Assembly: GCA_046116545.1 (NCBI GenBank)
Contig: CP175956.1
Location: 77,219 to 141,218, forward strand
Length of the DNA stretch: 64,000 nt
Direction: 5' to 3'
Origin: Candidatus Moraniibacteriota bacterium
Lineage (GTDB): Bacteria; Patescibacteriota; Minisyncoccia; Moranbacterales; GCA-2747515
In this document: in pieces, positions 1 to 64,000 of the stretch
How positions within the stretch are numbered: the first letter of the stretch is position 1
Layout of the letters: the number at the start of each line of letters is the position of its first letter
Position numbers and translations under genes: made by a program
The notes under the pieces: generated by a model
What the model saw: only the letters and a program-made list of their open reading frames with translations
Told to the model about the DNA's origin: nothing
Databases searched by the model: none

Positions 1-128
1 TCGAGGCAAAAGGTCATTCTGACGTTCAATGTATTGGATCGAGTTGTCAAATAATTGGTGGTCACTCCGATTCAAATTCCTTCTTAACTATCCTGACTAA
101 GGATATAAATGAGGTAATAGTAGTTACT

Positions 129-776
129 GTGACTGCAAGAAATTCGAATGGTAATTATACTGGTGTTAGAAAAACTTTTCTTATTGGTATTGAATGGAAA
201 GATAACATCCCATTTATTGATAATAGCCGTAACTTCGTATCATTTGCCACTGATCGTCACATTGCAATTTCTGGGGATGACTTAGATGCTCTCATCGACG
301 GGAAAATTTATACATCCCGCACAGATAACCAAGGTGACTATGTCATAGACGCTGATACTCTATGCAAATATGCTGCTCTCAAAATTGATGCTGATAAAGT
401 AAAATTAGTGGCAAAAGAGATTGCAGAAGAACAATCTCTTGTTGACAAACTCAAGCAGGAGCTGACAGATCAAACTACTGCAGCAAAAGGCAGAGCTTCC
501 GTGGCACAAAATCTTGTTGATAGACTTCAACGAGAAATTCACGCACGTGAGATTGAAGTGGATGAAGTAAATCTCAGTCTTACCACTACCGCTCATGAAA
601 TAGATGACTTACAAAATGATCTCAATAATAGCTTATCTAAAAGAGATACTTGGAGAACAGCTGCTCAAAAGTTGTTAGTAGTTTGCACAGATAATTGGAA
701 AGTTTTCCCCATTCCAAATAAAATTGCTATTGAAATGAAAAACATTAACGATCTAAGCAACGACTTGCCTAAATAA
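129..776 (+). CDS. Hypothetical coiled-coil protein. The N-terminus may lie upstream; the first in-frame start is GTG at 129 after a TAA at 96-98. The region is noticeably GC-richer than the rest of the window.
   Basis: 215-aa ORF. The central part is charged and heptad-like (KEIAEEQSLVDKLKQELTDQ...). I recognise no family motif. The composition differs from neighbouring genes. Confidence 0.35.
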   Translation: MTARNSNGNYTGVRKTFLIGIEWKDNIPFIDNSRNFVSFATDRHIAISGDDLDALIDGKIYTSRTDNQGDYVIDADTLCKYAALKIDADKVKLVAKEIAEEQSLVDKLKQELTDQTTAAKGRASVAQNLVDRLQREIHAREIEVDEVNLSLTTTAHEIDDLQNDLNNSLSKRDTWRTAAQKLLVVCTDNWKVFPIPNKIAIEMKNINDLSNDLPK

Positions 777-910
777 TTTAGGATGAACCACTACTCAATG
801 ACTCCAGAAGGAATTTATATTCCCTCTGGAGTTTTTTTATTTATTTTGTATATCACTTTTGTTTCTGTAGTGGTAGAACACTGTTCTACCACTACTTGAC
901 TAATGAACAT

Positions 911-2638
911 TTACCTCACAAAACAACCATTTGGAATTTGTATATCCATGTTATTTATCTTTTTTGGACTCATTCTATACAACATCAATGTTCCAAAATT
1001 CTTTTTATCAACAACATTATGAATTTCCAACATTTCATCAGCAATATGCACCTTTGATTTTGTTCGCACTAGTACGTAATATCCTTTTCCATCAACTTGC
1101 TCCGTTTCAAAACTACTTCTTTTTATATAACATTGTGCATTATCAATTCCATTTTCAATATTTGTCAAAAAATATAATGTACGTGCATAACGGTTATCAC
1201 CAACAATTAGAAATTTAGACTCATTCTGCTCTTCACTAATATACCGAGATACTTCACGCAATTGTCCAAGTGTAATATAATCTGCACGTTTCATTATTAA
1301 ATCACGCCATTGTAGAGACGCGATTAATCGCGTCTCTACGTTATTTAAAATTGTAAAATATTGCCATGAACTCACGAGGTTGAAAATAAGCAAACAACTT
1401 ACAATGACAATGCTTACGCCAATCCCAACTCTACCAAATTTCTTTTGTAATACTTGTAATACTGTTCCAAACATAATTAAAAATACCGGAACAATCAAAA
1501 GATAAAATCGTGGAGAAATTTGATATGCCATCAATACCAAAAATATATTTACAATACCAAGCCAGAGTACGATAAGTAACTGCCTTTGATACAAATTAAG
1601 TTCAATCTGACTCTCTTTCCGTTTTTTATAACTCACAATAAATGGATATAAGAATACAATACTAATAAGTATTAAGCTACTCATTGCAACTACATGTACT
1701 GGCAATCGTTCCTTACAATCCTTATCACACAAGAAATATCCTGTTGTCGTTTTTTTTGTGCGAATATTATCTCCACCAGACTGATTTCCGGTTAATACTA
1801 CAAAATTATATGTACTTGTTTCTTGTGCACTTCTAAATATTTTTTCAGCAATGTTATGTTTATCGTCTTTGTTGCCTTTTTCAAAGATGACATTTACCAA
1901 TGACTTTGCATTTGCACCACTAGTTTGTATTTCACTAAATATCACAGGAGCATATAACAAGCAAAAAAGTCCTACTGACATAAGCATAACTCTCCAGTCT
2001 ACTTTCATCTTTGTAAATAGGATGTAAGAAATTACTATCAATGGCAGTGTCAAAAATGCTATAAAATGCAATTGCATCGCTACTGCACTAGCTCCCACCA
2101 TCACTAAGAACCAACTTTTTGAAAAAACCTTATTATCCCATGCTCGTAAAAGTCCGTACATCGACAAAGTCATCCAAAAAGGTAACGCATTAGGATTCCA
2201 AGCAAAACGACCGTATGTAATCAAAAAAAGCGATGTCGCAGCCACAGCAACTAACATTACACTTATTGAACGAGAAAAATACAATCGAGCAAATAAATAA
2301 AATAACGGTAAAAATAAAATAGAAAATAATAAATCTGGCAATGCAACAATGCTCGGACCGACTCCAAAAAAGATAGCTGGAATTGCTTGAAAATAATAAA
2401 AAATTGGACCTAAATATAATTCACTTCCCCGTGCATATGGACCAAGTAATGGAATACTACCCCCATTCAACATATCATATACAACAAATACATCTCTAGC
2501 CTGATCTAACTCAAAGTGTAATAAATCTGCATAGTTATAAACACGCAAAAAAATACCCAGTAGAATAAAAATACCAAGCAAAATATATATCACTTTATTA
2601 GATTTGATTTCTGCTAATAAGTCTTTTATTTTCAACAT
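911..2638 (-). CDS. GT-C fold polytopic membrane glycosyltransferase (ArnT/PMT-like, GT39/GT83-type)
   Basis: 575 aa with more than 10 predicted TM helices. An early extracytoplasmic loop carries an acidic motif (ELDQARDVFVVYD) resembling the DE motif of polyprenol-P-sugar-dependent GT-C enzymes. It sits next to three further GT-C paralogs. Confidence 0.55.
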   Translation of the reverse strand: MLKIKDLLAEIKSNKVIYILLGIFILLGIFLRVYNYADLLHFELDQARDVFVVYDMLNGGSIPLLGPYARGSELYLGPIFYYFQAIPAIFFGVGPSIVALPDLLFSILFLPLFYLFARLYFSRSISVMLVAVAATSLFLITYGRFAWNPNALPFWMTLSMYGLLRAWDNKVFSKSWFLVMVGASAVAMQLHFIAFLTLPLIVISYILFTKMKVDWRVMLMSVGLFCLLYAPVIFSEIQTSGANAKSLVNVIFEKGNKDDKHNIAEKIFRSAQETSTYNFVVLTGNQSGGDNIRTKKTTTGYFLCDKDCKERLPVHVVAMSSLILISIVFLYPFIVSYKKRKESQIELNLYQRQLLIVLWLGIVNIFLVLMAYQISPRFYLLIVPVFLIMFGTVLQVLQKKFGRVGIGVSIVIVSCLLIFNLVSSWQYFTILNNVETRLIASLQWRDLIMKRADYITLGQLREVSRYISEEQNESKFLIVGDNRYARTLYFLTNIENGIDNAQCYIKRSSFETEQVDGKGYYVLVRTKSKVHIADEMLEIHNVVDKKNFGTLMLYRMSPKKINNMDIQIPNGCFVR

Positions 2639-2688
2639 TTTTTCGCTATACTCTATTTATATAGTAATTATAGTTTTTTTTATCATTT

Positions 2689-4932
2689 ATGCAAAGATTC
2701 ACATTAAAAGAATATATTTCTTCTCTCATAATTTTTCTTAGCACTTGTGGAATTATTATATATAAAGTGCATTTCTTCACATCATTGCGCATTGGCACAT
2801 CTCCACGCATATTATATGCGTTTTTTATAATTGCTCTTATATCTCTAATATTTTTTCTATACAAAAACAAGAACTCAGAATTTATCAAAAATTTCCTGAT
2901 ACTCACACTACCCACTGAATTAATTCTCTTGTTAGTAAATAATTTAACTCATAAACTTCACTGGACGTTTGATGTTCTTAGTGGCCTATGGCTATTGCTT
3001 CTTGGTTTTTTCATCATTCAAAAATATACAAAAAATCACAAGAGCACAGAAAACACTGAGACTACTGCAAAACTATATACACCTGTTATCATTACGATGC
3101 TTTTAATCATATCTGTTATTCATATTTTTTTTGGTGCTTATAATTTGGGTAAAGCAGCTTATATTGACGAACGCCTCTGGACTTATAGCAATGAAAAGCG
3201 TATCGAAAAATACTGGAATAATATTTTAGAACATGATTGGAGAAATACACGTCCTAGCGATAAACCTGGTGTCACTCTAGCAATACTTTCTGGTCCATCA
3301 CTCTTATCAGTAACACCTTCTGACTTCAAAGATGACATCAACGATAAAAATGCTTTTGCTCACATGCTTTTTACAATGCGTTTGCCTATAATTATCTTTA
3401 GCACATTGGCTCTATTCTTTTTTTATCATGTACTTGGAAAACTTTTTAACCCCACAATAGGAATGCTCTCTACTGCGTTCATTGGACTCTCCCCAATACT
3501 GCTTGGCGTTAGTCGCATCATTAATCCAGATGCTTTGACATGGATTTTTATACCCTTAACACTATATGCCTATTTCACATATCAAAAAACACAAAATATT
3601 AATTGGATTTATACAACCGGTATTTTACTAGGACTTGGATTGCTTACAAAATACATTGCAAATCTTATATTTCCATTCTTTTTCATTTTACTTTTCACAC
3701 ATACGCTATTTGGTAAATATACAAAAGATCAACTACGCACCCATCTGCGCAATACACTGTCAGGAATTGGAATAATTACACTTATTGCAATAATGACATT
3801 CTATATACTTTATCCTGGAACTTGGGTGAAACTTGATCGCATATTTATCGGTACACTTTGGAGTCAACCATTTGAACCAATTTGGCAATATTTTGTTATT
3901 TTTGTCGCACTTATTGTTATCGACTTTTTCTTTAACAACTCAACAGTAATCCTATGGATATCACTGCAACTACGCAAATTCAAATCTATTATTATTGCAA
4001 TAATTCCAATTATTTTTTTGATTGTGATTTCATTTACTCTATATCATACATATCTTGCCCCACAACCAATCAACTTTGAACAAATTTTAACATCACCAAA
4101 AATAACAGCTAATGAGACTGATAGCGCTACAACATTAGAGGCCTTTGCTACAAGTTTTTATGCTCTTATATTTGGCATATCTCCAATAGCACTACTAGGT
4201 ATATTATTTACATTAATTTTTATTACTTTAAATAAATGGTCTATACCGAACATTCAACGTTCTACAATATGGAATATTTTATTATTTATTCTTATCTTTT
4301 ATTTTGGATCTATATTTAGTTCTACAATACCCACTGTACGTTATCAAATAATTTTATATCCACTGATACTTACTGTATCTGCATTTGGTTGGTACTATTT
4401 ATCTAAAATACTATTTCCACGTAATAAAACCATCTTCTTTTATGTACTTTTTGCTATTATCATTGCCACCTCCACCTATACATTTCTCACATTCAAACCT
4501 TTTTACTTTAGCTATAACAGTCCCATCCTACCCAATGGACAACTTATAAATCCTAAAGACATGGGTGATGGTAATTATGAAGCAGCACAATTTCTCAATT
4601 CACTTCCAAATGCAAAAAATCTAAATGTTTGGTCTGACAAGAGAGGTGTTTGTACATTTTTCATTGGAGATTGTGTTAGTGTCATCCGTAAATCAGATTT
4701 TATAAAGAATGGACCACATTATGATTATTTTGTAATATCTAAAGGCCGTGAAACTCGCACAGTCAATATGTCTCGTGGTTATTCACAAGGACGAATTGAT
4801 TATCCTGTACGTCTAGATTTACTATATACTGAAAATCCTGAATCTATCTTTGAATTAAATCCTGGAAATATAAGTGCAAATTACATAAAGGTAATACCAA
4901 AAGAAAATGTAAATGTCTGGCGCGGTAATTAA
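2689..4932 (+). CDS. GT-C fold membrane glycosyltransferase paralog with a C-terminal soluble domain
   Basis: 747 aa and multi-TM. It has the motifs YIDERLW (DE motif), DKPGVT, RIINPDAL and GLLTKY. The C-terminal non-TM domain motif LNSLPNAKNLNVWSD...C.FF.GDC is conserved in the next two genes. Confidence 0.5.
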   Translation: MQRFTLKEYISSLIIFLSTCGIIIYKVHFFTSLRIGTSPRILYAFFIIALISLIFFLYKNKNSEFIKNFLILTLPTELILLLVNNLTHKLHWTFDVLSGLWLLLLGFFIIQKYTKNHKSTENTETTAKLYTPVIITMLLIISVIHIFFGAYNLGKAAYIDERLWTYSNEKRIEKYWNNILEHDWRNTRPSDKPGVTLAILSGPSLLSVTPSDFKDDINDKNAFAHMLFTMRLPIIIFSTLALFFFYHVLGKLFNPTIGMLSTAFIGLSPILLGVSRIINPDALTWIFIPLTLYAYFTYQKTQNINWIYTTGILLGLGLLTKYIANLIFPFFFILLFTHTLFGKYTKDQLRTHLRNTLSGIGIITLIAIMTFYILYPGTWVKLDRIFIGTLWSQPFEPIWQYFVIFVALIVIDFFFNNSTVILWISLQLRKFKSIIIAIIPIIFLIVISFTLYHTYLAPQPINFEQILTSPKITANETDSATTLEAFATSFYALIFGISPIALLGILFTLIFITLNKWSIPNIQRSTIWNILLFILIFYFGSIFSSTIPTVRYQIILYPLILTVSAFGWYYLSKILFPRNKTIFFYVLFAIIIATSTYTFLTFKPFYFSYNSPILPNGQLINPKDMGDGNYEAAQFLNSLPNAKNLNVWSDKRGVCTFFIGDCVSVIRKSDFIKNGPHYDYFVISKGRETRTVNMSRGYSQGRIDYPVRLDLLYTENPESIFELNPGNISANYIKVIPKENVNVWRGN

Positions 4933-4985
4933 TATTAATTGTAGAGACGCGATTAATCGCGTCTCTACGTAACCATACTATTAAA

Positions 4986-6818
4986 ATGTCACTAATAAAA
5001 AATAATCTAAAATCAATAGTCTTAATTATCGCTGTTGTTTTTGTATTTGTTGGAAGTGGCTTGTATCATCTAAATCAATTTGAAACAAGTGATGAACACT
5101 TTTGGAGACTAGAACGCATCCCACAATACTGGACTGCTATAACAACACTTGACCCAGCACAAACATATATAAATGATAAACCTGGAGTCAGCGTAGCACT
5201 TGTATCTGGGATGAGTCTACCATTTACATCATTAGAACGATCATCCTATCCAGATGTACAAGAATATACAATGACACTAAATTATGCTCTCCGCCTCCCT
5301 ATCCTTTTATTCAATGGACTTGTAATGTTGCCTTTGCTCTTTTGGTTAATGACACGAGCGTTTGATAGACGTGTTGCATCTATTGGTATTATCTTAATTG
5401 GAGTAAATCCAATTCTTATTGGAATATCTCAAATTATAAATCCTGATGCTCTCCTGTGGAGTTTTAGTGCTAGTGCACTTTTTAGTTTCTTTGCACTACT
5501 GAAAACTAATGAAAAGAAGTTTATTATACTAACTGGAGTCCTTACTGGATTCGCATTACTTTCTAAATATACCGCAAACCTTTTATTTGTTTTTTATATT
5601 ATGATTGCTGGACTATGGATTATTTACACAGACATCTCTAATATAAAAAAATGGCTACGCACATTTCTTTTAAATTATTTGTTTATCTTTCTGATTTCTG
5701 TTAGCATTTTTGCACTATTTTTACCTGCTACAATTTTAGATTTATCACTGTTTTTATATGGCACAATCCTATCTCCACCCATTAAACCAATTATCATTCC
5801 ATTATTTATAAGTATTATATTACTTACTATTGATGCGTATTTTATCAAAGCTCAAGTCACTGCATCTATTACAAATCTACTCAAAAAAATAAAACTTCCA
5901 ATTTTATATATTTCTGTACTACCATTATTACTTATAATTTTATTTTCACTATTAAATGCTTGGACAGACACACAATTTATTACATTGGATAATTTAAAAG
6001 AAGTAGTTGCAGACAAACAAGAATTGAGGTTTCCTATGCTCGAGGGACTTCCTGCACCTATTTATTTTGCTGGAGAAATAGCTATACAATCTTTTAATAT
6101 ATTATTTTCTCTCACTCCAATCGTTCTTATTTTCACTCTCACAACTTTACTACTTGTTTTTTTCAAAAAAATACCAACTAAATATTATGTGCTACTTATT
6201 TTTTGCGCAATTACCCCACTTTTATTTTTTGTAGGCGGTCTTTTATCTGAAACATTTGTCAACATCCGTTACGCTATAATACTGCAACCATTATTTGCAC
6301 TTATCGCAAGTATTGGATTATCGATCATCATTCCACAAAGAAAATATTTTTTCACATTCTCTTTGATATTTATATTTTTCATTCAAAGTTTGTCAGTGTA
6401 TTATGCTGCTCCATATTATTTCAATTACCAAAATATCTTTTTACCTCAAAAATTTATACTCACAGATTCCTGGAGTTATGGGATATTTGAAGCTACTCAA
6501 TACTTAAATTCCCTACCAAATGCCCAAGATCTAACTATCTGGTCAGATCGCAAAGCTGCTTGTTATTATTTTGATGGCAAGTGCATAATGAGACGAAAAT
6601 TAGATGGCAAAAATCAATTACCTGATTATTTCATAGTTACCAGAAGAGGTGTATTGCGACATCATTTCAAATGGCAAGATGCCGAAATAGCTCCCTTCCC
6701 TGTGGAAACTATCTATACTGAATCAGTTCTAAATAATCCTCATTGGCGTTATGATATATTGAATAGACCACAAAATTATATTAAAATAATTAAAACGCAA
6801 GACATACTTAATAAATAA
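4986..6818 (+). CDS. GT-C fold membrane glycosyltransferase paralog
   Basis: 610 aa and multi-TM. It has SDEHFW, NDKPGVSVA, QIINPDAL and the C-terminal motif YLNSLPNAQDLTIWSD. A ~320-bp stretch is almost identical to the next gene. Confidence 0.5.
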   Translation: MSLIKNNLKSIVLIIAVVFVFVGSGLYHLNQFETSDEHFWRLERIPQYWTAITTLDPAQTYINDKPGVSVALVSGMSLPFTSLERSSYPDVQEYTMTLNYALRLPILLFNGLVMLPLLFWLMTRAFDRRVASIGIILIGVNPILIGISQIINPDALLWSFSASALFSFFALLKTNEKKFIILTGVLTGFALLSKYTANLLFVFYIMIAGLWIIYTDISNIKKWLRTFLLNYLFIFLISVSIFALFLPATILDLSLFLYGTILSPPIKPIIIPLFISIILLTIDAYFIKAQVTASITNLLKKIKLPILYISVLPLLLIILFSLLNAWTDTQFITLDNLKEVVADKQELRFPMLEGLPAPIYFAGEIAIQSFNILFSLTPIVLIFTLTTLLLVFFKKIPTKYYVLLIFCAITPLLFFVGGLLSETFVNIRYAIILQPLFALIASIGLSIIIPQRKYFFTFSLIFIFFIQSLSVYYAAPYYFNYQNIFLPQKFILTDSWSYGIFEATQYLNSLPNAQDLTIWSDRKAACYYFDGKCIMRRKLDGKNQLPDYFIVTRRGVLRHHFKWQDAEIAPFPVETIYTESVLNNPHWRYDILNRPQNYIKIIKTQDILNK

Positions 6819-6828
6819 TCAAAATTAT

Positions 6829-8781
6829 ATGAAAAAATTCATGAAAAAATATTTTCCACTATTATTAGCGATGTTAATCTTTGTTGGATTTGGACTTTAT
6901 CACATCAGCAAATTTGAAACAATTGATGAACACTTTTGGAAATATGATCGCATAGAAAAATATTACAACGGTCTAAGTGAACATAATCTCAAGAAAACAC
7001 GTATAAATGACAAACCTGGTGTAACAGTTGCTCTACTTACAGGAATTGGTTTACCATTCTCTCCATCATTATCAGAACATCAAATTGTAACACAAAGACA
7101 ACAATACACCATGACAAAAGATAATGGTAAAGAACGTGTTTTATATAATTTATTCAACACAAATCAAACACAACAGATAAACTACTCTCTCCGACTTCCA
7201 ATTCTTCTATTCAATGGGCTTGTCATGCTACCTTTACTCTTTTGGTTAATGACACGTGCATTTGATAGACGTGTTGCATCTATTGGTATTATCTTAATTG
7301 GAGTTAATCCGATTCTTATTGGAATATCTCAAATTATAAATCCTGATGCTCTTTTATGGAGTTTTAGTGCTGGTGCTCTTTTTAGTTTCTTTGCACTACT
7401 CAAAACAAATGAAAAAAAGTTCATTGTTCTGACTGGAGTTCTTACAGGATTTGCACTTTTATCTAAATATACTGCAAACCTTTTATTTGTTTTTTATTTG
7501 ATTTCTTATATTTTTTATACAGTACTCAACCAAAATAATGCAGAGTCTTTCAAAAATATGCTTTTGTCATTTGCAAAAAAGATGGTCGGTATCTCTATTG
7601 TTGCATGGATAACCCTTTCAGTATTCATGCCAGCTGTCATTATAACTCCAAAACATTTTCTTTATGCAACATTATACTCTCCTGTTTTTGAGCCCATAGT
7701 AAATATTTTTGCATCATTATTACATATTAAAAATTATATTATCTTTAGCAATGGCACTTATAATACATTGCCATTGGCACTTTTTTCTATGTTAATCTTT
7801 GGTTTTTTATTTATAGCGCTTCCACCATTTATTGCATTTTTATTACAAAAAAAACCAATTATAATTCTTATCATTGGTAAAATATTTATTATAATTCTTG
7901 TGCTTATTTTCGTTTTATCATTTATCAATGCCTGGTTTAATACGCCTTTCTTCTCACTTGAAAATCTCAAAGAAGTTTCTCGCTCTGAAGGGAGTGTAAC
8001 ATTTCCACAATTAGCTAATGAACCCACCCCACTATTTTGGACTAAGGCATTACTAATACAAGCACAAAATTTTATATTCTCCATCCATTCTATTGTAATA
8101 TTTTTCATATTCACAGTATTTATATTTACATTTCGCACAAAACAAATTAAATATGAATGGTTTATATACTTTGCAGCATTCATGCCGTTTGTCTTTCTTG
8201 GAGGAGCTTTAATGTCCAATGTATTTGTGAATGTCCGATATAGTCTTATGCTATATCCAATGTTCATGGCACTTGGTGCAATTGGGATTATAACTCTTTG
8301 CGACGTAATTAATTGGAAATTTAAACGCCCCCTCTTTTTAGGATTATTACTCATCACAAGTATTTATTCGCTATGGATTATCAAGCCTTTCTACTTCAAT
8401 TATACAAACTTCCTATTACCTCATAAATATGTTGTTACAGATGCTTGGGGATATGGATTTTATGAAACAGCACAATATCTAAATCAACTAGATAATTCTA
8501 AAGATATTATCGTTTGGGTTGATCGTGAAGGTCTTTGTCAGTTTTTTGAAGGCAAATGTATCACATCACGTGAAGTATATCTTGATCACACTACAGTAGA
8601 CTATCTAGTTGTCACGCGACGTGGATCTCTCATACGAGAACCAATCCCCATTACCAAAAATGAAAACTCTATGACTTTCAAAAAATACTATACGCCCCAA
8701 TATTTCAATAACCCAATTTGGGAATTAAATATTGATAATCGTCCTGGAAACTTCATAAAGATTATAAAAATTGAAAAATAA
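6829..8781 (+). CDS. GT-C fold membrane glycosyltransferase paralog
   Basis: 650 aa and multi-TM. It has IDEHFW, NDKPGVTVA, QIINPDAL and the C-terminal motif YLNQLDNSKDIIVWVD...C.FFEGKC. Confidence 0.5.
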   Translation: MKKFMKKYFPLLLAMLIFVGFGLYHISKFETIDEHFWKYDRIEKYYNGLSEHNLKKTRINDKPGVTVALLTGIGLPFSPSLSEHQIVTQRQQYTMTKDNGKERVLYNLFNTNQTQQINYSLRLPILLFNGLVMLPLLFWLMTRAFDRRVASIGIILIGVNPILIGISQIINPDALLWSFSAGALFSFFALLKTNEKKFIVLTGVLTGFALLSKYTANLLFVFYLISYIFYTVLNQNNAESFKNMLLSFAKKMVGISIVAWITLSVFMPAVIITPKHFLYATLYSPVFEPIVNIFASLLHIKNYIIFSNGTYNTLPLALFSMLIFGFLFIALPPFIAFLLQKKPIIILIIGKIFIIILVLIFVLSFINAWFNTPFFSLENLKEVSRSEGSVTFPQLANEPTPLFWTKALLIQAQNFIFSIHSIVIFFIFTVFIFTFRTKQIKYEWFIYFAAFMPFVFLGGALMSNVFVNVRYSLMLYPMFMALGAIGIITLCDVINWKFKRPLFLGLLLITSIYSLWIIKPFYFNYTNFLLPHKYVVTDAWGYGFYETAQYLNQLDNSKDIIVWVDREGLCQFFEGKCITSREVYLDHTTVDYLVVTRRGSLIREPIPITKNENSMTFKKYYTPQYFNNPIWELNIDNRPGNFIKIIKIEK

Positions 8782-8798
8782 AAAAGGCACCGCAAACT

Positions 8799-9143
8799 TC
8801 ACGGTACCTCTTCAGTAAAAATAAGATTGTATAAGTTTATACAAAATTTTACTGCATCACTCAAATGCTCACTATTACTTATTTTTTTACAAAACTCATT
8901 ATATTCCTTTTTTGATAAATTTTCCTTCAAAATAAGCATATGTCTTTCCGAAAAAGATGTGACCACAAAATTATCATAAACTAGCTTACTAGCAAAGATT
9001 ATTTGATCACCAACAAACTTTTGTTTAATGCCTTCCCTCCGCAACGATTGAACTTCCGCAGCTGTAAAAATTTGACTTGCTTTGAAAGTATGTTTTTTGT
9101 GAATACCTTCATAAATCTTTTGCGCTAACTTTTCATAATCCAT
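8799..9143 (-). CDS. Hypothetical protein
   Basis: 114-aa ORF with no recognisable motif. A plausible AT-rich upstream region is present. Confidence 0.35.
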   Translation of the reverse strand: MDYEKLAQKIYEGIHKKHTFKASQIFTAAEVQSLRREGIKQKFVGDQIIFASKLVYDNFVVTSFSERHMLILKENLSKKEYNEFCKKISNSEHLSDAVKFCINLYNLIFTEEVP

Positions 9144-9273
9144 AATGACCTCCCAGTCTCAGACTTCAATATATAAAGAACTTGTTTTTGACTAAATATA
9201 TTATCATAAATTACATCATTCGTCAACTTAAAATATTGTAAGCTCTCACACATCTAAACAAAATACACAACCA

Positions 9274-9490
9274 GTCTTTGCGAACAGAAGTGATGCTTAC
9301 TGTGTTATGTGAAGCAATCTCAAAAGTTTATAAATAATCTAACCGAGATTGCTTCGTCGTACCTCCTCCACCCAGGTGGTCCATCTACTACGCTTTAAAT
9401 TCAGAATAGTCGCTATACAGCTCCTTTCTTCATTTATCTTGAACAGAGTTCAATTTATTATGCCCTTGTGGTACACCTTGACGCAATGAC
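9274..9490. repeat. Palindromic element family A, long variant. It has unit I (gtctttgcgaaca...gtgaagcaatctc) and unit II (gagattgcttcgtcgtacctcctccacccaggtggtcc...), and extends to cttgaacagagttcaatt...caccttgacgcaatgac.
   Basis: Two-stem imperfect palindrome. gaagcaatctc pairs with gagattgcttc, and gtctttgcga pairs with tcgcaaagac. The sequence recurs at 12 or more further sites. Confidence 0.8.
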
Positions 9491-9571
9491 GCACTTTTTT
9501 GAGGCTTGTTTGAGAGTGTTAGGGATTACAAAATATTTAAATTCTATCATTTTCGTAAAACAAACTTTTTG

Positions 9572-9712
9572 GTAGGGACAGTGCCTTGTGCCTGTCCATT
9601 CAAATTTTAGAAATCCTTTATCCGGAATCTAAACTTTAATATTATAGTATAGATTCCGGACAGATTTATTTGTATTCTGATATCTCGGACAGGCACAAGG
9701 CACTGTCCCTAC
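9572..9712. repeat. Palindromic element family C. A 26-bp inverted-repeat pair (gtagggacagtgccttgtgcctgtcc / ggacaggcacaaggcactgtccctac) flanks about 90 bp that contain a nested palindrome (ccggaatctaaac...tagattccgg).
   Basis: The perfect 26-bp inverted repeats are read directly from the sequence. Single arms recur at 15751..15776 and, degenerate, at 45184..45241. Confidence 0.75.
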
Positions 9713-9856
9713 CAAATAATATCTTCCGGAATGGCACAGGCCTATGTTTATTTGTTAATTGAGATTGGGTGTAGTATGTAAAATTCTTGAATTCTAACCA
9801 ATTTAAAAAGACATGACTAACATCATGTCTTTTTATTAAAATTTCATTTTTGAAAT

Positions 9857-10810
9857 TTATTCTTTTTCTTCCAGCTCATCTTCATCATTATCCACATCAT
9901 CACTTTCGTCAGCGTCAGATTTATCACCTTCTAGAGCAAGCTCACCTCCGAAAGCTTCAATTAATTCTGCACGTGCAGCATCAACTGTTACTTTAAATGC
10001 ACTAATAGCATCTTTTACAGCTGCTTTCCGTACAGCAACTAATTCTTGTACTTCTGGACCAACTTGTTTCATTTCTTGTACTTCTTTACGAAATGTTGTA
10101 GCGATACCTTTTAATTCAGCATTAAGATCTTTTGCAATATTTTTCAAATCATCTGCTGTTGCATCTTCACTACACGCGCCTTCTGATGCAGCGATTGCTG
10201 TATTATACGATGCTTGATATTCACTATATGATGCTGTTACTGTAGCTTTTTTTTCTTCAACTAATGCATCTACAGCTTCTTGTAATGCCAATGTTGCAGC
10301 GTCAATTGCTTCACGACGAACTATTACAGCCTCCTCAACAGTTGCTTTAAATGTTGATACAGCAGCTATTTGCTCATCTGTTTGTGCCTTTTCTTCTAAA
10401 TTATTGTAGGATGTCTCACGCTGCCCATCTCGCTTCTGTCGTTGTTCTTGCAATTCTTTATTTTGCATAACTCGCTTGTCCTGTACCTGTACCAATCTAT
10501 CTTCAAGTTTAGATGAATTTATTTCTTCACGCTTCGCAGACCGGTCTTTAAGTCGCAAAATTGTTTTGTCAACACGTTCACATATTCTTTCAACTTTTTT
10601 TGCATCAAGTTCTTCTTTTTTATCTGCAATTGCAGCTTCACGTTCCACCTTTTTATCTTCAATTATAGTCTCACGTTCTGCTTTTTTTGCATCACGTTCT
10701 GCTATCATAGCATCTCTATCTGCTGGTGCTGCAAAAACAACACTACTAGACATTACCGTTACAATTGCTAGACCTCCAATAATTTGATATTTTTTCATAT
10801 TCTTATGCAT
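9857..10810 (-). CDS. Secreted coiled-coil protein with an acidic C-terminal tail
   Basis: Signal-peptide-like N-terminus (MKKYQIIGGLAIVTVMSSSVVFAAPA). The body is a long charged helical-repeat region. The C-terminus is DESDDVDNDEDELEEKE. Confidence 0.5.
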   Translation of the reverse strand: MHKNMKKYQIIGGLAIVTVMSSSVVFAAPADRDAMIAERDAKKAERETIIEDKKVEREAAIADKKEELDAKKVERICERVDKTILRLKDRSAKREEINSSKLEDRLVQVQDKRVMQNKELQEQRQKRDGQRETSYNNLEEKAQTDEQIAAVSTFKATVEEAVIVRREAIDAATLALQEAVDALVEEKKATVTASYSEYQASYNTAIAASEGACSEDATADDLKNIAKDLNAELKGIATTFRKEVQEMKQVGPEVQELVAVRKAAVKDAISAFKVTVDAARAELIEAFGGELALEGDKSDADESDDVDNDEDELEEKE

Positions 10811-10825
10811 ATTTTTTATATAAAT

Positions 10826-11113
10826 TTAAAATACTATAATTTCTTCATCTACAAAACCATTGACATCGTCAAAATCACTCATATCAATAACTTCTACAAA
10901 ATCAAGCTCATCCATCTCAAAATCCTCATCTGTGAGAATATTAATTTCTTTTTTTAGAATGACTGCATCTTCATCCTTTGTAATTGTTGTCTTTTTTACA
11001 ACTGTTTTTTCACTAGGAACTGCATCGTAAACAGTACTAGAATTATATAGTAAAGCTCCTCCTACGACCACAAACACAACAACTAAAATTGCAATGTAAT
11101 ATCCACTTTTCAT
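10826..11113 (-). CDS. Small membrane-anchored acidic protein
   Basis: 95 aa with an N-terminal TM helix and a D/E-rich C-terminus. Confidence 0.35.
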   Translation of the reverse strand: MKSGYYIAILVVVFVVVGGALLYNSSTVYDAVPSEKTVVKKTTITKDEDAVILKKEINILTDEDFEMDELDFVEVIDMSDFDDVNGFVDEEIIVF

Positions 11114-11170
11114 ATTTATTTTGATTTAATTATTATAACAATTTTATTATATCACAGATTTACCTTTCTA

Positions 11171-12112
11171 TCACCTAAATTTATCTTTATTTTGCAAATA
11201 AAATGGAATTGCTATTAAGCTAACTAGCATCTGTAAGACTCTCGATAAAATAACAACTGTCACTGCAGCACTAGCACTCACTCCAAATATTCCAAACAAA
11301 AATACATAAGCCCATTCTTTCACACCAATATTACCCATACTTATAGGAACAGCAGCAATTATACTTGATAAAAATATAACACTCATAAAATCTTCCACAG
11401 ATAAACAAATCCCTATCGACTTAAATAGTAAATAATTTGCGATGGCAACTCCTACAAAAGCAAATACAAAAGCATACAATAAAGACTTAGTCATTATTTC
11501 AATATTTCTAAATTTAGCAAGTTGCTTTATATATACTTGTATAAAATTTGGTAATAAATTTATAAAATACCTTATGAACCTACTGTTAAAAAATATTATA
11601 ACAATAACGAATGTAGTAATTGTAATGATCAGTCCATATACTATCCAGACTATTATTTCATGATCTATCAAAACTTTAAAATTATAAAATGCAAAAATGA
11701 TTGATAAAATCATAATACCAATAAGCCCACTAATCCTATCAACAACAATTGTTGTTGAGCTCTCACTCACTCTACCAACAGGCTTCCCTAGTGAATACGC
11801 TCTATACGTATCCCCACCAATAAAAGAAGGGAGAAAATTGTTCAAAAAAGTTCCAAGTAAATATGACTTGATGTAGAAAATAAATTTATTAGTAAATTTT
11901 TTAAATCTAGCTATAATTTGCCATTTACGAGCACTTATCACAATTCCCAAAATATAAAAAATCACAAATGCAATAATATAATAAATATTTGCACCTACTA
12001 TATATCCCCACACCTCCGTCCAATCAACATTGATTATCAATAAAAATACCAAAAAAGAAGATATGGCTATCTTCAAAAAAGTTTTACATTTACTATTATT
12101 TTTACAAATCAT
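11171..12112 (-). CDS. Polytopic membrane protein, flippase-like (UPF0104 / lysyl-PG synthase TM-domain-like)
   Basis: 313 aa with about 8 TM helices. The motif FLPSFIGGDTYRAYSLGKP is typical of this family. Confidence 0.45.
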   Translation of the reverse strand: MICKNNSKCKTFLKIAISSFLVFLLIINVDWTEVWGYIVGANIYYIIAFVIFYILGIVISARKWQIIARFKKFTNKFIFYIKSYLLGTFLNNFLPSFIGGDTYRAYSLGKPVGRVSESSTTIVVDRISGLIGIMILSIIFAFYNFKVLIDHEIIVWIVYGLIITITTFVIVIIFFNSRFIRYFINLLPNFIQVYIKQLAKFRNIEIMTKSLLYAFVFAFVGVAIANYLLFKSIGICLSVEDFMSVIFLSSIIAAVPISMGNIGVKEWAYVFLFGIFGVSASAAVTVVILSRVLQMLVSLIAIPFYLQNKDKFR

Positions 12113-12141
12113 TTTTTATTATTATGTCAGTTGTTTTACAT

Positions 12142-12229
12142 GAGATTGCTTCGTCGTACCTCCTCGCAAAGACGATATCTAGTCATTGCGAACAGAACCA
12201 AAATCATCTGTGACCTGTGAAGCAATCTC
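12142..12229. repeat. Palindromic element family A (unit II then unit I, opposite order to 9274)
   Basis: gagattgcttcgtcgtacctcctcgcaaagac ... gtcattgcgaacagaacc...gtgaagcaatctc. Confidence 0.8.
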
Positions 12230-12236
12230 GATCATT

Positions 12237-12539
12237 TTATCCATTTTCTATCATTTTACCATATAAATCAACCCACTCAATATTACTATTTTCAATCAAT
12301 GCAATTTTATTTTTACGCGAACCACTTTTTATTTGTTTTTCTCTAGAAATTGCAGACTCAATTGATGGACATACTTCATAATGTACTAACTTATGCAAAT
12401 TATATCTTTGAGTAAATCCCCTTACAATATTATTTTTGTGTTCCCAAATTCGTTTTTGCAAATTAGTAGTAACTCCAACGTACAAAGTACCATCTTTTTT
12501 ATTCGTTAAAATATACACGCACGAAATTTTTTCATTCAT
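12237..12539 (-). CDS. GIY-YIG domain nuclease family protein (UPF0213-like)
   Basis: Motifs VYILTNKKDGTLYVGVTTNLQKRIWEHK and RPW-like. It is flanked on both sides by family-A repeats. Confidence 0.75.
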   Translation of the reverse strand: MNEKISCVYILTNKKDGTLYVGVTTNLQKRIWEHKNNIVRGFTQRYNLHKLVHYEVCPSIESAISREKQIKSGSRKNKIALIENSNIEWVDLYGKMIENG

Positions 12540-12575
12540 AATTTTGTCATATAATAAATCTCATGTCTTCATCTC

Positions 12576-12680
12576 GTCTTTGCGAGCAACTGTGACTTTT
12601 ATTATGTCTAGCGAAGCAATCTCCACCAGGTTTATTAATATACTCACTAAGATTGCTTCGTCGTACCTCCTCGCAATGAC
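12576..12680. repeat. Palindromic element family A. Its unit II overlaps the 3' end and supplies the stop codon of the GT4 gene.
   Basis: gtctttgcgagcaactgtgac...gcgaagcaatctc / ctaagattgcttcgtcgtacctcctcgcaatgac. On the minus strand, unit II reads ...V S L R G G T T K Q S stop. Confidence 0.8.
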
Positions 12681-13831
12681 ACATTATTATATAGCTCAAC
12701 ATACTCATTTGCCACATTTTCCCAGTTCATTGTCTCCGCTATCAATCTACTTGCATGTCCCATACCATCACATATTTCTGGATTTTCTATTAATATTTTT
12801 AATTTTTCTACGATTGACTGTACATCATTCATTTTTATGAGATAACCATTTTCTCCATTTCTCACAAGCTCCTCCGCTCCACCTGTTGGTGTCATGAGCA
12901 CTGGAAGACCTGATGCCAATGCTTCTAATAAATTATTACTCATTCCTTCATTTAACGATGGCATCACAAATACATCCGCACTATTATAGATACCTGCAGA
13001 TTCTTCCTTTGTATACAATCCACTAAATGTTACTCGTCCATCTAATCTATATTTTTTCACCTGAGCTTTTAACTCTTCCATTGCATTTCCCTCTCCCCCA
13101 GCTATTTGCATTTTGATATGAGGATACATATCAAATAATTCCACAAAAGCATCTATCGCATAATTAAATCCCTTTCGCCTTGATATTCTAGAAGCTAACA
13201 AAATTTTAAATTCTTTTTTTCTATCTTCAACTGTCCTGCTGCTACTACTATAAAAATCTGTATCCACTCCATTAAATATTTGTACAAATTCTTGTTCTGG
13301 CATAGTACTACTAGCAAGCTCTGTAAGACCTTTACTATTTGTTACAACATAATGTGCATCTTTCCATACTTTGTGAATTGTTGGTGTAATGATTTTATAT
13401 AATTTTTTAAATCTTTCACTGTAACCTGGCACATCAGCACCTCGCAGAGATACAATATATGGAATACCATATTTCTTTTTTAATCTTCTTGATATCACAC
13501 CACTAGGCACAGCAAAAAAACTATGCGTCAAATCATAATCATTTCTAGCAATTAATTTTTTGGCAAATTGATATGCCCTAAACGTGTACTTCAATAATTC
13601 TCCTTTTGTTTGATAATTTAAATTATTTGCACTTTTGCCTATTGGAAGTCTATGTATTATTATATTTTCCCCAACTCTCTCTTGCACGTATTCATCTATA
13701 ATTGAAGATGTAACAAGATCAACAAAAACATCATCTCGACGAGAATACTCATCCAAGATGTATTTTGTAGCATTTGCAGCACCACCTCCAAGTGGAGGAT
13801 ATTCATAATTAAAAAATAATACTCTTTTCAT
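12647..13831 (-). CDS. GT4-family (GT-B fold) glycosyltransferase. Its C-terminal 10 aa and stop codon are encoded by a family-A repeat.
   Basis: N-terminal motif FFNYEYPPLGGGAANA, and a C-terminal domain with an E-x7-E-like segment (FVMPSLNEGMSNNLLEALASGLPVL). It ends ...SLRGGTTKQS. Confidence 0.8.
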   Translation of the reverse strand: MKRVLFFNYEYPPLGGGAANATKYILDEYSRRDDVFVDLVTSSIIDEYVQERVGENIIIHRLPIGKSANNLNYQTKGELLKYTFRAYQFAKKLIARNDYDLTHSFFAVPSGVISRRLKKKYGIPYIVSLRGADVPGYSERFKKLYKIITPTIHKVWKDAHYVVTNSKGLTELASSTMPEQEFVQIFNGVDTDFYSSSSRTVEDRKKEFKILLASRISRRKGFNYAIDAFVELFDMYPHIKMQIAGGEGNAMEELKAQVKKYRLDGRVTFSGLYTKEESAGIYNSADVFVMPSLNEGMSNNLLEALASGLPVLMTPTGGAEELVRNGENGYLIKMNDVQSIVEKLKILIENPEICDGMGHASRLIAETMNWENVANEYVELYNNVSLRGGTTKQS

Positions 13832-13858
13832 ACATACAATTATACAACAAAAGAAAAA

Positions 13859-13886
13859 ATACTGGAAACATTTGTGTTTCCAGTAT
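13859..13886 (-). terminator. Hairpin followed by a T-run on the minus strand, downstream of ugd
   Basis: atactggaaaca-tttgt-gtttccagtat, then TTTTTCTTTT on the transcribed (minus) strand. Confidence 0.55.
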
Positions 13887-13897
13887 TTTATTTTATT

Positions 13898-15211
13898 CTA
13901 AAGTTGACCGTGGCCAACATATTTAAATCCTGCCTCCTCCATCTTTTTTGTCCTATACACATTTCTAAAATCAACAAATGCTGGATCTTCATTCATAAGA
14001 TCTTTCAATCTATTTAAATCCAATGCACGAAATTGATTCCATTCAGTCATTAGAACAATACAATCAGCTCCATCGGCCGCATTATACGCATCTGTCGCAT
14101 AATAAGTTTCCTCTGGCAATGAGCTGCGAGCTTCATTCATACCTTTTGGATCATAGACTCTAACTATCGCACCTTTCTCAGCAAGTGTATTAACAATCAA
14201 CACTGCTGCAGAGGCCCGAGTATCATCTGTTTCTGGCTTAAATGTTAAACCTAAAACAGTGATTGTTTTTCCTGCTACATCACCGTCAACAATACTTTTG
14301 ATTTTTTTGATCATTGATGCTTTTTGAGCACTATTTGCCTCAACAGTTGCACTAACAATACGCAAATTACTACCATATTCCTGAGCAATTCGCAAAAGCG
14401 CTAACGTATCTTTGGGAAAGCAAGAGCCGCCATAGCCTGGACCAGGATGTAAAAATTTATCACCAATTCTCCCATCCATGCCCATACCTTTGGCAAGTTT
14501 TAGCACATCAGCACCAACACATTCACAAAGATTAGCCATCTCATTAATAAAGCTAATTTTCATTGCTAAAAAAGCGTTTGATGCATACTTGATTAGCTCT
14601 GCCGTCTCCAAAGTAGTTTCTAAAATTGGTGCCTCTCTGATATACAACGGCTCATAAACATCACACATAATATCAAATGCTTCTTTAGTTTCAGCACCAA
14701 TAACAATCCTGTCTGGCCTCATGAAATCATCAATAGCCGCACCCTCTCGCAAAAATTCTGGATTAGATACCATGTCAAAGTTTGCATTTGGATTTGTGCT
14801 ACTGATTATTCGCTTAACCTGCATTGCCGTCCCTGCTGGAACTGTACTTTTGTTAACTATGACAGTGTAATCCCTGAGATGCGGTGCTATATTCTTAGCT
14901 GCCGCATGTACATAAGACAAATCAGCATATCCATCTCCACGACGACTTGTGGGAGTGCCTACTGCTATAAATATAACATCAGCACCCAGAACTGCCTCTT
15001 CTAATTCAGTCGTGAAAATCAAGCTTTTACCTGCAGAAACTTTGGAAATCAAGACTTCTAACCCTGGCTCATAAATCGGAACTCCTCCACCCTTGAGAAG
15101 TGCCACCCTGTCTTCATCAATATCCACACATGTAACATAATGACCAAGATCAGCAAAACATGCCCCAGTAACAAGTCCAACATAACCAGCGCCTATCATT
15201 GTAATATTCAT
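13898..15211 (-). CDS. ugd: UDP-glucose 6-dehydrogenase
   Basis: N-terminal NAD fold IGAGYVGLVTGACFADLGH, catalytic-cysteine motif GGSCFPKD, and the family's C-terminal domain. Confidence 0.9.
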   Translation of the reverse strand: MNITMIGAGYVGLVTGACFADLGHYVTCVDIDEDRVALLKGGGVPIYEPGLEVLISKVSAGKSLIFTTELEEAVLGADVIFIAVGTPTSRRGDGYADLSYVHAAAKNIAPHLRDYTVIVNKSTVPAGTAMQVKRIISSTNPNANFDMVSNPEFLREGAAIDDFMRPDRIVIGAETKEAFDIMCDVYEPLYIREAPILETTLETAELIKYASNAFLAMKISFINEMANLCECVGADVLKLAKGMGMDGRIGDKFLHPGPGYGGSCFPKDTLALLRIAQEYGSNLRIVSATVEANSAQKASMIKKIKSIVDGDVAGKTITVLGLTFKPETDDTRASAAVLIVNTLAEKGAIVRVYDPKGMNEARSSLPEETYYATDAYNAADGADCIVLMTEWNQFRALDLNRLKDLMNEDPAFVDFRNVYRTKKMEEAGFKYVGHGQL

Positions 15212-15377
15212 TTTCTACTTTCTCCTTTTTTAAATTGAATAGTTACACTTTTAATAAATGCTAACTGTATAATTAAAGAACACATCTCAAAATAAAGATG
15301 TGTCAAAAGTATAACAAAATAGGGAAACTCGTCAATGAAAAATAATCATATATAACTCCGTTCCTTTCTGTGTTTAT

Positions 15378-15543
15378 GTCATTGCGAACAGAGCCCACAT
15401 CATTTGTAACATGTGAAGCAATCTCATTACAATATCTATGTCTTTGCGAACAGAGCCCATGTTCATTATGACATGTGAAGCAATCTCATTGGGTTTATTA
15501 GTTCACTTACTGAGATTGCTTCGTCGTACCTCCTCGCAAAGAC
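15378..15543. repeat. Palindromic element family A. Two tandem unit-I copies are followed by unit II.
   Basis: gtcattgcgaacagagcccacatcatttgtaacatgtgaagcaatctc, then gtctttgcgaacagagcccatgttcattatgacatgtgaagcaatctc, then gagattgcttcgtcgtacctcctcgcaaagac. Confidence 0.8.
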
Positions 15544-15590
15544 GATAGCCTGTGGATAAACTTGAACAGTTATAGAATTATATCCAACCA

Positions 15591-15632
15591 AAACCACCCC
15601 TCAGTCCCCTCCTTAAAAAGGAGGGGAGGTAA
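15591..15632. repeat. Hairpin element family B, part 1 (accacccctcagtcccctccttaaaaaggaggggagg)
   Basis: Near-identical copies lie at 41471..41510 and 45381..45420. A variant lies at 19851..19880. Confidence 0.7.
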
Positions 15633-15635
15633 AAA

Positions 15636-15672
15636 CTAAACTAAACTAAACTAAACTAAACTAAACTAAACA
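15636..15672. repeat. Pentanucleotide microsatellite (ctaaa), about 7 copies
   Basis: Direct tandem ctaaactaaactaaa..., read from the sequence. Confidence 0.85.
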
Positions 15673-15750
15673 GAATAAAACAGAACTAAGCTAAACATAC
15701 ATCATACGCTCCTACAGACTTGTCATTCCAGAAAATATTATTTGTATCCT

Positions 15751-15776
15751 GTAGGGACAGTGCCTTGTGCCTGTCC
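15751..15776. repeat. Family C arm, single copy
   Basis: gtagggacagtgccttgtgcctgtcc, identical to the 9572 arm. Confidence 0.7.
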
Positions 15777-15850
15777 GAGATATTACTTTACAAATAAATT
15801 CATCAGGAATTTACACTATACGATTATTTCAAATCTTTAGTAACATTCAA

Positions 15851-15905
15851 GCCTCTCCCCTTTTTTAAAGGGGGAGATGTCCTAAGGACAGAGGGGGTTC
15901 CACGC
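15851..15905. repeat. Hairpin element family B, part 2 (ctctcccctttttt aaagggggagatgtcctaaggacagagggggtt)
   Basis: Copies lie at 19931..19980 and 41373..41420. Confidence 0.7.
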
Positions 15906-15981
15906 CAACAACTAATAATAAAAAAAGCTACTGTACCTTTTAAAGATACAGTAACTTCAACAAATACAATAACTGATTATT

Positions 15982-16929
15982 CTATAGTTCTACAACATTC
16001 TTAACAGTATAATTCATTCTTTTCTGACCTTTATAATAATTTTTCATTACAATATCTGCAAGAAGTCCAAACACAAAGAACTGTACTCCCAACATTATGA
16101 AAAATGTACCCATAAGTGGCCAGATTCGCTCTGACAATGCAGCGTCAAAAAATACTTTCTCAACACTCATCCATGCAAGAATTGTCATGCCAAAAAATAT
16201 AAACACCATGCCTCCTCCGCCAAAGAAATGTAATGGTCTTGAAGCATACTTACGCCAAAACCAGATTGATATCATATCAACAAACCCCTTCACTGAACGT
16301 TTCCAATTATATTTAGTAACACCCGCAACTCTAGCGTGATGAGAAACCTTCACCTCTCCCACTGTATATCCATCTAATTCTAAAATAGCCGGTATAAAAC
16401 GATGCATTTCTCCAAACAAATCAATTCCTCGAAGTGCATCACCATCATACACCTTTAAACTACAACCAGAATCATGTATAGAATCTTTCAATAATAATTT
16501 TCGAAGCTTGTCAGCTGTTCTAGAAAAGAATTTTTTTGAAAAAGAATCTTTTCTATCAAATCTCCAGCCTGATACAATATCATACCCTTCAGCCTTTTTT
16601 TCTAGTAACTTTCCTATGTCAGCAGGATCATTTTGCAAATCACCATCCATCGTAACAATTACATCACCTACAGATGCCTTGAAGCCAGCATCAAACGCAG
16701 CTGTCTGACCAAAGTTCTTACGCAATTCAATCAATGTTAAATTAGATAAAGACTTACAAATTTCAACAGTCTTATCACAAGAACCATCATCCACAAAAAT
16801 AACCTCGTATGATTTATTCAATCCATCACATGCTTCAACAATTTTCCTGTGTAATTCTGCAACATTTCCTTCCTCATTATAAACAGGAACTACAACTGAT
16901 AACTGTACCTTTTTTTCTGAATTTTCCAT
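15982..16929 (-). CDS. GT2 polyprenol-phosphate glycosyltransferase (DPM1/ArnC/GtrB-like) with C-terminal TM helices
   Basis: Motifs VVVPVYNEEGNV, FVDDGS and MDGDLQND (DxD), plus two C-terminal TM helices. This is the expected partner enzyme for GT-C transferases. Confidence 0.85.
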   Translation of the reverse strand: MENSEKKVQLSVVVPVYNEEGNVAELHRKIVEACDGLNKSYEVIFVDDGSCDKTVEICKSLSNLTLIELRKNFGQTAAFDAGFKASVGDVIVTMDGDLQNDPADIGKLLEKKAEGYDIVSGWRFDRKDSFSKKFFSRTADKLRKLLLKDSIHDSGCSLKVYDGDALRGIDLFGEMHRFIPAILELDGYTVGEVKVSHHARVAGVTKYNWKRSVKGFVDMISIWFWRKYASRPLHFFGGGGMVFIFFGMTILAWMSVEKVFFDAALSERIWPLMGTFFIMLGVQFFVFGLLADIVMKNYYKGQKRMNYTVKNVVEL

Positions 16930-17043
16930 TCTAGCTTTTTTAATTTCTTAAATTCTTAACTAAATACTAACATACCAAATACACAGATTCAACTCTAAGT
17001 TGTATAAGTGCTCCCAAATTTCAGTCTTTGCGAGCAACTGTGC

Positions 17044-17186
17044 CATTTCATACGTCCTGCGAAGCAATCTCGTCAAAATATTTATGTCATTGCGAACAGA
17101 AACCACATCATTTGTAACATGTGAAGCAATCTCCGTAGGTTTATTAATGCACCCACTAAGATTGCTTCGTCGTACCTCCTCGCAAA
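17044..17186. repeat. Palindromic element family A. Two unit-I variants are followed by unit II.
   Basis: gtctttgcgagcaactgtgccatttcatacgtcctgcgaagcaatctc ... gtcattgcgaacagaaaccacatcatttgtaacatgtgaagcaatctc ... ctaagattgcttcgtcgtacctcctcgcaaaaac. Confidence 0.8.
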
Positions 17187-17238
17187 AACAAAATACTTTA
17201 TTGCCTCTCCTTGTAAAGACGTTGTTTTTTAAATGTTT

Positions 17239-18216
17239 TTATTTGTTATCTTCCTTGCTCTTCTTTCCAAAAATATGCTTTGCTGCAAAATATAGAAACC
17301 ATGCGCCAACTGCAAATATAATTATAAATGGAAGTGATGTTATCGTAAATCTTATAACAATATTTAGTAGGTTAGTTGCTTTTTTGATAAGTGTATTAAA
17401 CGAATCTGTCACAACTTGCATTGGTCGCCAAGAATCAGAAACTACAATACTTGAATCTTCTCTCAAAGATACATTAATTGTTGAATATTGTGTTTGATCT
17501 TTTAAATATTTCAACTGTCCTTCCATACTCTCAACTTCTGTACGCACCCGAGCAAGTTCACGCTCAACCTGTATTAGCTCATCTACATCATCAGCTTTTT
17601 TGAAAAAACTTCTCAATCTTTCTTCATGTTCTTTTTTGTTTTTTATACGAGATTCCAAATCTATAAATCGAGCTGTTACATCTTGTGATTGTGATGATTC
17701 ATCAATTACAAGCGGAGCAATTCTTTTAATAGCTGCAAAAGTTTCTGCATATTGATTTACTGGCACCTTCACTACTATAAAACCATTTTTATAAGTATCA
17801 CTTTTTGATATATCAGACGACACCTCATCTCCACCATGTGCGTTTGTAATCCATCTAATTTCATCCATGGAATCCTCAACTGAATTAACTCTCATATCTA
17901 TTGAACCTGTTTTGATAACTTTTTTGTCGACTGCAACTTCGCCACCAACATTGTCAGCCGTCACTACCGTTGTTGTTTGACTATTTCTTGCTTTAACTTC
18001 TGGCGCCACAGGACTTTCCATCATTGGCTCCATCATGTCCACCGGCATAACATCCCCCATAGGCATTCCAACAACACTTTCCATACCACCACCATAGCCC
18101 ACATCAGACATTGTTTTATTTGAAGTTCTATTTGACAAAAACACTATCAAAAGTGCAAATGCAACAAAAATTATAATATAAATTACAATTCTTTTTTTAC
18201 CAGGTTTTTCCGACAT
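17239..18216 (-). CDS. DUF4349-like membrane protein (N-terminal TM, central coiled coil, C-terminal TM)
   Basis: The architecture and a segment (RFIDLESRIKNKKEHEERL...ELARVRTEVESMEGQLKYLKDQ) resemble DUF4349. Confidence 0.4.
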   Translation of the reverse strand: MSEKPGKKRIVIYIIIFVAFALLIVFLSNRTSNKTMSDVGYGGGMESVVGMPMGDVMPVDMMEPMMESPVAPEVKARNSQTTTVVTADNVGGEVAVDKKVIKTGSIDMRVNSVEDSMDEIRWITNAHGGDEVSSDISKSDTYKNGFIVVKVPVNQYAETFAAIKRIAPLVIDESSQSQDVTARFIDLESRIKNKKEHEERLRSFFKKADDVDELIQVERELARVRTEVESMEGQLKYLKDQTQYSTINVSLREDSSIVVSDSWRPMQVVTDSFNTLIKKATNLLNIVIRFTITSLPFIIIFAVGAWFLYFAAKHIFGKKSKEDNK

Positions 18217-18333
18217 AATATTATTATTACTTTTTACTATATTTAATATTATAGCATAAATTATATTTTACTACTTATATTTTTATCTACATTAGTTTGA
18301 TGTGAAATATTTGATTGGTCTTATGCGTAATAT

Positions 18334-19842
18334 TTGATATACTGTTTATATATTCACATTGAAATAAATACTAAAATGTTACATAAAAAAAATATTACAA
18401 TTGCAAATTCAACAATATTCTTAACTATCCTGTGCTTATTATTTTTTGGCATGACTAAATTTTCTTTTGCTGCTGAGTGGCGCTATGAGGGGGTTGCCTA
18501 TTATGTACCAACCTCATCAAGTAATAACCTTCCTATATATCGATTTTATTCTCCGAAAAATAAATCTCATTTCTTTACAAAGTCAAAATCAGAAAAAGAT
18601 GCTATTATCAAAAAATATCCTACAACAGAGTGGAGATATGAAGGAGTTGCCTATTATGTGCCAAAGTCCTCAACAGGAAACCAGGCTGTTTATCGATTTT
18701 ATTCTCCTAGCAAAAAAACACATTTCTTTACAAAATCAAAATCAGAAAAAGATGCTATTATCAAAAAATATCCCACAACAGAGTGGCGATATGAAGGAGT
18801 CGCATATTATGTGCCAATAACTTCTACTAACAATAAACCTGTATATCGATTTTACAATACTATAAACAAGGCACATTTTTTTACAGCCTCAGAAAGTGAA
18901 AAGATTAGGTTAACTGCTAGTATTTATGGACCGTATATTTCTATTGGACTTCATGAATATTCACGTAGCACACTAAAAGACTCTGCATTCAAAATTGACT
19001 CAAAAAAAGATTATCTCATCAAAGACAAAAATGGTACAACAATTGCAAAAATTAAGGCTGGTGTACAAACAAAAGTTAAATATGATTCTGATGGAAATTT
19101 AAAAATATATAATTCCATATCAGAAAAAAAAGTTAATAAAGAGGTTAGATTTGAAGCAGCTGATGGAAACAATAGTGGTATGATATTTGATATACACAAA
19201 CCAGAATCTGATTTTGATGAATACCGTGGCAAAACAAAACTACGTTATAGTGATACAAGCAAAAATATTTGGGTTATCAATGAATTACCATTGGAATATT
19301 ATATTTGGGGTATGGGTGAAATCACTGGAACAGGTCCAATGGAATATAATAAAATGATGACCACAGCATATCGTACATATGGTTATTGGAAAATCCTCTA
19401 TTCCACCAAGTATGCTACTGAAGGATTTAAAGTAAATGCAACGCCTGGTAATCAAATTTATTATGGTTATGAATGGGAAAAAAGGTATCCTCGTATTAGA
19501 GAAGGAGCTGAATCAACACGTGGGAAAATTGCAAAACATGGTGATGATGTGGCATTAACTCCTTACTCAAGCTGGACTGATGGCAAGACACGTAGTTTTG
19601 AAGAACATTGGGGATCAACACTATATCCATGGTGTCAGTCTGTATCAGACCCTTATGGTGATTATAATGGTGACTATTGGGACAATTCATATAAAAGTAC
19701 ATCCGACCTTGTAGCAAGTGGCAATCATATGGTAGGTATCAGTGCACATGGAGCACTAACACTAGCAAATGATAAAAATTGGAATTGGGACAGAATTATG
19801 AAATACTATTTAGATGGAATTAATATTGTTTCAATTTATTAA
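18334..19842 (+). CDS. Secreted SpoIID/LytB-domain protein with three N-terminal 42-aa tandem repeats
   Basis: Signal peptide, then three copies of EWRYEGVAYYVP...PVYRFYSP.NK.HFFT.S.SEK. The C-terminal domain has SpoIID-like motifs INELPLEYYIWGMGEI...AYRTYGYW and YPWCQSVSDP. Confidence 0.65.
   Translation: MIYCLYIHIEINTKMLHKKNITIANSTIFLTILCLLFFGMTKFSFAAEWRYEGVAYYVPTSSSNNLPIYRFYSPKNKSHFFTKSKSEKDAIIKKYPTTEWRYEGVAYYVPKSSTGNQAVYRFYSPSKKTHFFTKSKSEKDAIIKKYPTTEWRYEGVAYYVPITSTNNKPVYRFYNTINKAHFFTASESEKIRLTASIYGPYISIGLHEYSRSTLKDSAFKIDSKKDYLIKDKNGTTIAKIKAGVQTKVKYDSDGNLKIYNSISEKKVNKEVRFEAADGNNSGMIFDIHKPESDFDEYRGKTKLRYSDTSKNIWVINELPLEYYIWGMGEITGTGPMEYNKMMTTAYRTYGYWKILYSTKYATEGFKVNATPGNQIYYGYEWEKRYPRIREGAESTRGKIAKHGDDVALTPYSSWTDGKTRSFEEHWGSTLYPWCQSVSDPYGDYNGDYWDNSYKSTSDLVASGNHMVGISAHGALTLANDKNWNWDRIMKYYLDGINIVSIY
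18475..18860 (+). repeat. Three 126-bp (42-aa) tandem coding repeats
   Basis: Periodicity is visible in the DNA and in the protein. The alternate-frame ORF 18467..18820 is an artefact of this periodicity. Confidence 0.8.
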
Positions 19843-19850
19843 TAACCACC

Positions 19851-19980
19851 ACTCAATCACCTCCTTTAAAAGGAGGTGAGATAAAAACTAAACTAAACAG
19901 AATTAAAGTTAAGTTAAATTAATCATACTATCCTCTCCCCTTTTTAAGGGGGAGATGTCCGAAGGACAGAGGGGGTTTTG
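19851..19980. repeat. Hairpin element family B (part 1 variant + ctaaa x2 + part 2)
   Basis: tcacctcctttaaaaggaggtga ... ctctcccctttttaagggggagatgtccgaaggacagagggggtt. Confidence 0.7.
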
Positions 19981-20024
19981 CAACAATTTTCTAGACATTT
20001 TCAAATCTATTTAATAACAATAAT

Positions 20025-20528
20025 ATGAAAAAAATATTGATAATAATTTATATACTAATATTTATTGCTCTTGCCTATTATGTTGTAACCATGTTTATAC
20101 GTAGAGACCATACTAAAGTGGATACAAAACAGGAAATTAAAATAGAGTCCTCTATAGAGTACTCCACAAAAGACTCTACAGAGAATTCTGCAGAAAATGA
20201 TTCAGCTGATAATGAAATAACTAATACTATTGAAACTACTCCAGAAAATACTGCCTATGATATAACAACTGAAGATTGTACTACTGAATGTATTAATATC
20301 GAAATTGATTCTAAAAAAGACTACTGTCTACAAGTTTGTGGCCTTATGGGCACCTCAAATGGCGAATCATGCAATGATTTAACTAAAATTGAAAGGGACT
20401 ACTGTTTAAGAAACGCTGCAATATCAGAAAAAAATATAGAAAAATGTAATGACATAAATGATGGTGGCATAAAGAAACAATGTGAAAATAGATTAAAAGA
20501 AGATCTTATTGATGAAATGATGCAATAA
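20025..20528 (+). CDS. Membrane-anchored Cys-rich hypothetical protein
   Basis: N-terminal TM helix, S/T/E-rich linker, and a C-terminal domain with 8 Cys. Confidence 0.4.
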   Translation: MKKILIIIYILIFIALAYYVVTMFIRRDHTKVDTKQEIKIESSIEYSTKDSTENSAENDSADNEITNTIETTPENTAYDITTEDCTTECINIEIDSKKDYCLQVCGLMGTSNGESCNDLTKIERDYCLRNAAISEKNIEKCNDINDGGIKKQCENRLKEDLIDEMMQ

Positions 20529-20604
20529 AAATAATTATCATTATTAAGAGAGATTAATAAAACATCCAGAGCTGAAAGCTACTTAAAATAACACTAGAAA
20601 AATC

Positions 20605-22467
20605 ATGAGAAACATCAAAAATATATATCTAATAATACTTGCATTATTTTTAATAGCATTTCCCACAGTAATTCATGCACAATCAAAATTGCCATCAATC
20701 CCCATACAATCAATCGCAGCTGAAAAAAACTATGTTGAAGGTGAAGTAATTGTAAAATATAAAATAAATACAAAAAAACAACAATTACTAAAAACATCTA
20801 CAGAAAAAAATGAATCACCAAGACTACTGCAATCTCTACAGGAAACACAATCCATGCATGATCTAAAAATAAAAAATACATTCAAAAATTTAAATATCAC
20901 AACATTACAATCAGATATACAATCAACCCAAGATTTAATAACTAAACTAGAACAAGATCCTGAAGTGGAATATGCGGAACCTAACTACAGAAAATATCCT
21001 ACATCAATACCAAATGATACTTATTTCAAAAGTACACAATGGGCACTATACAATACAGGACAGGAACTTTGTACACCTGACTGCACTACAGGAACAATCG
21101 ATGATGATATTGACGCAACAAATGCTTGGGATATAGAGATTAGTGCTGCCCAAAAAATAACCGTTGCAGTAATAGACAGTGGCTTAAATTATAATCACGA
21201 AGATTTATTACAAAATTTATGGAATGGTGCTAGTTGTGTAAATGAAAATGGAACAACTATACATGGTGGTTGTCCATATCATGGATGGGATTACGCCGAT
21301 AATGACAATAATCCTGCTGATACTACTGGAAGTGCGCAAGGACATGGAACAAGCGTTTCAAGTATATTTGGTGCAACAACAAATAATTCAAAAGGACTTG
21401 CAGGCATCAGTCTATATGGCAATGTAAAGGTTATGGCACTTCGATTTGATTTGGATACAATCTCTGAAATAAAAGCTATTGAATTTGCAAAAAATAATGG
21501 TGTCAAAATTATAAATGCAAGTTTTGCAGGAGATGCCTATTCACAATCAGAAAAAGATGCTATTGATGCATTTCCTGGAATATTTATAACAGCATCTGGC
21601 AACGGTGGCATTGATGGCTTACGTGATAACAATGACGTTACACCGCAATATCCATGTAATTATTCATCAAGTAATATAATATGTGTAGGTGCATCTGATC
21701 AAAATGATAATCTTGCTAGTTTTTCAAATTATGGACAAACAAGCGTTGATTTAGTGGCTCCTGGAGTAAATATATTAATTGCTTGTGATAATGTCTACTG
21801 TACTGGTGATGGTACTTCATTTTCTACACCCTACGTAACAGGTGTTGCTGCAATCTTGTCTAGCCACAATACAAAATTGTCTACATCACAAGTGAAAAGT
21901 TTAATACTTGATAATGTCGATAATGTTGGACTATCAACACAGATAAAAACGGGAGGTCGTCTTAATATGTATAAATCTCTTTACGATTTGAAAACTAGTT
22001 ACGGATATTCATACTCCACAAAACCAGTTTACAGATTCTATTCACCAAGCAATAAAGCACATTTCTTTACTGTATCCGAAACTGAAAAGAATCATATTGT
22101 TGCAACTTACCCAACCACTGAATGGCGATATGAAAATATTGCTTATTATGTACCAACAACATCTACTGGCAATAAGCCTGTGTATAGATTCTATTCACCA
22201 CGCAACAAAGCTCATTTTTTCACTGTATCAGAAACTGAAAAGAATCATATTGTTGCAACTTACCCAACCACTGAATGGCGATATGAAAATATTGCTTATT
22301 ATGTACCAACAACATCTACTGGCAATAAGCCTGTATATCGATTTTATTCTCCACGTAACAAAGCACATTTCTTTACTGTATCAGAAAGTGAAAAGAATCA
22401 TATTGTTGCAACTTACCCAACCACTGAATGGCGATATGAAAATATTGCTTATTATGTACCAAAATAA
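20605..22467 (+). CDS. Secreted subtilisin-like serine protease (peptidase S8) with three C-terminal 42-aa tandem repeats
   Basis: Signal peptide. Catalytic triad motifs VAVIDSG (Asp), HGTSVSS (His) and GTSFSTPYVTGVAA (Ser). The C-terminus has three near-identical repeats PVYRFYSPRNKAHFFTVSETEKNHIVATYPTTEWRYENIAYYVP. Confidence 0.85.
   Translation: MRNIKNIYLIILALFLIAFPTVIHAQSKLPSIPIQSIAAEKNYVEGEVIVKYKINTKKQQLLKTSTEKNESPRLLQSLQETQSMHDLKIKNTFKNLNITTLQSDIQSTQDLITKLEQDPEVEYAEPNYRKYPTSIPNDTYFKSTQWALYNTGQELCTPDCTTGTIDDDIDATNAWDIEISAAQKITVAVIDSGLNYNHEDLLQNLWNGASCVNENGTTIHGGCPYHGWDYADNDNNPADTTGSAQGHGTSVSSIFGATTNNSKGLAGISLYGNVKVMALRFDLDTISEIKAIEFAKNNGVKIINASFAGDAYSQSEKDAIDAFPGIFITASGNGGIDGLRDNNDVTPQYPCNYSSSNIICVGASDQNDNLASFSNYGQTSVDLVAPGVNILIACDNVYCTGDGTSFSTPYVTGVAAILSSHNTKLSTSQVKSLILDNVDNVGLSTQIKTGGRLNMYKSLYDLKTSYGYSYSTKPVYRFYSPSNKAHFFTVSETEKNHIVATYPTTEWRYENIAYYVPTTSTGNKPVYRFYSPRNKAHFFTVSETEKNHIVATYPTTEWRYENIAYYVPTTSTGNKPVYRFYSPRNKAHFFTVSESEKNHIVATYPTTEWRYENIAYYVPK
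22018..22464 (+). repeat. Three near-identical 126-bp tandem coding repeats
   Basis: The copies differ at only a few nucleotides. The alternate-frame ORF 22097..22525 is an artefact. Confidence 0.85.
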
Positions 22468-22540
22468 AATAATACCTACCAACTCATCGCCATTGCTAGG
22501 AAGTACAACGAAGCAATCTCAATAATAAACTCCAGCATTC

Positions 22541-22575
22541 AAAAAACACCATTAATATTTATAATGGTGTTTTTT
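22541..22575. terminator. Bidirectional hairpin terminator between convergent genes
   Basis: aaaaaacaccattaatatttataatggtgtttttt. The stem is perfect, with T-runs on both strands. Confidence 0.6.
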
Positions 22576-22588
22576 ATATAGACTTCTA

Positions 22589-23539
22589 TTATTTAAAATA
22601 CTCTCTACCATGCACAATAAAGTTTTTTATATCAGATATAAATTTCTTTATTCCTTGTTGCCTAAATGTTCTCCATCCTTTGCGAGATAATGTCAAAAAA
22701 TAATCAGTATCCATCTTGCCCAATTTGAAATATATACCTCGATGTTTCTTGCGAAAGGTTTTCATGTTTTCTTCCATCATCTCTTCAATTTCATCCTCAG
22801 TATATCGTTTTTTAAATGTTGTACGATGATTATGAAATATAAATACATCACATGCGAGTACTAACTTCCATCCAAATTTTCGTGAACGTTCTGCATAATC
22901 ATCATCATCACGAAATCCCACTCCATACTCTTCTGACAACATTCCTACCTGTTCTATAACTTCTCTCTTTAGCAATGTAGAAAAGAACGCCAATATTCCA
23001 TCTCCAACTTGATAAGTCATTCCGCTATATTGTTTATTTATGATTTTTGCATATGATTCAAAATCATCATTATAATCTGGTAAATTTTCAAATATACTCA
23101 TCTTACCTTGTAACCGTTCCACTGACTGCCAACTGTCACATGGTGATGTCAAAGGTCCTACAAGCCCGATTTCAGGATCACTTTCTGCTATTTCAATATA
23201 CCTTTCAAGCCAACTTTCCGTCACTTCAGTATCATTATTTTGAAAAATAGCATAATCAACATCCACATTTTCTAAAAATTTCTCAAGACCTTGATTTGTT
23301 CCCTGCACAAACCCAAGGTTTTCATCATTCAAAATTGCAATATGTGGAATATTATTATCATTCAAAAAATTTTGAACAATTTCCCTATCTTCTTTTTCAC
23401 TTGCATTATCAACCCAAACAATACAATAATCTTTTGTATGTTTTGCAATACTATCAAAGCAACGAATCGTATAATCCGCGTTATTCCATGTTGGTGTAAT
23501 AATATATGTCTGTACTTTTTTCATATTAAAATATTTCAT
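22589..23539 (-). CDS. GT2-family glycosyltransferase (rhamnosyl/WbbL-like), paralog group 1
   Basis: N-terminus IITPTWNNADYTIRCFDSI...VWVDNAS. DxD-like motifs. Paralogous to 28484..29419 and to the N-terminal domain of 26371..28464. Confidence 0.7.
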   Translation of the reverse strand: MKYFNMKKVQTYIITPTWNNADYTIRCFDSIAKHTKDYCIVWVDNASEKEDREIVQNFLNDNNIPHIAILNDENLGFVQGTNQGLEKFLENVDVDYAIFQNNDTEVTESWLERYIEIAESDPEIGLVGPLTSPCDSWQSVERLQGKMSIFENLPDYNDDFESYAKIINKQYSGMTYQVGDGILAFFSTLLKREVIEQVGMLSEEYGVGFRDDDDYAERSRKFGWKLVLACDVFIFHNHRTTFKKRYTEDEIEEMMEENMKTFRKKHRGIYFKLGKMDTDYFLTLSRKGWRTFRQQGIKKFISDIKNFIVHGREYFK

Positions 23540-23622
23540 AATTTTCCTATCATATTACCTGTCTTTGCGAGGAGCGTTTAGCGACGTGGCAATCTCGACA
23601 ATAATACCACTAAACTCTCTAA

Positions 23623-24765
23623 TTAAGGATTCAACAATTTCCTTATTCCTTTTTTATTAAAAATAATATAATCTATCTCATCAAAACTATCACATTGAGT
23701 CAATTCATTATCTGCACTATAACATGCATCACATCGTCTTTGTAATTTACAGATGACATCATCCTTAGCATCATTTATCACGACAAGATAGTTCATGCTA
23801 TATGCTGGCATGTACTCACTCATACGAAGTCCTTTAAGCACTATGTCAATACTATTTTGATGTATTACACGATATACAACATCCTTTTCCTGCAACACTT
23901 TTTTCATATTCATTAAACTACCTCTATCACCGATATCCATAATATAAACAAATATTTTTTTTATACGTTTTATATTCACAATTTGCTCTAATATCTTCTC
24001 ATTATCATTTTTTGCAACAATTATACATGCAATATTTCCTTTTACCTTCCTCAATATATCACCTCCATCAGAATTATCACAAATAGTCATGAGGTCGTGT
24101 TTTGTCATTACACGCATTCTTTCCATATACAATTGCACAGTAGACGTCTTAGATGTCCCATGCAATCGTTTAAACAATAGATGTTCTGATACCCTCTGTG
24201 CCTGTTTATCTTTCAAAAAAGTAAGCCAAGCATCCCAGTCCTGAAATCGTCGCACATTTTCATCAAAGCCTTTAAAATCTTTCTTCCGTATTAAAGATGT
24301 TGTGTCAATATAATTCATCTGTTGTAATGAATTATATTCAAAATTCTTTGACATCCAATACTTTCCTTGTGCTGTTGCAGCAATTAATTTCTCGTCACCA
24401 AAAACAAGATGATCCGTATACACTAAATCAATATCAGTATTTGCATCAAGCACTTTTTGAGTTTTTTCAAGAAACTTATCATCTAAATAATTGTCAGCAT
24501 CCATATTCAAAATATATTCTCCTTTTGACTTTTCCAAACCAAAATTACGAGCCTTTTGAACAGATTCAAAATCAGCAACAAAATACTGCACCAAATCATT
24601 ATCAGTGTATTTTTTCATAACATCCTCAGTATTATCTGAACTAGCATCATTTATAACAATAATTTCAACCGGTAATACACTTTGCGCAAGCAAAGAATCC
24701 ACACACTGTTCAAGATAACATGCGTAATTATGTGCTGTAACAATAATAGTTGTTTTTTGATTCAT
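23623..24765 (-). CDS. GT2-family glycosyltransferase with a C-terminal extension
   Basis: Motifs IIVTAHNYACYLEQCVDSLLAQS...IIVINDASSDNT and MDADNYLDD. Confidence 0.7.
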   Translation of the reverse strand: MNQKTTIIVTAHNYACYLEQCVDSLLAQSVLPVEIIVINDASSDNTEDVMKKYTDNDLVQYFVADFESVQKARNFGLEKSKGEYILNMDADNYLDDKFLEKTQKVLDANTDIDLVYTDHLVFGDEKLIAATAQGKYWMSKNFEYNSLQQMNYIDTTSLIRKKDFKGFDENVRRFQDWDAWLTFLKDKQAQRVSEHLLFKRLHGTSKTSTVQLYMERMRVMTKHDLMTICDNSDGGDILRKVKGNIACIIVAKNDNEKILEQIVNIKRIKKIFVYIMDIGDRGSLMNMKKVLQEKDVVYRVIHQNSIDIVLKGLRMSEYMPAYSMNYLVVINDAKDDVICKLQRRCDACYSADNELTQCDSFDEIDYIIFNKKGIRKLLNP

Positions 24766-24820
24766 TTATTTATAGTCACTAAAAATATATCTATATCCAA
24801 TAATACTACAATCAACTCCA

Positions 24821-24926
24821 CGAAGCAATCTCAAAAAGAACACTCCTCTGTCTTTGCGTCAAGGTGAATTGAGCTCTGCTCAAGAGAGGGACCACCTGGG
24901 TGGAGGAGGTACGACGAAGCAATCTC
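24821..24926. repeat. Palindromic element family A, long variant (intergenic)
   Basis: cgaagcaatctc ... gtctttgcgtcaaggtgaattgagctctgctcaagagagggaccacctgggtggaggaggtacgacgaagcaatctc. ORF 24854..25048 is a read-through of this element. Confidence 0.8.
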
Positions 24927-24933
24927 CACAAGA

Positions 24934-26346
24934 CTATACAAAACAACTCTCCTTATCAAATCCCTTTCTCTCCCCTCTACCACTCTGTTCAATGAAAAAT
25001 GCATCATCCTTTTTATACGTATGCTCACCATGTCGCACACGGATATAATTATATCTATGTGTCGAATAAGCAGAATCACCATTCTCAATGATACGCCCCA
25101 CTAACTCAGCATCAATTGACTTTTTTATACTGGCAAACTTATATTTTTTCATGTCATCTGTTCGTATCAATATAGTTCCACCAGGCAGATGTGACCACCA
25201 ACGATCCTCCGCCTGCTCTCCAAACTCTATCATGACATCACTTTGCTCCAGATACGTAAAATTACCAGTCTTACCCACAATAGTAGCTTGTGAATAATGC
25301 AAGGCAAGATAGATATCATCTAAATGATTTGGACCATAATAATCATCATCATCCATTTTTGTAATATAATCTCCTGTGGCATTATCAACTCCAATATTTA
25401 AATTGTCTCCAAAAATTGTTAATGCATCTTTTTGTATAATCCTCACATCATAAGCCAAGTTCAATGTTTTAGATTTTATTTCATCAACATCAAACTCATC
25501 TCCATGCAATATCAAAATCAATTCTTTATTTGGATAATTTTGCAAAGAAATATTTTCAAATAATTGATTAATGTTCTCTGGACGCATAGTCGAAACAATG
25601 ATTGAAATTTTTTCCAACTTCTTTTTTTCAGACATGTTTATTTGTCCAAACTCAGTCATAACATATCGCCTCAAAACAATACTAAGTTTTTCTCTATAAA
25701 ACAAATCTTCACACTTCATTACAAATTCATCGGCATCATCATATGAACCAATGAAATTCATATATTCTTTTGGTATATATTTTTCCAAAGATGCTTTATC
25801 TCCCACTATCAAAGGCGCTCCCATTGCCATCAATTTCAATACACACCTAGTATAAGCATATTTTGTCTCAAATAATTCATCATCACAAATAACTACACTA
25901 CATAACTTCAATTTTTCTTTATCATATTTATCAGAAAAATCAACAAAATATTTTTTAATTTCGCTATAATTACTAAAATGCTTATCAAAAATACCTGTTT
26001 TAAATAAACTTTTCAGTTTCTTATTATTTCGCCTCTCCCCCACAATACAAATTTTTTCATTAGGATTATTTTGCCAATTGATTGGATTGTATTTCAATAT
26101 ATCTACAATACATTTGGCATTCTTCACATCATTTTCATCACACCCGCACATCTCATCAATTTTCTTACTACCATTTGCTACAAATATCAATTCTTTATTT
26201 TTATTTTCAAATAATATTTTACAGCAATTAACTGGCAGAGTAATGATTTTTACAGAACTTTTTACAGAACGAAAAAATAGCGCCTTTAGCCGCTCTTTTT
26301 TCGTTTCAAAAGTTAAAATATTTTCGATAATATTTAGATTTTTCAT
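24934..26346 (-). CDS. Two-domain protein with a C-terminal GT2-like glycosyltransferase domain
   Basis: C-terminal half has SIIVSTMRPENINQLFENISLQNY...LILHGDEFD and a DDD motif. Confidence 0.5.
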   Translation of the reverse strand: MKNLNIIENILTFETKKERLKALFFRSVKSSVKIITLPVNCCKILFENKNKELIFVANGSKKIDEMCGCDENDVKNAKCIVDILKYNPINWQNNPNEKICIVGERRNNKKLKSLFKTGIFDKHFSNYSEIKKYFVDFSDKYDKEKLKLCSVVICDDELFETKYAYTRCVLKLMAMGAPLIVGDKASLEKYIPKEYMNFIGSYDDADEFVMKCEDLFYREKLSIVLRRYVMTEFGQINMSEKKKLEKISIIVSTMRPENINQLFENISLQNYPNKELILILHGDEFDVDEIKSKTLNLAYDVRIIQKDALTIFGDNLNIGVDNATGDYITKMDDDDYYGPNHLDDIYLALHYSQATIVGKTGNFTYLEQSDVMIEFGEQAEDRWWSHLPGGTILIRTDDMKKYKFASIKKSIDAELVGRIIENGDSAYSTHRYNYIRVRHGEHTYKKDDAFFIEQSGRGERKGFDKESCFV

Positions 26347-26370
26347 TAATTTTATCTAAAACTATAAAAA

Positions 26371-28464
26371 TTAATTTATATCATCTGTATCCACAATCAT
26401 ATCAGTTGGAGCAAAGAATTTTCTATTTTTTTGAGGAAAATCAATATAACAATTTGAAATATTTATACTTTCATGCCATTTTTTATGAGATTTACTATAT
26501 TTTTTTCTAATTTCTGATATGCCATTATTTGTATTTGTGCCAGTGTCAGGATGATTAGTTAATGAACCTGCTTCATTTAAACAAAACATTGATACAAAAT
26601 ATTGATCTATGAATTCATCCTTATCCACAACAGCTCTTAATCTTCCTATAAATTCACTATCTGCACCATATTTAATATTATCCCAATATCCTATATATTT
26701 CTCTAAAAATGTTCTTTCTATTAAACAAGATATTGATGCTACTCTCATAACACCATCTTTTGAAAATGGATCTTCTTCTTGAATTTGAAACTCTCCTTGG
26801 TATGTCAACCTCAACATTCTAGCTAGTACAACCTTAGCATTTGTGTCTATGATATCTTCCATTTGTCTTTCAATTCTTTGAGGATGTGCCCAATCATCAG
26901 CATCATGTCCTGTAATGTAATCACCAGACACTTGTTTTAAAGCAATATTTTTTGATACATAAGGGCCAACATTTTGCTTATTATTTATAATTTTTATACG
27001 TTCATCATTATTAGCAAGAGATTGAATGATATCCCATGTATTATCAGAACTTTTATCATTAATGATAATAAGTTCTATATTTTTCCATGTCTGTGACAAC
27101 ACTGAGTCTACAGCCATCTCTATCGTATCCTCTGCATTGTATACTGGCATAATAACACTAACAACTGGACCATCTACTATATTTTTTTCTATTTTGCAAT
27201 GAAATCGATCAAATAAAGTATTTTTATTTTTTTTCAAAAATACTGGAGCTAACCTAAAACCTTCCAAATAAGCGTTAATATGTTTAAGCCATTTTTCCTC
27301 ATTACCTATATTCATATTTGCACTCAAAATATCAATTGCATCCCTATTTTTTTTTGATACATTTTTTTTTGCATGCAACAAAGATTCTTCTTTATCGTTG
27401 TCAATTTTAAATAATTTATATGCCCTTAATAATGCATCTTTAGTAGAAGGTTTTTCCGTTATTATTTTAAATAAATTAAATGGGAATGTTAATAGCTTAT
27501 ATGGCTTTCGCAAACTTCGAAAAAATAAGTCTCCCAAACGAAAACTCCTTGATTCTTTTAATTCCAAAACTTGCCTATTATTTTCCTGGATTTGTTTATT
27601 ATTTTCTTTTTTTTGATCTCGTAGTATACACCGTAATTCATCAATGTCATTTATATTTTCGAGATTTTTATTTCTATATTTTCCCTTGCCAAATTTTTGA
27701 TCTAATATTTTTTTATTACTTTTCTGCAAATCAACTATTTCATTCTCTGAATAAATTGATTTGAATGTTGTTCTATGATTATGAAAAATAAATACATCTT
27801 TAGCAAGAGCAACTCTCCAGCCAGCATTCATGGCACGATGATTAAAATCATTATCATCTCCAAAGCCAATGCCATATTCTTCAGCCAATAGACCTATGTC
27901 TTCAAATACTTCACTACGTATTAACGCACAAAAAAATGCTATGTAACGATAATCAGCAAGCACTTGTCTGTCATATCTTTTTGCAACTTTCTTTGCATAA
28001 CCTTCATTATCTTTTTTATATTCAGGAAAATCTGCAAACCCATCAACTTTATTTTTCAAATTATTTACAGATTGCCAACTGCCCTCAGTAGGAGAAACAA
28101 CAGTTCCCACTATACCCATTTTCTCGTCACTATTTAAAACTCTCGCCATTCTTTCAAGCCATCCAGCATATACTTCAACATCATTATTCAATAAAACAAT
28201 TTTTTTAACTTTATCATTTAAAGCAAGTTTCACACCTTGATTTGTAGCCTTTACAAAACCAAGATTTTTTTCATTAGAAATTAGAATATATGGTATATCA
28301 TTATTCATCAAAAAATCCTTAACTTCCTTCTTATCTTTTATATTAGATCCATTGTCTACCCAGATGATTTTATAATTCTCTGTATTCTTTGCCACGCTTT
28401 TAAAACAACGAATTGTATAATCCGCATTGTTCCAAGTTGGTGTAATAATATATATTGTAGACAT
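26371..28464 (-). CDS. Dual-domain glycosyltransferase: an N-terminal GT2 (paralog group 1) plus a C-terminal second GT2 domain
   Basis: N-terminus IITPTWNNADYTIRCFKSV...WVDNGS. C-terminal domain VSVIMPVYNAEDTIEMAVDSVLSQT...IIINDKSSDNT...HDADDW. Confidence 0.7.
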   Translation of the reverse strand: MSTIYIITPTWNNADYTIRCFKSVAKNTENYKIIWVDNGSNIKDKKEVKDFLMNNDIPYILISNEKNLGFVKATNQGVKLALNDKVKKIVLLNNDVEVYAGWLERMARVLNSDEKMGIVGTVVSPTEGSWQSVNNLKNKVDGFADFPEYKKDNEGYAKKVAKRYDRQVLADYRYIAFFCALIRSEVFEDIGLLAEEYGIGFGDDNDFNHRAMNAGWRVALAKDVFIFHNHRTTFKSIYSENEIVDLQKSNKKILDQKFGKGKYRNKNLENINDIDELRCILRDQKKENNKQIQENNRQVLELKESRSFRLGDLFFRSLRKPYKLLTFPFNLFKIITEKPSTKDALLRAYKLFKIDNDKEESLLHAKKNVSKKNRDAIDILSANMNIGNEEKWLKHINAYLEGFRLAPVFLKKNKNTLFDRFHCKIEKNIVDGPVVSVIMPVYNAEDTIEMAVDSVLSQTWKNIELIIINDKSSDNTWDIIQSLANNDERIKIINNKQNVGPYVSKNIALKQVSGDYITGHDADDWAHPQRIERQMEDIIDTNAKVVLARMLRLTYQGEFQIQEEDPFSKDGVMRVASISCLIERTFLEKYIGYWDNIKYGADSEFIGRLRAVVDKDEFIDQYFVSMFCLNEAGSLTNHPDTGTNTNNGISEIRKKYSKSHKKWHESINISNCYIDFPQKNRKFFAPTDMIVDTDDIN

Positions 28465-28483
28465 TGATTTATATTTCTAAAAT

Positions 28484-29419
28484 TTAAAGCCAGCTTTTAC
28501 CCTTCTTAAAAAGAAAATATTTAACATATCTAAATGTAAATTTAATACTTTCAACTAAACCATCGTTTTTGTATGTCACTTTTAAAAATTTTAAAAATTC
28601 TTCTAAATTTTTTGGATTTTTATCAATAAGATCTTTATATCTACCATGTTTCTTCTTGAGAATTTCTTGATTTTTTTTCCCCATTTCTTTAATTTCTTCT
28701 TCGGAAAAATGCTTTTTAAATGTCGTTCTATGATTATGAAAAATAAATACATCTTTTGCAAGGTATATTTTGTATCCTTTATCCAATGTTCTTGAACAAT
28801 AATCGTCATCATCACTAAATCCTAATCCATAATCCTCCGAAAGTATGCCAACCGTATTTAACAATTCTTTTTTTATTAATGTACAAAAAAATGCCACATT
28901 TGGATAAACCTCTATTGATTCTCCATTATATTTGTCTTTTATAATTTCTGAATATTTTTCTGGATTATCATTATAATTTGGAAGATTATCAAATTCGTCT
29001 GGCCTTTTTTTACGAAGATTGTTTATATCCTGCCATCCATGACTAGGTGAAGCCAATGGTCCTACAATTCCAATTTTTCTATTTTTAGTAAAAATAGAAA
29101 TCATGCGATTAAGCCAACCCCCATAAACTTCTGTGTCATTATTAAGTAAAACAACATAATCAACATTATCTTCAATTGCTTTTTTCATCCCTTGATTCGT
29201 GCCCTTTACAAAGCCCAGATTTACATTATTTAAAATTGCAATATGCGGCACATTGTTCTCTTTAAGAAAATTTTCAACCATTTCCACTTCTTCTTTTTCT
29301 GAACCATTATCCACCCAAACAATTTTATAATTCTCAGTGTTCTTTAATACACTTTCAAAACAACGTACAGTATAATCTGCATTGTTCCATGTTGGTGTAA
29401 TTATATATGTTTGACTCAT
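28484..29419 (-). CDS. GT2-family glycosyltransferase, paralog group 1
   Basis: YIITPTWNNADYTVRCFESV...VWVDNGS. Same architecture as 22589..23539. Confidence 0.7.
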   Translation of the reverse strand: MSQTYIITPTWNNADYTVRCFESVLKNTENYKIVWVDNGSEKEEVEMVENFLKENNVPHIAILNNVNLGFVKGTNQGMKKAIEDNVDYVVLLNNDTEVYGGWLNRMISIFTKNRKIGIVGPLASPSHGWQDINNLRKKRPDEFDNLPNYNDNPEKYSEIIKDKYNGESIEVYPNVAFFCTLIKKELLNTVGILSEDYGLGFSDDDDYCSRTLDKGYKIYLAKDVFIFHNHRTTFKKHFSEEEIKEMGKKNQEILKKKHGRYKDLIDKNPKNLEEFLKFLKVTYKNDGLVESIKFTFRYVKYFLFKKGKSWL

Positions 29420-29438
29420 GATATAGATTATTAAATAA

Positions 29439-30188
29439 TTATTTTATGTGACTACTATCATAAAGTTTTTTATCCCATTGAAATTGACTTTCTAGAATAT
29501 CAAAATCAACATTATCATTAATGGTAACAAGTACACGTATTTCAAAAAATACATCAATTTCATCAGGAAATATTATCGACATATCTTTTGGAGGGTGCTT
29601 TTTTGAATCATAATCATGTTCATCTATGTTGGCCATCAATGGATGTATTTTTTCATTAGTTGAATCACAAACTGTCTTAAATCCATACAACGCATATCTA
29701 GAAATTTTATTTGTATACAACATTTTCATAAGTAATTGATGAAATTCTATCGCAAGCATATGATTTGGATGTCCTGTCCAAAAAGACCAATAAAACTTCA
29801 ATCCTTTTGAAAACAAAAAACCATCAGCATCAAAAAATGGTTGCTGAATATAGAAAAAATCACGTGAATTATCTGCTGTAACATCTAATATATTTGCAAC
29901 ATCATCCATATTTGATATATGTTCAAGAAAGTGAGACATAATAGTAAATCTAACTTTATTTTCCAATTGTAAATCAATAACATTCGCGTGAAAAGCATTA
30001 TACCCAGCTTTTTTCATTATAAGAATTTTTGATTGATCAATGTCAATACCAAGTCCATTACCCGAATCTATACAAAAATATTTTTGTGCAAAATCAATAC
30101 TGCCACCCTTACTTGCTCCCAAATCAAGAAACTCTATATTATTTTCTTCAATATATTGATCAATGTCTTTATTTAAATCCATGCCCAT
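29439..30188 (-). CDS. Putative SAM-dependent methyltransferase (FkbM-like)
   Basis: Glycine-rich motif FLDLGASKGGS near the N-terminus. The family call is weak. Confidence 0.4.
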   Translation of the reverse strand: MGMDLNKDIDQYIEENNIEFLDLGASKGGSIDFAQKYFCIDSGNGLGIDIDQSKILIMKKAGYNAFHANVIDLQLENKVRFTIMSHFLEHISNMDDVANILDVTADNSRDFFYIQQPFFDADGFLFSKGLKFYWSFWTGHPNHMLAIEFHQLLMKMLYTNKISRYALYGFKTVCDSTNEKIHPLMANIDEHDYDSKKHPPKDMSIIFPDEIDVFFEIRVLVTINDNVDFDILESQFQWDKKLYDSSHIK

Positions 30189-30193
30189 TTATA

Positions 30194-30973
30194 TTATTTT
30201 TTAAAAAAATTCTGAAGTTGTAAGTATCTTCCTCTGATTTTCCAAAATTTTGACTTTTCCATTGTTGTAATTTTTTGCTTTAACATATTAATCTCATGAT
30301 TTTCACGTTGTCCTTCATGATGTGCAACAAAAAAATTTTCATTATCTCGTGCATTGGCATTGATACGATAATAATCTAAATTATTTTTCCAAATTACATA
30401 ATCAAAACTTAATTGATCACGTCTGCTATGTTTTTCAATTTCTCTCCACCAATCTTCATTTATTTTTTTTGTATTTTCTGCTAAATTTCTTCGAAAAACT
30501 ATTGGTGTTTCTGCTAACCCGTTATTCGGTGGATAGCCCTCTTTAATATAAGAAATGATTTGTTTTAACATATCAGCAGGATCATCTTTTGCTCTATAAA
30601 AACATTCAAGCATCTCATCATAAATACAATTTCTTAGTGAGTGTTGGTGTATTGCAACATCATGTTTCTTTAAATACTTATCAATAAGATATTCGATATC
30701 TTCAGTTCGAATCACAACTGATCCATCAATCCACACCACATATTCATATTCTGGAAGGAATTTATGTGTCAATATTTTACGCATCCTAGCATCAAGTGTA
30801 GGATCTGAAAAATAACGATTTTCTAGTCTTACATCAAAAACATCTGAATGAACTGATGCATCATCTGTAAAACAAATAAAATCACAACCTTTTATTTTTT
30901 TAGATGGCTCTTTTATTTTGTCATATCCATCACCAAATACTGCTGTATATATTGCTATTTTATTTTTATTCAT
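30194..30973 (-). CDS. Putative glycosyltransferase of the DUF616-like type
   Basis: N-terminus IAIYTAVFGDGYD...CDFICFTDD resembles the DUF616/TOD1 motif. The C-terminal tail SKFWKIRGRY is shared with the next gene. Confidence 0.4.
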   Translation of the reverse strand: MNKNKIAIYTAVFGDGYDKIKEPSKKIKGCDFICFTDDASVHSDVFDVRLENRYFSDPTLDARMRKILTHKFLPEYEYVVWIDGSVVIRTEDIEYLIDKYLKKHDVAIHQHSLRNCIYDEMLECFYRAKDDPADMLKQIISYIKEGYPPNNGLAETPIVFRRNLAENTKKINEDWWREIEKHSRRDQLSFDYVIWKNNLDYYRINANARDNENFFVAHHEGQRENHEINMLKQKITTMEKSKFWKIRGRYLQLQNFFKK

Positions 30974-30976
30974 AGA

Positions 30977-31861
30977 CTATGCTTTAAACATCTTATTTTT
31001 ATACGCCACATAATGATTTCGTATCTTCCAAAACTTTGATTGTTTAATTATTTGTAATTGGTGATTTTTTTGTTTAATTTCTTGATTTTTTTGTTTAATT
31101 TCTTGATTTTTTTGTTTAATTTCTTGATTTGTTCGCTGTATTTGTGTATTTCTTTTTTTGTGGATCTTTTTTTCTATTTTCAGCATATTAAATGCAAAAC
31201 GATCAGCACGATTTGCATAATACCCTTTTATTTCATCTTGGTTATTAAAGAAAATATCTCGAGATCCATCTTTCATAAATAAAACTCCTAGACCATGCCA
31301 ATGATAAAATTCTATAGTATCATACCTTTCTTTTAATTCATTCCACAATTTATATACACCAAAATCATCTTTTTTTTCATGTATGTCATGAAATAATATA
31401 AGTCCATCTTCCCTAACTTTAGGTAACCATGACTCAAAGTCATGCTTCACTGCCTCATAAGTATGTAATCCATCAATATGTAATATATCTATACTACTAC
31501 TATCAAACTCTTTTAAAGCTTCATCAAAAAATTTACGATGCAACTTTACATCTATTTTGCTATAACTTGCTTTTACTTCTTTTTTAAACACATTAAATAC
31601 CTCATCTTTTTTTTCATATCCTGCTCTAGCATGTGCATCACCTTCCCAAGAATCTACTGCATGCATTTCTGTCCCAAAAGAGTCATCTTTAACTGCCTGA
31701 CACATTGCAAAAAAAGATGCTCCATAATGCGTTCCCAATTCAACAACTCTCTTAGGTTTTACATTTCTAATTAAATCATACGCAAAAAAAGTATGTCCCC
31801 ACCATGTACTTGGAGTTTTACTATCAAATTCAAACTTTGGTTTATAATATTTCCATTTCAT
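30977..31861 (-). CDS. Class I SAM-dependent methyltransferase (Methyltransf_24/CmcI-like) with a C-terminal coiled coil built from QEIKQKN heptad repeats
   Basis: Motifs VVELGTHYGASFFAMCQA, VDSWEGD and ILHIDGLHTYEAV...LILFHDI. The C-terminus has NQEIKQKNQEIKQKNQEIKQKN, then SKFWKIRNHY. Confidence 0.6.
   Translation of the reverse strand: MKWKYYKPKFEFDSKTPSTWWGHTFFAYDLIRNVKPKRVVELGTHYGASFFAMCQAVKDDSFGTEMHAVDSWEGDAHARAGYEKKDEVFNVFKKEVKASYSKIDVKLHRKFFDEALKEFDSSSIDILHIDGLHTYEAVKHDFESWLPKVREDGLILFHDIHEKKDDFGVYKLWNELKERYDTIEFYHWHGLGVLFMKDGSRDIFFNNQDEIKGYYANRADRFAFNMLKIEKKIHKKRNTQIQRTNQEIKQKNQEIKQKNQEIKQKNHQLQIIKQSKFWKIRNHYVAYKNKMFKA
31058..31141. repeat. 21-bp tandem repeat (ttgtttaatttcttgatt ttt), 3-4 copies. 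It encodes the QEIKQKN heptads on the minus strand.
   Basis: Exact direct repeats read from the sequence. The alternate-frame ORF 31058..31282 is an artefact. Confidence 0.85.
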
Positions 31862-31865
31862 AATG

Positions 31866-32744
31866 TTAGTTTACTATAATTATATCATATATTTCAGTAT
31901 GTCTAGGTAAAAAATTCAACTCTTTAATTAATTCATATTCTTTCAATAATTCATCTTTTCTATATAATAATACTCTACAATCTTCTTCAAGAACTCCAGG
32001 ATCAGCAGGATTATTAATTAAACCCGTACTATGAGATCTCTTCCTTCCGCTACTAGTTCCTAAAACTAAATAGTCTTTATTTAAACTCAACCCTCTAGTA
32101 TATCCAACTTTTAATTTTAGCACTTCTGTTTTATTAATTTTTACACTTCTAGACGATGACTCACAATAATACACATTTCTATTTTTAATAAAAACAGAAT
32201 GCGGATGATAAATTTTCTCTATTTTTTTTATTTTCTTGCTTATATTATAAATATACCCATCAGCTGCAGAACTCCATTTTTTTGACTTCTTCATCCCAAA
32301 AGCAGAAACATAAATATCATTATCATATAAAAATATTGAATTTATATGATGAGTATCAATTTCCCCCTTAGAGCCCTCTGGTGACCATTCCTTTCCAATT
32401 AAATCAACTTGCCTACCTTCCTTGTCAAAAGCATACTTAAAAACACTATCATTTCCAGTTGAGACAATATATATACTATCATCTTTTACAGCAATCGAAT
32501 GTGGTGCTAAAAGCTCTACTAACTTTTCATTAAAAATTATTTTTTTGGTTTTTTTGTCAATAATAAATAATCCTTCGTCAACATCTTTTGAAACTGCATA
32601 GAAAAAATCATTATCTTGAGTTATGCCAGTTATGCCTCCACTCTCACCAATAAGGTATTCTTCTTTGCCAGAATCTAAATCCACTAAAAGTAGATTTTTA
32701 CTAAAATTATTTGATTGTTTACAAAAGGATGTCAAAATCTTCAT
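31866..32744 (-). CDS. Hypothetical protein, possibly a beta-propeller-like fold
   Basis: 292 aa with repeated beta-rich segments. No family motif recognised. Confidence 0.35.
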   Translation of the reverse strand: MKILTSFCKQSNNFSKNLLLVDLDSGKEEYLIGESGGITGITQDNDFFYAVSKDVDEGLFIIDKKTKKIIFNEKLVELLAPHSIAVKDDSIYIVSTGNDSVFKYAFDKEGRQVDLIGKEWSPEGSKGEIDTHHINSIFLYDNDIYVSAFGMKKSKKWSSAADGYIYNISKKIKKIEKIYHPHSVFIKNRNVYYCESSSRSVKINKTEVLKLKVGYTRGLSLNKDYLVLGTSSGRKRSHSTGLINNPADPGVLEEDCRVLLYRKDELLKEYELIKELNFLPRHTEIYDIIIVN

Positions 32745-32764
32745 TTCAAAACTATGTTAAATTA

Positions 32765-33454
32765 TTACATCTTTATATTTTTTCTCTGTGCGCGTAATTC
32801 CAAAGCCTTCCTATAAATTTGCATATCTTTCGCATGAAATCTTTCCACATTCTTTCTAAACTCATCCGAAATATCCTCACTATTCTTTCTATTAACACGC
32901 TCATGATAAACTGACATTTCAACCTTTAAAAAAAATTTTGAAAAATATTTCACATCTTCTTCATAAAATTCAGTAATACCAATAAAATCAAAGTCTTCTA
33001 GCGGAAATTTCCATAAATATTTTGAATAAACATTTCTCAACTCATTGCTAAAGCAGAAATTCTCTAATGACCAATTTTCTTCAATTACTTTCTTGTGTAA
33101 ATTAAAGGATTCATTATAATTATAAGACTTCTGCCAATAATTATAATGTGAAATTAATCGATCTACTGGATTACGCATCCATGTTACAAATTTAACATCT
33201 TCTCCTTTTCTGAATTTAATGGGAAGATATTTAAATGGAAGAAAATGACCGTGAATACATTGAATATTCTGATATTTATTTGAAAAAATATAATTATTAA
33301 AATATGCAATATTTGTCATTCCATGTCTTATTAGTGAAGAGTGCTGCAATGGTGCATCTTTATGATCAATTAATAACTGATTACCAAAATAATCATGTAA
33401 AGATTTTCTAAAGCTACTTCCCGCAGTTTTTGGTAAGTGTAGTGATATTAACAT
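32765..33454 (-). CDS. PAPS-dependent sulfotransferase (Sulfotransfer_2 / HS2ST-like)
   Basis: N-terminal 5'-phosphosulfate-binding-like motif LHLPKTAGSSF (compare PKTASTSF in 2-O-sulfotransferases). An internal IHGHF is present. Immediately adjacent to cysQ and cysC. Confidence 0.6.
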   Translation of the reverse strand: MLISLHLPKTAGSSFRKSLHDYFGNQLLIDHKDAPLQHSSLIRHGMTNIAYFNNYIFSNKYQNIQCIHGHFLPFKYLPIKFRKGEDVKFVTWMRNPVDRLISHYNYWQKSYNYNESFNLHKKVIEENWSLENFCFSNELRNVYSKYLWKFPLEDFDFIGITEFYEEDVKYFSKFFLKVEMSVYHERVNRKNSEDISDEFRKNVERFHAKDMQIYRKALELRAQRKNIKM

Positions 33455-33482
33455 TATTTTTAAAAATTAAAAAATATAATTA

Positions 33483-34283
33483 TTATTTATTTATAAATAC
33501 TCTATTACTTACAATATACCCATTTAATAACATCGTTTCTTTGTTATTATATTTAATTGTACTATTCTGCATATCACAAACATATCCACCCGCTTCCTGT
33601 ATAATGATATCACTTGCGCAAATATCCCACAAGCCACTTTTATTACTTGAATTAATATACAATTCTGCATCACCTACTGCAACTTTACATATTTTAATAC
33701 CAGCTGAACCCATAGGAGCCTGTTTCATATTATTTTTCTCTGCAATTTCTTGTTCATAATCTCCCAAGTGATTTCGACTTACTAGAATTCTGCCATTTTT
33801 CATTGGTTTTTTGCTAGTTGAAATTCTTTTAGGAAGATTCCTGCCTTCGTAGGAATGACAATAGAAAAATGCGCCTTTATTTTTCTCGGCATAATATAAT
33901 TCATTTAATACTGGTGCATACACTATACCAAAAATTGACTCACCCTCCTTATTTACTAATCCAATCATTATTGAAAATTCTCCTGTTTTTTGTATGAAAT
34001 CAGATGTCCCATCTAGTGGATCAATAATCCACACAAAGTTTGCTTTTTTTCTATTTTCAAAATCATCCTCAATCTCTTCACTTAATATTGGATAATTATA
34101 TCTTGATAATTTATCCATCAAAAAATTATTCACTGCAATATCTGCCTCCGTTACAGGTGTTTTGTTTTGTTTTTGTTCTATGGTGTATTCTTTATCATAA
34201 AACTGCATGGCGATGTTACCTGCTTCAATTGCTATTTTTATTATTTCTTGGATATTTATATTGTAATTTTGCATGATTATCAT
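33483..34283 (-). CDS. cysQ: Inositol monophosphatase family protein, probably 3'(2'),5'-bisphosphate nucleotidase (CysQ-like PAP phosphatase)
   Basis: Motifs EEIEDDF...WIIDPLDGTSDF, IVYAPVLNELYYA and GSAGIKICKVAVGDAELY. Genomic context is cysC and a sulfotransferase. Confidence 0.7.
   Translation of the reverse strand: MIIMQNYNINIQEIIKIAIEAGNIAMQFYDKEYTIEQKQNKTPVTEADIAVNNFLMDKLSRYNYPILSEEIEDDFENRKKANFVWIIDPLDGTSDFIQKTGEFSIMIGLVNKEGESIFGIVYAPVLNELYYAEKNKGAFFYCHSYEGRNLPKRISTSKKPMKNGRILVSRNHLGDYEQEIAEKNNMKQAPMGSAGIKICKVAVGDAELYINSSNKSGLWDICASDIIIQEAGGYVCDMQNSTIKYNNKETMLLNGYIVSNRVFINK
33836..33860. repeat. Family-D hairpin (gattcctgccttcgtaggaatgaca) embedded in-frame in the cysQ-like CDS
   Basis: Differs by 1 nt from the copy at 45483..45508 downstream of another gene. 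Encodes HSYEGRN within the CDS. Confidence 0.6.
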
Positions 34284-34294
34284 TACTCAAACTA

Positions 34295-34320
34295 GATTCC
34301 CGCCTACGCGGGAATGACAC
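34295..34320. repeat. Family-D hairpin (gattcccgcctacgcgggaatgaca) in the 3' intergenic spacer
   Basis: Short palindrome ending in ggaatgaca. Terminator-like position downstream of cysC. Confidence 0.55.
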
Positions 34321-34328
34321 TAAAAAAA

Positions 34329-34853
34329 TTATAATTGTTTGTCTATGTAACTTACTATTTTTTGAACGCTTTCTTCTACTGTTTCCTTTTCCGTATTCAC
34401 TATTATTTCTGAATTAACTGGTTTTTCAAATGGGTCTTGTACTCCTGTGAAATCCATTATTTCTCCTTTTTCTGCTTTAGCATACATACCCTTCACATCC
34501 CTCCTTTTACATTCTTCTACACTACACTCTACATACACCTCTATAAAATTTTCACATAAACCTCTCGTAAAATTACGCATTTTTTGATATGGTGATACAA
34601 ATGCTGATACCACATTTACACCATTATCAGATAACATCTGTGCAATATATGATAATCGTTCTATATTTTTATTTCTATCCTCTTTGCTGAAATCTAAATC
34701 ATTACTAATTGTTTCACGTACAATATCACCATCTAATCTTTGAATTGATAAATACTTCTCTTGAAAATATTTTTCAATTTCTTTTGATAGTGTTGTTTTT
34801 CCGCTACAAGGTAATCCAGTAAACCAAATTACTAATCCTTTGTCTTTTTTCAT
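34329..34853 (-). CDS. cysC: Adenylylsulfate (APS) kinase
   Basis: GLVIWFTGLPCSGKTTLSKEI (P-loop), LDGDIVRETISNDLDFSKEDRNKNIERL, and VNVVSAFVSPY. Canonical APS kinase motifs. Confidence 0.9.
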   Translation of the reverse strand: MKKDKGLVIWFTGLPCSGKTTLSKEIEKYFQEKYLSIQRLDGDIVRETISNDLDFSKEDRNKNIERLSYIAQMLSDNGVNVVSAFVSPYQKMRNFTRGLCENFIEVYVECSVEECKRRDVKGMYAKAEKGEIMDFTGVQDPFEKPVNSEIIVNTEKETVEESVQKIVSYIDKQL

Positions 34854-34870
34854 ATTTATAAATATTTTCT

Positions 34871-34897
34871 AGATTCTCGCCTTCCACGAGAATTACA
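34871..34897. repeat. Family-D-like hairpin downstream of wzt
   Basis: agattctcgccttccacgagaattaca. Confidence 0.45.
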
Positions 34898-34902
34898 GCT
34901 GA

Positions 34903-36318
34903 TTATTTTTTGCTCCATTCGTGTTCAATGCGCATTATTCCTACTCCAGACCCTTTTTGTTTTTTAATTTTGATAATATGATTATTTAGTTCTTTTGTTG
35001 AATTAGAATCCACAATATCATTTTGTCCACTTTTATTTTCAAATAAAACAGCTTTTATATATATTTCCCCCGTGTTAAACATCGTGTTTTTAAAATAAAT
35101 TATAAATACATTTCTATCTTTTTGCCAACTGCAATTAAAATTATCTACATCTGTATTATTACCACACAAAAATACATTTGTTTCATTGTCAAAAATTTGC
35201 ACTGCTTGCACAAGATTATGCTTAATTTTTGAAACTTGCACTTCAATCTCTACAAAAAAATCATCACCCCATGTAATTTCAGTTAATTTATTTCTATCTA
35301 TATCAAAAACCTGTATATCTGTAATTATATTTTCATTTTTCACTTGTCTTTTCATACCACCTCTTAGTGATTTCTCATGTTCCTGCTCTTCTTTTTCAAT
35401 CCGTTCCTTTTTTTCTAATTCTTCACGTTGGTCTTCAGACATATTTTTAATAATATATTCATCACATACATCATTCACATCACCAGAACCAAGTAATTCA
35501 CCCTTATGTAATAATAAAGCTCTATCACAATATTCTCGCACTGTTGCCATACTGTGGGTTACTAATATTACAGTTTTTCCCCTCTCTTTATATCCTCTGA
35601 AAATATCAAGACACTTCTCTTGAAATCTACTATCCCCCACAGCCAATACCTCATCCATAATAAGTATTTCACGATCTGCATGAATTGACACACTGAAAGC
35701 GAGACGAGCCTTCATGCCACTTGAATAATTTTTTAATTGTTCGTCTATAAATTTTTCTAATTCTGCAAATGCGACTATTTCATCAAACTTTTCATCAATT
35801 TGTTTTTTTGTTAAACCTAGTACTGTCGCATTGAGATATATATTGTCTCGTCCTGATAATTCTGGATTAAAACCTATTCCTAGCTCAAGGAATGGTGATA
35901 TCATACCATTTACCTCAATTGATCCAGATGTTGGTTGATAAACACCTGCTAAAATCTTTAACAATGTAGACTTACCTGCCCCATTATGTCCTATAATTCC
36001 CAAAAATTCTCCTTTTTTTACTTCTACTGAAATATCTTTGAGAGCGTAGAATTCTTCATATGTATTTTTTTTCAAAGAATTCACAAAAGCACTTTTCATT
36101 GAATCAATTTTTTTGTGAGGAATTTTAAAGATTTTTGAGACGTTTTTTACTTTTACTGCTATTTCTTTATCTGGCTGAGATTGCTTCGTCGTACCTTCTC
36201 CACCCAGGTGGTCCCTCTCTTGAACAGAGTTCAATTCACCTTGACGCAAAGATGCATCTTTTTTTACTTTGATGCTTTTATCTTTTTTATTTGATTGTTG
36301 GTTATTTTTTTTATTCAT
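34903..36318 (-). CDS. wzt: ABC transporter ATP-binding protein of the Wzt/TagH/KpsT polysaccharide-export type, with a C-terminal substrate-binding (Wzt_C-like) domain. It carries an in-frame 84-nt family-A insertion near the N-terminus.
   Basis: Walker A GHNGAGKST, signature YSSGMKARLAF and Walker B ILIMDEVLAVGD. An extra ~180-aa beta-rich C-terminal domain is present. The N-terminal leader contains SLRQGELNSVQERDHLGGEGTTKQSQP, encoded by repeat A. Confidence 0.8.
   Translation of the reverse strand: MNKKNNQQSNKKDKSIKVKKDASLRQGELNSVQERDHLGGEGTTKQSQPDKEIAVKVKNVSKIFKIPHKKIDSMKSAFVNSLKKNTYEEFYALKDISVEVKKGEFLGIIGHNGAGKSTLLKILAGVYQPTSGSIEVNGMISPFLELGIGFNPELSGRDNIYLNATVLGLTKKQIDEKFDEIVAFAELEKFIDEQLKNYSSGMKARLAFSVSIHADREILIMDEVLAVGDSRFQEKCLDIFRGYKERGKTVILVTHSMATVREYCDRALLLHKGELLGSGDVNDVCDEYIIKNMSEDQREELEKKERIEKEEQEHEKSLRGGMKRQVKNENIITDIQVFDIDRNKLTEITWGDDFFVEIEVQVSKIKHNLVQAVQIFDNETNVFLCGNNTDVDNFNCSWQKDRNVFIIYFKNTMFNTGEIYIKAVLFENKSGQNDIVDSNSTKELNNHIIKIKKQKGSGVGIMRIEHEWSKK
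36177..36251. repeat. Palindromic element family A, long unit II, inserted in-frame in wzt
   Basis: gagattgcttcgtcgtaccttctccacccaggtggtccctctcttgaacagagttcaattcaccttgacgcaaagat. This is the reverse complement of the intergenic copy at 24850..24926. Confidence 0.85.
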
Positions 36319-36328
36319 TGCTTTATAA

Positions 36329-37156
36329 TTATATCTTTTCTGCTACATTTGTGATTAATTTCCTGTATGCCCAAATACTAAATATGAAAAATGCAATAAT
36401 TACACTTATAAACATTGCTATTTGACTCAAATCTGGATAATGATTGTTAAACATTGATTCTTTTGTGAAATGGATGATAAATGCCACTGGATTCAGAAGA
36501 ATAAACTTATGTGTCCACACTGGTAACATTGTCAATGGATATAGAATTGGCAATATATAAAACATAACTCTCAATGCAACTTGCCAGATCATTGCCACAT
36601 CACGAAGATACAAAAGTAATGGCGCTGTAATAAGTGAAAATGACAATATTAGTATATATAACGCTACTGCAAAAGTAATTGAAAGTATGATAGATGCAAT
36701 AGACGGCATAAATTGAAATCCTATGAAAAATGCAATGATGACAATTATATTCATCAGAAATACCATCCCTGTATTTATAGTTGATGCCAGAATAATTGAC
36801 CACCTTGGTACATAAATTTTTGTTACTAATTGTGCTTTACTCTTAAGCGCATTCATACCCGCATTAGTTCCTTCTGAAAAAAATGTAAAAAGCATCAATG
36901 CAACTAGTAATTGCAAAGAATAATTTTCTATTCCACCACCACGAGCACCTGTACCAAACACACCGGAAAAAACAGCTGCCAAAACCAAAAACAAAAGAAG
37001 TGGCTGTAATACCGCCCATACATAACCCAAAACAGATCCTTGATAACGAAGTTTAAAATCCGTTTTAGCAAGCATCCAGATTAGCTCTTTATAATTTTCG
37101 TGTTCTTGTAGTGATTCTTTAATTATTTTCATAAATAAATAGTACAATAAAAACAC
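36329..37156 (-). CDS. wzm: ABC-2 type transporter permease (Wzm/TagG-like)
   Basis: 275 aa with 6 TM helices. Sits immediately upstream of the Wzt ATPase, with overlapping or adjacent arrangement. Confidence 0.75.
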   Translation of the reverse strand: MFLLYYLFMKIIKESLQEHENYKELIWMLAKTDFKLRYQGSVLGYVWAVLQPLLLFLVLAAVFSGVFGTGARGGGIENYSLQLLVALMLFTFFSEGTNAGMNALKSKAQLVTKIYVPRWSIILASTINTGMVFLMNIIVIIAFFIGFQFMPSIASIILSITFAVALYILILSFSLITAPLLLYLRDVAMIWQVALRVMFYILPILYPLTMLPVWTHKFILLNPVAFIIHFTKESMFNNHYPDLSQIAMFISVIIAFFIFSIWAYRKLITNVAEKI

Positions 37157-37226
37157 CTATCCCAAGGCTTTTTCATTATATCACATGGTAGCATTGTTGC
37201 AATAATACAACAATGCCTGCCAAAAT

Positions 37227-37640
37227 TTACTTTGGCACATAGTATGATACTCCTTCATACCTCCATTCTGTTGTAGGATATGTTGCAATAATATGATCCT
37301 TTTCACTTTCTGAAACTGTGAAAAAATGTGCCTTATTACGTGATGAATAAAATCTATATACTGGTTTATTACCTGCTGCAACTGTTGGCACATAGTATGA
37401 TATACCTTCATATCTCCATTCTGTTGTAGGATATGTTGCAATAATATGATCCTTTTCACTTTCTGAAACTGTGAAAAAATGTGCCTTATTACGTGATGAA
37501 TAAAATCTATATACTGGTTTATTACCTGATGCAGATGTTGGCACATAGTATGATATTCCTTCATATCTCCATTCTGTTGTAGGATATGTTGCAATTATAT
37601 GATTCTTTTCACTTTCTGAAACTGTGAAAAAATGGGCCTT
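37227..37640 (-). repeat. Three near-identical 126-bp tandem coding repeats
   Basis: Visible DNA periodicity. The alternate-frame ORF 37181..37594 is an artefact. Confidence 0.85.
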
Positions 37641-40600
37641 ATTACGTGCTGAGTAAAATCTATATACAGCTTGTTTTTCTTGTCTATCTGCATTCTCTTC
37701 TTCTATACCGTCTACATCAAAACTTATTGGAAAATCTGTATCATTTGTATTTCCTGATTCTTCTGTACACCTTATATAATAATTGTACGTATTTCCGTCT
37801 GATAATCCTGTTATATCATGTCCATGATCCTCGCCTCCTGTAACATTTGTCATTGCTGACATATCTGCATAAACTGTATTTAGAGCATCAGAATATCTAC
37901 ATGTTGCATTTTCCCATGTATTTAAATATATTTCTACACTAGTTGTTCCACTTGGTTGTGTCCCATCTGGGCTACCATCAAATCTATCTGGCATTGTATT
38001 ATCTACTTCAAAAGAAGTAACACTTAATACATTACTGGTATTTGCAGAACCATCTGTCACACTAATTGTACAATTACTATGAGTTCCCTCCGATAAAAAA
38101 TTAAAAGTAATTGTGTTATTTCCAACAGTCGCTGTACTTGTAACACTAGAGCAATCACCTCCATAAGTAATAGTTCCTACTTCATCTGTGTTGAATGTAT
38201 AGTCTGGTGTATTATTATTTGTTGGAGTTGATACTGGTGTCACTTCCGTTACTATAGGCGCTACCACATCGCTAATTGATTCATCTTTTATTTTTGATAC
38301 AAAAATATCATAACATCCATATGATGTTAAAGTATTTCCAGTCATATTAATTGTATCTTTAAATCTTCCAACTAAATATCCTTTCCCATAGTCATTAAAA
38401 GCCATTGCTTCACCTGTGTCAGTGCTTGTATTGCCCCAAGACTCTAATGAACTAGCATCTCCAGTTACAACATCTAATATTCCATAAAATATATCATAAC
38501 CACCAGCAGAACTCACGGGCAATGCGTCTGCATATAATGTTCCATAAAATCCACCTGTTATATATATGTTATTATCATTTACTTTAATGTCTGTACTATT
38601 CGTTGATGACGCGTTAGTCCAATGCTTCATCCAATCTACATCTCCATCAGTATTCAATCTTGCAATATATATATTATCATTACTGATTCCTGCTAAGGCT
38701 TGTCCAAATACATCTGCATTATTTTGAAACGTGCCTGATGTATACACATTTCCACTATCATCTATATCAATTGTATATCCATAATCACGAGCATACTCTG
38801 CACTACCACCTCCCTGTTTGGACCATACACTATCTCCATTTACATCTAATTTTGCCAAAAATATATCATATCCTCCAGTTCCACCACCTTCCGTAAATAC
38901 ATTCCCAAAAATATTTGCAACATCACTAAAATAACCGGTAACAAATACATTTCCATTTGTGTCTGTGACAATATCATTGCCTTTATCTAGGCTAGAGCCA
39001 CCCGATCTTTTTGCCCAAATATTATTTCCATCACTATCTATCTTTGCTACAAAAATATCATCACTACCAGCTGATACTAGAGATACTCCTAAAATATCAG
39101 TAGTCCCCGCAAATGAACCAGTTATGTACAAATCATCATTATCATCTATATATATCGATTTAGGATATTCTGTACTTGTACCACCAAAATTATATGCCCA
39201 AATCACATTACCATCATTATCTAATTTTGAAAGATAACCATCATAACTTCCGTTTGATGTTAAATCTATTCCAAAAATATTTGCATCATTACTAAAATAG
39301 CCTGTTAGATATAAATTACCCATGCTATCAATTTCAATAGATGGACTAGTTACATAACCAGTACCGTAAGCATGTTTTGTCCAAACAGAATTCCCATCTA
39401 AATCCAACTTTGTAATGAACGTATCCCACGGTCCATCTGCCACTAAATTTGTACCAAATATATCAGCATCTGTGTTAATAATTCCAACAACATAAGCATT
39501 TCCAGAATCATCAATAACAACATCATAAGCACCTTCACTTCCGCCTGAGTACGTATATGAGTTACACAATCCTGCATAATCCCCACCAGCATGTTTTGTC
39601 CACTCTGTAGTTCCAATATTAATATTTTTCATCATCAATTTTGTACCATTTGAACCGTCTGGCATATTATCATTTGATTCAAATGCTATTTTACTTCTGT
39701 CGGGTGAGATTGATGGTGCTCCATCATATCCTGCAAAATTTGTAAGTCTCTCCACAGTACCGCCTGCAACTGGAATTTTATAAATTTGTGCTAAATTTGT
39801 TTCAAAATCACTACTGTAGATTATATAATGACCATATTCTGAAAATACAGCATCTGTCTTGTCACCTGCACCACTTGTAACTTTTGATTTGTCTGTTCCA
39901 TCTGTATTCATAGTCCATATATCCCACATACCTCCATCTAATTTTTGATATAAAATTTTATCTCCTTTTGGTGACCAATTTGGTTGTCTACAATCATCTC
40001 CCGTATCTGTTAGATTTATGTAACTACTACTTCCATCAATTTTATACTTTGTAATAATTCCATCAGTTGGCACATCTACATCATGAGTTTCAAAAACAAC
40101 CCACTGACCATCGTGACTAAATGACGGTTCATATGACATTTTAGCACTCCCGCCTATTCTATCTGTAATTTTAACTTCTGCTCCTGTTGTAGCACTATCA
40201 CCTATACGAAATACTTCATCATGTGGATCTTTAGATGAAGAAAATGTTATTTCATTTCCAACCCATGAACTCCCAGGTAAATTCACATTATCATTTCCAT
40301 CACTCATGAGTTCTGTCACATTTTCTGATGCTATATCATAAATGTATAAATCAGCCGGACCTTCATTATATCCATTTCTCCACCGTGTAAAAAGAATTTT
40401 ACTTCCATCGGGAGAAAAAGCAGGGTTTTGCAAACTACCTGTTAAATTTATATTTAATACTGTCTCCCCATCATTTCTGACTATATAATCCTCGCATCCA
40501 AATCTGTATGCATCTAAATCAAGATTTTTCTTAAGCCAAGAATATCCACTAGAGTTTGCCTGTGAACAAAATTTATCTGTATCTACTCTGTACTCAACTC

Positions 40601-41255
40601 CAAAAACTGGCTTATCTGCATTTATAAAAGTTTGATATCCGTCACATTCATTATATTGATAGCATTGTTCATTTAATGCCCAATCAAAACTTCCAACCAA
40701 GTCATTGATTTGATCTACATCGTTTTTAAGTCCTATTGATAAATCCCGACTGTGCGCTTCTGTTGCTAACCAATTATTATACGTGAGTTGATCGCCTGCT
40801 GTAAGTGGAAATCCTGTTGTATTTGTATACCCATCTATATTATCTGGTTCTACTCCATCACAATTTTTTGAAACAGCCAAATCCAATCTTGCCTGCATAA
40901 TTGGTTGTAGTGATGCATCTCTAATATCTAACCATTTTTCACCAGCCCAACCATCCAAATCATCACCTTTCACAGATTCTGCAAAATCACCCGCATCACT
41001 ACGCCAATCTTCCCAGCTCCCAGCAGAAAAATAACAAATAACTATTCTACCATCTGCATGTAATTCATCTATCTTACTTTGTGGAGTATCAAACAAATCA
41101 ACATCATACATATCAACATCATATGAAGTATCCACATCTCCAGAATTCAATTGCCACTGCCAAGTTAAATCTTGCGCAGCAGTAGGTTGCCACCAAGCAT
41201 CCGTAAAGCTAACTGGTATCAATAATAGTGCTATGAATAATATTATTTTTTTCAT
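37227..41255 (-). CDS. Giant secreted multi-domain protein. Domains: signal peptide, GH114 (endo-alpha-1,4-polygalactosaminidase-like) glycoside hydrolase, TolB/PD40-type beta-propeller, SBBP-type beta-propeller repeats, and three C-terminal 42-aa repeats.
   Basis: GH114 hallmarks WQWQL, VDLFD, ICYFSAGSWEDWRSD, EKWLDIRD and CDGVEPDNIDGY. PD40-like repeats SPDGSKILFT, SHDGQWVVFE, SPKGDKILYQ and SPDRSKIAFES. SBBP-like GNAYVVG, GNLYLTGYF, DLYITGSF and GNVFVTGYF. C-terminus has three copies of PVYRFYSSRNKAHFFTVSESEKDHIIATYPTTEWRYEGISYYVP. Confidence 0.65.
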   Translation of the reverse strand: MKKIILFIALLLIPVSFTDAWWQPTAAQDLTWQWQLNSGDVDTSYDVDMYDVDLFDTPQSKIDELHADGRIVICYFSAGSWEDWRSDAGDFAESVKGDDLDGWAGEKWLDIRDASLQPIMQARLDLAVSKNCDGVEPDNIDGYTNTTGFPLTAGDQLTYNNWLATEAHSRDLSIGLKNDVDQINDLVGSFDWALNEQCYQYNECDGYQTFINADKPVFGVEYRVDTDKFCSQANSSGYSWLKKNLDLDAYRFGCEDYIVRNDGETVLNINLTGSLQNPAFSPDGSKILFTRWRNGYNEGPADLYIYDIASENVTELMSDGNDNVNLPGSSWVGNEITFSSSKDPHDEVFRIGDSATTGAEVKITDRIGGSAKMSYEPSFSHDGQWVVFETHDVDVPTDGIITKYKIDGSSSYINLTDTGDDCRQPNWSPKGDKILYQKLDGGMWDIWTMNTDGTDKSKVTSGAGDKTDAVFSEYGHYIIYSSDFETNLAQIYKIPVAGGTVERLTNFAGYDGAPSISPDRSKIAFESNDNMPDGSNGTKLMMKNINIGTTEWTKHAGGDYAGLCNSYTYSGGSEGAYDVVIDDSGNAYVVGIINTDADIFGTNLVADGPWDTFITKLDLDGNSVWTKHAYGTGYVTSPSIEIDSMGNLYLTGYFSNDANIFGIDLTSNGSYDGYLSKLDNDGNVIWAYNFGGTSTEYPKSIYIDDNDDLYITGSFAGTTDILGVSLVSAGSDDIFVAKIDSDGNNIWAKRSGGSSLDKGNDIVTDTNGNVFVTGYFSDVANIFGNVFTEGGGTGGYDIFLAKLDVNGDSVWSKQGGGSAEYARDYGYTIDIDDSGNVYTSGTFQNNADVFGQALAGISNDNIYIARLNTDGDVDWMKHWTNASSTNSTDIKVNDNNIYITGGFYGTLYADALPVSSAGGYDIFYGILDVVTGDASSLESWGNTSTDTGEAMAFNDYGKGYLVGRFKDTINMTGNTLTSYGCYDIFVSKIKDESISDVVAPIVTEVTPVSTPTNNNTPDYTFNTDEVGTITYGGDCSSVTSTATVGNNTITFNFLSEGTHSNCTISVTDGSANTSNVLSVTSFEVDNTMPDRFDGSPDGTQPSGTTSVEIYLNTWENATCRYSDALNTVYADMSAMTNVTGGEDHGHDITGLSDGNTYNYYIRCTEESGNTNDTDFPISFDVDGIEEENADRQEKQAVYRFYSARNKAHFFTVSESEKNHIIATYPTTEWRYEGISYYVPTSASGNKPVYRFYSSRNKAHFFTVSESEKDHIIATYPTTEWRYEGISYYVPTVAAGNKPVYRFYSSRNKAHFFTVSESEKDHIIATYPTTEWRYEGVSYYVPK

Positions 41256-41370
41256 ATATTTTTATATTCCTGAACACTCAGTATACCATAATTATAAAAC
41301 TAATTTTGATTGATTTTTCGCTCTCTACTGTATGATTTTTGAAATTTCTTTGTTATTAAATCAATGATCT

Positions 41371-41512
41371 ACCTTCTCCCCTTTTTAAAAGGGAAGATGT
41401 CCGATAGGACAGAGAGGGGTTTGTTATAGTAGCTTTTTAATCTTTGTATTATTTAGTTCTTATTTTTACCAAAACCACCCCTCAGTCCCCTCCTTAAAAA
41501 GAAGGGGAGGCT
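41371..41512. repeat. Hairpin element family B (part 2 then part 1)
   Basis: ccttctcccctttttaaaagggaagatgtccgataggacagagaggggtt ... accacccctcagtcccctccttaaaaagaaggggagg. Confidence 0.7.
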
Positions 41513-41920
41513 TTATTTATTTTTCTTTTCTTTGATTGTCAGCCAAATGAACATTATAAGACTAATTATCACAAACATTATACTTGCAAATGTTGATACT
41601 TGCTCTTTTGTATCTAATATCTCTATAAAACTCCCTGAACTTTCAGATGAAATCATAATCCAAATTACTGATATAAAAAAATACCAAAAGGTAAACTTTA
41701 ACCATTTTTTGAATATTTTGTCTGAGATGAAAAATGTAAAAATTGCGGTTATTAATAATCCTAATGACATCCATGCTATCGGATCCACATACCAATTATA
41801 TTCAAAAATTATTTCAAACAAATTATTTTTAATATCTAAATATGCTGCAATATAACTGTACGTAAAAAAAGTTATGGCAATTACTAATACTTCGACTCTT
41901 TTAATATATTTTTTTTTCAT
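41513..41920 (-). CDS. Small integral membrane protein
   Basis: 135 aa with 4 predicted TM helices. Confidence 0.4.
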   Translation of the reverse strand: MKKKYIKRVEVLVIAITFFTYSYIAAYLDIKNNLFEIIFEYNWYVDPIAWMSLGLLITAIFTFFISDKIFKKWLKFTFWYFFISVIWIMISSESSGSFIEILDTKEQVSTFASIMFVIISLIMFIWLTIKEKKNK

Positions 41921-41934
41921 AATTTAATTTAATT

Positions 41935-44900
41935 TTATTTAATTAACTTTTTAAAAATAAACACACTAACAATCATCAAAAATAATAGGAATATTCCAAT
42001 CAAAATATCTTTGATTGATTTTTTGTTTTCGGAATTATTATCATCTTTTATTTCCTTATTTTCATTTTCTACTGTATTGTTTTGAGATTTCTCTACTTCG
42101 GTCGAAATAACGTCCTTTTCATTTGCCACATCATCCCCCAGAGATTGCTTCGTCGTACCTCCTCGCAAAGACTCATTATTAAAAATATTTTCCGTAATAT
42201 TATTTTTTTCGTCATCGTCATCATCATTGTCTTTGTCATCATCTTTATTTTCATTGCTTTCACTACTACTAAATACTGTACTTCCATCATTTCCATCCTC
42301 TAATGTAGTAGTTCCATTGATTTGTGGTACAACTTCATAATCATTACTTCCATCACCATCATAATCAGCTGTGAGTCTTGTAATATTTTCCAATCCAGTT
42401 CTTGGAATTGCAAAACTTACTTTTGTATTTTCTGATGTTGGTAGATTTTCCATTGTTAGATATGAGGTTACTTCTTCTCCTGCCTCCGTGATACTCACTT
42501 CCTCTAATTTGATAGTATATGAACCTGTATTATAACCATCCAACTCCACGATTATATCACTACCACCCCATCCTACAAATTTATGTTCTCCAAATACATC
42601 GTAATAACTATTTGGCATATTTTCTTCTATAATTTGATTTCCATTTTCATCTATTATGGGTCCTGTGTGATTTCCTTGATTGTCGTATAAATGAATGTCT
42701 AGTGGTGAATATAATGCCATTCTAAGTCTTTTTGCACTGTGTTTACTATGCTTTATTGCGTCAGTGTCATCTGGTCTATTTTTCGTGATATAATCAGACA
42801 ATTCTTCTTGAATTTCATGTTTACTGATGATATTTGAGATTAAATTTCGTAACGACTTAACTTCTAAAATATCTTTGTGCTTTCTATCTTTCGCAAAACC
42901 CTTATTTTCTTCATACATATCCAAAAAATATTTCTCAACATTCTCAGATTCTGACATCATAAGTGAACTTGGTGTTACTACAACATTATCTCCATCTACT
43001 GTATATTTTGGTATATATGATTCTACTGTTACATCTTTGCATTTCGTTCTTTTTATTCCTTCTTTTGTTACTTTATCTTCACATTCTACTTTTGTGATAC
43101 TTTCATAATCTATTTCACTTATTGTATCAAGCCCCCAGCCTCCTATTTGTATTAGATTTACATTTTCTGGTGGTGTCCAGTTATTTAACTCTTCGTGCAA
43201 TTCTTTATTTTCATCAAATAATTTCTCATTTAATATATTTGCTCTTTTTGTATCATTCTTATTTGGTTTGTGTCTATTATCTTTTTTTGCCAATAGAAAA
43301 TCCTTGAATTCATCATAACTATTTATTGTATCTCCATATGCTTTTTTGTATTTCTTGTATTCTGATTTTTCTGATTTAAAATTTATTATTGGTTTATCTA
43401 TTCTTCTGAAATATTCTTCTGTTGGTAAAAGTCCATAAGCAGATGGCATATTTCGTACTACCTCCCTAGCTTCTGCGTCACTGATAACTGAATTTAATTC
43501 TATTTTTTCATCAAATCCATACAACATTGTCAAGATTGCCTTTGATGTTCCCATTTGTGGTGAACTTACCATGACAATATTATCAACTTTATCTGTCATG
43601 TTCAATATTTCAAGTTGTTGCATTATGGATTTTGCTAGTAATCCACCATTTGAATGAGCTACAATTGTAACTTTTCCACTAACTGATGAGTCAGATAATC
43701 TCATCACTTCACTTATTGGATTTTTTATAGAACTCATTTCATAATTTGTTCCATTTATTGCAATATCGTCTACACTTTTTCTCCAATCATATGCATATAA
43801 AGAATAATCATTTATTATTCTATCATCTTTTAAGTTTTTTAAATCTCCAAAAAATCTTTTGTAAATATTTGGAGCTAATACACTAGGAAGTCCTGCTTCA
43901 TAAATTGGCTCTTCAGTGAAAATATCATTTATACTATTTCCATCTTCATCTAATAATATATTTTTGTAATCATCTCCACCTGGAGTAGGTGGCCATACTT
44001 GATTTGTACCGTCATATAATCTGCTAGCTTTTGCACCTGGTAAAAACAATACATTTGATGCAAAATCCGATGATCCTCTCCAATCGTATTCTAATACATT
44101 TGTATCTCCGCTTACTTTTTCACCTGCTGCTAATATTGCATAATCGTCTCCATTTTCATTAACAAAGTTACCTGTTGGACCGTTTGTATGTCCGTACCAA
44201 TTATTTTCTAAAATAACCTTGCTACTGTCATGAGTCATTGCATCATTTTCACATGTTTCACAACATGCATCATAAATAGCATCATTTTGATTATTGTTAT
44301 ATTCATCATCACAGTTATCATAACAAATATCTTCTCCTTCAAAGTCATAAACTACAACATTTGAAATTACTGCTATATTTTGTCCACTTTCTTCAAAATT
44401 AGAATTTTTAATATGTACATAACTATTTTCATTGTAATCTTCTTCAAGTTCCATCTCTACTTGAATATCTGCATACTTGCTATTTTTGAAAATAACATTT
44501 TCCATATCTAATTGTCCTGACATATGTAGTATTGCTGGTGCTTTTCGAATAGCTTCTTCATCTGCATAAACATTATTTGTTATGATGTCATGTATTGCTA
44601 TCCCTGGACAATGTAATTCATTGTAATCAAAATATTCTCCCAATCCATCAAATTCTACAAATTTAAAAAATGATGGTTCAAATATATAACCATCAATTTC
44701 ATACGTATCAAATTTAAATGCTGAAACTCCACCTAAATCACACTGCTCATCAAACTCATTTCCTTCATTAAATGGAGTTTTTGTAAAAACTATTTTATTA
44801 TCAATATCGCCAACTGCAACAATACGTCCAGCATCTTGTACTACGATATGCTTTATTGATATATGTGATCCAGCTTCAATAGTTACTGTTGCACCATCAA

Positions 44901-45090
44901 TGATATATACCGCACCATACTCACTCAAATCTGTATCACTGTTCCATGTTACATCTGTAGTAATATATAAGTCATCACCATACCAAGCGTTTATATATTT
45001 GTGTATATATAAAAAATCAAATCGCAATGGTGCGAGAATGATTATTAGGATTAGAATTGTATTGATCGACTTTAAGATAAAGTTTTTCAT
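41935..45090 (-). CDS. Large secreted alpha/beta-hydrolase (lipase/esterase, LCAT/PGAP1-like) with an acidic low-complexity region, an in-frame family-A insertion and a C-terminal TM anchor
   Basis: Signal/TM N-terminus. Nucleophile-elbow-like VTIVAHSNGGLLAKS. Acidic tract DDDKDNDDDDDEKNN. Insertion NESLRGGTTKQSLGDD. C-terminal TM ILIGIFLLFLMIVSVFIF. Confidence 0.55.
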   Translation of the reverse strand: MKNFILKSINTILILIIILAPLRFDFLYIHKYINAWYGDDLYITTDVTWNSDTDLSEYGAVYIIDGATVTIEAGSHISIKHIVVQDAGRIVAVGDIDNKIVFTKTPFNEGNEFDEQCDLGGVSAFKFDTYEIDGYIFEPSFFKFVEFDGLGEYFDYNELHCPGIAIHDIITNNVYADEEAIRKAPAILHMSGQLDMENVIFKNSKYADIQVEMELEEDYNENSYVHIKNSNFEESGQNIAVISNVVVYDFEGEDICYDNCDDEYNNNQNDAIYDACCETCENDAMTHDSSKVILENNWYGHTNGPTGNFVNENGDDYAILAAGEKVSGDTNVLEYDWRGSSDFASNVLFLPGAKASRLYDGTNQVWPPTPGGDDYKNILLDEDGNSINDIFTEEPIYEAGLPSVLAPNIYKRFFGDLKNLKDDRIINDYSLYAYDWRKSVDDIAINGTNYEMSSIKNPISEVMRLSDSSVSGKVTIVAHSNGGLLAKSIMQQLEILNMTDKVDNIVMVSSPQMGTSKAILTMLYGFDEKIELNSVISDAEAREVVRNMPSAYGLLPTEEYFRRIDKPIINFKSEKSEYKKYKKAYGDTINSYDEFKDFLLAKKDNRHKPNKNDTKRANILNEKLFDENKELHEELNNWTPPENVNLIQIGGWGLDTISEIDYESITKVECEDKVTKEGIKRTKCKDVTVESYIPKYTVDGDNVVVTPSSLMMSESENVEKYFLDMYEENKGFAKDRKHKDILEVKSLRNLISNIISKHEIQEELSDYITKNRPDDTDAIKHSKHSAKRLRMALYSPLDIHLYDNQGNHTGPIIDENGNQIIEENMPNSYYDVFGEHKFVGWGGSDIIVELDGYNTGSYTIKLEEVSITEAGEEVTSYLTMENLPTSENTKVSFAIPRTGLENITRLTADYDGDGSNDYEVVPQINGTTTLEDGNDGSTVFSSSESNENKDDDKDNDDDDDEKNNITENIFNNESLRGGTTKQSLGDDVANEKDVISTEVEKSQNNTVENENKEIKDDNNSENKKSIKDILIGIFLLFLMIVSVFIFKKLIK
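42141..42172. repeat. Palindromic element family A, unit II, inserted in-frame (encodes SLRGGTTKQS)
   Basis: gagattgcttcgtcgtacctcctcgcaaagac. Exact match to intergenic copies. Confidence 0.85.
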
Positions 45091-45183
45091 GTCTTTATTT
45101 TAGCATGCTTTATTTGTTGTGGTCTAGTTTTTTTGATATATAAACCATTTCTAACTAACGAGCACTACTCATTGTAGTGGCGT

Positions 45184-45241
45184 GGCCTTGTGCCCGCCAT
45201 GTAGATCTAATGCGAGGACAGCCACAAGGGCATGTCCCTAC
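45184..45241. repeat. Family C, degenerate copy
   Basis: ggccttgtgcccg...gacagccacaagggcatgtccctac. Confidence 0.5.
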
Positions 45242-45273
45242 AAAAAATAGATGTCACTCTTAAATGGCGAATC

Positions 45274-45321
45274 GAGATTGCTTCACATATCACAAATAAT
45301 GTCACTTCAGTTCGCAAAGAC
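45274..45321. repeat. Palindromic element family A, unit I in reverse orientation
   Basis: gagattgcttcacatatcacaaataatgtcacttcagttcgcaaagac. Confidence 0.75.
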
Positions 45322-45380
45322 GCTACACAAATGATACTGATTTTTCATTTAAAATTTGTTTTATACTTACGTTATATACA

Positions 45381-45420
45381 AAAACACCTCTCAGTCCCCT
45401 CCTTAAAAAGGATGGGAGGT
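45381..45420. repeat. Hairpin element family B, part 1
   Basis: aaaacacctctcagtcccctccttaaaaaggatgggagg. Confidence 0.7.
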
Positions 45421-45482
45421 TATTAAACTTACACAAAATAGATATTACATAATATTATAGGATTTTCTCAAACTTTTCGAAA

Positions 45483-45508
45483 GATTCCTGCCTTCGCAGG
45501 AATGACAT
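45483..45508. repeat. Family-D hairpin immediately downstream of the GT gene (terminator-like)
   Basis: gattcctgccttcgcaggaatgaca. Confidence 0.6.
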
Positions 45509-45514
45509 TGATTT

Positions 45515-46714
45515 TTATTTTAACTTACTTTTTAAATACTCATAATATTCCGCATTCTTTGTATTTTGTGTTGTATATTCTTTTATTGTTTTTTGATATG
45601 CTTTTTGTCCCATTTTGATTCTTAGATCTTTATTTTCTATTAACTGTGCTAGTTTGTCTGTCCATTCTTCTGAGTTTTTTGCTGTGAATCCATCCACTCC
45701 ATCTTCAATAGCATCTTGATATGTTTGATTGTCTATTGCTATTGTTGGAACTTTTACTATTCCTGCCTCAAAAAACTTTAATTCTGACTTTGCTTCACAA
45801 AATGGATTATTATATTCTAATGGCGCAAGATTAATATCACATTGTGCTATATTTGCAAAATGTTTACTACGCTTCACGTAGGGTAATTGTTTAATTCTAT
45901 CTCCAAACTTTTTCACTAAATCATTTTCAACATCCAATGGACCGACTAATAATAACTCTACATTTTTATACTTTTCCATTATTGTCATCAATGGTTCTGT
46001 GATTGTTGCAAAATCTTTGTTGTGGCTTATTGTTCCACTGAAGTAGCCTAGTTTTACTATATCCTCTCGAGATTGCTTCGTCGTCGTACCTCCTCCTCGC
46101 AATGACAATAAAGCTTTTTTTGCACCATCAATATCTTTTTTTGATAATTTATTTTGTACTATGAAAACTTCTTTATTTTCTTGTCTTAATTTGTTTGCAA
46201 GAAATTTTGTGGTTGTGGTTGCGACTTTCACATATTCATCTTTTAATATTTCTCCACCCACTCCATTTTCATAAAGCTTCTTTTCCAGACTATTCATTTT
46301 TTTATAATAATCCATATGTTCTAAATATTTTGGATCATATACCAAATCATCTGTTTCAAAAATGATTATCTTATTTTGTTTTTTTATTTCTTCTACTAGC
46401 TTTGCTATTTTTTTTGTATTTAAAGTTCTATGAAAAATAAATATTGAAAATTTATTTACATAACTAACTAGTCTTGGATTATCTTGTACTGTAACTGAGC
46501 ATTTGAATCCATTAAATTCTAATTCTTCGGCTATATGAGTTGTCCTGTGTAACGCACTATCACCTACTCCACCTGAAATAAATAAAATGTCTCCACTGCC
46601 AACCTTGCGAAATAATGCAAAGAACGCACTTAAAACACGTTTTGAACCATTGATGAGTCCATCTCGTTTTATTACTTGCCACGACTTTCCTATTTTAATT
46701 AAGAATGTATTCAT
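45515..46714 (-). CDS. GT-B fold glycosyltransferase (GT1/GT4-like) with an in-frame family-A insertion in the inter-domain linker
   Basis: C-terminal Rossmann domain with an E-x7-E-like segment (CEAKSELKFFEAGIVKVPTIA). Linker contains LSLRGGGTTTKQSRED. Confidence 0.55.
   Translation of the reverse strand: MNTFLIKIGKSWQVIKRDGLINGSKRVLSAFFALFRKVGSGDILFISGGVGDSALHRTTHIAEELEFNGFKCSVTVQDNPRLVSYVNKFSIFIFHRTLNTKKIAKLVEEIKKQNKIIIFETDDLVYDPKYLEHMDYYKKMNSLEKKLYENGVGGEILKDEYVKVATTTTKFLANKLRQENKEVFIVQNKLSKKDIDGAKKALLSLRGGGTTTKQSREDIVKLGYFSGTISHNKDFATITEPLMTIMEKYKNVELLLVGPLDVENDLVKKFGDRIKQLPYVKRSKHFANIAQCDINLAPLEYNNPFCEAKSELKFFEAGIVKVPTIAIDNQTYQDAIEDGVDGFTAKNSEEWTDKLAQLIENKDLRIKMGQKAYQKTIKEYTTQNTKNAEYYEYLKSKLK
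46068..46106. repeat. Palindromic element family A, unit II, with internal triplet duplications, inserted in-frame
   Basis: gagattgcttcgtcgtcgtacctcctcctcgcaatgac. The tcg and cct triplets are duplicated relative to the canonical unit. Confidence 0.85.
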
Positions 46715-46738
46715 ATTAACTTAAAAAATATTAATATT

Positions 46739-47989
46739 CTACTTATAAAGTATATTTGCTATATTCCTATAATCAATATAATTAACATTATCAATTTTAT
46801 TTAATTGATTTAGGCTGAGCACAAACATTTCTTTCTTTTTATTATTTTTCCCTTCAAAACCTCGTAATACACGAGAATCAATTTGTTTTTTTAGACTTTT
46901 GTATTTAACTTCAACAAGTTTAATTGTTTTTGCACGATCTACAATGAAATCAATTTCAGATTTTGATATCGTTCTATAAAAGAATATTTTATTTTTCACA
47001 TCACTACTTAATTCCAAAAATACAAAATTTTCAAATAACATTCCATTATCTTGCCTATCCTCAATTTCCAAAAAATTGTTCAATATTGCATTACGTAGAC
47101 CTAAATCAGAAAAATATATTTTTGGCATCTTTATAATTTCTTTTCTAATATTATTTTGAAAAGAGCTTACTTTATTCAAAATGAATGTGTATTCCAATAG
47201 CTCTATATATTTTTCAACATTTCTTCTAGAAATATCAGCTGTATTTGATAATTCTGAAATATTCAACAAATTACCAATTTGAGATGCTAATAATTTAATA
47301 ATTATATTAAATTGTGAGATATTATCAATTCTTCCTATGTAACGAATATCTTTATTTATATAAGTATTTACATATTCATACAGCATTTTTTGTTTCAATG
47401 CAAAATCAGACTGCAATACGACAGCGGGCATGCCTCCATATATCAAATATTCATTCAAGTCATTATCAAATTTATTCTTTACTTCATTTGGAATTTCTTT
47501 TTTATCTAAATATTTTATATATTCAACTTGTTTGAATTGTAAAAACTCCTCGAAACAAAGTGGATTTACCAAAAAAGAAACTTTTCTACCCACCAAAGAG
47601 TCCTGTAACTGAGCTTTCAATTCTAAACTTGAAGAACCCGTTGTGATTATTTTTAATTGATCAGAATATTTATCATACAAATGTTTTAAAAAATTTGATG
47701 GATTATCTAAATATTGTATCTCATCTATAAAAAAATAATTTTTCTGACTATCCTTTGTTATATATTTTAATAAATTTTCCGGATCATTATTTAAATCTTC
47801 TAAAATATTTATTTCTTCCAAATTTAAATAAAATATATTATCCTCAGACACTTGTTGTTCTAAGAGTCTCTTTCTTATTAACTTCAACAAAGACGTTTTA
47901 CCCACCTGTCTGGGACCATTTAAAATAATTATTTCTTTCTCAAATAACCATTTATCAATATCTTCTTGTATTTTTCGTGAAAACAACAT
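46739..47989 (-). CDS. AAA-family ATPase with a C-terminal DUF4143-like domain
   Basis: Walker A ILNGPRQVGKTSLLK. Walker B-like FFIDEIQ. About 416 aa, matching the AAA_14+DUF4143 architecture. Confidence 0.65.
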   Translation of the reverse strand: MLFSRKIQEDIDKWLFEKEIIILNGPRQVGKTSLLKLIRKRLLEQQVSEDNIFYLNLEEINILEDLNNDPENLLKYITKDSQKNYFFIDEIQYLDNPSNFLKHLYDKYSDQLKIITTGSSSLELKAQLQDSLVGRKVSFLVNPLCFEEFLQFKQVEYIKYLDKKEIPNEVKNKFDNDLNEYLIYGGMPAVVLQSDFALKQKMLYEYVNTYINKDIRYIGRIDNISQFNIIIKLLASQIGNLLNISELSNTADISRRNVEKYIELLEYTFILNKVSSFQNNIRKEIIKMPKIYFSDLGLRNAILNNFLEIEDRQDNGMLFENFVFLELSSDVKNKIFFYRTISKSEIDFIVDRAKTIKLVEVKYKSLKKQIDSRVLRGFEGKNNKKKEMFVLSLNQLNKIDNVNYIDYRNIANILYK

Positions 47990-48092
47990 ATTTTTTATAA
48001 TAATTGTAAAAACTTATACTATAATATTAACATAATGTGTGAAAAATATCAATAAATCCATTTATACCAAGTTGAACTATTTGACTATACCA

Positions 48093-49214
48093 TTATGAAC
48101 AAAAAATATCATCTTGTTTGTTTAAGTATTCAACTATTTCTGGTCGCATAAATTTACCTGATATTTCTTTTTTATCTTGTAATAATCCTCGCATCTTCGT
48201 ACCTGACAATGAAACCTTGCAATTGTCATCGCATTCACATCCACTTATAAATACATTGTCATCACAGTTATCACAAAAAATTGCATTTTCATATTTCAAA
48301 ATATCTACACCTATATCACCATCCGTAAATCCATCAAAAATATCATGAGCTGCCTGTGGCTCATAATAATCACCTACACCTGCATGATCTCTACCGATTA
48401 TCATATGAGTACAGCCAAAGTTTTGTCTAACTTGCGCGTGAAAAACGGCTTCCCTCGGACCAGCATAGCGCATATATGTGTGAAATGTATTTAAGAAAAC
48501 AGAGTTTTTTGGAAAATACTTTTCAATTAAAATTTCATATGTACCGATAATATACTCGTCTTTTATGTCACCTTCTTTTTTCATACCAATTACTGGTTGA
48601 ATCATTATACCATTTGCATGTTCCAGTGATTGCTTTTGCAAAAATTCATGTGAGCGATGTGGTGGGTTCCGTGTTTGAAAAGCTGATATATATTCCCAAT
48701 TGTTTTTACGAAAAATTTCCTTTGTATCTTCAGGTTTTGTGTAAGCTTCATCATCCATTATAAATTCTTTTCCCTCTACGGTCTTCACATCCCCACTTAC
48801 AAAATATCTTCCATATCCCATAAATCTTTTTACACCTGGATGAATAATGTCATCTGTACCAAAAATAGTTTTTACATATTTATTCTTATTGATTTCATAT
48901 ATTGTAATATTTGTAAGCACAAATTCAGATTCACCATTATAAATAATGATTTCAGATGTAGTAACCAGGTTGCTATTTTCAATCTCTCTTTTCATTACAT
49001 CATCAATATCAAGAATTATAGGCATAGCCCATACCTGCCCATTAACAAGTTTCATTCTGTCACATACACTTTTGAAATCATCTTCACCCACAAAGCCTGT
49101 AAGTGGTGCATATACACCATCTACAATATTTTGTGCTTCTTGCATAATCTCATCAGATACAATTATTTTTTTCATCTTTATTATACTTAAAAATATATTT
49201 ATTACCTCAACCAA
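48093..49214 (-). CDS. sat: Sulfate adenylyltransferase (ATP sulfurylase, Sat type). The true start is probably the internal Met at MKKIIVSDEI.
   Basis: Motifs QTRNPPHRSHEFL and GRDHAGVGDYY. N-terminal PUA-like domain. A Cys-rich insert CDNCDDNVFISGCECDDNC lies near the C-terminus. Confidence 0.85.
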   Translation of the reverse strand: MVEVINIFLSIIKMKKIIVSDEIMQEAQNIVDGVYAPLTGFVGEDDFKSVCDRMKLVNGQVWAMPIILDIDDVMKREIENSNLVTTSEIIIYNGESEFVLTNITIYEINKNKYVKTIFGTDDIIHPGVKRFMGYGRYFVSGDVKTVEGKEFIMDDEAYTKPEDTKEIFRKNNWEYISAFQTRNPPHRSHEFLQKQSLEHANGIMIQPVIGMKKEGDIKDEYIIGTYEILIEKYFPKNSVFLNTFHTYMRYAGPREAVFHAQVRQNFGCTHMIIGRDHAGVGDYYEPQAAHDIFDGFTDGDIGVDILKYENAIFCDNCDDNVFISGCECDDNCKVSLSGTKMRGLLQDKKEISGKFMRPEIVEYLNKQDDIFCS

Positions 49215-49235
49215 ACAAATGCGAATAAAGAGACA

Positions 49236-49284
49236 TTGTCATTCCGGAAGTGAAAAATTAGAATTTTAACTTCCGGAATGACAA
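49236..49284. repeat. Family-D-like palindrome (ttgtcattccggaagtg ... cacttccggaatgacaa)
   Basis: Perfect 17-bp inverted arms around a 15-bp loop, read from the sequence. Confidence 0.7.
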
Positions 49285-49298
49285 CTTTCGTAAAGCCC

Positions 49299-50927
49299 TT
49301 ATTCTGCAACAACTAACTCCTTGCCATTTTCTGTATCCTGTAGCTCAAATATTGTATCTCCTTCAAATTCTAATTCTTTTGTATGTACTTTTCCATCTGA
49401 TGTTATGACTGTGACTTTAAGTGGGATATTTCCAATTCCTGATTGTTTTTGAATTTTTAATTTATAATTTTCTTCTGTAATTGTATTTGGAAGCGTATAT
49501 TGAAGCATTGTTGGTATTGTATCTCCAAGTAATACATCAAACTTATATGTATAGACCTGCTTGTCACCAAATACACCTTGTTCTGACCCAGGTGGTTCAA
49601 ACCATTCTCTTACATACCATTTACTTCCATTTGGCACATACAATCTTGTAAGTGAATGATAATCCATATTGAAATAACTAGGCTGGGTTGCTGTATTTTC
49701 ATATGTCATACGTGCAGTTGCCAATGGCTTAGTAGTAACAAATGTTCCATTCATAACTTGTTCTTTTATGTCTTCACCAATATATCGTACCATTCTACCT
49801 GCCGCTACATCATTTGCCTCTGCGCTCTTCCCTGTGAAATCAACTTTGTATTCCATCGCCCGTTTCATATAATAATCAGACTTCAGAGCTCCTACATTTG
49901 CATCAGATATCATAACGTAATCACCATTCCAATTTGTATCCACTTCACCTGCCCAATTTGCACTACTAGCTAATTGTTGTAACCCTTCATTTTTGAACCA
50001 TAGCTGAATATCTTTTTCGTTTAAACTAGTAGTGACCATCTTTATCATTGGTTCAATATTTTCTAATTTTGCAAGCTTCGGCACAATCGCTTTTGCAATC
50101 ACATCTATCACATACTTTCTTGCAGCTCTTTGACCATGGTTCATTTTTTTCATCTTCTTACCACCTTCATCATATTGACAATCTTCCCATCTATCGTCAT
50201 CATCTGAAACATTTAATTTTTTCAATGCTTTTTCACAAGCCTTTCTTTCATCAGCTCGAAAAACTGGTTCCTCTACTATTTTTTGTAATTTCATCAAACC
50301 TCCATCACTTGTAAATTCACCATATTTTTCATAATCCTTTTCTGTCAATGATATCGGACCAGTAATCGCTAAGATATCTTCAAAAATAGAAGCATTCATC
50401 GCTATGACACCATCAAAATCATTTTCTTGTCCTGAAAGTCCATAGAAATGTTTCGCATTTGAAACATTAGTTGGATAATCTGGAGAGTAATTACTATCTC
50501 TAAACTTCCACTTCTTCGTATCACTTAAATATTTCTGTAAAGCTTCTGGCAAAAACTTGTCTGATTTATATGTATTATCCAGATTATTTGAATCTTCAAC
50601 TTCATACGAAACTATCTCACCATTTTTCACTTCTACAACCGCAAATTGCCCTAAAAAACCTCCTCCAGGACGAAGTTCTAAGTTATTTTGAAGCAATATC
50701 AAATATCTCCTAGTTATATCATCTTGAGCTAACATCTGATTTGCAATATCTTGAATTACACCAAATTGTTCTCTAGTATTTTCATCGAGTTGATCAAATT
50801 TCAAAACATTATCAACAGACTGAATAGTCTTTTGTAATACAGCTCCTTTTTTATATTTAGCGACATACCAAATAATTCCTCCTCCTATCAGTGATATTAT
50901 TAATAAGACAGCAATAAACTTTTTCAT
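49299..50927 (-). CDS. DUF4012-like secreted/membrane-anchored protein
   Basis: N-terminal TM helix. Motifs LILLQNNLELRPGGGFLGQFAVVEV resemble the DUF4012 signature. Confidence 0.45.
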   Translation of the reverse strand: MKKFIAVLLIISLIGGGIIWYVAKYKKGAVLQKTIQSVDNVLKFDQLDENTREQFGVIQDIANQMLAQDDITRRYLILLQNNLELRPGGGFLGQFAVVEVKNGEIVSYEVEDSNNLDNTYKSDKFLPEALQKYLSDTKKWKFRDSNYSPDYPTNVSNAKHFYGLSGQENDFDGVIAMNASIFEDILAITGPISLTEKDYEKYGEFTSDGGLMKLQKIVEEPVFRADERKACEKALKKLNVSDDDDRWEDCQYDEGGKKMKKMNHGQRAARKYVIDVIAKAIVPKLAKLENIEPMIKMVTTSLNEKDIQLWFKNEGLQQLASSANWAGEVDTNWNGDYVMISDANVGALKSDYYMKRAMEYKVDFTGKSAEANDVAAGRMVRYIGEDIKEQVMNGTFVTTKPLATARMTYENTATQPSYFNMDYHSLTRLYVPNGSKWYVREWFEPPGSEQGVFGDKQVYTYKFDVLLGDTIPTMLQYTLPNTITEENYKLKIQKQSGIGNIPLKVTVITSDGKVHTKELEFEGDTIFELQDTENGKELVVAE

Positions 50928-50947
50928 AATGTATGTATTAATATTTT

Positions 50948-51154
50948 TTATTTAATCTCATGATCCTCCCTGACCAACTTTTCATTATTTTTTTGAATCC
51001 CTTTCAAAACATACTCATCTACCACGTCTTCTCCTGATCTTTCTTGTTCACTTTTCTCAAGTTCTCGAGCATTCTTTATAATTTCTTGCTTTTCTTCATT
51101 TGTTATAGGTTCTCTCTTTTTTTTCTCTATTTCATCTGGTGTAAACATTTCCAT
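50948..51154 (-). CDS. Small charged hypothetical protein
   Basis: 68-aa ORF, K/E-rich. Confidence 0.3.
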   Translation of the reverse strand: MEMFTPDEIEKKKREPITNEEKQEIIKNARELEKSEQERSGEDVVDEYVLKGIQKNNEKLVREDHEIK

Positions 51155-51164
51155 AATTATTTCA

Positions 51165-51815
51165 TTATCTTTTTACAATAAATTGTGGCAATATACCAAC
51201 CTCTTTATTTATATCCGAAAATTTATTTCTATCAACTTCATTTGTTAACAACAAAAATTGTTCTAATCTTTGACTTTCTTTCATTGATTGCTCATTTTTA
51301 CAAATTTTCCCTTCGTTTTCTTGAGCTTGTTTTTTTTGAGCTATAAACGGATTTACTTTTATAGGACTTCTCCGACCAACAACTTTTACAGTATTAGTTG
51401 ATGCATCAAAAATTAAAGTGTTTTCTTCTCCTGGTCTAGCAACTATAGTTATTGAAGCAACCTTCTTATCTTTGCTACGAATTTTTTCTTTATTATCATA
51501 TTTATGTTTCATACAATCTTTACATTTGTAAAAATTTATTAAATATGTTCCATTTTTTGCATCGTCAAATGTTGCATGTTTACCAAATTCAACTTCTATA
51601 TATTTTCCGTCCCGAAACATCATCGCTTTATACTTGTCAGTATTACTAGTTCCTTTCACCGTATAGCTAATTGTTGTACCACCGTTTTTGCGTACCCATT
51701 CTGGTGAACGATATCCTTCACCCCACCAAGCATCTGCACTCACAAATTCAAAAGACATTGCAAAAAATAACATCGCTACTAATAAAAATTTTAAATTATA
51801 AGTAATTTTATTCAT
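51165..51815 (-). CDS. Secreted hypothetical protein
   Basis: Signal peptide MNKITYNLKFLLVAMLFFAMSFEFVSA. No family motif recognised. Confidence 0.4.
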   Translation of the reverse strand: MNKITYNLKFLLVAMLFFAMSFEFVSADAWWGEGYRSPEWVRKNGGTTISYTVKGTSNTDKYKAMMFRDGKYIEVEFGKHATFDDAKNGTYLINFYKCKDCMKHKYDNKEKIRSKDKKVASITIVARPGEENTLIFDASTNTVKVVGRRSPIKVNPFIAQKKQAQENEGKICKNEQSMKESQRLEQFLLLTNEVDRNKFSDINKEVGILPQFIVKR

Positions 51816-51817
51816 AA

Positions 51818-54130
51818 TTAATCTTTCTTATATTTGCCACTAAGTGATTCATCCCACAATTTCATCATTGGATCCCTAAAGTTTGGCTTTGCACTTTCAT
51901 CCAATGGCATATCTTTATTTATAAAATGTAATATGCTCTGTCCTCCATATGATGATTTATACCTCTTTTCTAATTTTTCTGGATCCATCTTTCTTGCTTT
52001 TTCTGCTGAAATTTGCTTTCCTGTCCCTTTGTGATAATACTTCATTTCTCCACTTTCGCCCATACCATCTGGACGATTTCCAGTGACCATCATATTACTT
52101 GATGATACTGCCGTATATGGCTTAAATTTTGTATCTGGTAAACTTTCTAATTCTCTTGAAATAAACGTATTCCACAACGGTGCAGCAACCCTTGAGCCGA
52201 TACTCCCAGCTCGCATAAGTTTACCATCATTATTTCCAATCCATACCCCGACAGCTATCTCTGGTGTATAACCAATTGTAAGTGCGTCTCTGTAATCTTG
52301 TGTTGTACCAGTTTTTGCTGCAACAGTTTTACCTGGTACATAAACTGGAGCACTCGGACCAAATACATATGTTCTAGCTTTATTGTCTGACAATATACTA
52401 TTCATCTTTCTGGCAACATCTTCATTTATTACTCTTTCTGATCCTGGGGCAGACCCAATTTCTTTACCATTAGAATCTATGACTTTATGTATCCCATGAA
52501 CTGGAGTCCTTACACCATCATTTGCAAATACAGAAAATGCTCCAACATGCTCAAGTAGCTTTACTTCTCCACCACCTAGCACAAGTGACAAGCCATATCT
52601 ATCTCTCTGGGTAAGAGTTGAGAAACCAAGTGTTTCTGCAAAATCAATAGCATTATCAATTCCAGTCAAATAAAGCATCTTTACTGCTGGTACATTAAGT
52701 GAACCCTGAATTGCTTTTCTTACTGATACAAGTCCATGATTTTGTCCATCAAAATTTTGTGGTATATAATTTTTACCACTTCCATCTGCACCAAAATTTG
52801 TAGGCACATCGTATAATAATGTCTCTGGTTGATATCCCTTATCAAATCCTGCTGCATACACAATAGGTTTAAATGATGAACCTGGTTGCCTCAAACTTGT
52901 CGTAACATTTACCTCTCCATCATTTTCTTTATCAAAATAATCAACACTTCCAACCATCACTTTTATTTCTCCGCTACTTGGTTCAATCGCTACCATAGCT
53001 GCATTTGATGCTCCAAATCCTGGCAATTTTTCTGCATACGCACTAACGTCGTCCTCTGCTCGTCCTTGCATATCATAATCAAGTGTTGTGTATATCCTCA
53101 GACCTCCTCTTCTGAGTACATCTTCTCCATACATTTTTTCTAATTGCTCTCTTACATAAAAAACAAAATGTGGTGCATCAATTTCCTCCTGAAAATTAAC
53201 TAATTTTTCCAATGTGTTTGTATTTAATGCTTCTTGCACTTCCTCATCGCTATACATTTCTAATTCTCCCATCCTCTCTAAAATACTTGTTTGCCTATCT
53301 TCTAATTTTTTTATATTACTTCCATATGGAGAATAATATGTTGTAGCTTTTGGAAGTGATGCCAGCAGAGCTGCTTCATCTATGGTCAAATCTTTTGCAT
53401 CTTTATCAAAAAATACATTAGCTGCTACTTGTGCACCATACGCGTTTGAACCATACGGCACTTCATTTAAATAAAAATCTAAAATTTCATCTTTACCATA
53501 GTGTCGTTCCATTTTTATAGCCAAGACCATCTCCGTAAACTTACGCTTAATAGTTTTATCTCTAGTTAAGAATGTATTACGTACTAATTGTTGAGTTATT
53601 GTACTACCTCCTTGAGCTGCACTACCAGCTATAAAGTTTTTATGCATTGCTCGCATAATTCCAAATGGATCAATTCCTTTGTGGTTATAAAAATTATCAT
53701 CTTCAGCTGCAATTGTTGCATTTCTTAATGTATCTGGTATTTCATTATGTGAAACTACTTTTCTATTTTCTTCTCCATGCATTTTATATAATTCATGTTC
53801 ACCTGTTTTGTCATATATTATAGAAGTCTCTACAATAGCTCTATTTATAAGAGCCTCGGGACTCACAGTTGTATAATAAACATACAAAAATATAACAGCG
53901 ATAGCTAACGCAGTTATAAAACCAAGGTCAAAAATGCTTTTGAAAATTATTGCAAAAAAAGATTTTATCCCTAGCCAAATTTTCTTACCTACTGACTTTT
54001 CTTCTGGAGAAATATCTTTCTCAATTTGCTTTTCAACTTTCGGCTGCTTTTTCTCTACAGCCTTAACAGAAGAAGATTGCTTCTTCTTTTTTTTCTTAGT
54101 TTTCTTCTTTTTTGCATTCTTTTTTCCCAT
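51818..54130 (-). CDS. Class A penicillin-binding protein (PBP1A; glycosyltransferase GT51 + transpeptidase) with a poly-lysine N-terminal tail
   Basis: GT51 motifs EDDNFYNHKGID and RKFTEM. Transpeptidase motifs SSFKP (SxxK), SLN and KTGT. N-terminus MGKKNAKKKKTKKKKKKQ, then a TM helix. Confidence 0.9.
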   Translation of the reverse strand: MGKKNAKKKKTKKKKKKQSSSVKAVEKKQPKVEKQIEKDISPEEKSVGKKIWLGIKSFFAIIFKSIFDLGFITALAIAVIFLYVYYTTVSPEALINRAIVETSIIYDKTGEHELYKMHGEENRKVVSHNEIPDTLRNATIAAEDDNFYNHKGIDPFGIMRAMHKNFIAGSAAQGGSTITQQLVRNTFLTRDKTIKRKFTEMVLAIKMERHYGKDEILDFYLNEVPYGSNAYGAQVAANVFFDKDAKDLTIDEAALLASLPKATTYYSPYGSNIKKLEDRQTSILERMGELEMYSDEEVQEALNTNTLEKLVNFQEEIDAPHFVFYVREQLEKMYGEDVLRRGGLRIYTTLDYDMQGRAEDDVSAYAEKLPGFGASNAAMVAIEPSSGEIKVMVGSVDYFDKENDGEVNVTTSLRQPGSSFKPIVYAAGFDKGYQPETLLYDVPTNFGADGSGKNYIPQNFDGQNHGLVSVRKAIQGSLNVPAVKMLYLTGIDNAIDFAETLGFSTLTQRDRYGLSLVLGGGEVKLLEHVGAFSVFANDGVRTPVHGIHKVIDSNGKEIGSAPGSERVINEDVARKMNSILSDNKARTYVFGPSAPVYVPGKTVAAKTGTTQDYRDALTIGYTPEIAVGVWIGNNDGKLMRAGSIGSRVAAPLWNTFISRELESLPDTKFKPYTAVSSSNMMVTGNRPDGMGESGEMKYYHKGTGKQISAEKARKMDPEKLEKRYKSSYGGQSILHFINKDMPLDESAKPNFRDPMMKLWDESLSGKYKKD

Positions 54131-54132
54131 AC

Positions 54133-55323
54133 CTACACAGAACTAACTAATTGTTTATAAATATCATCTAATTTTTTACCAATTTGATTCCAATCAAACT
54201 TCTCAACATCCAGTCTGGCACCATTTGCACACTTATCTAAAAGCCCTCTATCATTATAAAAATTCTCAATCGCAACACTTAACGAACTAGCATCTACAGC
54301 GTCTATAAATTGTGCACTACTATTTGATAAATATTTGTGATTTGTTGGTCTATTTACACAAATTATTCCTACGCCTGCAGCCATGTATTGCAATAATTTT
54401 CCACTTGCCTGATTTACCGTGGCATCCTTTGGGTCAATAGCTATATCTGCCACACTATTTACTTGGGCTAATGTGAAATAATTAAGTGGTGATATTACCT
54501 TCACGTTTTTTTCCAACTTTCTTGTTTTTATATATTTTTTAACCCAACTAGCTGGATAACCACCCAACACAAATTGCACATCTTCATGTTTTTTTATAAC
54601 AAATGGAATTGACTCTAAGATATGATTAATTCCTTTATTTTCTATGAAAGCACCCGTATAAACAATTACAAATTTATTTTTTGCAATTTCATATTTTTTC
54701 CTCATAGCAAATTTATCTAGATCCTCGTCATAATCAGAAATATTTACACCATCCCATAAATAAGTTGCTTTTTTGTCATCTCTTGCATTTTCTATCGTAG
54801 CTACATTCTCTTCCCCACTCACTACAGCCACATCGCCCATACTACTTATCCATTTTTCTAATGAACGAAAAATAGTTCCAATTGGTGGAACTCCCAAATA
54901 TCCATGAGACCGCATTTCACCAACCAAACTTCCATGAAAATCTGAAACTAATGGTAACTTTCTGCCAAAAAATAAAATTTGCATCAATCGCCCAATCAAA
55001 ATACCTTCATGCAAATGTGAATGTACAACATCAGGTTTCCAAGAACGTATCATATTAAATGATTTCACTATGAGAAAAATATTCAAAAGTACCTTTTGCC
55101 AATCAGGTCCTGCCTCTGTTTTTTTATACCAAAAAAGCCACCTACGGATACGCCGTACGTCAATATTTGTATCTATAAAATCAGTAATATCATCACCATT
55201 GTGATAAGTCACAATCATGATTTTGTGCCCTAATCGTTCCAATGCCCGAGCTTCTTCTAAAATTCGAATATGTGTCCCCCGATGCGAAAAAAACGGTGTC
55301 GGTGCAATCATTAAAATCTTCAC
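54133..55323 (-). CDS. GT4-family glycosyltransferase
   Basis: N-terminus ILMIAPTPFFSHRGTHIRILEEARAL. GT-B two-domain layout of about 396 aa. Confidence 0.65.
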   Translation of the reverse strand: MKILMIAPTPFFSHRGTHIRILEEARALERLGHKIMIVTYHNGDDITDFIDTNIDVRRIRRWLFWYKKTEAGPDWQKVLLNIFLIVKSFNMIRSWKPDVVHSHLHEGILIGRLMQILFFGRKLPLVSDFHGSLVGEMRSHGYLGVPPIGTIFRSLEKWISSMGDVAVVSGEENVATIENARDDKKATYLWDGVNISDYDEDLDKFAMRKKYEIAKNKFVIVYTGAFIENKGINHILESIPFVIKKHEDVQFVLGGYPASWVKKYIKTRKLEKNVKVISPLNYFTLAQVNSVADIAIDPKDATVNQASGKLLQYMAAGVGIICVNRPTNHKYLSNSSAQFIDAVDASSLSVAIENFYNDRGLLDKCANGARLDVEKFDWNQIGKKLDDIYKQLVSSV

Positions 55324-55399
55324 GAAACCGACTGTTTACAAGTAATTTCTATACTAAAAATAACACATTTTTTTAGTTCTGACAAACTATTTGCAAATA

Positions 55400-57859
55400 C
55401 TAATCATCCAAGTCATCTACAGTAAAATTCAATGTTTCTCCCCTGTTTATATTTCCTGTTATTAACTTTTTTGCAAGTGCATCTGCTACTGTTTCATCTA
55501 TATAATGAATTAGTGATCTAGCACCAAAAATTGGATCAAATCCTTTTTCTATTATGTTTTGAAGCACTTCATCGTCAAATGTTACTGTTATGTGTTGTTC
55601 CTCATCCATCCTAGCCGCAAATTTATCCAATAACATCTTACCTACACGTACTACATGATCATCTCCCAATGGATGAAATATTACAACATCATCAAAACGA
55701 TTCAGAAATTCAGGCCGAAACTCTCCACTATTTATTACAACATCAATAACTTTCTTTTTCATTTTATCATCTTTAATTCCATTTTCTATCATTTTTTTAA
55801 TAGTGATTGCAGCAGCATTGGATGTTGCAATTATTATCATTGTTGTAAAATTCACTTTTCTACCAAAGGCATCATGCAAAAACCCCTCATCCAAAACCTG
55901 CAAGAAAATATCTAATACTCTAGGATTAGCTTTTTCAACTTCATCCAATAGAAGTAATGCATATGGATTTTCACGTGCTGCTGTTGTAAGAATACCTTGT
56001 TGATTTAATGCTCTTGATCCAATGAGTCTATCTAGTGCACTATCACCTTGGAATTCACTCATATCCAATCTAATAACTTTTTTTCTAGAGCCAAAATATT
56101 GATCAGCTAATACCTTTGCCATCTCAGTTTTACCTACACCAGTCGGACCAAGAAATAGAAAACTTCCTGCTGGCTTATTTGGACTTGCCATACCAGATCT
56201 CATCCGTCTTACAGCAGAAGCAACATTTCTCACAGCATATTCCTGACCTACTATATATTTATGAAAACTATCTTCTAGAGATAATAATTTATCAGATTCT
56301 TCTGCATCAATTTTTCCAACAGGCACTCCGGTTTTCTTTGTTATAAATTCATCTACTGTTTGAGCTACTATAAATCCAGAACCATTTGACTGCCAATTTA
56401 TAAAAACTTCCATTGCCAAATCGATTGCTCGAGATGGGAGTGGCGATGTATTTGTATATTTACTAGAATCTATTAGTATTTGCCTAAGAGCTTGATATGT
56501 AAACGGTGTATGATCTTTTCCATAAAATCTAGAAAATAAAACTCTCATAGCATGTTCATCATCCATTTCTTCAATATCTACAACGTCAAAATGTCTCATC
56601 AAAATTTGATTGTTATTTACATCAGTATAGAAATTCTCTTCTGTTGTTATTGCTATCATTCTAAATGTTTCCAATGATGCGTATTGATCTATTATTGTTG
56701 TAAATGAAAATCCATGACTTTCATTGGTGTTCATGTAATTTTTAAAGTTATCCACAACCAATATTACATTTCCAGCATGTGCCGCCTCATGAAATAAATT
56801 ATTTATAACAAGTTCAGCATCACCACCCTCACTCCTAACTTGTGCCATTATTCCAGAAAAATCACATTTGAGTACACGCATGTATTTCATGAAACTGTTT
56901 TCAAAATATCCATTTCTAATTCTACGTGATAGTTCTTCTACTATCATATGTCTACCTGTACCTGGTTCACCTGTTAAAATAACACTATTTTCACTAGGTC
57001 TGGATAAAACTACATTTATCAAATCCATTTCCCTTTCAAATCCATGAAATGCATCGAAGGCAATATTGCTCGTGTTAAACTTAGTTAAATCTTGTGCGTA
57101 TTTATCTAAATTCACAGTATACCCAAAATGCCAACTCAATCCTATTGGACGTTTTTTCAAAAACTTTTTTGCAGAAAATATTCTAGCATCTTCTTCCCTC
57201 TTTTTTTGTTTATCTATTTCCCATGCTACAATCTTTTCAAATTCTTCTATGGTTATATTCTTTTGAATTAAGAATTTTTTAAATTCTTCAAAGTCCTTCA
57301 AGATTGATGCTGGTATATTTTCTTTACTAACTCCAATTCTTTCATAAACACGATAAAACCACTTCTGATTATTCAATTCCATTATATCCATCTTGTGATA
57401 TGACTTATGTCCACTTATTTTATAAATTCTATATGCAAATAACGTGATCATCACAGATAATACAAAGAAAGCTACTGCTATTTGCCAATAAGTAGTAAAG
57501 AAAAATACAAATGTCACAATCCACAGAGCAGGCAATGTGATGTAAATTGATACAATAATTCCACCAACTACAACTGTTATGCTCCATATCATTATTGCGA
57601 CAGCAATCACACACAACCTAACAACCGCACCTATGATTCTAGAAAATATATTCCATAATATTCTTTCTGAGGATCTCACCAAACTAAACCCTCTCCAATT
57701 TTTTGCACTAACATCTTTGTGCCATGGAGATAATAATGTTCGTAATAATAATACAATTGAAAAATATCTTGGTATAAATAACACAAGCCTTTTCCATATT
57801 CCAAAAAACTCGCTAACGCCATCTGAAATATACCATTTTATAAAACTTTTTTTATTCAT
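55400..57859 (-). CDS. Membrane-anchored ClpA/ClpC-like double AAA+ ATPase lacking a long M-domain. Its D1 P-loop is non-canonical.
   Basis: About 150 aa of N-terminal TM helices. D1 Walker A GEPGTGRHM (Lys->Arg, Thr->His). D2 Walker A GPTGVGKTEMAK with Walker B LLLDEVEKA, sensor FRPEFLNRFDDVV. Confidence 0.65.
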   Translation of the reverse strand: MNKKSFIKWYISDGVSEFFGIWKRLVLFIPRYFSIVLLLRTLLSPWHKDVSAKNWRGFSLVRSSERILWNIFSRIIGAVVRLCVIAVAIMIWSITVVVGGIIVSIYITLPALWIVTFVFFFTTYWQIAVAFFVLSVMITLFAYRIYKISGHKSYHKMDIMELNNQKWFYRVYERIGVSKENIPASILKDFEEFKKFLIQKNITIEEFEKIVAWEIDKQKKREEDARIFSAKKFLKKRPIGLSWHFGYTVNLDKYAQDLTKFNTSNIAFDAFHGFEREMDLINVVLSRPSENSVILTGEPGTGRHMIVEELSRRIRNGYFENSFMKYMRVLKCDFSGIMAQVRSEGGDAELVINNLFHEAAHAGNVILVVDNFKNYMNTNESHGFSFTTIIDQYASLETFRMIAITTEENFYTDVNNNQILMRHFDVVDIEEMDDEHAMRVLFSRFYGKDHTPFTYQALRQILIDSSKYTNTSPLPSRAIDLAMEVFINWQSNGSGFIVAQTVDEFITKKTGVPVGKIDAEESDKLLSLEDSFHKYIVGQEYAVRNVASAVRRMRSGMASPNKPAGSFLFLGPTGVGKTEMAKVLADQYFGSRKKVIRLDMSEFQGDSALDRLIGSRALNQQGILTTAARENPYALLLLDEVEKANPRVLDIFLQVLDEGFLHDAFGRKVNFTTMIIIATSNAAAITIKKMIENGIKDDKMKKKVIDVVINSGEFRPEFLNRFDDVVIFHPLGDDHVVRVGKMLLDKFAARMDEEQHITVTFDDEVLQNIIEKGFDPIFGARSLIHYIDETVADALAKKLITGNINRGETLNFTVDDLDD

Positions 57860-57931
57860 TTATCGCTTATCTGCCACAGTTCCATGAACTAAGGAAGATT
57901 TTTTATTTTATTAATTTTTTTAGAACAATCT

Positions 57932-58957
57932 CTATAATACTATAACTTCAGCATCTCTTTGTGTTTTTATTACTTTTACAATTTTAAATTCTCTAAAAAG
58001 CATAAAAATAAATCTAGTAGTTAAAACTGTAATAAATCTAATTATAGCCGCTAATGAAAATATTATTATAAAAAACACTACAGCAAATATTTCTGATTTA
58101 TATTCTTTCAAAAATACATTTTCATTTACTACACTTTCTATTTGAGCAGATATTATTTCACCCATTACATCTGAAACCATCTCACTCCCATTTATTTCTC
58201 TACCAACTATTTCTGATATGTTTTCACGCATTGCATTTAATGTTGTTTCCTGTGCATCTACTTGAAGCGTCTCTATTTCTATGCCTGTACTCCCAGCTAA
58301 CCTCACAAGCATCTCCCTATCTTCATCCTTAACCCTTGGCCCCTGCGCAACTTCTTCTGACATATTTTCGATCATAAAGTTCAAAAAGTCATCAACCGAC
58401 ATGGTGTTTATTGATACAGCTTCAACTCCACTTTTTTGCAAAATATAATCAACTACCATATTTGAAAGTTCTACATTTTTGCTAGCATCAAATGCCAGTT
58501 CAGCATTATCCTTTATGAAGAAATAATACTGACTAGAAATAACTAGTATAAGTGAAAAAGTCAGATAAGCTATCCCACTCTTTACGATAGTGCCCATATT
58601 TATTTTCAATCCATTGAACAATGTTTCTCTCATTATCCACATCCCCTTAAGTGCCACAAGAATTGCCAACACCACCACTACCATATGAATTATCACTGGC
58701 ATAAAAATTACACTTGGTAAAAATGCGATTATAACTATAGGTATTATCATTTTTTTCTTTGCAACAGTTACTGCGAACACAGATAAAAATGTCAGAAATG
58801 CAACAGCACACATCATCGCAGAAAACCATGGATTCAAAATCGATTCGCCTGCTAATGATCTCGTTATACACAAAAAAAATAATGCTCCTAAAGTTGTGAC
58901 AATAAATGCCATTATTAAATCAAATGTCCTTATTTTATGTTTTTTATTTTCTTCCAT
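57932..58957 (-). CDS. Polytopic membrane protein, hypothetical
   Basis: 341 aa with several TM helices and a central soluble acidic region. Confidence 0.4.
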   Translation of the reverse strand: MEENKKHKIRTFDLIMAFIVTTLGALFFLCITRSLAGESILNPWFSAMMCAVAFLTFLSVFAVTVAKKKMIIPIVIIAFLPSVIFMPVIIHMVVVVLAILVALKGMWIMRETLFNGLKINMGTIVKSGIAYLTFSLILVISSQYYFFIKDNAELAFDASKNVELSNMVVDYILQKSGVEAVSINTMSVDDFLNFMIENMSEEVAQGPRVKDEDREMLVRLAGSTGIEIETLQVDAQETTLNAMRENISEIVGREINGSEMVSDVMGEIISAQIESVVNENVFLKEYKSEIFAVVFFIIIFSLAAIIRFITVLTTRFIFMLFREFKIVKVIKTQRDAEVIVL

Positions 58958-59070
58958 ATTTTATATATTTTTATATTTATTTCATTATATCACATTATAT
59001 TTACAATCACACGTTATTGTGCTAATTTACACTAAACTTCAATATTTACATAAATAAAGGAGGGGCTATA

Positions 59071-59421
59071 ATGGAGTTTTATTTATTTTATGATCGTCCA
59101 CAGCGACTGATTAGTGATGCAAAGATGATTCCAAATGGAATATTTTCAATCTATACAGCATTTAATCCAGAAAGTCTGATTTGTTTTGATGGTTTATTTT
59201 TAACCATCCACGCAACTGATTCATCACCTGCCGTGATACAATGCACACTTCTGGAAGAAACACCTCGTATATTAGATATTGAGTTGGATGAAACCACCTT
59301 ACAAACTTTTGATGAATTGATAGCTAATGAAGACTATCTACCAGCAACATTATCAGAGAAAATATCAAATATAGTAAAGAGTAGTGCGATGGATTTTGGT
59401 TCTCAACTTGTAACAAACTAG
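59071..59421 (+). CDS. Hypothetical protein
   Basis: 116-aa ORF with a strong RBS (aaggagg) 8 nt upstream of the ATG. Confidence 0.4.
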   Translation: MEFYLFYDRPQRLISDAKMIPNGIFSIYTAFNPESLICFDGLFLTIHATDSSPAVIQCTLLEETPRILDIELDETTLQTFDELIANEDYLPATLSEKISNIVKSSAMDFGSQLVTN

Positions 59422-59483
59422 GATATTTATTAAAATTTTATTAATAAATATCAAATCAACCACCTTAACAATAGGACTCTAAG

Positions 59484-59723
59484 ATGGAAAAGAAAGATTT
59501 AAAAATCATCAAAGAAAAACTCGAAACTGAATGGCCTGGAGAATCAGTGTATTTCTTTGATAGCAAGGACAATCCAAATAATGACGGTCACCGGACTATT
59601 GAATTATGGTCTCGACGACATGCAAGTCTTTCATCTGAACTATTTCGCTGTATTATATGTGAGCTTAATCATTCACATTCAACATGTCCAGAATGTGGAA
59701 TGACTGCAACGCAGGATGAGTGA
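59484..59723 (+). CDS. Small protein with a C-terminal Cys4/His zinc-ribbon-like motif
   Basis: CIICELNHSHSTCPECG. Followed by a hairpin terminator. Confidence 0.35.
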   Translation: MEKKDLKIIKEKLETEWPGESVYFFDSKDNPNNDGHRTIELWSRRHASLSSELFRCIICELNHSHSTCPECGMTATQDE

Positions 59724-59768
59724 GATTCCGTTGATTAACCTGGTTATCGTTTTTCCCACCACAAAACA

Positions 59769-59810
59769 AAAGGCACCTCACAAATGTGAAGTGCCTTTTT
59801 CTTTTTGAAT
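59769..59810 (+). terminator. Rho-independent terminator
   Basis: aaaggcacctcacaaatgtgaagtgcc, then tttttcttttt. Confidence 0.6.
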
Positions 59811-59827
59811 TTATACTAATATACTAC

Positions 59828-59947
59828 GTCTTTGCGAGCATTGCCATAACATATGTAATAAGCGAAGCAATCTCGTTTAATTTTTTAATATTCTAATTGA
59901 GATTACTTCGCCTTGTGGTAATAAATATCCCAATTGCTCGCAAAGAC
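59828..59947. repeat. Palindromic element family A, complete unit I + loop + unit II
   Basis: gtctttgcgagcattgccataacatatgtaataagcgaagcaatctc ... gagattacttcgccttgtggtaataaatatcccaattgctcgcaaagac. Confidence 0.8.
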
Positions 59948-59957
59948 ATTGAATTTA

Positions 59958-60320
59958 TTATGCTTTTTTATTCATAACAATTCCTTTGTTAAACCCACCC
60001 CGCTTTTGACGTTTTTCATCTTGTATCCGCAATACATCTTTCTTGTCGATATTCATCACTGCACACATAGCATCAATCACCTCAAGCACATCAGCCATTT
60101 CTTCAACAATGTGTTCTGTATTATTTGCATCCCTAAGCTCACTCGCCTCCTCAACAACTTTTTTCTTCAAATATTCTAAATGTTCATCCTTATCTTTAAC
60201 TAAAAACACATCAGCATCAATACCATCATTATCCTTAATGATTCGAGGAATCTCATCCCGCACAATCTTAGGATATTCATTTTCTTCTGGAATATTTGTT
60301 TGTGTATGTGTATATTTCAT
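59958..60320 (-). CDS. MazG-like nucleoside triphosphate pyrophosphohydrolase
   Basis: EExxE-type motifs KVVEEASELRDA...EEMADVLEVIDAM. Confidence 0.6.
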   Translation of the reverse strand: MKYTHTQTNIPEENEYPKIVRDEIPRIIKDNDGIDADVFLVKDKDEHLEYLKKKVVEEASELRDANNTEHIVEEMADVLEVIDAMCAVMNIDKKDVLRIQDEKRQKRGGFNKGIVMNKKA

Positions 60321-60336
60321 AAAATTATAGAAATAA

Positions 60337-60366
60337 AACCGAGAGATAAATCTCTCGGTTTTATTG
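60337..60366 (-). terminator. Perfect hairpin downstream of dnaK
   Basis: aaaccgagagat-ttat-atctctcggttt. The minus-strand transcript continues ATTTCTATAATTTT. Confidence 0.55.
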
Positions 60367-60375
60367 TTTTAAGAC

Positions 60376-62346
60376 TTATTTCTTGTCTTCGTCTTTTTTA
60401 TCATCCTCTTTTTTCTCTTCATCAGCTTTTTCATCTGATTCATCTTCTTTTTTATCTTCTTCTACTTCAGCTTCTTTTGTTCCGTCAGCATCACACGTTC
60501 CGCCTTCACAACCGTCTTTAGCTGCGTTAGCTTCTTGAGCTGCTTTGTACAATTTTTCTCCAATTGCTTGAGCTGCTGTTGAAAGCTCTTCTGTTGCAGC
60601 TTTTACTTTTTCTGCATCAGCTTTTTCATCTTTCAATACTTCATTCAATGCTTCAACTTTTTCTTCAACAGGTTTCTTTTCTTCATCTGTCAATTTATCT
60701 CCAGCATCTTTAATTGCCTTTTCAGTTGTGAAAACAAGTGTTTCAGCTGCATTTCTGATTTCAACTGCTTCTTTCTTTTTCTTGTCTTCCTCAGCATGTG
60801 CTTCAGCATCTTTTTTCATATTCTCAACTTCTTCGTCTGACAATCCACTTGATCCTTCAATTTTAATTGATTGTTCTTTGCCAGAAGCTTTATCAACTGC
60901 CTTTACACTAAGAATTCCGTTTGCATCAATATCAAATGATACTTCAACTTGTGGAACGCCTCTTGGTGCTGGTGGAATTGAATCTAGGATAAATTTACCT
61001 AATGCCTTATTATCAGCTGCCATTTCACGTTCTCCTTGCAATACATTTATTTCAACACTTGGTTGATTGTCCATTGCAGTAGAAAATGTTTGTGATTTTG
61101 TAGCTGGAATTGTTGTATTTTTCTCAATAAGTGCCGTTCGTACACCACCCATTGTTTCGATTCCAAGTGTAAGAGGTGTTACATCTAATAGAAGAACATC
61201 TTTCACATCGCCTTGGAACACACCACCTTGGATTGCAGCACCCATTGCTACTACCTCATCAGGATTAACTGTCATATTTGGTTTTTTACCAAAGAACTCT
61301 TCAACAGTTTTTTGTACAATTGGCATACGAGTCATACCACCAACTAAGATTACCTCGTCAATATCATCTTTAGAAAATCCAGAATCCTTCAAAGCTTGTT
61401 CTGTAGGGATTAAAGTTTTCTTTACTAAATCATGTACAAGTTCCTCAAGTTTTGCACGAGTCAAAGTCATAACTAAATGTTTCGGACCTTCATCACTTGT
61501 TGTGATAAATGGTTGATTGATTTCACTTTGATCTGCAGTTGAAAGTTCGATCTTTGCTTTTTCAGCTGCTTCTTTTACTCTTTGAAGAGCAAGGTTGTCT
61601 TTTGAAATATCAATTCCTTCTGACTTTTTGAATTCATCAAGTATCCACTTAATAAGAACCTGATCAAAATCATCACCACCTAAATGTGTATCACCATGAG
61701 TTGCTTTTACTTCGATAGTATCATCACTCACTTCCAAGATTGAAACATCAAATGTTCCACCTCCAAGGTCATAAACTGCAATTTGCTCATCATTTTTCTT
61801 ATTAAATCCATAAGCAAGAGCTGCAGCTGTTGGCTCATTGATAACACGACGAACTTTCATTCCAGCAATTTCTCCAGCCTCTTTTGTTGCTTTTCTTTGA
61901 GCATCATCAAAATATGCAGGAACTGTAATTACAGTTTCTTCGATTGTTTCACCAAGCTTTTCTTCTGCATCAGCCTTAAGCTTTCCCAAAATCATAGCAC
62001 TCACTTCTTGTGGAGTATAATCTTTATCTCCCATTTTTACTTTAATGCTACCGTTATCACCTTTGACCAATTCATACGGTGATAATTTGATGTCTTCCTG
62101 CACTTCAGCATCATCAAACTTTTTACCTATAAAACGCTTGATACTGTACAAAGTATTTTCAGGATTTGTTACAGCCTGACGTTTTGCCAAAAGACCTGTA
62201 AGTCTTTCACCGTTTTTGTTTACTGCCACCATTGATGGAGTTGTTCGATTACCTTCTTTGTTTTCTACGATTTCTGGTTGACCACCTTCAACAACAGCCA
62301 TTGCTGAGTTTGTAGTTCCTAGATCGATTCCCAATATTTTTCCCAT
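60376..62346 (-). CDS. dnaK: Molecular chaperone DnaK (Hsp70)
   Basis: [30 protein letters not shown] and [18 protein letters not shown]. 656 aa. Acidic C-terminal tail. Confidence 0.95.
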
Positions 62347-62372
62347 ATTATTTTATTTAAATTAGTACCATC

Positions 62373-62400
62373 TTGTCATTCCTGCGTAGGCAGGAATCTT
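62373..62400. repeat. Family-D hairpin (gtcattcctgcgtaggcaggaatc) in the grpE-dnaK spacer
   Basis: Read from the sequence. A related tggaatgacaa lies at 62490..62510. Confidence 0.5.
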
Positions 62401-62640
62401 TCTGTAATTTCAAAGATATTTTATAATCTGTTCAAAAGATTCCGGACAATGATATTTTTTGCCAATCACTTTGTTCTTGGAAAAATATACATTTCTGGAA
62501 TGACAATTTATATATGTTACTAACTTGATTGATTAAACTAGTTATAAATTGAATATTTATCATTCTCATGAACATAGAATCCTCGCGATTAAATTCTATA
62601 TTCATTTTGAATGACAATATTCTCAATGTTTGATTATTAA

Positions 62641-63537
62641 TTATTTAAGTACAACACGTGCTGGACGTAAAACTTTTTCTCCTATTTTGTATCCAGGTTG
62701 CGCAACCTTTTCTACTTTAGGATCTTCACTTAATTCTTCTTCATCATCATGCTTCACTGCCTCCATTGTAAGTGGATCAAATTCATCTCCAACCTTGATT
62801 TCAATTCTAGTAACATTATGTTCTTCAAAAACTTTTTCCATTTGTTGTTGTATAAACATTATTCCTGTCACCCATGGATTATCCGATTCACCCTCTGGAA
62901 TATGTCCTGTAGCTGCATGAAAATTATCTAGTACTGGTAACATGTCATTTATTACTCCTTCTGCTGCATATTTTGTAAATTCTTTTTGATTTTCTGTCTG
63001 CCTTTTTTTATAGTTATCAAAATCTGCCATACATCTGTGCCAACTATCAACTGAACTTTGTGATTCTAATTTCTCAACTGCTTTTTGCACAGCATCCTTT
63101 ATCCATGACTTCACATCCTTCATCTCAAGGATTTCTTCTGCGCTTAGCCATTTATATTCTTCATGCTCCTCAGAAAGAATAACAGCACCTGCATATTTCA
63201 CTAGATAAATAGTTGTTATTCCTGTATTTGGATTTTTACTATTAGCCATAAATTCTATACCGCACAATTCTCTTCCTAGATTTTCTAAATTTATTTCAGA
63301 CTCCTCTTTTATTTCTCTATCCATTGATATAGTAAAATCAGTTTCACCAATTTCTACATGTCCACCTGGCAAATCCCATGGCCCATATTTCTTAAACCAT
63401 TCTTTATGTGCCTCAATATCATCCTTTATTTTTGAAGCTTTCATTATTAAAAATTGATTTTTATCTTCATCAAAAAATAATACTTTTTGAGATAATCTAA
63501 ATAATTGCTTTTGATTTGTTATTTTTTCTTGTGTCAT
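62641..63537 (-). CDS. grpE: Nudix hydrolase domain fused to the nucleotide-exchange factor GrpE
   Basis: N-terminal Nudix box GGHVEIGETDFTISMDREIKEESEI (G-x5-E-x7-REUxEExGU). C-terminal GrpE motifs ADFDNYKKRQ, DNF..A...H and KVLRPARVVL. One continuous 298-aa ORF. Confidence 0.75.
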   Translation of the reverse strand: MTQEKITNQKQLFRLSQKVLFFDEDKNQFLIMKASKIKDDIEAHKEWFKKYGPWDLPGGHVEIGETDFTISMDREIKEESEINLENLGRELCGIEFMANSKNPNTGITTIYLVKYAGAVILSEEHEEYKWLSAEEILEMKDVKSWIKDAVQKAVEKLESQSSVDSWHRCMADFDNYKKRQTENQKEFTKYAAEGVINDMLPVLDNFHAATGHIPEGESDNPWVTGIMFIQQQMEKVFEEHNVTRIEIKVGDEFDPLTMEAVKHDDEEELSEDPKVEKVAQPGYKIGEKVLRPARVVLK

Positions 63538-63547
63538 TTATTTTTTA

Positions 63548-64000
63548 TTAAATTATTATGAGTACAATCACTACAATTCCTCCCAATGTTTTTTTCACAA
63601 GATCTATAAGTGATTTATTTTTTTCATATTCCATATTTTTTGGACCGATGAGTGCTACTATTCCCTTTTCTCCATTTTGTTCATATTGACTCACAATCAT
63701 TGAATAATTTTCTGTCTTACTGATAGGATTTTCATCTCCTATAAATATCTTTGTCTCTCCGTCTGATAATTCGGCCATGAGATCATCACATCTTTCATCT
63801 ATATAATCCAAACCTTCAGCTAATGCACAAATTTCATCCATATTGTCTGCATCAACATTTGAAAGTAATGACTTGAGTCCACACTCTGAGAAATCATTAT
63901 TACAAGGAACTCCGCTTATTGCCACATATCCACTTAATGTTGAAAGTAATTTTGCAGTAGTACGAGTCAATCTAGAATTTTGGGCTCTCAGCTGTAATAG
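63548..64000 (-). CDS. hrcA: Heat-inducible transcription repressor HrcA, C-terminal part. The gene continues beyond the window edge.
   Basis: C-terminal motif GIVALIGPKNMEYEKNKSLIDLVKKTL, compare HrcA GVIGPTRMDYERVIPLVD. The reading frame is open through to position 64000. Confidence 0.65.
   Translation of the reverse strand, partial: LLQLRAQNSRLTRTTAKLLSTLSGYVAISGVPCNNDFSECGLKSLLSNVDADNMDEICALAEGLDYIDERCDDLMAELSDGETKIFIGDENPISKTENYSMIVSQYEQNGEKGIVALIGPKNMEYEKNKSLIDLVKKTLGGIVVIVLIII

What the first reader, a model, noticed from the sequence alone, without database searches (positions are those of the whole stretch)
32765..34853. Complete PAPS sulfation module (sulfotransferase, PAP phosphatase, APS kinase) embedded in the polysaccharide export locus, with ATP sulfurylase nearby
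Four genes together form a full sulfation pathway. They are a Sulfotransfer_2-like enzyme (32765-33454), a CysQ-like PAP phosphatase (33483-34283), the APS kinase CysC (34329-34853), and a Sat-type ATP sulfurylase 14 kb away (48093-49214). The pathway runs sulfate->APS->PAPS->sulfated acceptor + PAP->AMP. No assimilatory genes (cysH, cysJI) are present. The module sits directly beside Wzm/Wzt and many glycosyltransferases. The likeliest product is therefore a sulfated surface glycan. That is rare in bacteria and, to my knowledge, not characterised in small-genome lineages of this kind.
Basis: partly seen in the sequence, partly recalled or inferred. Interest (0 to 1): 0.72.

Follow-up and report, generated by a model that had tools for sequence, protein, structure and literature searches.

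The report
Glycan sulfation genes in a CPR bacterium
A tiny-genome (Candidate Phyla Radiation) bacterium carries, inside its surface-sugar export operon, all the genes needed to make activated sulfate, attach it to a sugar chain and clear the by-product; this very likely yields a sulfated surface glycan, and an uncharacterised protein (DUF4915) turns out to be the most conserved partner of those genes.

The parts
36329..37156 (-). Wzm, ABC-2 type permease of the glycan exporter
   Evidence: Pfam ABC2_membrane 50 bits. Weak NCBIfam hits to KpsM and to the galactan Wzm. 59-65% identical to Wzm of L086 and L088.
34903..36318 (-). Wzt, ABC exporter ATPase (471 aa) with a C-terminal CBM-like tail and a ~55-aa K/Q-rich N-terminal extension
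   Evidence: ABC_tran 82 bits. Wzt_C 24.6 bits, E 2.7e-5, below the gathering score of 30.4. NCBIfam teichoic-acid/galactan exporter ATPase models score 186-230 bits. 54% identical over the full length to Wzt of L088, which also has a sub-threshold Wzt_C hit.
34873..34893 (.). Palindromic hairpin element (variant) in the wzt-cysC spacer
   Evidence: ATTCTCGCCTTCCACGAGAAT.
34329..34853 (-). CysC, APS kinase (APS -> PAPS)
   Evidence: APS_kinase 178.8 bits; TIGR00455 190.8 bits > 138.7. P-loop, LDGD, FVSP and KGMY motifs present. 62-78% identical to CysC in CPR loci L086-L091.
34294..34317 (.). Perfect 24-nt GC-rich palindrome (ATTCCC-N8-GGGAAT type) in the cysC-cysQ spacer
   Evidence: Three copies with <=3 mismatches in the window against 0 expected by chance.
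33483..34283 (-). CysQ-type 3'(2'),5'-bisphosphate nucleotidase (PAP -> AMP + Pi); likely true start at 34274
   Evidence: Inositol_P 168.5 bits. TIGR01331 210.3 bits (cutoff 228.8). DPLDGT and WDxxA motifs present. The nearest homologs are named CysQ in Moranbacteria/Parcubacteria MAGs, and natural CysC-CysQ fusions exist (P0146, P0173).
32765..33454 (-). Cytoplasmic PAPS-dependent sulfotransferase of an uncharacterised family, with an HS 2-O/6-O-sulfotransferase-like fold
31866..32744 (-). DUF4915/TIGR03032 six-bladed beta-propeller; the most conserved neighbour of the PAPS genes; function unknown (candidate cap-installing or terminator module)
30977..31861 (-). Methyltransf_24 (TylF-like) SAM methyltransferase with a C-terminal heptad-repeat coiled coil and an SKFWKIR tail; terminator-like architecture
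   Evidence: Methyltransf_24 97.2 bits. 21-nt x 3.3 perfect tandem repeat at 31062-31130 encoding NQEIKQK heptads. Tail motif. Always follows DUF4915 in relatives.
30194..30973 (-). TOD1/MUCI70-like glycosyltransferase-like protein with a short coiled coil and the same SKFWKIR tail
   Evidence: PF04765 67.8 bits. Tail motif.
29439..30188 (-). 249-aa protein, weak FtsJ-like methyltransferase signal; part of the same tight array
   Evidence: FtsJ E 0.007, sub-threshold. Gaps to its neighbours are 5 nt and 19 nt.
22589..29419 (-). Array of five GT2-family glycosyltransferase genes (candidate polymerase components)
   Evidence: Glycos_transf_2 hits of 45.8-193.9 bits.
48093..49214 (-). Sat-type homo-oligomeric ATP sulfurylase (sulfate -> APS); likely true start at 49175
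   Evidence: ATP-sulfurylase 252.8 bits plus PUA_2 105.6 bits. NF003166 382.9 bits (cutoff 387). QTRNPPHRSH and GRDHAG motifs present. 47-52% identical to the Sat that sits inside the cassette in L087, L091 and L097.

Best explanation
This is a dedicated PAPS supply-and-recycle module wired into an ABC-transporter-dependent (Wzm/Wzt) glycan assembly operon of a Candidatus Moraniibacteriota (CPR/Patescibacteria) bacterium.

Proposed pathway:
1. Sat adenylylates sulfate to APS.
2. CysC phosphorylates APS to PAPS.
3. A soluble cytoplasmic sulfotransferase with a heparan-sulfate 2-O/6-O-sulfotransferase-like fold transfers sulfate to the lipid-linked glycan while it is still on the cytoplasmic face.
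4. CysQ hydrolyses the inhibitory by-product PAP to AMP.
5. Wzm/Wzt then export the finished, sulfated polymer.

Shown here: the gene content, the family memberships, the sulfotransferase fold and motifs, the operon-like arrangement, and its recurrence in related CPR genomes.

Inferred: the acceptor is the glycan made by this locus; the position of the sulfate; and the absence of any assimilatory use of PAPS.

The comparative data add that the evolutionarily conserved core is Wzt(CBM-like)-PAPS genes-DUF4915-coiled-coil methyltransferase. Sulfation is therefore probably tied to the chain-end (terminator) machinery, and the 229-aa sulfotransferase is an extra, lineage-specific addition.
For: - Family and motif evidence for CysC, CysQ and Sat.
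- No TM segment, so the enzyme acts in the cytoplasm, where PAPS is made.
- Gaps of 3-49 nt from wzm through 13 downstream genes.
- Relatives of this sulfotransferase sit next to Wzm/Wzt(CBM) in Saccharibacteria (the genes overlap by 13 nt), Oceanimonas and others. 36 of 80 loci also carry further Sulfotransfer_3/1-type genes.
- CPR relatives place CysQ/CysC/Sat in glycan loci. L086: Wzt-CysC::CysQ fusion-Sulfotransfer_3. L087: CysQ-CysC-Sat-Wzx-Sulfotransfer_1/3. L088-L098: Wzt-CysC(±CysQ±Sat)-DUF4915-MT24.
- No PAPS_reduct or sulfite-reductase domain in the window or in the annotated flanks of those loci.
- Chemical precedent for the same logic in Cobetia marina (PMC11766843). PAP inhibits sulfotransferases, so CysQ promotes sulfation (PMC3141025).
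Against: - No biochemical or chemical data exist for this organism.
- The sulfotransferase is below the Pfam gathering score and belongs to a family with no characterised member.
- Only 64 kb of a ~1.29 Mb genome was visible, so cysH/cysIJ elsewhere cannot be excluded.
- Sat is 13 kb away, separated by unrelated genes.
- A sibling assembly encodes a truncated CysQ (P0143, 157 aa, one A fewer in an A6 run), so part of the module might be variable or decaying.
- CysQ also removes PAP produced by phosphopantetheinyl transfer, so its presence alone is not diagnostic.
- Most relatives with the PAPS genes lack this sulfotransferase, so it may not be the main PAPS consumer.
Confidence: 0.75

Rival explanations
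1. Sulfate is specifically a chain-terminating cap (alone or with an O-methyl group). The conserved unit DUF4915 + coiled-coil methyltransferase is the terminator, functionally analogous to the WbdD kinase-methyltransferase. DUF4915 would be the enzyme that uses PAPS (or APS), and the CBM-like tail of Wzt would read the capped end before export. This refines the best explanation rather than excluding it.
For: - Seven independent loci have CysC (±CysQ, ±Sat) immediately upstream of DUF4915, followed by MT24: window, L088, L089, L090, L091, L097 and L101.
- No classical sulfotransferase is detectable in L088-L091 or L095-L098 by family HMM, phmmer or a PSB/PB motif scan.
- In Gallionellaceae, DUF4915 sits between wzt(Wzt_C) and wzm.
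- Long-form DUF4915 proteins are a propeller plus ~100 aa of coiled coil plus an SxSW[RK]xxAPLR tail. A coiled-coil ruler on the terminator and a CBM on Wzt are the hallmarks of capped systems (PMC11231755).
- The L086 sulfotransferase itself carries a coiled coil and an SKFWKLR tail.
- DUF4915 has invariant His, Arg, Asp and Glu residues at the starts of blade-inner strands.
- Aeromonas salmonicida has Wzt followed by a sulfotransferase-domain gene, yet no sulfate in the repeat unit (PMC4483657).
Against: - There is no sequence link to any sulfotransferase family.
- All known PAPS-dependent sulfotransferases have a different fold (own knowledge).
- The Wzt tail is only a sub-threshold Wzt_C match and is not conserved among the cassettes.
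- A sulfotransferase could be encoded elsewhere in those genomes.
Confidence: 0.3
2. The sulfotransferase acts on a non-glycan acceptor (lipid, protein tyrosine/serine or a small molecule), and its position in the glycan operon is incidental.
For: - The family is uncharacterised.
- Only about 13 of 83 homolog loci have a clear Wzt within 10 kb.
Against: - The best structural and profile matches are carbohydrate sulfotransferases.
- Spacing within the Wzm/Wzt-GT array is tight.
- The gene overlaps wzt in Saccharibacteria.
- It co-occurs with further sulfotransferases and GTs in 28 of 51 loci of >=15 kb.
Confidence: 0.12
3. Sat/CysC/CysQ serve assimilatory sulfate reduction (cysteine synthesis through PAPS reductase), and the adjacency to the sulfotransferase is coincidental.
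For: - The same three enzymes are used for assimilation in enterobacteria and others (established knowledge).
- The rest of the genome was not inspected.
Against: - No cysH/cysI/cysJ/cysK domain in 64 kb, nor in +/-10 kb of six related CPR loci.
- In at least nine independent CPR loci the PAPS genes are embedded in glycan loci.
- CysC-CysQ fusions lie next to a sulfotransferase.
- CPR genomes are generally poor in amino-acid biosynthesis (own knowledge, not tested here).
Confidence: 0.05
4. The module is decaying or non-functional in this lineage.
For: - A 100%-identical but truncated CysQ (P0143, 157 aa) exists on an NCBI contig of 63,952 bp. The difference is one A in an A6 run.
- The intact 266-aa product is not on record in the protein collection.
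- A palindromic element copy lies inside cysQ.
Against: - In the window, all four ORFs are intact with complete catalytic motifs.
- The in-frame element-encoded peptide CHS(Y/C)EGRNLP is also present in an intact 71%-identical homolog (P0121).
- Homopolymer differences are common assembly errors.
Confidence: 0.05

Closest known systems
Cobetia marina KMM 1449 sulfated capsule gene cluster (PMC11766843)
   Same: PAPS-synthesis genes with cysQ, plus sulfotransferase genes, lie inside an ABC-transporter-dependent polysaccharide cluster. The product there was shown chemically to be sulfated (Rha2S).
   Different: Cobetia uses heterodimeric CysD/CysNC, a Kps-type (group 2/3 capsule) exporter and a linked sulfate permease, in a Gammaproteobacterium that also assimilates sulfate. 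Here the parts are a monofunctional Sat, separate CysC and CysQ, a Wzm/Wzt exporter with a CBM-like tail, a different sulfotransferase family and DUF4915, in a CPR bacterium.
Heparan-sulfate 2-O- and 6-O-sulfotransferases (PDB 3f5f/4ndz, 5t03; Pfam Sulfotransfer_2)
   Same: Best sequence-profile and structural matches. Shared 5'-PSB and 3'-PB motifs, and an HGH that aligns with the HGH of 2OST (H140/H142 by my count; the catalytic role is from my own knowledge of the 2OST literature).
   Different: Only 15-22% identity. The window protein is 229 aa and soluble, with no Golgi membrane anchor, and the bacterial family has no characterised member. It is below Pfam gathering scores.
NodP/NodQ-NodH (rhizobial Nod-factor sulfation), RaxP/RaxQ-RaxST (Xanthomonas) and the M. 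tuberculosis CysDNC/CysQ-Stf0 sulfation branch (own knowledge; the Mtb branch and CysQ role are in PMC3141025)
   Same: Dedicated or branch-specific PAPS synthesis is coupled genetically to a sulfotransferase that decorates a secreted or surface molecule. CysQ removes PAP to keep sulfotransferases active.
   Different: The acceptors are a lipo-chitooligosaccharide, a peptide tyrosine and trehalose glycolipids, not a Wzm/Wzt-exported polymer. The ATP sulfurylase is of the CysDN type.
Polymerase-terminator O-antigen systems: E. coli O9a/K. pneumoniae O3 WbdD + Wzt-CBM, K. pneumoniae O12/O4/O7 (PMC11231755, PMC3482155)
   Same: A Wzm/Wzt exporter whose ATPase carries a C-terminal CBM-like domain. 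An adjacent modifying enzyme (methyltransferase) carries a coiled coil. The gene order wzm-wzt-terminator-GTs is the same.
   Different: Known caps are methyl, methyl-phosphate and Kdo. No sulfate cap is described in the papers I could read. Here PAPS genes and DUF4915 occupy the position of the WbdD kinase. The Wzt_C match is sub-threshold.
Aeromonas salmonicida wb(salmo) cluster (PMC4483657)
   Same: Wzt is immediately followed by a small sulfotransferase-domain protein and a WbbB-like multi-GT. The same layout occurs in Oceanimonas locus L001.
   Different: That sulfotransferase is a Sulfotransfer_1-type protein, not the family found here. There are no linked PAPS genes. The authors found no sulfate in the repeat unit and left the function open.

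Membership tests
PAPS-dependent sulfotransferase superfamily (Pfam Sulfotransfer_1/2/3 clan) | 5'-phosphosulfate-binding loop (PKxGxT/S) | tested here: met
   LHLPKTAGSS at residues 5-14. H6, P8, K9, T10, G12 and S14 are invariant in 40 homologs. The loop aligns to PKTAST of 2OST and KTGGTT of 6OST.
PAPS-dependent sulfotransferase superfamily (Pfam Sulfotransfer_1/2/3 clan) | 3'-phosphate-binding motif (RxPxxRxxS) | tested here: met
   RNPVDRLISH at residues 94-103. R94, P96, R99, S102 and H103 are invariant. The motif aligns to RDPIERLVSY of 2OST.
PAPS-dependent sulfotransferase superfamily (Pfam Sulfotransfer_1/2/3 clan) | Sulfotransferase alpha/beta fold | tested here: met
PAPS-dependent sulfotransferase superfamily (Pfam Sulfotransfer_1/2/3 clan) | Score above a curated Pfam/NCBIfam threshold | tested here: not met
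   PF00685 scores 21.6 bits against a cutoff of 22, and there is no NCBIfam hit. 22 of 40 homologs hit PF03567 and 14 of 40 hit PF00685 at E<=0.01.
PAPS-dependent sulfotransferase superfamily (Pfam Sulfotransfer_1/2/3 clan) | Catalytic base near the acceptor site | tested here: inconclusive
   Invariant C66-x-H68-G-H70 aligns with the HGH of chicken 2OST. The catalytic role of those histidines comes from my recollection of the 2OST literature.
PAPS-dependent sulfotransferase superfamily (Pfam Sulfotransfer_1/2/3 clan) | PAPS-dependent sulfuryl transfer to an acceptor | not testable with these tools
   This needs an enzyme assay.
APS kinase (CysC, TIGR00455/PF01583) | Curated model above threshold, plus the P-loop and APS-binding motifs | tested here: met
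   TIGR00455 scores 190.8 against a cutoff of 138.7; PF01583 scores 178.8. GLPCSGKTT, LDGDIVR, FVSP and KGMY are present.
CysQ 3'(2'),5'-bisphosphate nucleotidase (TIGR01331) | Equivalog model above threshold | tested here: not met
   The score is 210.3 bits against a cutoff of 228.8. This is still the best of all inositol-phosphatase-family models by a wide margin; the next model (NF008182, a second CysQ equivalog) scores 148.7 and HisN scores 112.4.
CysQ 3'(2'),5'-bisphosphate nucleotidase (TIGR01331) | Li-sensitive phosphatase metal-binding motifs, and functional linkage to PAPS metabolism | tested here: met
   DPLDGT, WDICA and SEE are present. Natural CysC-CysQ fusion proteins occur in Parcubacteria (P0146, P0173) at 48-59% identity.
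Sat-type ATP sulfurylase (PF01747 + PUA_2; TIGR00339) | Domain architecture and active-site motifs | tested here: met
   PF01747 scores 252.8 and PF14306 scores 105.6. QTRNPPHRSH and GRDHAG are present. TIGR00339 (319.0 vs 322.95) and NF003166 (382.9 vs 387) fall marginally below their cutoffs.
Capped polymerase-terminator ABC-transporter glycan systems (WbdD/Wzt-CBM type) | Wzm/Wzt exporter | tested here: met
Capped polymerase-terminator ABC-transporter glycan systems (WbdD/Wzt-CBM type) | Carbohydrate-binding module on the C-terminus of Wzt | tested here: inconclusive
   Wzt_C scores 24.6 bits, E 2.7e-5, below the gathering score of 30.4. The orthologous L088 tail scores 25.1 bits. Relatives L084, L089, L090 and L100 carry precomputed PF14524 hits. 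No structure was predicted for the tail.
Capped polymerase-terminator ABC-transporter glycan systems (WbdD/Wzt-CBM type) | Terminating enzyme carrying a coiled-coil ruler | tested here: met
   The MT24 protein has a C-terminal NQEIKQK heptad array and an SKFWKIR tail. Long-form DUF4915 proteins have a ~100-aa coiled coil. The hallmark is described in PMC11231755. Coiled coils were read from the sequence, not run through a predictor.
Capped polymerase-terminator ABC-transporter glycan systems (WbdD/Wzt-CBM type) | Defined non-reducing-end cap that is required for export | not testable with these tools
   This needs glycan chemistry and genetics.
Arylsulfate sulfotransferase (ASST/Cpz4-type beta-propeller), considered for DUF4915 | Specific sequence or structural similarity beyond the generic propeller fold | tested here: not met

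The most novel reading that the evidence does not exclude
DUF4915/TIGR03032 is a previously unrecognised chain-terminating enzyme of ABC-transporter-dependent glycan assembly. It would install a sulfate-containing cap, using PAPS or APS made by the adjacent CysC/Sat. That would make it a non-canonical (beta-propeller) sulfotransferase and a new cap chemistry read by Wzt carbohydrate-binding modules. It would be widespread in CPR bacteria and present in some Proteobacteria.
Probability: 0.22. Interest if true: 0.85.

Novelty: new member of a known kind. Interest (0 to 1): 0.58.

Why it matters
CPR/Patescibacteria are mostly uncultivated, ultra-small, probably episymbiotic cells, and their surface chemistry is essentially unknown. 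A genome of about 1.3 Mb that still keeps four genes solely to sulfate a surface polymer implies that the negative charge matters, perhaps for host attachment, phage or predator evasion, or cation binding. The recurrence of the same investment across Moranbacteria and Parcubacteria strengthens that inference.

Practically, this gives a testable prediction: sulfated, possibly methyl-capped glycans on CPR cells.

It also gives a concrete functional lead for an orphan family. DUF4915 is genetically welded to APS kinase and to CBM-bearing Wzt exporters. That could extend the known repertoire of glycan chain-terminating chemistries beyond methyl, methyl-phosphate and Kdo.

Tried and rejected
1. Whole-genome check for cysH/cysIJ. 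This was not possible. The source genome is not among the genome contigs representatives, and look-ups return at most +/-10 kb.
2. Exact look-up of the 266-aa CysQ found nothing on record. Only a truncated 157-aa version (P0143) is held.
3. Using the Wzt C-terminal tail to track cap identity. The tail is detectably similar only to L088 (36%) and L091 (29%), and to none of the 83 sulfotransferase-family loci, so no inference was possible.
4. Promoter and terminator scans gave counts at shuffle expectation (127 vs 128; 6 vs 3.9) and are uninformative in this AT-rich DNA.
5. DUF4915 as an ASST-like sulfotransferase was not supported by fold ranking or sequence profiles. It is kept only as a context-based hypothesis.
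6. The apparent hits of the L086 sulfotransferase to methyltransferase ORFs in L088-L099 and the window most likely come from the shared coiled-coil/SKFWK tail rather than sulfotransferase domains; I inferred this from the shared tails and did not inspect the aligned regions.
7. A WbdD-like reading, in which the 'CysC' is a glycan kinase making a methyl-phosphate cap, was rejected. The protein passes the APS-kinase equivalog threshold, and Sat and CysQ co-occur in the cassette.
8. The first metagenome scan with the 40-sequence DUF4915 alignment failed for lack of a conserved stretch. It was repeated with 19 closer sequences.
9. The Mann, Kimber and Whitfield 2019 census of chain-termination chemistries could not be retrieved. 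I therefore cannot say whether sulfate caps were predicted there.
10. Literature searches for CPR/Patescibacteria plus sulfotransferase or APS kinase found nothing relevant.


Full report
**1. Observation**

Three of the family assignments are unambiguous.
- The 174-aa protein is an APS kinase. Pfam APS_kinase scores 178.8 bits, and NCBIfam TIGR00455 scores 190.8 bits against a cutoff of 138.7. It has the P-loop GLPCSGKTT and the LDGD, FVSP and KGMY motifs.
- The 266-aa protein is an inositol-monophosphatase-family enzyme. Its best model by far is CysQ: TIGR01331 at 210.3 bits (just under the equivalog cutoff of 228.8), with the second CysQ model NF008182 next at 148.7 and HisN at 112.4. It has the DPLDGT and WDxxA motifs.
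- The 373-aa protein is a Sat-type ATP sulfurylase. PUA_2 scores 105.6 and ATP-sulfurylase scores 252.8 bits, and the QTRNPPHRSH and GRDHAG motifs are present.

The likely true starts are 49175 for sat (M14 of the longest ORF) and 34274 for cysQ (MQNYN..., as in homologs).

**2. The sulfotransferase**

This was the weak link. Pfam gives only Sulfotransfer_1 at 21.6 bits (cutoff 22), not Sulfotransfer_2, and NCBIfam gives nothing. Five independent lines now support the call.
1. Against all PDB sequences, the only hits (E<=10) are sulfotransferases. The best is heparan-sulfate 6-O-sulfotransferase, matched in three collinear pieces that cover the 5'-PSB loop, the 3'-PB motif and the C-terminal helices.
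2. The protein belongs to a large, almost wholly unannotated family: 625 database clusters, and 360 genome hits across many phyla. In a 40-sequence alignment, the PAPS-binding residues are invariant (H6, P8, K9, T10, G12, S14; R94, P96, R99, S102, H103), as is a C66-x-H68-G-H70 motif.
3. A profile of that alignment hits HS 2-O-sulfotransferase (E 8.1e-7) and HS 6-O-sulfotransferase (E 3.9e-5). The family HGH aligns to the HGH of 2OST. By my count from that alignment these are H140/H142; their catalytic role is from my memory of the 2OST literature.
4. 22 of 40 members hit PF03567 and 14 of 40 hit PF00685.

The protein has no hydrophobic segment, so it works in the cytoplasm.

**3. Surroundings**

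The source is a Candidatus Moraniibacteriota MAG (Patescibacteria/CPR). The sulfotransferase is 100% identical to ACKUBY_00565 on a contig of 1,286,331 bp.

On the minus strand, the array reads:
- Wzm (36329-37156)
- Wzt (34903-36318; ABC_tran plus a sub-threshold Wzt_C tail)
- CysC, CysQ and the sulfotransferase
- DUF4915 (31866-32744)
- a Methyltransf_24 enzyme with a coiled coil (30977-31861)
- a TOD1/MUCI70-like GT-like protein (30194-30973)
- a 249-aa protein
- five GT2 genes (22589-29419)

Gaps are 3-49 nt from wzm down to 24934. Sat lies 13.2 kb upstream of cysC on the same strand. A GH114/DUF5648 giant protein, a PGAP1-like giant protein, a GT1 and an AAA_14/DUF4143 ATPase lie between them. 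None of the 49 window ORFs scanned carries a PAPS-reductase or sulfite-reductase domain. Consensus promoter and terminator scans are uninformative in this AT-rich DNA.

**4. Comparative evidence: the sulfotransferase family**

In other phyla, the family recurs beside glycan export genes.
- In Oceanimonas it lies 3 kb from Wzt(Wzt_C), a Sulfotransfer_1 gene and a 1143-aa multi-GT.
- In a Saccharibacteria MAG the order is Wzm-Wzt(Wzt_C)-ST-pyruvyltransferase-GT2, with the sulfotransferase gene overlapping wzt by 13 nt.
- About 13 of 83 loci have a clear Wzt within 10 kb.
- 36 of 80 loci, and 28 of the 51 that are >=15 kb, contain further Sulfotransfer_3/1-type genes.

These are therefore typically multi-sulfotransferase glycan loci. 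Among those 83 loci, CysC was found near the sulfotransferase only once, and CysQ and Sat never. Those organisms presumably draw PAPS from general metabolism.

**5. Comparative evidence: the PAPS genes in CPR**

The closest CysQ relatives (60-72% identity) come from Moranbacteria/Parcubacteria MAGs and include natural CysC-CysQ fusions (P0146, P0173). Their contexts are as follows.
- L086 (Parcubacteria): Wzm...Wzt-CysC::CysQ-Sulfotransfer_3 (31.7 bits, with a coiled coil and an SKFWKLR tail)-GT2s.
- L087 (Moranbacteria GW2011_GWE2_35_2-): CysQ-CysC-Sat-Wzx flippase-Sulfotransfer_3/1 (108.5 bits)-GTs.
- L088: Wzt-CysC-CysQ-DUF4915-MT24/GT fusion. Its Wzt is 54% and its DUF4915 is 48% identical to the window proteins.
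- L089 and L090: Wzt(Wzt_C)-CysC-DUF4915-MT24.
- L091: Wzt-CysC-CysQ-Sat-DUF4915-MT24. L097: Wzt-CysC-Sat-DUF4915-MT24.
- L101 (GC 53%, not CPR-like): APS kinase-DUF4915-MT24.

After removing duplicates, seven independent loci place an APS kinase zero to two genes upstream of DUF4915. No PAPS reductase appears in any annotated flank. This settles two things. The PAPS module is a recurrent, glycan-linked trait of this CPR clade rather than an oddity of one genome. And the 229-aa sulfotransferase is an accessory, since different relatives use different sulfotransferase families or none that I can recognise. A family HMM, phmmer and a PSB/PB motif scan were all negative in L088-L091 and L095-L098.

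**6. DUF4915**

Its model is a confident six-bladed beta-propeller (pLDDT 92.0). Invariant His, Asp, Asn, Arg and Glu residues (H82, D99, H133, N135, H182, R217, R234, E284) fall at or just before the first strand of successive blades, which suggests a central pocket.

Context is the only functional clue, and it is strong.
- In a Gallionellaceae MAG, DUF4915 sits between wzt(Wzt_C) and wzm, overlapping wzt by 8 nt.
- In Dyella and another gammaproteobacterial MAG, it lies next to Wzm and the A1-type sulfotransferase.
- The long proteobacterial forms are a propeller plus ~100 residues of coiled coil plus a C-terminal SxSW[RK]xxAPLR motif.

A coiled-coil 'ruler' on the terminating enzyme, together with a CBM on Wzt, are the hallmarks of capped polymerase-terminator systems (PMC11231755). 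In the CPR cassettes, the coiled coil and an analogous SKFWKIR tail sit on the methyltransferase that always follows DUF4915.

**7. Mechanism**

Best-supported reading, confidence about 0.75: Sat and CysC make PAPS. The cytoplasmic sulfotransferase, and possibly DUF4915, transfers sulfate to the polyprenol-linked glycan before export. This is chemically coherent, because in Wzm/Wzt pathways the polymer is finished on the cytoplasmic face, where PAPS is available. CysQ removes PAP, which inhibits sulfotransferases (PMC3141025). Wzm/Wzt then export the product.

Refinement, confidence about 0.3: sulfate, perhaps together with an O-methyl group, forms the non-reducing-end cap. It would be installed by a DUF4915/MT24 terminator unit and read by the Wzt tail. 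The Aeromonas salmonicida cluster is compatible with a once-per-chain cap, since it has Wzt followed by a sulfotransferase-domain gene yet no sulfate was found in the repeat unit (PMC4483657).

Against the refinement: the Wzt tail is only a sub-threshold Wzt_C match and diverges even among cassettes. DUF4915 also has no demonstrable link to any sulfotransferase.

Rivals are judged unlikely for the reasons given in their entries: assimilatory use of PAPS 0.05, a non-glycan acceptor 0.12, and a decaying module 0.05.

**8. Comparison with what is known, and novelty**

A PAPS operon (cysNC, cysD, cysQ, permease) plus sulfotransferases embedded in an ABC-transporter polysaccharide cluster is documented, with chemical proof of sulfation, in Cobetia marina (PMC11766843). 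Dedicated PAPS-plus-sulfotransferase units are classical in rhizobia, Xanthomonas and mycobacteria (own knowledge; PMC3141025 for Mtb). As worded, the finding is therefore a new member of a known kind.

What is new is the lineage: no CPR report turned up. The parts list is also new: a monofunctional Sat, an uncharacterised HS2ST-like family, and CysC-CysQ fusions in relatives. Above all, the conserved coupling of PAPS genes to DUF4915, a coiled-coil methyltransferase and a CBM-like Wzt is new. I could not retrieve the 2019 census of chain-termination chemistries, so I cannot exclude that sulfate caps were predicted there.

**9. Verdict**

Interest is moderate (0.58). This is a solid, testable prediction of sulfated surface glycans in CPR bacteria, plus an unexpected and well-replicated genomic lead on an orphan protein family. 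The lead would be of high interest if DUF4915 proves to be a sulfate-cap-installing terminator (probability about 0.22).

Noticed in passing
window 34294-34317, 45482-45505, 62376-62399 (+), variant 34873-34893, degenerate in-frame copy 33837-33856 inside cysQ: A family of ~24-nt GC-rich palindromes, GTCATTCC(C/T)GCG(T/A)AGGC(G/A)GGAATCT (ATTCCC-N8-GGGAAT hairpins), in otherwise AT-rich DNA. There are 3 matches with <=3 mismatches against 0 expected by chance. Two copies bracket cysC. One degenerate copy lies in frame inside cysQ and encodes CHSYEGRNLP. The same peptide (CHSCEGRNLP) occurs in a 71%-identical homolog (P0121) but not in P0122 or P0146. The elements resemble REP/RPE-like repeats that can insert into coding sequence.
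   Followed up: partly
window ~33806-33811 (A6 run in cysQ, minus strand ...AGCAAAAAACCAATG...): P0143, on an NCBI contig of 63,952 bp, is 100% identical to the first 154 residues from MQNYN and then ends ...RISTSKNQ*. That is exactly what one fewer A in this run would produce. The intact 266-aa product is not on record in the protein collection. This is either a homopolymer assembly error or real on/off variation of cysQ.
   Followed up: partly
window 31062-31130 (inside the methyltransferase gene 30977-31861): A perfect 21-nt x 3.3 tandem repeat encodes NQEIKQK heptads in the coiled coil of the terminator-like methyltransferase. Copy-number change would alter the coiled-coil length, which in WbdD-type rulers sets glycan chain length.
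   Followed up: no
window 30194-30973 and 30977-31861; L086 11304-12248; P0277-P0281, P0287: Unrelated catalytic domains share a C-terminal tail motif after a coiled coil. The tail is SKFWK(I/L)R..Y on the CPR methyltransferase, the TOD1-like GT and the L086 sulfotransferase. It is SxSW[RK]xxAPLR on proteobacterial DUF4915. It is probably a common docking or membrane-association signal for enzymes of the assembly complex.
   Followed up: partly
window 18334-19842 (+), 20605-22467 (+), 37227-41255 (-); L086, L088, L089: Three large proteins end in tandem DUF5648 domains. They are fused respectively to SpoIID, to a subtilase S8, and to GH114 plus PD40/SBBP propeller repeats (1342 aa). DUF5648 proteins also flank the related CPR sulfation loci. 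They may be cell-surface proteins that bind or remodel the same glycan.
   Followed up: no
window 911-8781: Four consecutive large PMT_2 (GT-C, ArnT/PMT-like) membrane glycosyltransferase paralogs of 575-747 aa. Polytopic membrane proteins of 560-700 aa without Pfam hits also follow the sulfation cassettes in L086-L089. They are candidate extracytoplasmic transferases or ligases for the exported glycan.
   Followed up: no
window 46739-47989; L090 4240-7424: An AAA_14/DUF4143 ATPase gene separates the GT1 gene from sat in the window. In L090, two such genes lie just upstream of wzt, and each is followed by a short ORF with 58% identity to a ~70-residue stretch of Wzt (5622-5831 and 7221-7415). 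This looks like insertion with partial target duplication, and may explain why sat is displaced from the cassette here.
   Followed up: no
window 62641-63537: The GrpE gene in the hrcA-grpE-dnaK heat-shock cluster encodes a fusion with an N-terminal NUDIX hydrolase domain (NUDIX 46.8 bits, GrpE 129.1 bits).
   Followed up: no
window 12237-12539: A small stand-alone GIY-YIG domain ORF (100 aa, 64.3 bits) lies between a GT4 gene and an LPG_synthase_TM gene. It could be a homing-endonuclease-like or URI-domain remnant.
   Followed up: no
L086 10001-11311; P0173: Natural single-polypeptide CysC-CysQ fusions (APS kinase N-terminal, PAP phosphatase C-terminal; 436-441 aa) occur in Parcubacteria. I am not aware of this fusion being described. 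It links PAPS synthesis physically to PAP removal.
   Followed up: partly

Follow-up and report, generated by a model that had tools for sequence, protein, structure and literature searches.

Palindromic elements that lie in-frame in genes (RPE) are reportedly known from Rickettsia through the work of Ogata et al. in 2000 and 2002; the classic RPE-1 measures 100-150 bp, and RPE insertions are mostly old and inherited by descent. The very small dispersed repeats of cyanobacteria, said to have been described by Elhai et al. in 2008, are tiny nesting hairpins that can be in-frame coding, and the same holds for the GC clusters of yeast mitochondria; both belong to sequence families unrelated to the repeats reported here, and neither is known to have an associated nuclease. 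CGTC-tagged REPs carry CGTC at one end, and their stem has 8-9 bp, their loop 4-5 nt and their tail 3 bp (Di Nocera, De Gregorio and Rocco 2013; Table 1 of PMC3733652); the same source documented intragenic CGTC and GTAG REPs and in-frame RPEs, equated RPE-4 and RPE-6 with CGTC REPs and proposed that REPs act as RNA elements. The single-strand DNA nuclease SsnA of Neisseria has the catalytic residues Y6, Y17 and E64, and the bases of importance to it are a GTC upstream of the palindrome and a C just past it, as described in PMC11893778 (Nat Commun 2025). NTS repeats are defined there by CGTCATTCCCGCGMAVGCGGGAATCYRG with at most one mismatch and SRM by the pattern HGTCWY N(0-2) YYVSBRH N(0-5) WNVSBRG N(0-2) RNCYNB, the first base being A, C or T, and the ssn genes of the SRM survey, themselves flanked by the motifs, are GIY-YIG genes assigned to cd10448 (GIY-YIG_unchar_3) or scoring E below 1e-10 to N. 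meningitidis SsnA, the cognate Ssn binding and cleaving its motif strand-specifically as ssDNA.

The window analysed here is a 64-kb stretch of a genome from the Candidate Phyla Radiation (CPR), in which a dispersed hairpin repeat, termed family D, is embedded in-frame in a CysQ-like gene. Judged by its sequence, the repeat forms one class with the dRS3/NTS repeats of Neisseria, the short RPEs of Rickettsia and the 'Ssn-related motifs'. It resembles dRS3/NTS in being oriented, dispersed and hairpin-forming, with ATTCCC-N8-GGGAAT, GTC upstream and C downstream, and resembles the Ssn system in that the window holds a single-domain GIY-YIG gene of about 100 codons with tagged repeats on either side. 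The differences are that the host is a Moraniibacteriota-like member of the CPR, a group unmentioned in the main text of PMC11893778, that most window copies read ATTCCT...AGGAAT with a TGTC tag and miss the strict NTS and SRM patterns, and that the putative ssn-like gene adjoins repeats of a sister subfamily with hardly any capacity to fold as a hairpin; in-frame coding copies are not described in the PMC11893778 text, as far as its main part goes. With CGTC-tagged REPs the repeats share the end tag, the sizes of stem, loop and tail, a location mostly 3' of ORFs with some intragenic units, and the presence of GTAG-tagged REPs in the same genome, whereas here the tag mostly starts with T, the phylum lies outside the five in PMC3733652, and different subfamilies have repeatedly colonised one orthologous site in place of the old loop. 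As with RPEs, in-frame palindromes occupy permissive surface positions in apparently functional genes of a small AT-rich genome, and the host gene retains its functional motifs; in contrast to RPEs, the element has 25-28 nt (9 codons), and close relatives differ in its presence and subfamily. GTAG REP/REPIN-RAYT systems are likewise built on short dispersed extragenic palindromes, a tetranucleotide tag and single-strand hairpin logic, and the window also has GTAG-tagged palindromes, one of them in-frame, but the family D tag is GTC, and a Pfam scan of the 46 ORFs of at least 110 aa plus the ssn-like ORF found no Y1/RAYT or other transposase domain. Intragenic REPs and RPEs were known before; what is new is their occurrence in this phylum and that a single site has turned over repeatedly, the old loop being replaced. 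A literature search that covered few subscription journals retrieved no paper on such repeats in CPR genomes.

Tagged hairpin repeats in the window

The window is a dense cluster of glycosyltransferase, sulfation and ABC-export genes with many repeat copies (Table 1). The 25-mer GATTCCTGCCTTCGTAGGAATGACA, located on the plus strand at 33836-33860 within the CysQ/IMPase ORF, occurs three times in the window at up to three mismatches (0.00 expected from 100 dinucleotide shuffles), the other two near copies being at 45483-45507 (1 mismatch) and 62374-62398 (25-mer on the minus strand, 2 mismatches). Strict family D copies number 12 in 127 kb of CPR DNA versus 0 in 673 kb of control loci, the latter being distant non-CPR CysQ loci among the matches listed in a profile scan of genome contigs; nearly all matches listed in that scan were of this kind, with one Moraniibacteriota locus. 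Including variants, eight family D copies are present in the 64 kb, and four of the seven intergenic ones (34292-34319, 34871-34896, 45480-45507 and 49238-49282) start 6 to 15 nt past an upstream stop codon. The repeat family populates the genome, mostly directly 3' of stop codons.

Table 1. Repeats and associated genes of the window, with coordinates and strand.
Coordinates	Strand	Feature	Sequence, product or remark
1312-1339		GTAG-tagged perfect palindrome, in-frame in GT39/PMT_2 ORF 911-2638	GTAGAGACGCGATTAATCGCGTCTCTAC; encodes VETRLIASLQ
12144-12227		Two GTC-tagged ATTGCGAGGAG...GAAGCAAT repeats, just downstream of ssn-like gene	12144-12174 (-), 12182-12227 (+)
12237-12539	-	Ssn-like gene, putative 100-aa single-domain GIY-YIG nuclease	Pfam GIY-YIG 1.3e-17, residues 7-79
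12573-12680		Two same-family GTC-tagged repeats, just upstream of ssn-like gene	about 12573-12624 (+), 12651-12680 (-)
33483-34283	-	CysQ-like 3'(2'),5'-bisphosphate nucleotidase ORF, IMPase fold, 266 aa	Pfam Inositol_P 2.8e-49
33833-33860	-	Family D, in-frame tagged hairpin repeat in cysQ	sense strand TGTCATTCCTACGAAGGCAGGAATCTTC
34292-34319	-	Family D, intergenic, between cysC and cysQ	TGTCATTCCCGCGTAGGCGGGAATCTAG
34871-34896	-	Variant, intergenic, between Wzt-like ABC ATPase gene and cysC	TGTAATTCTCGTGGAAGGCGAGAATCT
42141-42172	-	ATTGCG copy, in-frame in 1051-aa ORF 41935-45090	encodes SLRGGTTKQS
45480-45507	-	Family D, intergenic, 8 nt past GT1 stop codon	1 nt from coding copy in 25-nt core
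46071-46106	-	ATTGCG copy, in-frame in GT1 ORF 45515-46714	encodes SLRGGGTTTKQS
49238-49282		Long symmetric variant, between DUF4012 and ATP-sulfurylase genes	TGTCATTCCGGAAGT...ACTTCCGGAATGACA
62374-62401	+	Family D, intergenic, opposite orientation, between grpE and dnaK	2 mismatches to the 25-mer
62438-62504	-	67-nt variant, family D ends, long interior	TGTCATTCC...CCGGAATCT

In family D copies of 25-28 bases, GTC stands directly before the stem in every copy and a C just after it; the stem ATTCCNGC / GCNGGAAT has 8 bp, the 4-nt loop reads either GAAG or GTAG, and CTT or CTA follows as the tail. The first base of the tag is T in the family D copies of the window and C at L086:1319, L133:1940 and window position 12174. 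This combination of tag, 8-bp stem, 4-nt loop and C plus tail is, at the level of sequence features, that of CGTC-tagged REP, dRS3 and NTS repeats. Intergenic family D copies fold as RNA at -12 to -14 kcal/mol (z about -3), the long variant at 49238-49282 reaches -29.3 kcal/mol with a 15-bp stem (z -8.3), and the stem of the 34871-34896 copy is unlike the others in sequence, its pairing being kept by compensatory changes. The copy closest to the Neisseria repeats, at 34292-34319, shares 26 of its 28 positions with the NTS consensus and, having two mismatches, lies outside the one-mismatch criterion, and the coding copy has six. This copy is also the one match in the window to the strict published SRM pattern (0.02 expected), which the coding copy, like the other ATTCCT variants, misses at one position (T for V) where the partner base compensates; because the strict pattern matches just this one window copy, SRM membership is not claimed for the coding copy.

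The related hairpins listed in the first-pass annotation were all recovered, at 34295-34319, 34871-34896, 49238-49282 and 62375-62399. Its copy at 45483 does differ by a single base from the coding one and does lie downstream of a glycosyltransferase gene, 8 nt past the stop codon of the group-1 glycosyltransferase ORF 45515-46714, although the interval given, 45483-45508, was one base too long and ends at 45507. By contrast, its label 'terminator-like' had to be dropped: no copy is followed by a T-run (tails CTTTCG, CTAGTT and CTTCCT), and a terminator scan of 33000-50000 reported none, and a terminator family was rejected on these grounds. No Rfam family matched at threshold in the whole window.

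The coding copy and its host gene

The host ORF scores 3.4e-62 and 210.3 bits against TIGR01331 (CysQ), under the cut-off of 228.8, and its assignment as CysQ is supported because its neighbours encode APS kinase, ATP sulfurylase and sulfotransferases. The aligned homologues show no variation in the catalytic motifs EE, DPLDGT and WD, and an AF2 model (pLDDT 92.7) has a fold that agrees with solved CysQ/IMPase structures, the top PDB match being CysQ 3b8b (TM 0.80). Within this gene the 25-mer was reported to encode CHSYEGRN, as it does: the full coding copy spans 27 nt at 33834-33860 (codons TGT CAT TCC TAC GAA GGC AGG AAT CTT) and specifies C142-L150, CHSYEGRNL. Residues 141-150 have a mean pLDDT of 64 and lie between strands 137-142 and 152-153, which suggests a surface turn of low model confidence in an otherwise confident model. 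The coding copy occupies this beta-hairpin turn of a CysQ-like PAP phosphatase in place of an ancestral 6-residue turn.

Seven of the eight stem pairs are formed in the coding copy, with one A.C mismatch on the sense strand. A stable intragenic mRNA hairpin, which the first-pass annotation had suggested looking for by folding, is not predicted, the sense-strand RNA folding at -5.6 kcal/mol (z -0.35), like shuffled sequence; the forward strand as ssDNA folds at -2.7 kcal/mol (z -0.94).

Turnover at the cysQ site

The stretch between the conserved IMPase motifs in which the copy had been placed varies in length among homologues, and the short loop described for related enzymes is found as a 6-residue turn in element-free distant homologues and outgroups. 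At this site the Thermotoga IMPase reads GAFFNGERIRVS and the window protein GAFFY-CHSYEGRNL-PKRISTS. Alignment with distant taxa placed the same or a similar peptide in related CPR lineages only (variants CHSCEGRNL, CHSREGGNL and CHSRENGNP), non-CPR homologues being without it, and the peptide of the homologues follows the hairpin in the DNA, compensatory changes in the stem included, rather than a protein motif. Tagged elements occur at the exact site in no fewer than four separate CPR lineages, in differing subfamilies and in some cases nested; in the DNA of ten homologous loci the site shows elements of family D, of the ATTGCG and ATCCTGAA types, and nested ones. Eight of nine element-bearing loci have an element with TGTCAT at its start and ATCT or AATTT at its end; L132 and L133 have CGTCAT as the tag or no tag.

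Between the window and locus L001 the element is identical at 26 of 27 positions, with flanks 76% identical and third codon positions 64%, and between the window and L127 at 24 of 27, including a compensatory T:A to C:G change, with flanks at 65% and third positions at 47%; the L126 copy has decayed to 21/27. The copy inside the cysQ of L001 is identical to the 25-nt core of the intergenic copy at 45480-45507. That the element is more conserved than its flanks could also mean that selection acts on it directly. L127 and L130 have cysQ genes that share 84% identity overall and 95-100% in some stretches, yet contain different hairpins, identity falling to 58-73% around the element as against 95-100% upstream. 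In the closely related sister proteins P0024 and P0020 (82% identical) the peptide is wholly missing from one, and P0043 and P0050 make up another close pair of filled and empty sites. The pattern at the site is one of replacement, with about 27 nt in and about 18 nt out, and not that of clean insertion with target duplication; to our knowledge, no known REP mechanism predicts such an exchange. Among the loci compared, no empty and filled pair of near-identical sequence was recovered, nor was a mobility event directly seen. A metagenome scan yielded one full close relative and three short contigs (L084-L086) that end at or inside the element.

A putative Ssn-type nuclease gene and further repeats within ORFs

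The genome encodes a small GIY-YIG protein of predicted Ssn type, with sister repeats on both sides of its gene. The gene came to light in a list of intergenic ORFs; a GIY-YIG regular expression did not match it. When compared with the features of the Ssn family (about 94 aa, a single GIY-YIG domain and catalytic Tyr, Tyr and Glu), the protein shows Y9, Y20 and E67 at a spacing equal to that of the catalytic residues of SsnA, and its size, domain and Y/Y/E spacing make it a putative Ssn-type nuclease. The exact protein is held at NCBI as 'GIY-YIG nuclease family protein [Candidatus Moraniibacteriota bacterium]', and homologues of 95-100 aa with 55-60% identity occur in Rickettsiales and other phyla. 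A sequence search of the PDB found no solved Ssn structure, the best match being a UPF0213 protein (1.5e-05). The repeats beside the gene are of the ATTGCG (ATTGCGAGGAG) subfamily, not family D, and form a poor hairpin with a 5-bp outer stem (z about +0.5).

Five repeat copies lie inside ORFs in the 64 kb, that is, the cysQ copy and four more. The repeat at 12651-12680, one of those flanking the ssn-like gene, supplies the last 11 codons and the stop of the GT1 ORF 12647-13831 (VSLRGGTTKQS*). The copy at 42141-42172 is 100% identical over 32 nt to a repeat beside the ssn-like gene, and the one at 46071-46106 lies in the linker ahead of the Pfam-matched glycosyltransferase domain (residues 224-384); the L126 ortholog of that glycosyltransferase has SLRGGTTKQS at the equivalent place, and the L132 ortholog is scrambled there. 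The palindrome at 1312-1339 has an identical intergenic copy at 4941-4968.

Origin and persistence of the coding copy

The explanation that best fits these data, and that we consider probable as a whole, is that a copy of a (T/C)GTC-tagged REP-type repeat is carried as a tolerated passenger in a permissive CysQ loop. Such a copy would persist because the site is a permissive surface loop, because the element has no stop codon in any of its three forward frames and because a stem mutation weakens the sense-strand hairpin; it would then be a passenger rather than a regulatory device. Spread and turnover of the repeat probably depend on single-stranded hairpin DNA together with an Ssn-type nuclease or host repair, and a resident copy may serve as the landing pad where other subfamilies with the same TGTCAT...ATCT ends replace it or nest in it. 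A stronger proposal, which appears rather doubtful to us, is that the Ssn-associated tagged repeats of CPR, rather than being passengers in decay, constitute an active system that repeatedly rewrites specific protein loops by templated cut-and-patch replacement, its target being either TGTCAT/ATCT ends already in place or a single preferred site, whereby hairpin subfamilies would be swapped, elements nested and the previous loop replaced. If this were true, it would imply that a nuclease diversifies the loops and linkers of surface-glycan enzymes, and it would provide the first mechanistic handle on the movement of transposase-less CGTC REPs.

Alternatively, the coding copy could have been selected as a working ssDNA site for the Ssn-type nuclease that controls DNA recombination or uptake, a translated functional DNA site in a surface-glycan and sulfation cluster comparable to the NTS clusters around variable Neisseria genes. 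The element is conserved above flanking synonymous sites with compensated stem changes, the GTC tag and the C after the stem, important for SsnA, are kept, many copies lie in the dense glycosyltransferase, sulfation and ABC-export cluster, and the dip in identity between L127 and L130 resembles the higher diversity reported beside dRS3 in the main text of PMC11893778. Recent copying explains the high similarity equally well, however, and the coding copy has a stem mismatch and folds weakly on the forward strand; stem mutations lowered SsnA binding in Neisseria (PMC11893778). With the L126 copy also decayed, we regard selection as a nuclease site as unlikely. A role at the RNA level, as attenuator or terminator, RNase or stability element or translational pause site in cysQ, might be suggested by the well-folded intergenic copies directly after stop codons and by the proposal that REPs are RNA elements (PMC3733652), but it is very unlikely given a coding copy that folds like shuffled sequence, the lack of T-runs, terminator calls and Rfam matches described above, and orthologs with unrelated, decayed or no hairpins at the site.

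It is still harder to sustain that CHSYEGRNL is a feature of the protein, for example a Cys-His metal or redox site under selection in CysQ, with its likeness to the repeat being secondary. Cys-His does open the insert in many homologues, but it is encoded by the TGT CAT tag that non-coding copies also carry, the other residues follow the hairpin subfamily (CHPELVSGS, CHCEDDQREGE, RHCEERLATWQSL, DAINRVCT), one of two close sisters has no peptide at all, and the loop is of low model confidence; this reading is already largely refuted and seems to us extremely improbable. We attach equally little credence to a chimeric join at a repeat, that is, to the embedded copy being an assembly artefact: the contigs L084-L086 do indicate that assemblers break at the element, but the ORF is continuous and full-length with motifs on either side, the NCBI protein P0023 is identical to the window CysQ through the element and beyond, and independent assemblies from two ENA samples (L001, L002), JGI and NCBI (L126-L128) place an element at the same codon position.

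Implications for repeat biology and annotation

The repeats described here extend the dRS3/NTS/CGTC-REP family, together with a putative Ssn-type nuclease, to the Candidate Phyla Radiation, and the five copies inside ORFs in 64 kb take 'coding palindromes' beyond Rickettsia. The cysQ loop offers a natural experiment, with at least four independent acquisitions, swaps between 84%-identical genes, nesting and loop replacement, and the spread of CGTC REPs, a question since 2013, could become testable at this site.

For annotation, the repeats account for odd CPR peptides such as CHSxEGxNL, SLRGGTTKQS and VETRLIASLQ, for spurious N-terminal extensions and for contig breaks at repeats. The true start of cysQ is likely to be the second or third ATG (MQNYN...). 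Exact-product look-ups for the window CysQ and for P0023 gave no match, probably owing to the choice of start codon or to a frameshifted public version. P0023 is the sole public protein identical to the window CysQ, and because a frameshift, which may be an error, the mark of a pseudogene or phase variation and for which an A6 run at 33792-33797 is the candidate site, truncates it 8 codons past the element, cysQ may be non-functional in some strains.

A GTC-tagged hairpin repeat within cysQ

The repeat that the first-pass annotation had placed in an IMPase-family gene is real: GATTCCTGCCTTCGTAGGAATGACA occurs three times in the window at three or fewer mismatches, against none in 100 dinucleotide shuffles, and the predicted near-copy indeed differs by one base. 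Relaxing the pattern and scanning for hairpins recovered the other hairpins then listed, as well as two long variants. Family D, to which these repeats belong, was found 12 times in 127 kb of Candidate Phyla Radiation (CPR) DNA and was absent from 673 kb of non-CPR control loci. As had been claimed, one copy is in frame within the CysQ ORF, where TGT CAT TCC TAC GAA GGC AGG AAT CTT on the sense strand encodes C142-L150, CHSYEGRNL.

Positions in the window of the CysQ and nuclease genes and of repeat copies
Feature	Position	Strand	Details
CysQ ORF	33483-34283	minus	266 aa; Pfam Inositol_P 2.8e-49; TIGR01331 CysQ 3.4e-62
GATTCCTGCCTTCGTAGGAATGACA, coding copy	33836-33860		
GATTCCTGCCTTCGTAGGAATGACA copy	45483		1 mismatch
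GATTCCTGCCTTCGTAGGAATGACA copy	62374	minus	2 mismatches
Hairpin	34295-34319		
Hairpin	34871-34896		
Hairpin	49238-49282		
Hairpin	62375-62399		
Long variant	62438-62504		
Long variant	15722-15812		
Ssn-like GIY-YIG gene	12237-12539	minus	100 aa; Pfam GIY-YIG 1.3e-17
ATTGCGAGGAG...GAAGCAAT repeat	46071-46106		linker of GT1 gene; codes SLRGGGTTTKQS
ATTGCGAGGAG...GAAGCAAT repeat	42141-42172		acidic linker of 1051-aa protein; codes SLRGGTTKQS
ATTGCGAGGAG...GAAGCAAT repeat	12651-12680		C-terminus and stop codon of another GT1; VSLRGGTTKQS*
GTAG-tagged perfect palindrome GTAGAGACGCGATTAATCGCGTCTCTAC	1312-1339		in frame in GT39/PMT_2 ORF 911-2638; VETRLIASLQ

The earlier label of terminator-like is rejected, since no T-run follows any copy and a terminator scan of 33000-50000 reported none of them. 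In every copy a GTC tag directly precedes an 8-bp stem (ATTCCNGC/GCNGGAAT) with a 4-nt loop, and a C and a short tail come after the stem. A GTC-type tag, stem, loop and tail define the CGTC-tagged REP superfamily, in which the CGTC-1 elements are Neisseria dRS3 and the CGTC elements of R. conorii are RPE-4 and RPE-6 (PMC3733652). At 34292-34319, TGTCATTCCCGCGTAGGCGGGAATCTAG agrees with the Neisseria transformation sequence (NTS) CGTCATTCCCGCGMAVGCGGGAATCYRG at 26 of 28 positions and is the single strict match to the published Ssn-related motif (SRM), with 0.02 expected; the ATTCCT variants, of which the coding copy is one, are one position off this pattern, with compensation by the partner base. 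Family D and Neisseria dRS3/NTS belong to the same sequence family. The stable intragenic mRNA hairpin considered in the first-pass annotation did not emerge: an A.C mismatch weakens the sense-strand hairpin of the coding copy, which folds at -5.6 kcal/mol as RNA (z -0.35) and -2.7 kcal/mol as ssDNA (z -0.94), against -12 to -14 and -7.7 to -8.9 kcal/mol, respectively, for intergenic copies.

Recurrent gain at one loop of CysQ

An AlphaFold model of the window CysQ (pLDDT 92.7 overall) resembles solved CysQ and IMPase structures, with 3b8b as top match (TM 0.80); the TIGR01331 score of 210 bits falls under the model cut-off of 228.8. Residues 141-150 connect strands 137-142 and 152-153 and have a mean pLDDT of 64. 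An alignment of 39 homologues, the check that the first-pass annotation had proposed, showed invariant catalytic motifs and a hypervariable segment between GA[FY]x and [KQ][IL]xVS. The short loop expected in related enzymes is a 6-residue turn of the type x-K-D/N-G-x-K in element-free homologues, outgroups included (GAFFNGERIRVS in a Thermotoga IMPase), and a hairpin-derived peptide lies at the same loop where element-free sisters keep this turn. The coding copy is in frame, its position is a variable turn at the surface, and no catalytic motif is disrupted by it.

With the loop masked, a neighbour-joining tree shows at least four separate lineages that have a hairpin-derived peptide precisely here, and each of them has an element-free sister: a large clade including the window, the proteins P0025 and P0034, P0020 (sister P0024, 82% identical) and P0043 (sister P0050). 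DNA was compared at ten homologous cysQ loci, nine of them bearing elements, and it established that the loop peptides are repeat elements. Family D occupies the loop in L001, L127 and L128 and is decayed in L126; L130 has a ATCCTGAA...TTCAGGAT hairpin, L131, L132 and L133 have ATTGCGAGGA...GCAAT elements, and L128 and L083 have nested or multiple elements. Eight of the nine loci with elements contain one that opens with TGTCAT and closes with ATCT or AATTT (for L128, among nested elements); the tag in L132 is CGTCAT, and the 5' end is degenerate in L133. The L128 loop (2001-3014), expanded to about 50 residues, holds a long ATCCCGGA hairpin, then a family D copy whose own loop is split by a further insert.

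Between genomes, the element is far more alike than its coding flanks: 26/27 positions are identical between the window and L001 (flanks 76%, third codon positions 64%) and 24/27 between the window and L127, with a compensatory stem change (flanks 65%, third codon positions 47%). Two cysQ genes that are 84% identical overall, and 95-100% in stretches, have different hairpins. The identity of L127:2001-2789 and L130:2001-2792 is mosaic, at 95-100% over alignment positions 120-360 and 58-73% around the element, and drops again at the 3' end; this profile suggests recombination breakpoints near the repeat.

Both P0020 against P0024 and P0043 against P0050 show nine element-coded residues in place of six ancestral ones. 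This swap is not predicted by simple insertion with target duplication, and the CysQ-loop gains look like replacements, for which the options are repair of a gap from a template, or insertion and then selection on loop length. The gain in GT39 follows a similar pattern. Such recurrent, replacement-type turnover at one orthologous site is what most deserves further study.

Several observations concern the gene models. P0023, from a 63,952-bp NCBI contig, is the only public protein identical to the window CysQ and ends in ...STSKNQ*, as would result if the A6 run at 33792-33797 (sense strand), eight codons past the element, were one A shorter; another assembly or strain may thus have a frameshift in cysQ, and the early stop could come from a homopolymer error, a pseudogene or phase variation. 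In L128 and L131 the called cysQ genes run upstream through intergenic repeats, and the annotated N-termini of P0009 and P0002 include artefactual peptides such as CHSGLDSES and SLRGASSDV. Three short metagenome contigs with the 5' half of close cysQ homologues (L084, L085, L086) have their 3' ends at or inside the element, as expected of a high-copy repeat at which assemblers break.

An Ssn-like nuclease and a proposed mechanism

NTS/SRM repeats are the ssDNA sites of Ssn, single-domain GIY-YIG nucleases of about 94 aa, whose genes are typically flanked by such repeats (PMC11893778). The window encodes an Ssn-like protein in which Y9, Y20 and E67 have the spacing of catalytic Y6, Y17 and E64 of SsnA. 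An identical protein is on deposit under the name 'GIY-YIG nuclease family protein [Candidatus Moraniibacteriota bacterium]', and homologues of 95-100 aa with 55-60% identity occur in Rickettsiales and other phyla. Two GTC-tagged repeats of a sister subfamily, (T/C)GTC[AT]TTGCGAGGAGGTACGACGAAGCAATC, lie on each side of the gene (12144-12680), an arrangement equal to the 'repeat-ssn-repeat' layout known in Neisseria. This locus recurs with 100% identity in three JGI metagenome contigs (L134-L136), which are about 1 kb long and extend no further than its immediate surroundings.

Everything that we infer about repeat mobility comes from comparing sequences. Copies would be renewed or replaced repeatedly rather than passively inherited, and an element in place may favour the next event because all subfamilies have the same ends. 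Selection would favour copies in permissive loops and in benign frames; the Ser/Gly/Thr-rich frame is the one used by all four ATTGCG-family coding copies, and tagged coding copies are all forward on the sense strand. An Ssn-type nuclease acting on single-stranded hairpin DNA would most likely be the agent or a partner. In-frame palindromic repeats are known in Rickettsia, reportedly described by Ogata et al. in 2000 and 2002 (cited in PMC3733652). Intragenic GTAG and CGTC REPs are already known in several phyla (PMC3733652). CPR is absent from the phyla listed in PMC3733652 and PMC11893778, and a literature search turned up no account of repeats of this kind from CPR genomes.

Other repeats and gene content of the window

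Four further copies lie inside window ORFs. The three ATTGCGAGGAG...GAAGCAAT copies are all read in one frame, SLRGG(G)TT(T)KQS, and the GTAG-tagged palindrome has an identical intergenic copy at 4941-4968. Such palindromes, also present at 867-895, coexist with the GTC-tagged family. Orthologues of these ORFs behave as at cysQ: in the closest GT39 homologues (P0241, P0242) this position is taken by a sister palindrome, read as ETHCNASLR, and in other homologues by a plain linker, and the L126 orthologue of the GT1 gene at 45515-46714 has SLRGGTTKQS at the same place. In the L132 GT1 orthologue (168-1361), GAAGCAAT and then three tandem AGGTACC-containing units stand at the repeat's place in the linker before LGYFSG, which looks like a scrambled element remnant.

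Clusters of ATTGCG-type tagged repeats in both orientations fill the larger intergenic gaps (15306-15560, 16963-17238, 45091-45514, 9343-9486 and 24815-24952); they translate as LLRRTSS and EIASHVTND and are reminiscent of BIME or NIME mosaics. A large cell-surface glycan cluster makes up most of the window, with four GT39/PMT_2 genes, at least ten GT2 or GT4 genes, a UDP-glucose dehydrogenase, a Wzm/Wzt-type ABC exporter, a methyltransferase and a GH114 protein; a full sulfation set (ATP sulfurylase, APS kinase, CysQ and sulfotransferase-like ORFs) is present, and a heat-shock block (hrcA-grpE-dnaK, ClpB) follows the glycan cluster. GC skew is negative across the window, and from 22 kb onward almost all genes are on the minus strand.

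Follow-up and report, generated by a model that had tools for sequence, protein, structure and literature searches.

An intergenic repeat unit read in-frame in the predicted disordered leader of a Moranbacteria Wzt ATPase, probably as a tolerated passenger

The CGTC-tagged REP superfamily includes Neisseria dRS3 and Rickettsia RPE-4 and RPE-6 (Di Nocera et al., 2013, PMC3733652). Its members carry an unpaired CGTC, TGTC or CCTC tag and a stem that opens with an A-T, T-A pair; in the defined families the stem measures 8-9 bp and the loop 4-5 nt, and dimers are mainly head-to-head, tail-to-tail ones being rare (PMC3733652). They are present in high copy, mostly downstream of ORFs and without a dedicated transposase, have been reported in Bacteroidetes, and include intragenic copies (PMC3733652). 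Different REPs occupy one site in orthologous recB genes, and many of the 'intragenic' REPs at N-termini owe this position to mis-assigned start codons (PMC3733652). The means by which CGTC-type REPs propagate in the absence of a dedicated transposase was left open (PMC3733652). The Rickettsia palindromic elements (RPEs) are inserted in-frame in protein-coding genes (PMC3733652).

We analyzed a 64-kb stretch of the 1.29-Mb genome of a Candidatus Moraniibacteriota bacterium (hereafter the window) and found about 22 units of a modular repeat, family A, about 18 of which are intergenic. The units measure 32, 38, 48, 77 or 146 nt, share the fixed ends GTCWTTGCG ... CGAAGCAATCTC, and have a GC content of 49-55% compared with 32% for the window. 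A 13-mer common to the units, ACGAAGCAATCTC, occurs 24 times in the window with up to two mismatches (0.9 expected). The long form consists of GTCTTTGCG, a 45-nt module and AGGAGGTACGACGAAGCAATCTC. Heads of the window units are CGTC, TGTC or AGTC, degenerate in the wzt copy (GCATC). A perfect Shine-Dalgarno-like stretch, AGGAGGT, is part of the unit; in the wzt copy its AGGAGG is changed to AGAAGG. The intergenic units form mosaic arrays (9274-9490, 12142-12680, 15378-15543, 17024-17189 and 45091-45514) with same-strand genes on either side, in which units of two or three types alternate in orientation and are set apart by short spacers. The features are listed in Table 1.

Table 1. Family-A units, a sister repeat and their host genes in the window
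Feature	Position	Strand	Remarks
Long-variant family-A unit, 77 nt, within wzt ORF	36177..36253	-	Wzt residues 23-47 (SLRQGELNSVQERDHLGGEGTTKQS)
Internal 45-nt (15-codon) module, long minus short variant	36200..36244	-	Hairpins TTGAAC-TCT-GTTCAA and CCACC-TG-GGTGG
wzt, polysaccharide ABC-transporter ATPase, 471 aa	34903..36318	-	PF00005 match; orthologs match PF14524 Wzt_C
wzm, ABC-2 permease (PF01061)	36329..37156	-	Stop codon 10 nt upstream of wzt ATG
Long-variant unit, intergenic, reference copy of the earlier note	24850..24926	+	73/77 match to wzt copy
Solo tail ACGAAGCAATCTC	24820-24832		Just upstream of the 24850..24926 unit
Extended long variant, 146 nt	9345..9490	-	Long variant with two further internal insertions
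48-nt unit	9274-9321	+	Tail-to-tail partner of 9345..9490
Intergenic composite	15378..15543	+	Two 48-nt units (+), 24-nt spacer, inverted 32-nt unit; one long hairpin
Second intergenic composite	17024..17189	+	Architecture as 15378..15543
32-nt short unit, in-frame SLRGGTTKQS	42141..42172	-	Low-complexity C-terminal part of 1051-aa PGAP1-like ORF 41935-45090
38-nt unit, in-frame (SLRGGGTTTKQS)	46069..46106	-	Inter-domain linker of GT4 glycosyltransferase 45515-46714
32-nt unit, last 10 codons (SLRGGTTKQS) of GT4 12647-13831	12649..12680	-	Last base opens TAG stop
Sister-family canonical CGTC-type REP (TGTCATTCCTACGAAGGCAGGAATCTT)	33834..33860	-	In-frame CHSYEGRNL in CysQ-like gene

The composites had folding z-scores of -4 to -6 (-6.1 for 15435-15548). 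Lone 32-, 48- and 77-nt units, as RNA or DNA (z +0.4 to +1.4), and the leader region of wzt folded no better than shuffled sequences, on which ground a structured RNA or DNA element in wzt was rejected. At best, a single unit folds into a 5-bp stem (ATTGC/GCAAT) enclosing 16 nt, at -1.7 kcal/mol; the common A-form has ATTGC...GCAAT, and in many window units, including the wzt copy, TTTGC loses the first pair. A single compensatory change, from G-C to A-T with respect to the 24874-24888 copy, is found in the first hairpin of the 45-nt module. The conserved ends were also compared by eye with hammerhead, attC, CRISPR-repeat and K-turn motifs; these readings were discarded, as the core motifs CUGANGA/GAAA and GTTRRRY are absent and the spacers in the arrays are identical or lacking. 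Nowhere in the window did an Rfam family match at the gathering score, and searches of the array region and the wzt leader with E up to 1 gave only unrelated eukaryotic families at chance level (E 0.18-0.67), with scores far short of gathering.

Outside the window, exact copies of the 32-nt unit turned up at more than 120 loci in GTDB genomes, predominantly in Bacteroidota, and the 32-nt and 48-nt forms are common to Moranbacteria and many Bacteroidota. The GTDB copies usually lie close behind stop codons (read off the flanks, uncounted). In a set of 117 copies taken from other genomes, 65 have the head CGTC and 25 the head TGTC, with AT following; 49 have a tail-to-tail partner within 70 nt and 11 a head-to-head partner within 80 nt. 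The long form was seen only in the window (three copies) and in one related MAG (L121, L129); metagenome scans for it (TTGCGTCAAGGTG-N25-55-GGTACGACGAAGCAAT and GGGTGGAGRAGGTACGACGAAGC) returned no matches, and viral contigs gave one match to the short unit. Among ORFs of at least 110 aa in the window, 64 kb of the 1.29-Mb genome, there was no transposase, Y1 domain or RAYT. Inspection of composites and coding units by eye revealed no recognisable target-site duplication: the composites have inverted arms whose flanks prolong the palindrome and are not direct repeats, and the solo coding units have neither inverted arms nor such a duplication. Literature searches by sequence string returned unrelated primers only, and those on CPR and in-frame palindromic repeats nothing relevant.

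Its CGTC/TGTC head followed by AT puts family A nearest the CGTC-tagged REP superfamily, with which it also shares a high copy number, a location mostly downstream of ORFs, dimers that fold into larger hairpins, the existence of intragenic copies and occurrence in Bacteroidota; the variants at orthologous sites described below parallel the different REPs of the recB genes. It has the 5′ tag of these REPs but neither the palindromic unit nor the predominance of head-to-head dimers: the stem is at most 5 bp around at least 16 nt and gives no significant fold by itself, pairing is mainly tail-to-tail (49 versus 11 of 117), and the interior varies from 10 to 120 nt. A classical REP is palindromic, which the solo unit is not. 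The sister REP in the CysQ-like gene has the 8-9 bp stem and 4-5 nt loop. Family A also resembles E. coli REP/BIME and Neisseria NIME in its mosaic intergenic arrays of alternating unit types with short spacers. Unlike these, it lacks the GTAG head, no RAYT was seen in the window, and its unit types are common to several phyla and not confined to one species.

The unit in wzt was brought to attention by an earlier note, which described the segment as an inserted long-variant member of a dispersed family and held that a lack of identity beyond chance with the intergenic copy at 24850-24926 would speak against it. The wzt unit, reverse-complemented, aligned with that copy without gaps at 73 of 77 bases; a repeat search of the window returned the same pair as 83 nt at 93%, and the window has three occurrences of the 18-mer GGGACCACCTGGGTGGAG, where shuffled sequences predict 0.01. 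The family assignment therefore holds, as does the translation of the wzt ORF (...KKDASLRQGELNSVQERDHLGGEGTTKQSQPDKEIAVKVKNVSKIF), which is exactly as given before. The element is 77 nt and not 84 nt in size, and the span 36177-36251 proposed for it omits its first two bases. The codon phase of the first base is 2.

The host gene encodes a Wzt/TagH-type polysaccharide ABC ATPase, as seen from its motifs, the adjoining ABC-2 permease gene and the Wzt_C-type domain in orthologs. Walker A (110), Q-loop (144), signature (198), Walker B (218) and H-loop (253) are all intact. The protein consists of a 52-residue disordered leader, the ATPase domain and a C-terminal beta-sandwich domain; AlphaFold predicted both domains confidently; residues 1-47 had a pLDDT below 50 and lacked any secondary structure, and the first strand begins at residue 53. 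In this model the unit lies outside the folded core, at what appears to be a permissive site. The earlier proposals that the unit lies in-frame in the leader before the conserved core and that function is probably retained are consistent with the intact motifs, the predicted disorder of the leader against the confident remainder, and the lack of the segment in most orthologs. The leader as read includes SLRQGELNSVQER. Between ATG1 and codon 74, the only start-type codons are two TTGs, both within the unit, and codon 74 falls past the invariant Wzt residues K62 and F64. Because no usable start codon lies downstream of the unit, the unit would be translated.

Here 109 residues precede Walker A, compared with about 61 in typical Wzt proteins. 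Close relatives share the start MNKNNNQQSNK and continue with differing repeat-derived peptides; P0045 (MKNNNKKQTVISVKNVSK) resembles an empty site. At the DNA level, the site holds a long unit in L121, a 32-nt unit in L122 (decayed, 28/32 kept), a 36-nt unit in L126, a relic in L125 and none in L124 and L127. This variety does not fit the single 84-nt, 28-aa insertion previously envisaged, nor is the indel a clean one of 28 aa: what separates the long form from the short is exactly 45 nt, or 15 codons. As relatives carry short or decayed units at the same site, a short unit was probably resident before the long state. In at least eight independent orthologs, the frame stays open across 45-100 extra residues made of different repeats. 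The wzm stop codon lies 2-10 nt before the wzt ATG in three genomes, and the tight junction of the window is seen in L121 and L126 too. Between the window and L121, the wzt unit is identical at 75 of 77 bases (97%), whereas the leader codons beside it are identical at 15 of 21 (hand count) and the wzm and wzt ATPase DNA at about 80% (unit versus flank, P ~7e-6). Homogenisation within a genome is not supported as the sole cause of this conservation, as the orthologous wzt copies differ at two positions and the two 77-nt copies of the window at four.

Including the one in wzt, four sense-strand family-A copies in the window are in-frame and each read SLRGGTTKQS; one lies in a leader, one in a linker, one in a low-complexity tail and one at a C-terminus. 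The GT4 linker unit falls between the Rossmann halves of the protein, with a Pfam domain starting at residue 224; this site is unoccupied in most orthologs and holds a short unit in L130, a long one in L129 and the 38-nt unit here. The unit at the GT4 C-terminus doubles as the right arm of the composite 12576-12680. The CysQ loop carries three different REP-type units across three genomes, with family-A units in L124 and L126, the former read in another frame. Amino-acid changes between the coding copies include G to E, R to S and S to N. The ORF 24854-25048 (+) is indeed the same unit in the same frame, starting at an in-frame TTG and reading MRQGELSSAQERDHLGGGGTTKQS..., and is spurious; it continues antisense into the real GT2 gene 24934-26346 (-). 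To call the element a ready-made open reading frame overstates the case, as the unit itself supplies neither a start nor a stop codon. Three of six frames are open in the long form, and all six in the short T-form. Of 135 copies in other genomes, only about one clearly sits inside a long ORF, and the eight in long open spans all use frames other than that of SLRGGTTKQS. A universal frame preference was accordingly rejected: copies in other phyla are nearly all intergenic, and the few in open spans, like that in the L124 CysQ-like gene, are in other frames. In-frame capture is a feature of the window's Moranbacteria lineage at permissive sites and not of the element itself.

The coding copies are comparable with Rickettsia RPEs, a likeness drawn from descriptions and not from sequence similarity. 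Both are short dispersed non-coding repeats with a CGTC-type head that lie in-frame in several apparently functional genes of a small AT-rich genome, at N-termini, C-termini, linkers and loops, where orthologs lack the repeat. As for RPEs, the repeat is elsewhere mostly non-coding, the host ORF stays open and has repeat-free orthologs (Wzt, GT4), and the site is permissive. They differ in that the host is a CPR bacterium, that each coding copy is a solo arm, non-palindromic and 32-77 nt in length, and that a 45-nt module sets the short form apart from the long. Bacterial MITEs such as Coxiella QMITE1 (PMC5896051) are likewise small non-autonomous repeats that add peptide segments to annotated proteins, but they span 150-400 bp, carry terminal inverted repeats and leave direct-repeat footprints, whereas the coding copies here are 32-77 nt with no recognised flanking direct repeats.

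We consider it probable that the wzt segment is a solo arm of a REP/BIME-like non-coding family, carried as a tolerated, translated passenger in a disordered leader. Family A would normally reside downstream of genes, where a tail-to-tail pair forms a long hairpin. In the ancestor of a small Moranbacteria group, one unit probably became resident in the variable Wzt leader, and in the lineage of the window this unit carries the 45-nt internal module that makes the long variant. As short unit and module both preserve the frame, the ORF stays open. Translation from the conserved ATG (MNKKNNQQSNK...) would add 25 hydrophilic residues to a disordered extension, leaving the ATPase unaffected, and the unit itself would be neutral. 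A purely neutral passenger should, however, show more divergence than 97% identity beside flanks of 70-80%. Resident units may be renewed or overwritten from other family copies, through ectopic gene conversion or an element-specific enzyme, which would account for the switches at one site as well as for the very high nucleotide identity from genome to genome. That family A and sister CGTC-type REPs are actively renewed in place by a trans-acting system or by short-homology conversion seems rather unlikely to us, although it would explain the differing variants at the Wzt leader, GT4 linker and CysQ loop, the 45-nt module at resident units, and near-identical units across genomes, even between Moranbacteria and Bacteroidota.

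The contrast between unit and flanks could also mean that the unit is a selected DNA or RNA signal, such as a protein-binding or uptake site or a processing or stability element of the wzm-wzt mRNA, its translation being incidental. This reading accommodates family membership and in-frame position equally and differs only in the reason for persistence. Substitutions among the coding copies are mostly nonsynonymous (by eye, uncounted), which argues that the peptide is not what is conserved, and identical 32-nt and 48-nt types in Moranbacteria and Bacteroidota, the compensatory pair in the module's small hairpin and the AGGAGGT point the same way. We nevertheless regard a signal as distinctly unlikely, as the single unit folds no better than shuffled sequence and has no inverted partner within wzt, no credible Rfam match was obtained, and AGGAGG is mutated in the wzt copy. 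Furthermore, the unit is decayed in L122, a relic in L125 and missing from L124, L127 and most orthologs, which indicates that the wzt site does not need it.

The start codon might instead be mis-assigned: Wzt would then begin downstream, and the unit would belong to the wzm-wzt spacer or 5′UTR. General experience with N-terminal REPs (PMC3733652) and the leaderless orthologs P0008, P0011 and P0042, which begin 3-12 residues before the IAVKV strand, speak for this reading. It is made very improbable by the lack of any ATG, GTG or TTG from the unit to codon 74, past invariant core residues, by the extended open frames in the orthologs, by the conserved N-terminal MNKNNNQQSNK and by the wzt ATG adjoining the wzm stop codon. 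Hardly credible, finally, is a selected role of the 25-residue peptide as a Wzt module, for example a regulatory or interaction tail. The SLRGGTTKQS frame does recur at four window sites and at orthologous sites in relatives, but the peptide also appears in unrelated proteins and in the spurious intergenic ORF, is missing from most orthologs and changes in amino acids from copy to copy; disorder is predicted for its segment, and in the L124 CysQ-like gene the unit is in another frame.

As tolerated passengers, these units would extend to the Candidate Phyla Radiation the Rickettsia-type survival of intergenic repeats in-frame in working genes. The proteins with segments at permissive sites, namely Wzt, two GT4 transferases and the PGAP1-like and CysQ-like proteins, are envelope-glycan proteins. 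Peptides such as SLRGGTTKQS, CHS..GRNL, RDAINRVST and SPPLKEG.. inflate the length of proteins and give rise to spurious ORFs, 24854-25048 among them, and they can seed false homology among unrelated CPR proteins. Orthologous coding sites provide dated, frame-constrained snapshots of repeat turnover and, if active renewal were true, the copies in coding linkers would be a tractable record of how CGTC REPs propagate without a transposase.

The wzt ORF encodes a 471-aa protein with the N-terminus MNKKNNQQSNKKDKSIKVKKDASLRQGELNSVQERDHLGGEGTTKQSQPDKEIAVKVKNVSKIF, recorded from a Candidatus Moraniibacteriota MAG (1.29-Mb contig). The reverse complement of the family-A unit within this ORF matches the intergenic long unit at 73 of 77 positions in a gapless alignment, and the window contains three copies of its central 18-mer, where 0.01 would be expected. 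The unit encodes Wzt residues 23-47, within a K/Q/N/S-rich leader. The earlier note, which had placed a long-variant repeat in frame in the leader ahead of the ATPase core, is thus confirmed as an observation and right in substance, but several of its details were wrong: the unit measures 77 nt rather than 84 nt, and the coordinates proposed for it drop the first two bases.

Typical Wzt orthologs start with M-x(2-12)-IAIKVxNVSK and reach Walker A after ~61 residues, compared with 109 in the window protein. Close relatives have the start MNKNNNQQSNK in common, followed by a variable leader built from differing repeat-derived peptides, namely the same long variant together with RDAINRVST and TSLKEWVEGWS in ortholog P0002, SLRGDTAKKSQ in P0003, SLRGASSDAAIS in P0009, and SPPLKEGIEGWL, PASAGVT and CHSR...GGNL in P0004 and P0010. 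Ortholog P0045 (MKNNNKKQTVISVKNVSK) looks like an empty site. At the DNA level, the order wzm, wzt, APS kinase, CysQ-like is kept in the relatives' loci. A 77-nt unit lies at the equivalent relative position in locus L121, and the wzt leader site holds a 32-nt unit in L122, a 36-nt subfamily unit like that at 23561-23596 of the window in L126, a decayed relic in L125, and no unit in L124 and L127. As units or a relic occupy one site in several genomes, a unit was probably resident there before these genomes diverged. This does not fit the single insertion event, visible as a clean 28-aa indel, that had been proposed; what sets the long state apart from the short unit resident at the site is a 45-nt, 15-codon module. 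The wzm-wzt junction of relatives has also gained whole genes, including small ORFs, SLFN_AlbA_2, HATPase_c_4, AAA_14/DUF4143 and 23S_rRNA_IVP.

Di Nocera et al. (PMC3733652) caution that, where a REP lies at the N-terminus, the start codon is often mis-annotated. In wzt, the only ATG, GTG or TTG codons between ATG1 (36318) and codon 74 are two TTGs, both within the unit, and codon 74 is already past the first strand as well as the invariant K62 and F64. ATG1 is further supported by a frame that stays open over 45-100 additional residues in eight or more independent orthologs, by conservation of the N-terminal peptide, and by the short distance, 2-10 nt in three genomes, between the wzm stop codon and the wzt ATG. 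Mis-annotation is therefore unlikely here, and the unit would be translated from ATG1. The ATPase motifs are intact, with Walker A at residue 110, the Q-loop at 144, the signature YSSGM at 198, Walker B at 218 and the H-loop at 253. In an AlphaFold model from a 60-sequence alignment (mean pLDDT 82.5), residues 1-47 score <50 and have no secondary structure, the first strand begins at residue 53, and scores in the ATPase domain and the C-terminal beta-sandwich mostly exceed 90. Wzt function is probably retained, as the earlier note had supposed.

Pairing of heads (GTCWTTGCG) with tails (GAAGCAATCTC) called ~22 family-A units in 64 kb, and the tail 13-mer ACGAAGCAATCTC has 24 copies with up to two mismatches in the window against 0.9 expected. 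Besides the 32-nt form (GTCTTTGCGAGGAGGTACGACGAAGCAATCTC) there are 35- to 38-nt derivatives, a 48-nt form in which a variable 24-nt core sits between the same ends, the 77-nt long form, which is exactly the short form plus 45 nt placed between GCG and AGGAGG, and a 146-nt form. The GC content of units is 49-55% against 32% for the window. Intergenic composites, consisting of one or two 48-nt units, a ~23-nt spacer and an inverted 32-nt unit, fold as long hairpins (z = -6.1 and -4.0), whereas for single 32-, 48- and 77-nt units, as DNA or RNA, the fold is no more stable than that of shuffled sequence; the wzt copy, which has no nearby partner, is therefore a solo arm.

Positions of repeats and associated features (window coordinates unless a locus from another genome is named)
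Feature	Position	Strand	Remark
wzt ORF	34903-36318	-	
Long unit in wzt	36177-36253	-	77 nt, Wzt leader
Intergenic long unit	24850-24926	+	77 nt
146-nt form	9345-9490	-	long form + two more internal insertions
Composites	9274-9490, 12576-12680, 15378-15543, 17024-17189, 59828-59947		
Coding copy	42141-42172		low-complexity tail, 1051-aa PGAP1-like protein
Coding copy	46069-46106		inter-domain linker, GT4 45515-46714
Coding copy	12649-12680		last ten codons, GT4 12647-13831; final base begins TAG stop codon
Solo tail ACGAAGCAATCTC	24820-24832		17 nt upstream of intergenic long unit
Degenerate/subfamily units	22486-22520, 23561-23596		near 24850-24926; second (GTCTTTGCGAGGAGCGTTTAGCGACGTGGCAATCTC) of the L126 wzt-leader subfamily
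CysQ-like gene	33483-34283		
Canonical CGTC REP	33834-33860 (-), 45481-45507, 62374-62400		TGTCATTCCTGCG.AGGCAGGAATCT
Mosaic spacer	45091-45514		downstream of GT4
AACCACCCCTCAGTCCCCTCCTTAAAAAGGAGGGGAGG family	15589-15670, 19841-19922, 41470-41551, 45379-45420		CTAAA run follows at one site
CTCCCCTTTTTTAAAGGGGGAGATGTCC.AAGGACAGAGGGGGTT family	15855-15899, 19933-19977, 41376-41420		
153-nt tandem repeats	18389-18994, 22034-22486, 37232-37690		DUF5648 modules
AAA_14/DUF4143 gene	46739-47989		similar to junction gene; adjoins GT4 with in-frame unit
wzm-wzt junction gains	L122 1495-2491, L124 1005-3008, L127 2528-2887		
Head-only tandem copies	L015 5124-5217, L076 6360-6434, L085 502-583, L100 7521-7580, L115 5850-5923		Bacteroidota

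Beyond this lineage, exact copies of the 21-mer GGAGGTACGACGAAGCAATCT lie at >120 loci in GTDB genomes, on many contigs in some of them. The carriers are mostly Bacteroidota (Pedobacter, Sphingobacterium, Mucilaginibacter, Saprospiraceae), with a Sulfurimonas and a Limiplasma MAG. There the full unit is CGTCATTGCGAGGAGGTACGACGAAGCAATCT, commonly directly 3′ of a stop codon (from printed flanks, uncounted), with an inverted partner at a median gap of 21 nt; the 48-nt type (GTCATTGCGAACTGAAG...GTGAAGCAATC) likewise occurs. The long form had no match in two metagenome scans and was found only in the window and one related MAG. Some full 32-nt units in Bacteroidota are preceded by a tandem series of two to four head-only copies (CGTCATTGCGAGG + ~8 nt), as if the 5′ half had stuttered.

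Copies from outside this lineage are nearly all intergenic: of 135, 8 fall in open spans of at least 200 codons, most of these within 30 codons of an end and none in the SLRGG frame. Only one copy from another phylum, at ~3685-3716 of L083, clearly lies inside a long open frame (1130 codons, of which 231 precede it). All four units inside window ORFs lie on the sense strand in the frame S-L-R-G-G-T-T-K-Q-S. The earlier note rightly took the ORF at the intergenic long unit as spurious, but went too far in treating the element as a ready-made ORF: all six frames are open in the short T-form, and three in the long form. Given these open frames and the copies elsewhere that do not use the SLRGG frame, the bias is better explained by which peptides this lineage tolerates than by the element itself. 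The GT4 linker is a variable-length segment across 60 orthologs, most of which are missing the unit; exactly at the window's 38-nt site, L130 has a short unit and L129, from the same MAG as L121, a long one. In the CysQ-like protein, one loop carries a different unit in each of three genomes, namely a canonical CGTC REP (TGTCATTCCTACGAAGGCAGGAATCTT; in-frame CHSYEGRNL; 8-bp stem with one mismatch, 4-nt loop) in the window, a 39-nt family-A unit (CHCEDDQREGEAIS) in another frame in L124, and a 35-nt family-A unit (SLRGAFSDEAIS) in L126. In frame, the AACCACCCCTCAGTCCCCTCCTTAAAAAGGAGGGGAGG family corresponds to SPPLKEG.EGW peptides of the relatives' Wzt, GT4 and CysQ orthologs. The DUF5648 repeats are common to three secreted-type proteins (SpoIID-like, subtilase, and a 1342-aa GH114/beta-propeller protein).

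The wzt units of the window and L121 are identical at 75 of 77 positions, against ~80% for wzm and wzt ATPase DNA (binomial P ~7e-6) and ~15 of 21 (hand count) for the codons just downstream of the unit. Differences among coding copies, as read by eye in codon views, mostly change the amino acid (G to E, R to S, S to N, A to V), and one pair is compensatory in a small hairpin, TTGARC-TCT-GYTCAA. Conservation therefore does not act on the peptide, and the solo unit has no significant fold. Some orthologous copies have decayed (L122, 28/32; L125), and variants switch at three orthologous sites, a pattern that would be more in keeping with units being renewed or overwritten from other family copies than with selection on this site. 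Simple homogenisation within a genome is not the whole story, since the two orthologous wzt copies are closer to each other than are the two 77-nt copies of the window. Active in-place renewal of units, including those in coding DNA, seems rather unlikely.

The CGTC-tagged REP superfamily, which takes in Neisseria dRS3 and Rickettsia RPE-4 and RPE-6 and is reported in Bacteroidetes, has an unpaired CGTC or TGTC head, an 8-9 bp stem opening with AT, a 4-5 nt loop, mostly head-to-head dimers, intragenic copies and no dedicated transposase (Di Nocera et al., PMC3733652). Family A resembles it in the head (CGTC in 65 and TGTC in 25 of 117) and, in its common A-form (ATTGC), in the AT, although many window units, the wzt copy among them, have TTTGC and so lose the first pair; it differs in its 5-bp stem and 16-nt interior and in its partners, 49 of 117 tail-to-tail against 11 head-to-head. 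We therefore file it beside the superfamily, outside the four defined families. No Rfam family reached its gathering score, and the only matches with E up to 1 were chance-level ones to unrelated eukaryotic families; a transposase domain was absent from all window ORFs searched. Canonical CGTC REPs also occur in the window, one in a spacer that is a mosaic of four repeat families (CGTC REP, the CCCCTCCTTAAAAAGGAGGGG family, a 48-nt family-A unit, and GTAG-headed GTAGGGACA...TGTCC hairpins); the corresponding L129 and L130 spacers hold none of the four. The phenomenon itself is a known one, that of REP/RPE-type repeats surviving in frame at permissive protein sites. What is new here is the CPR host lineage and an unusual modular family common to several phyla.
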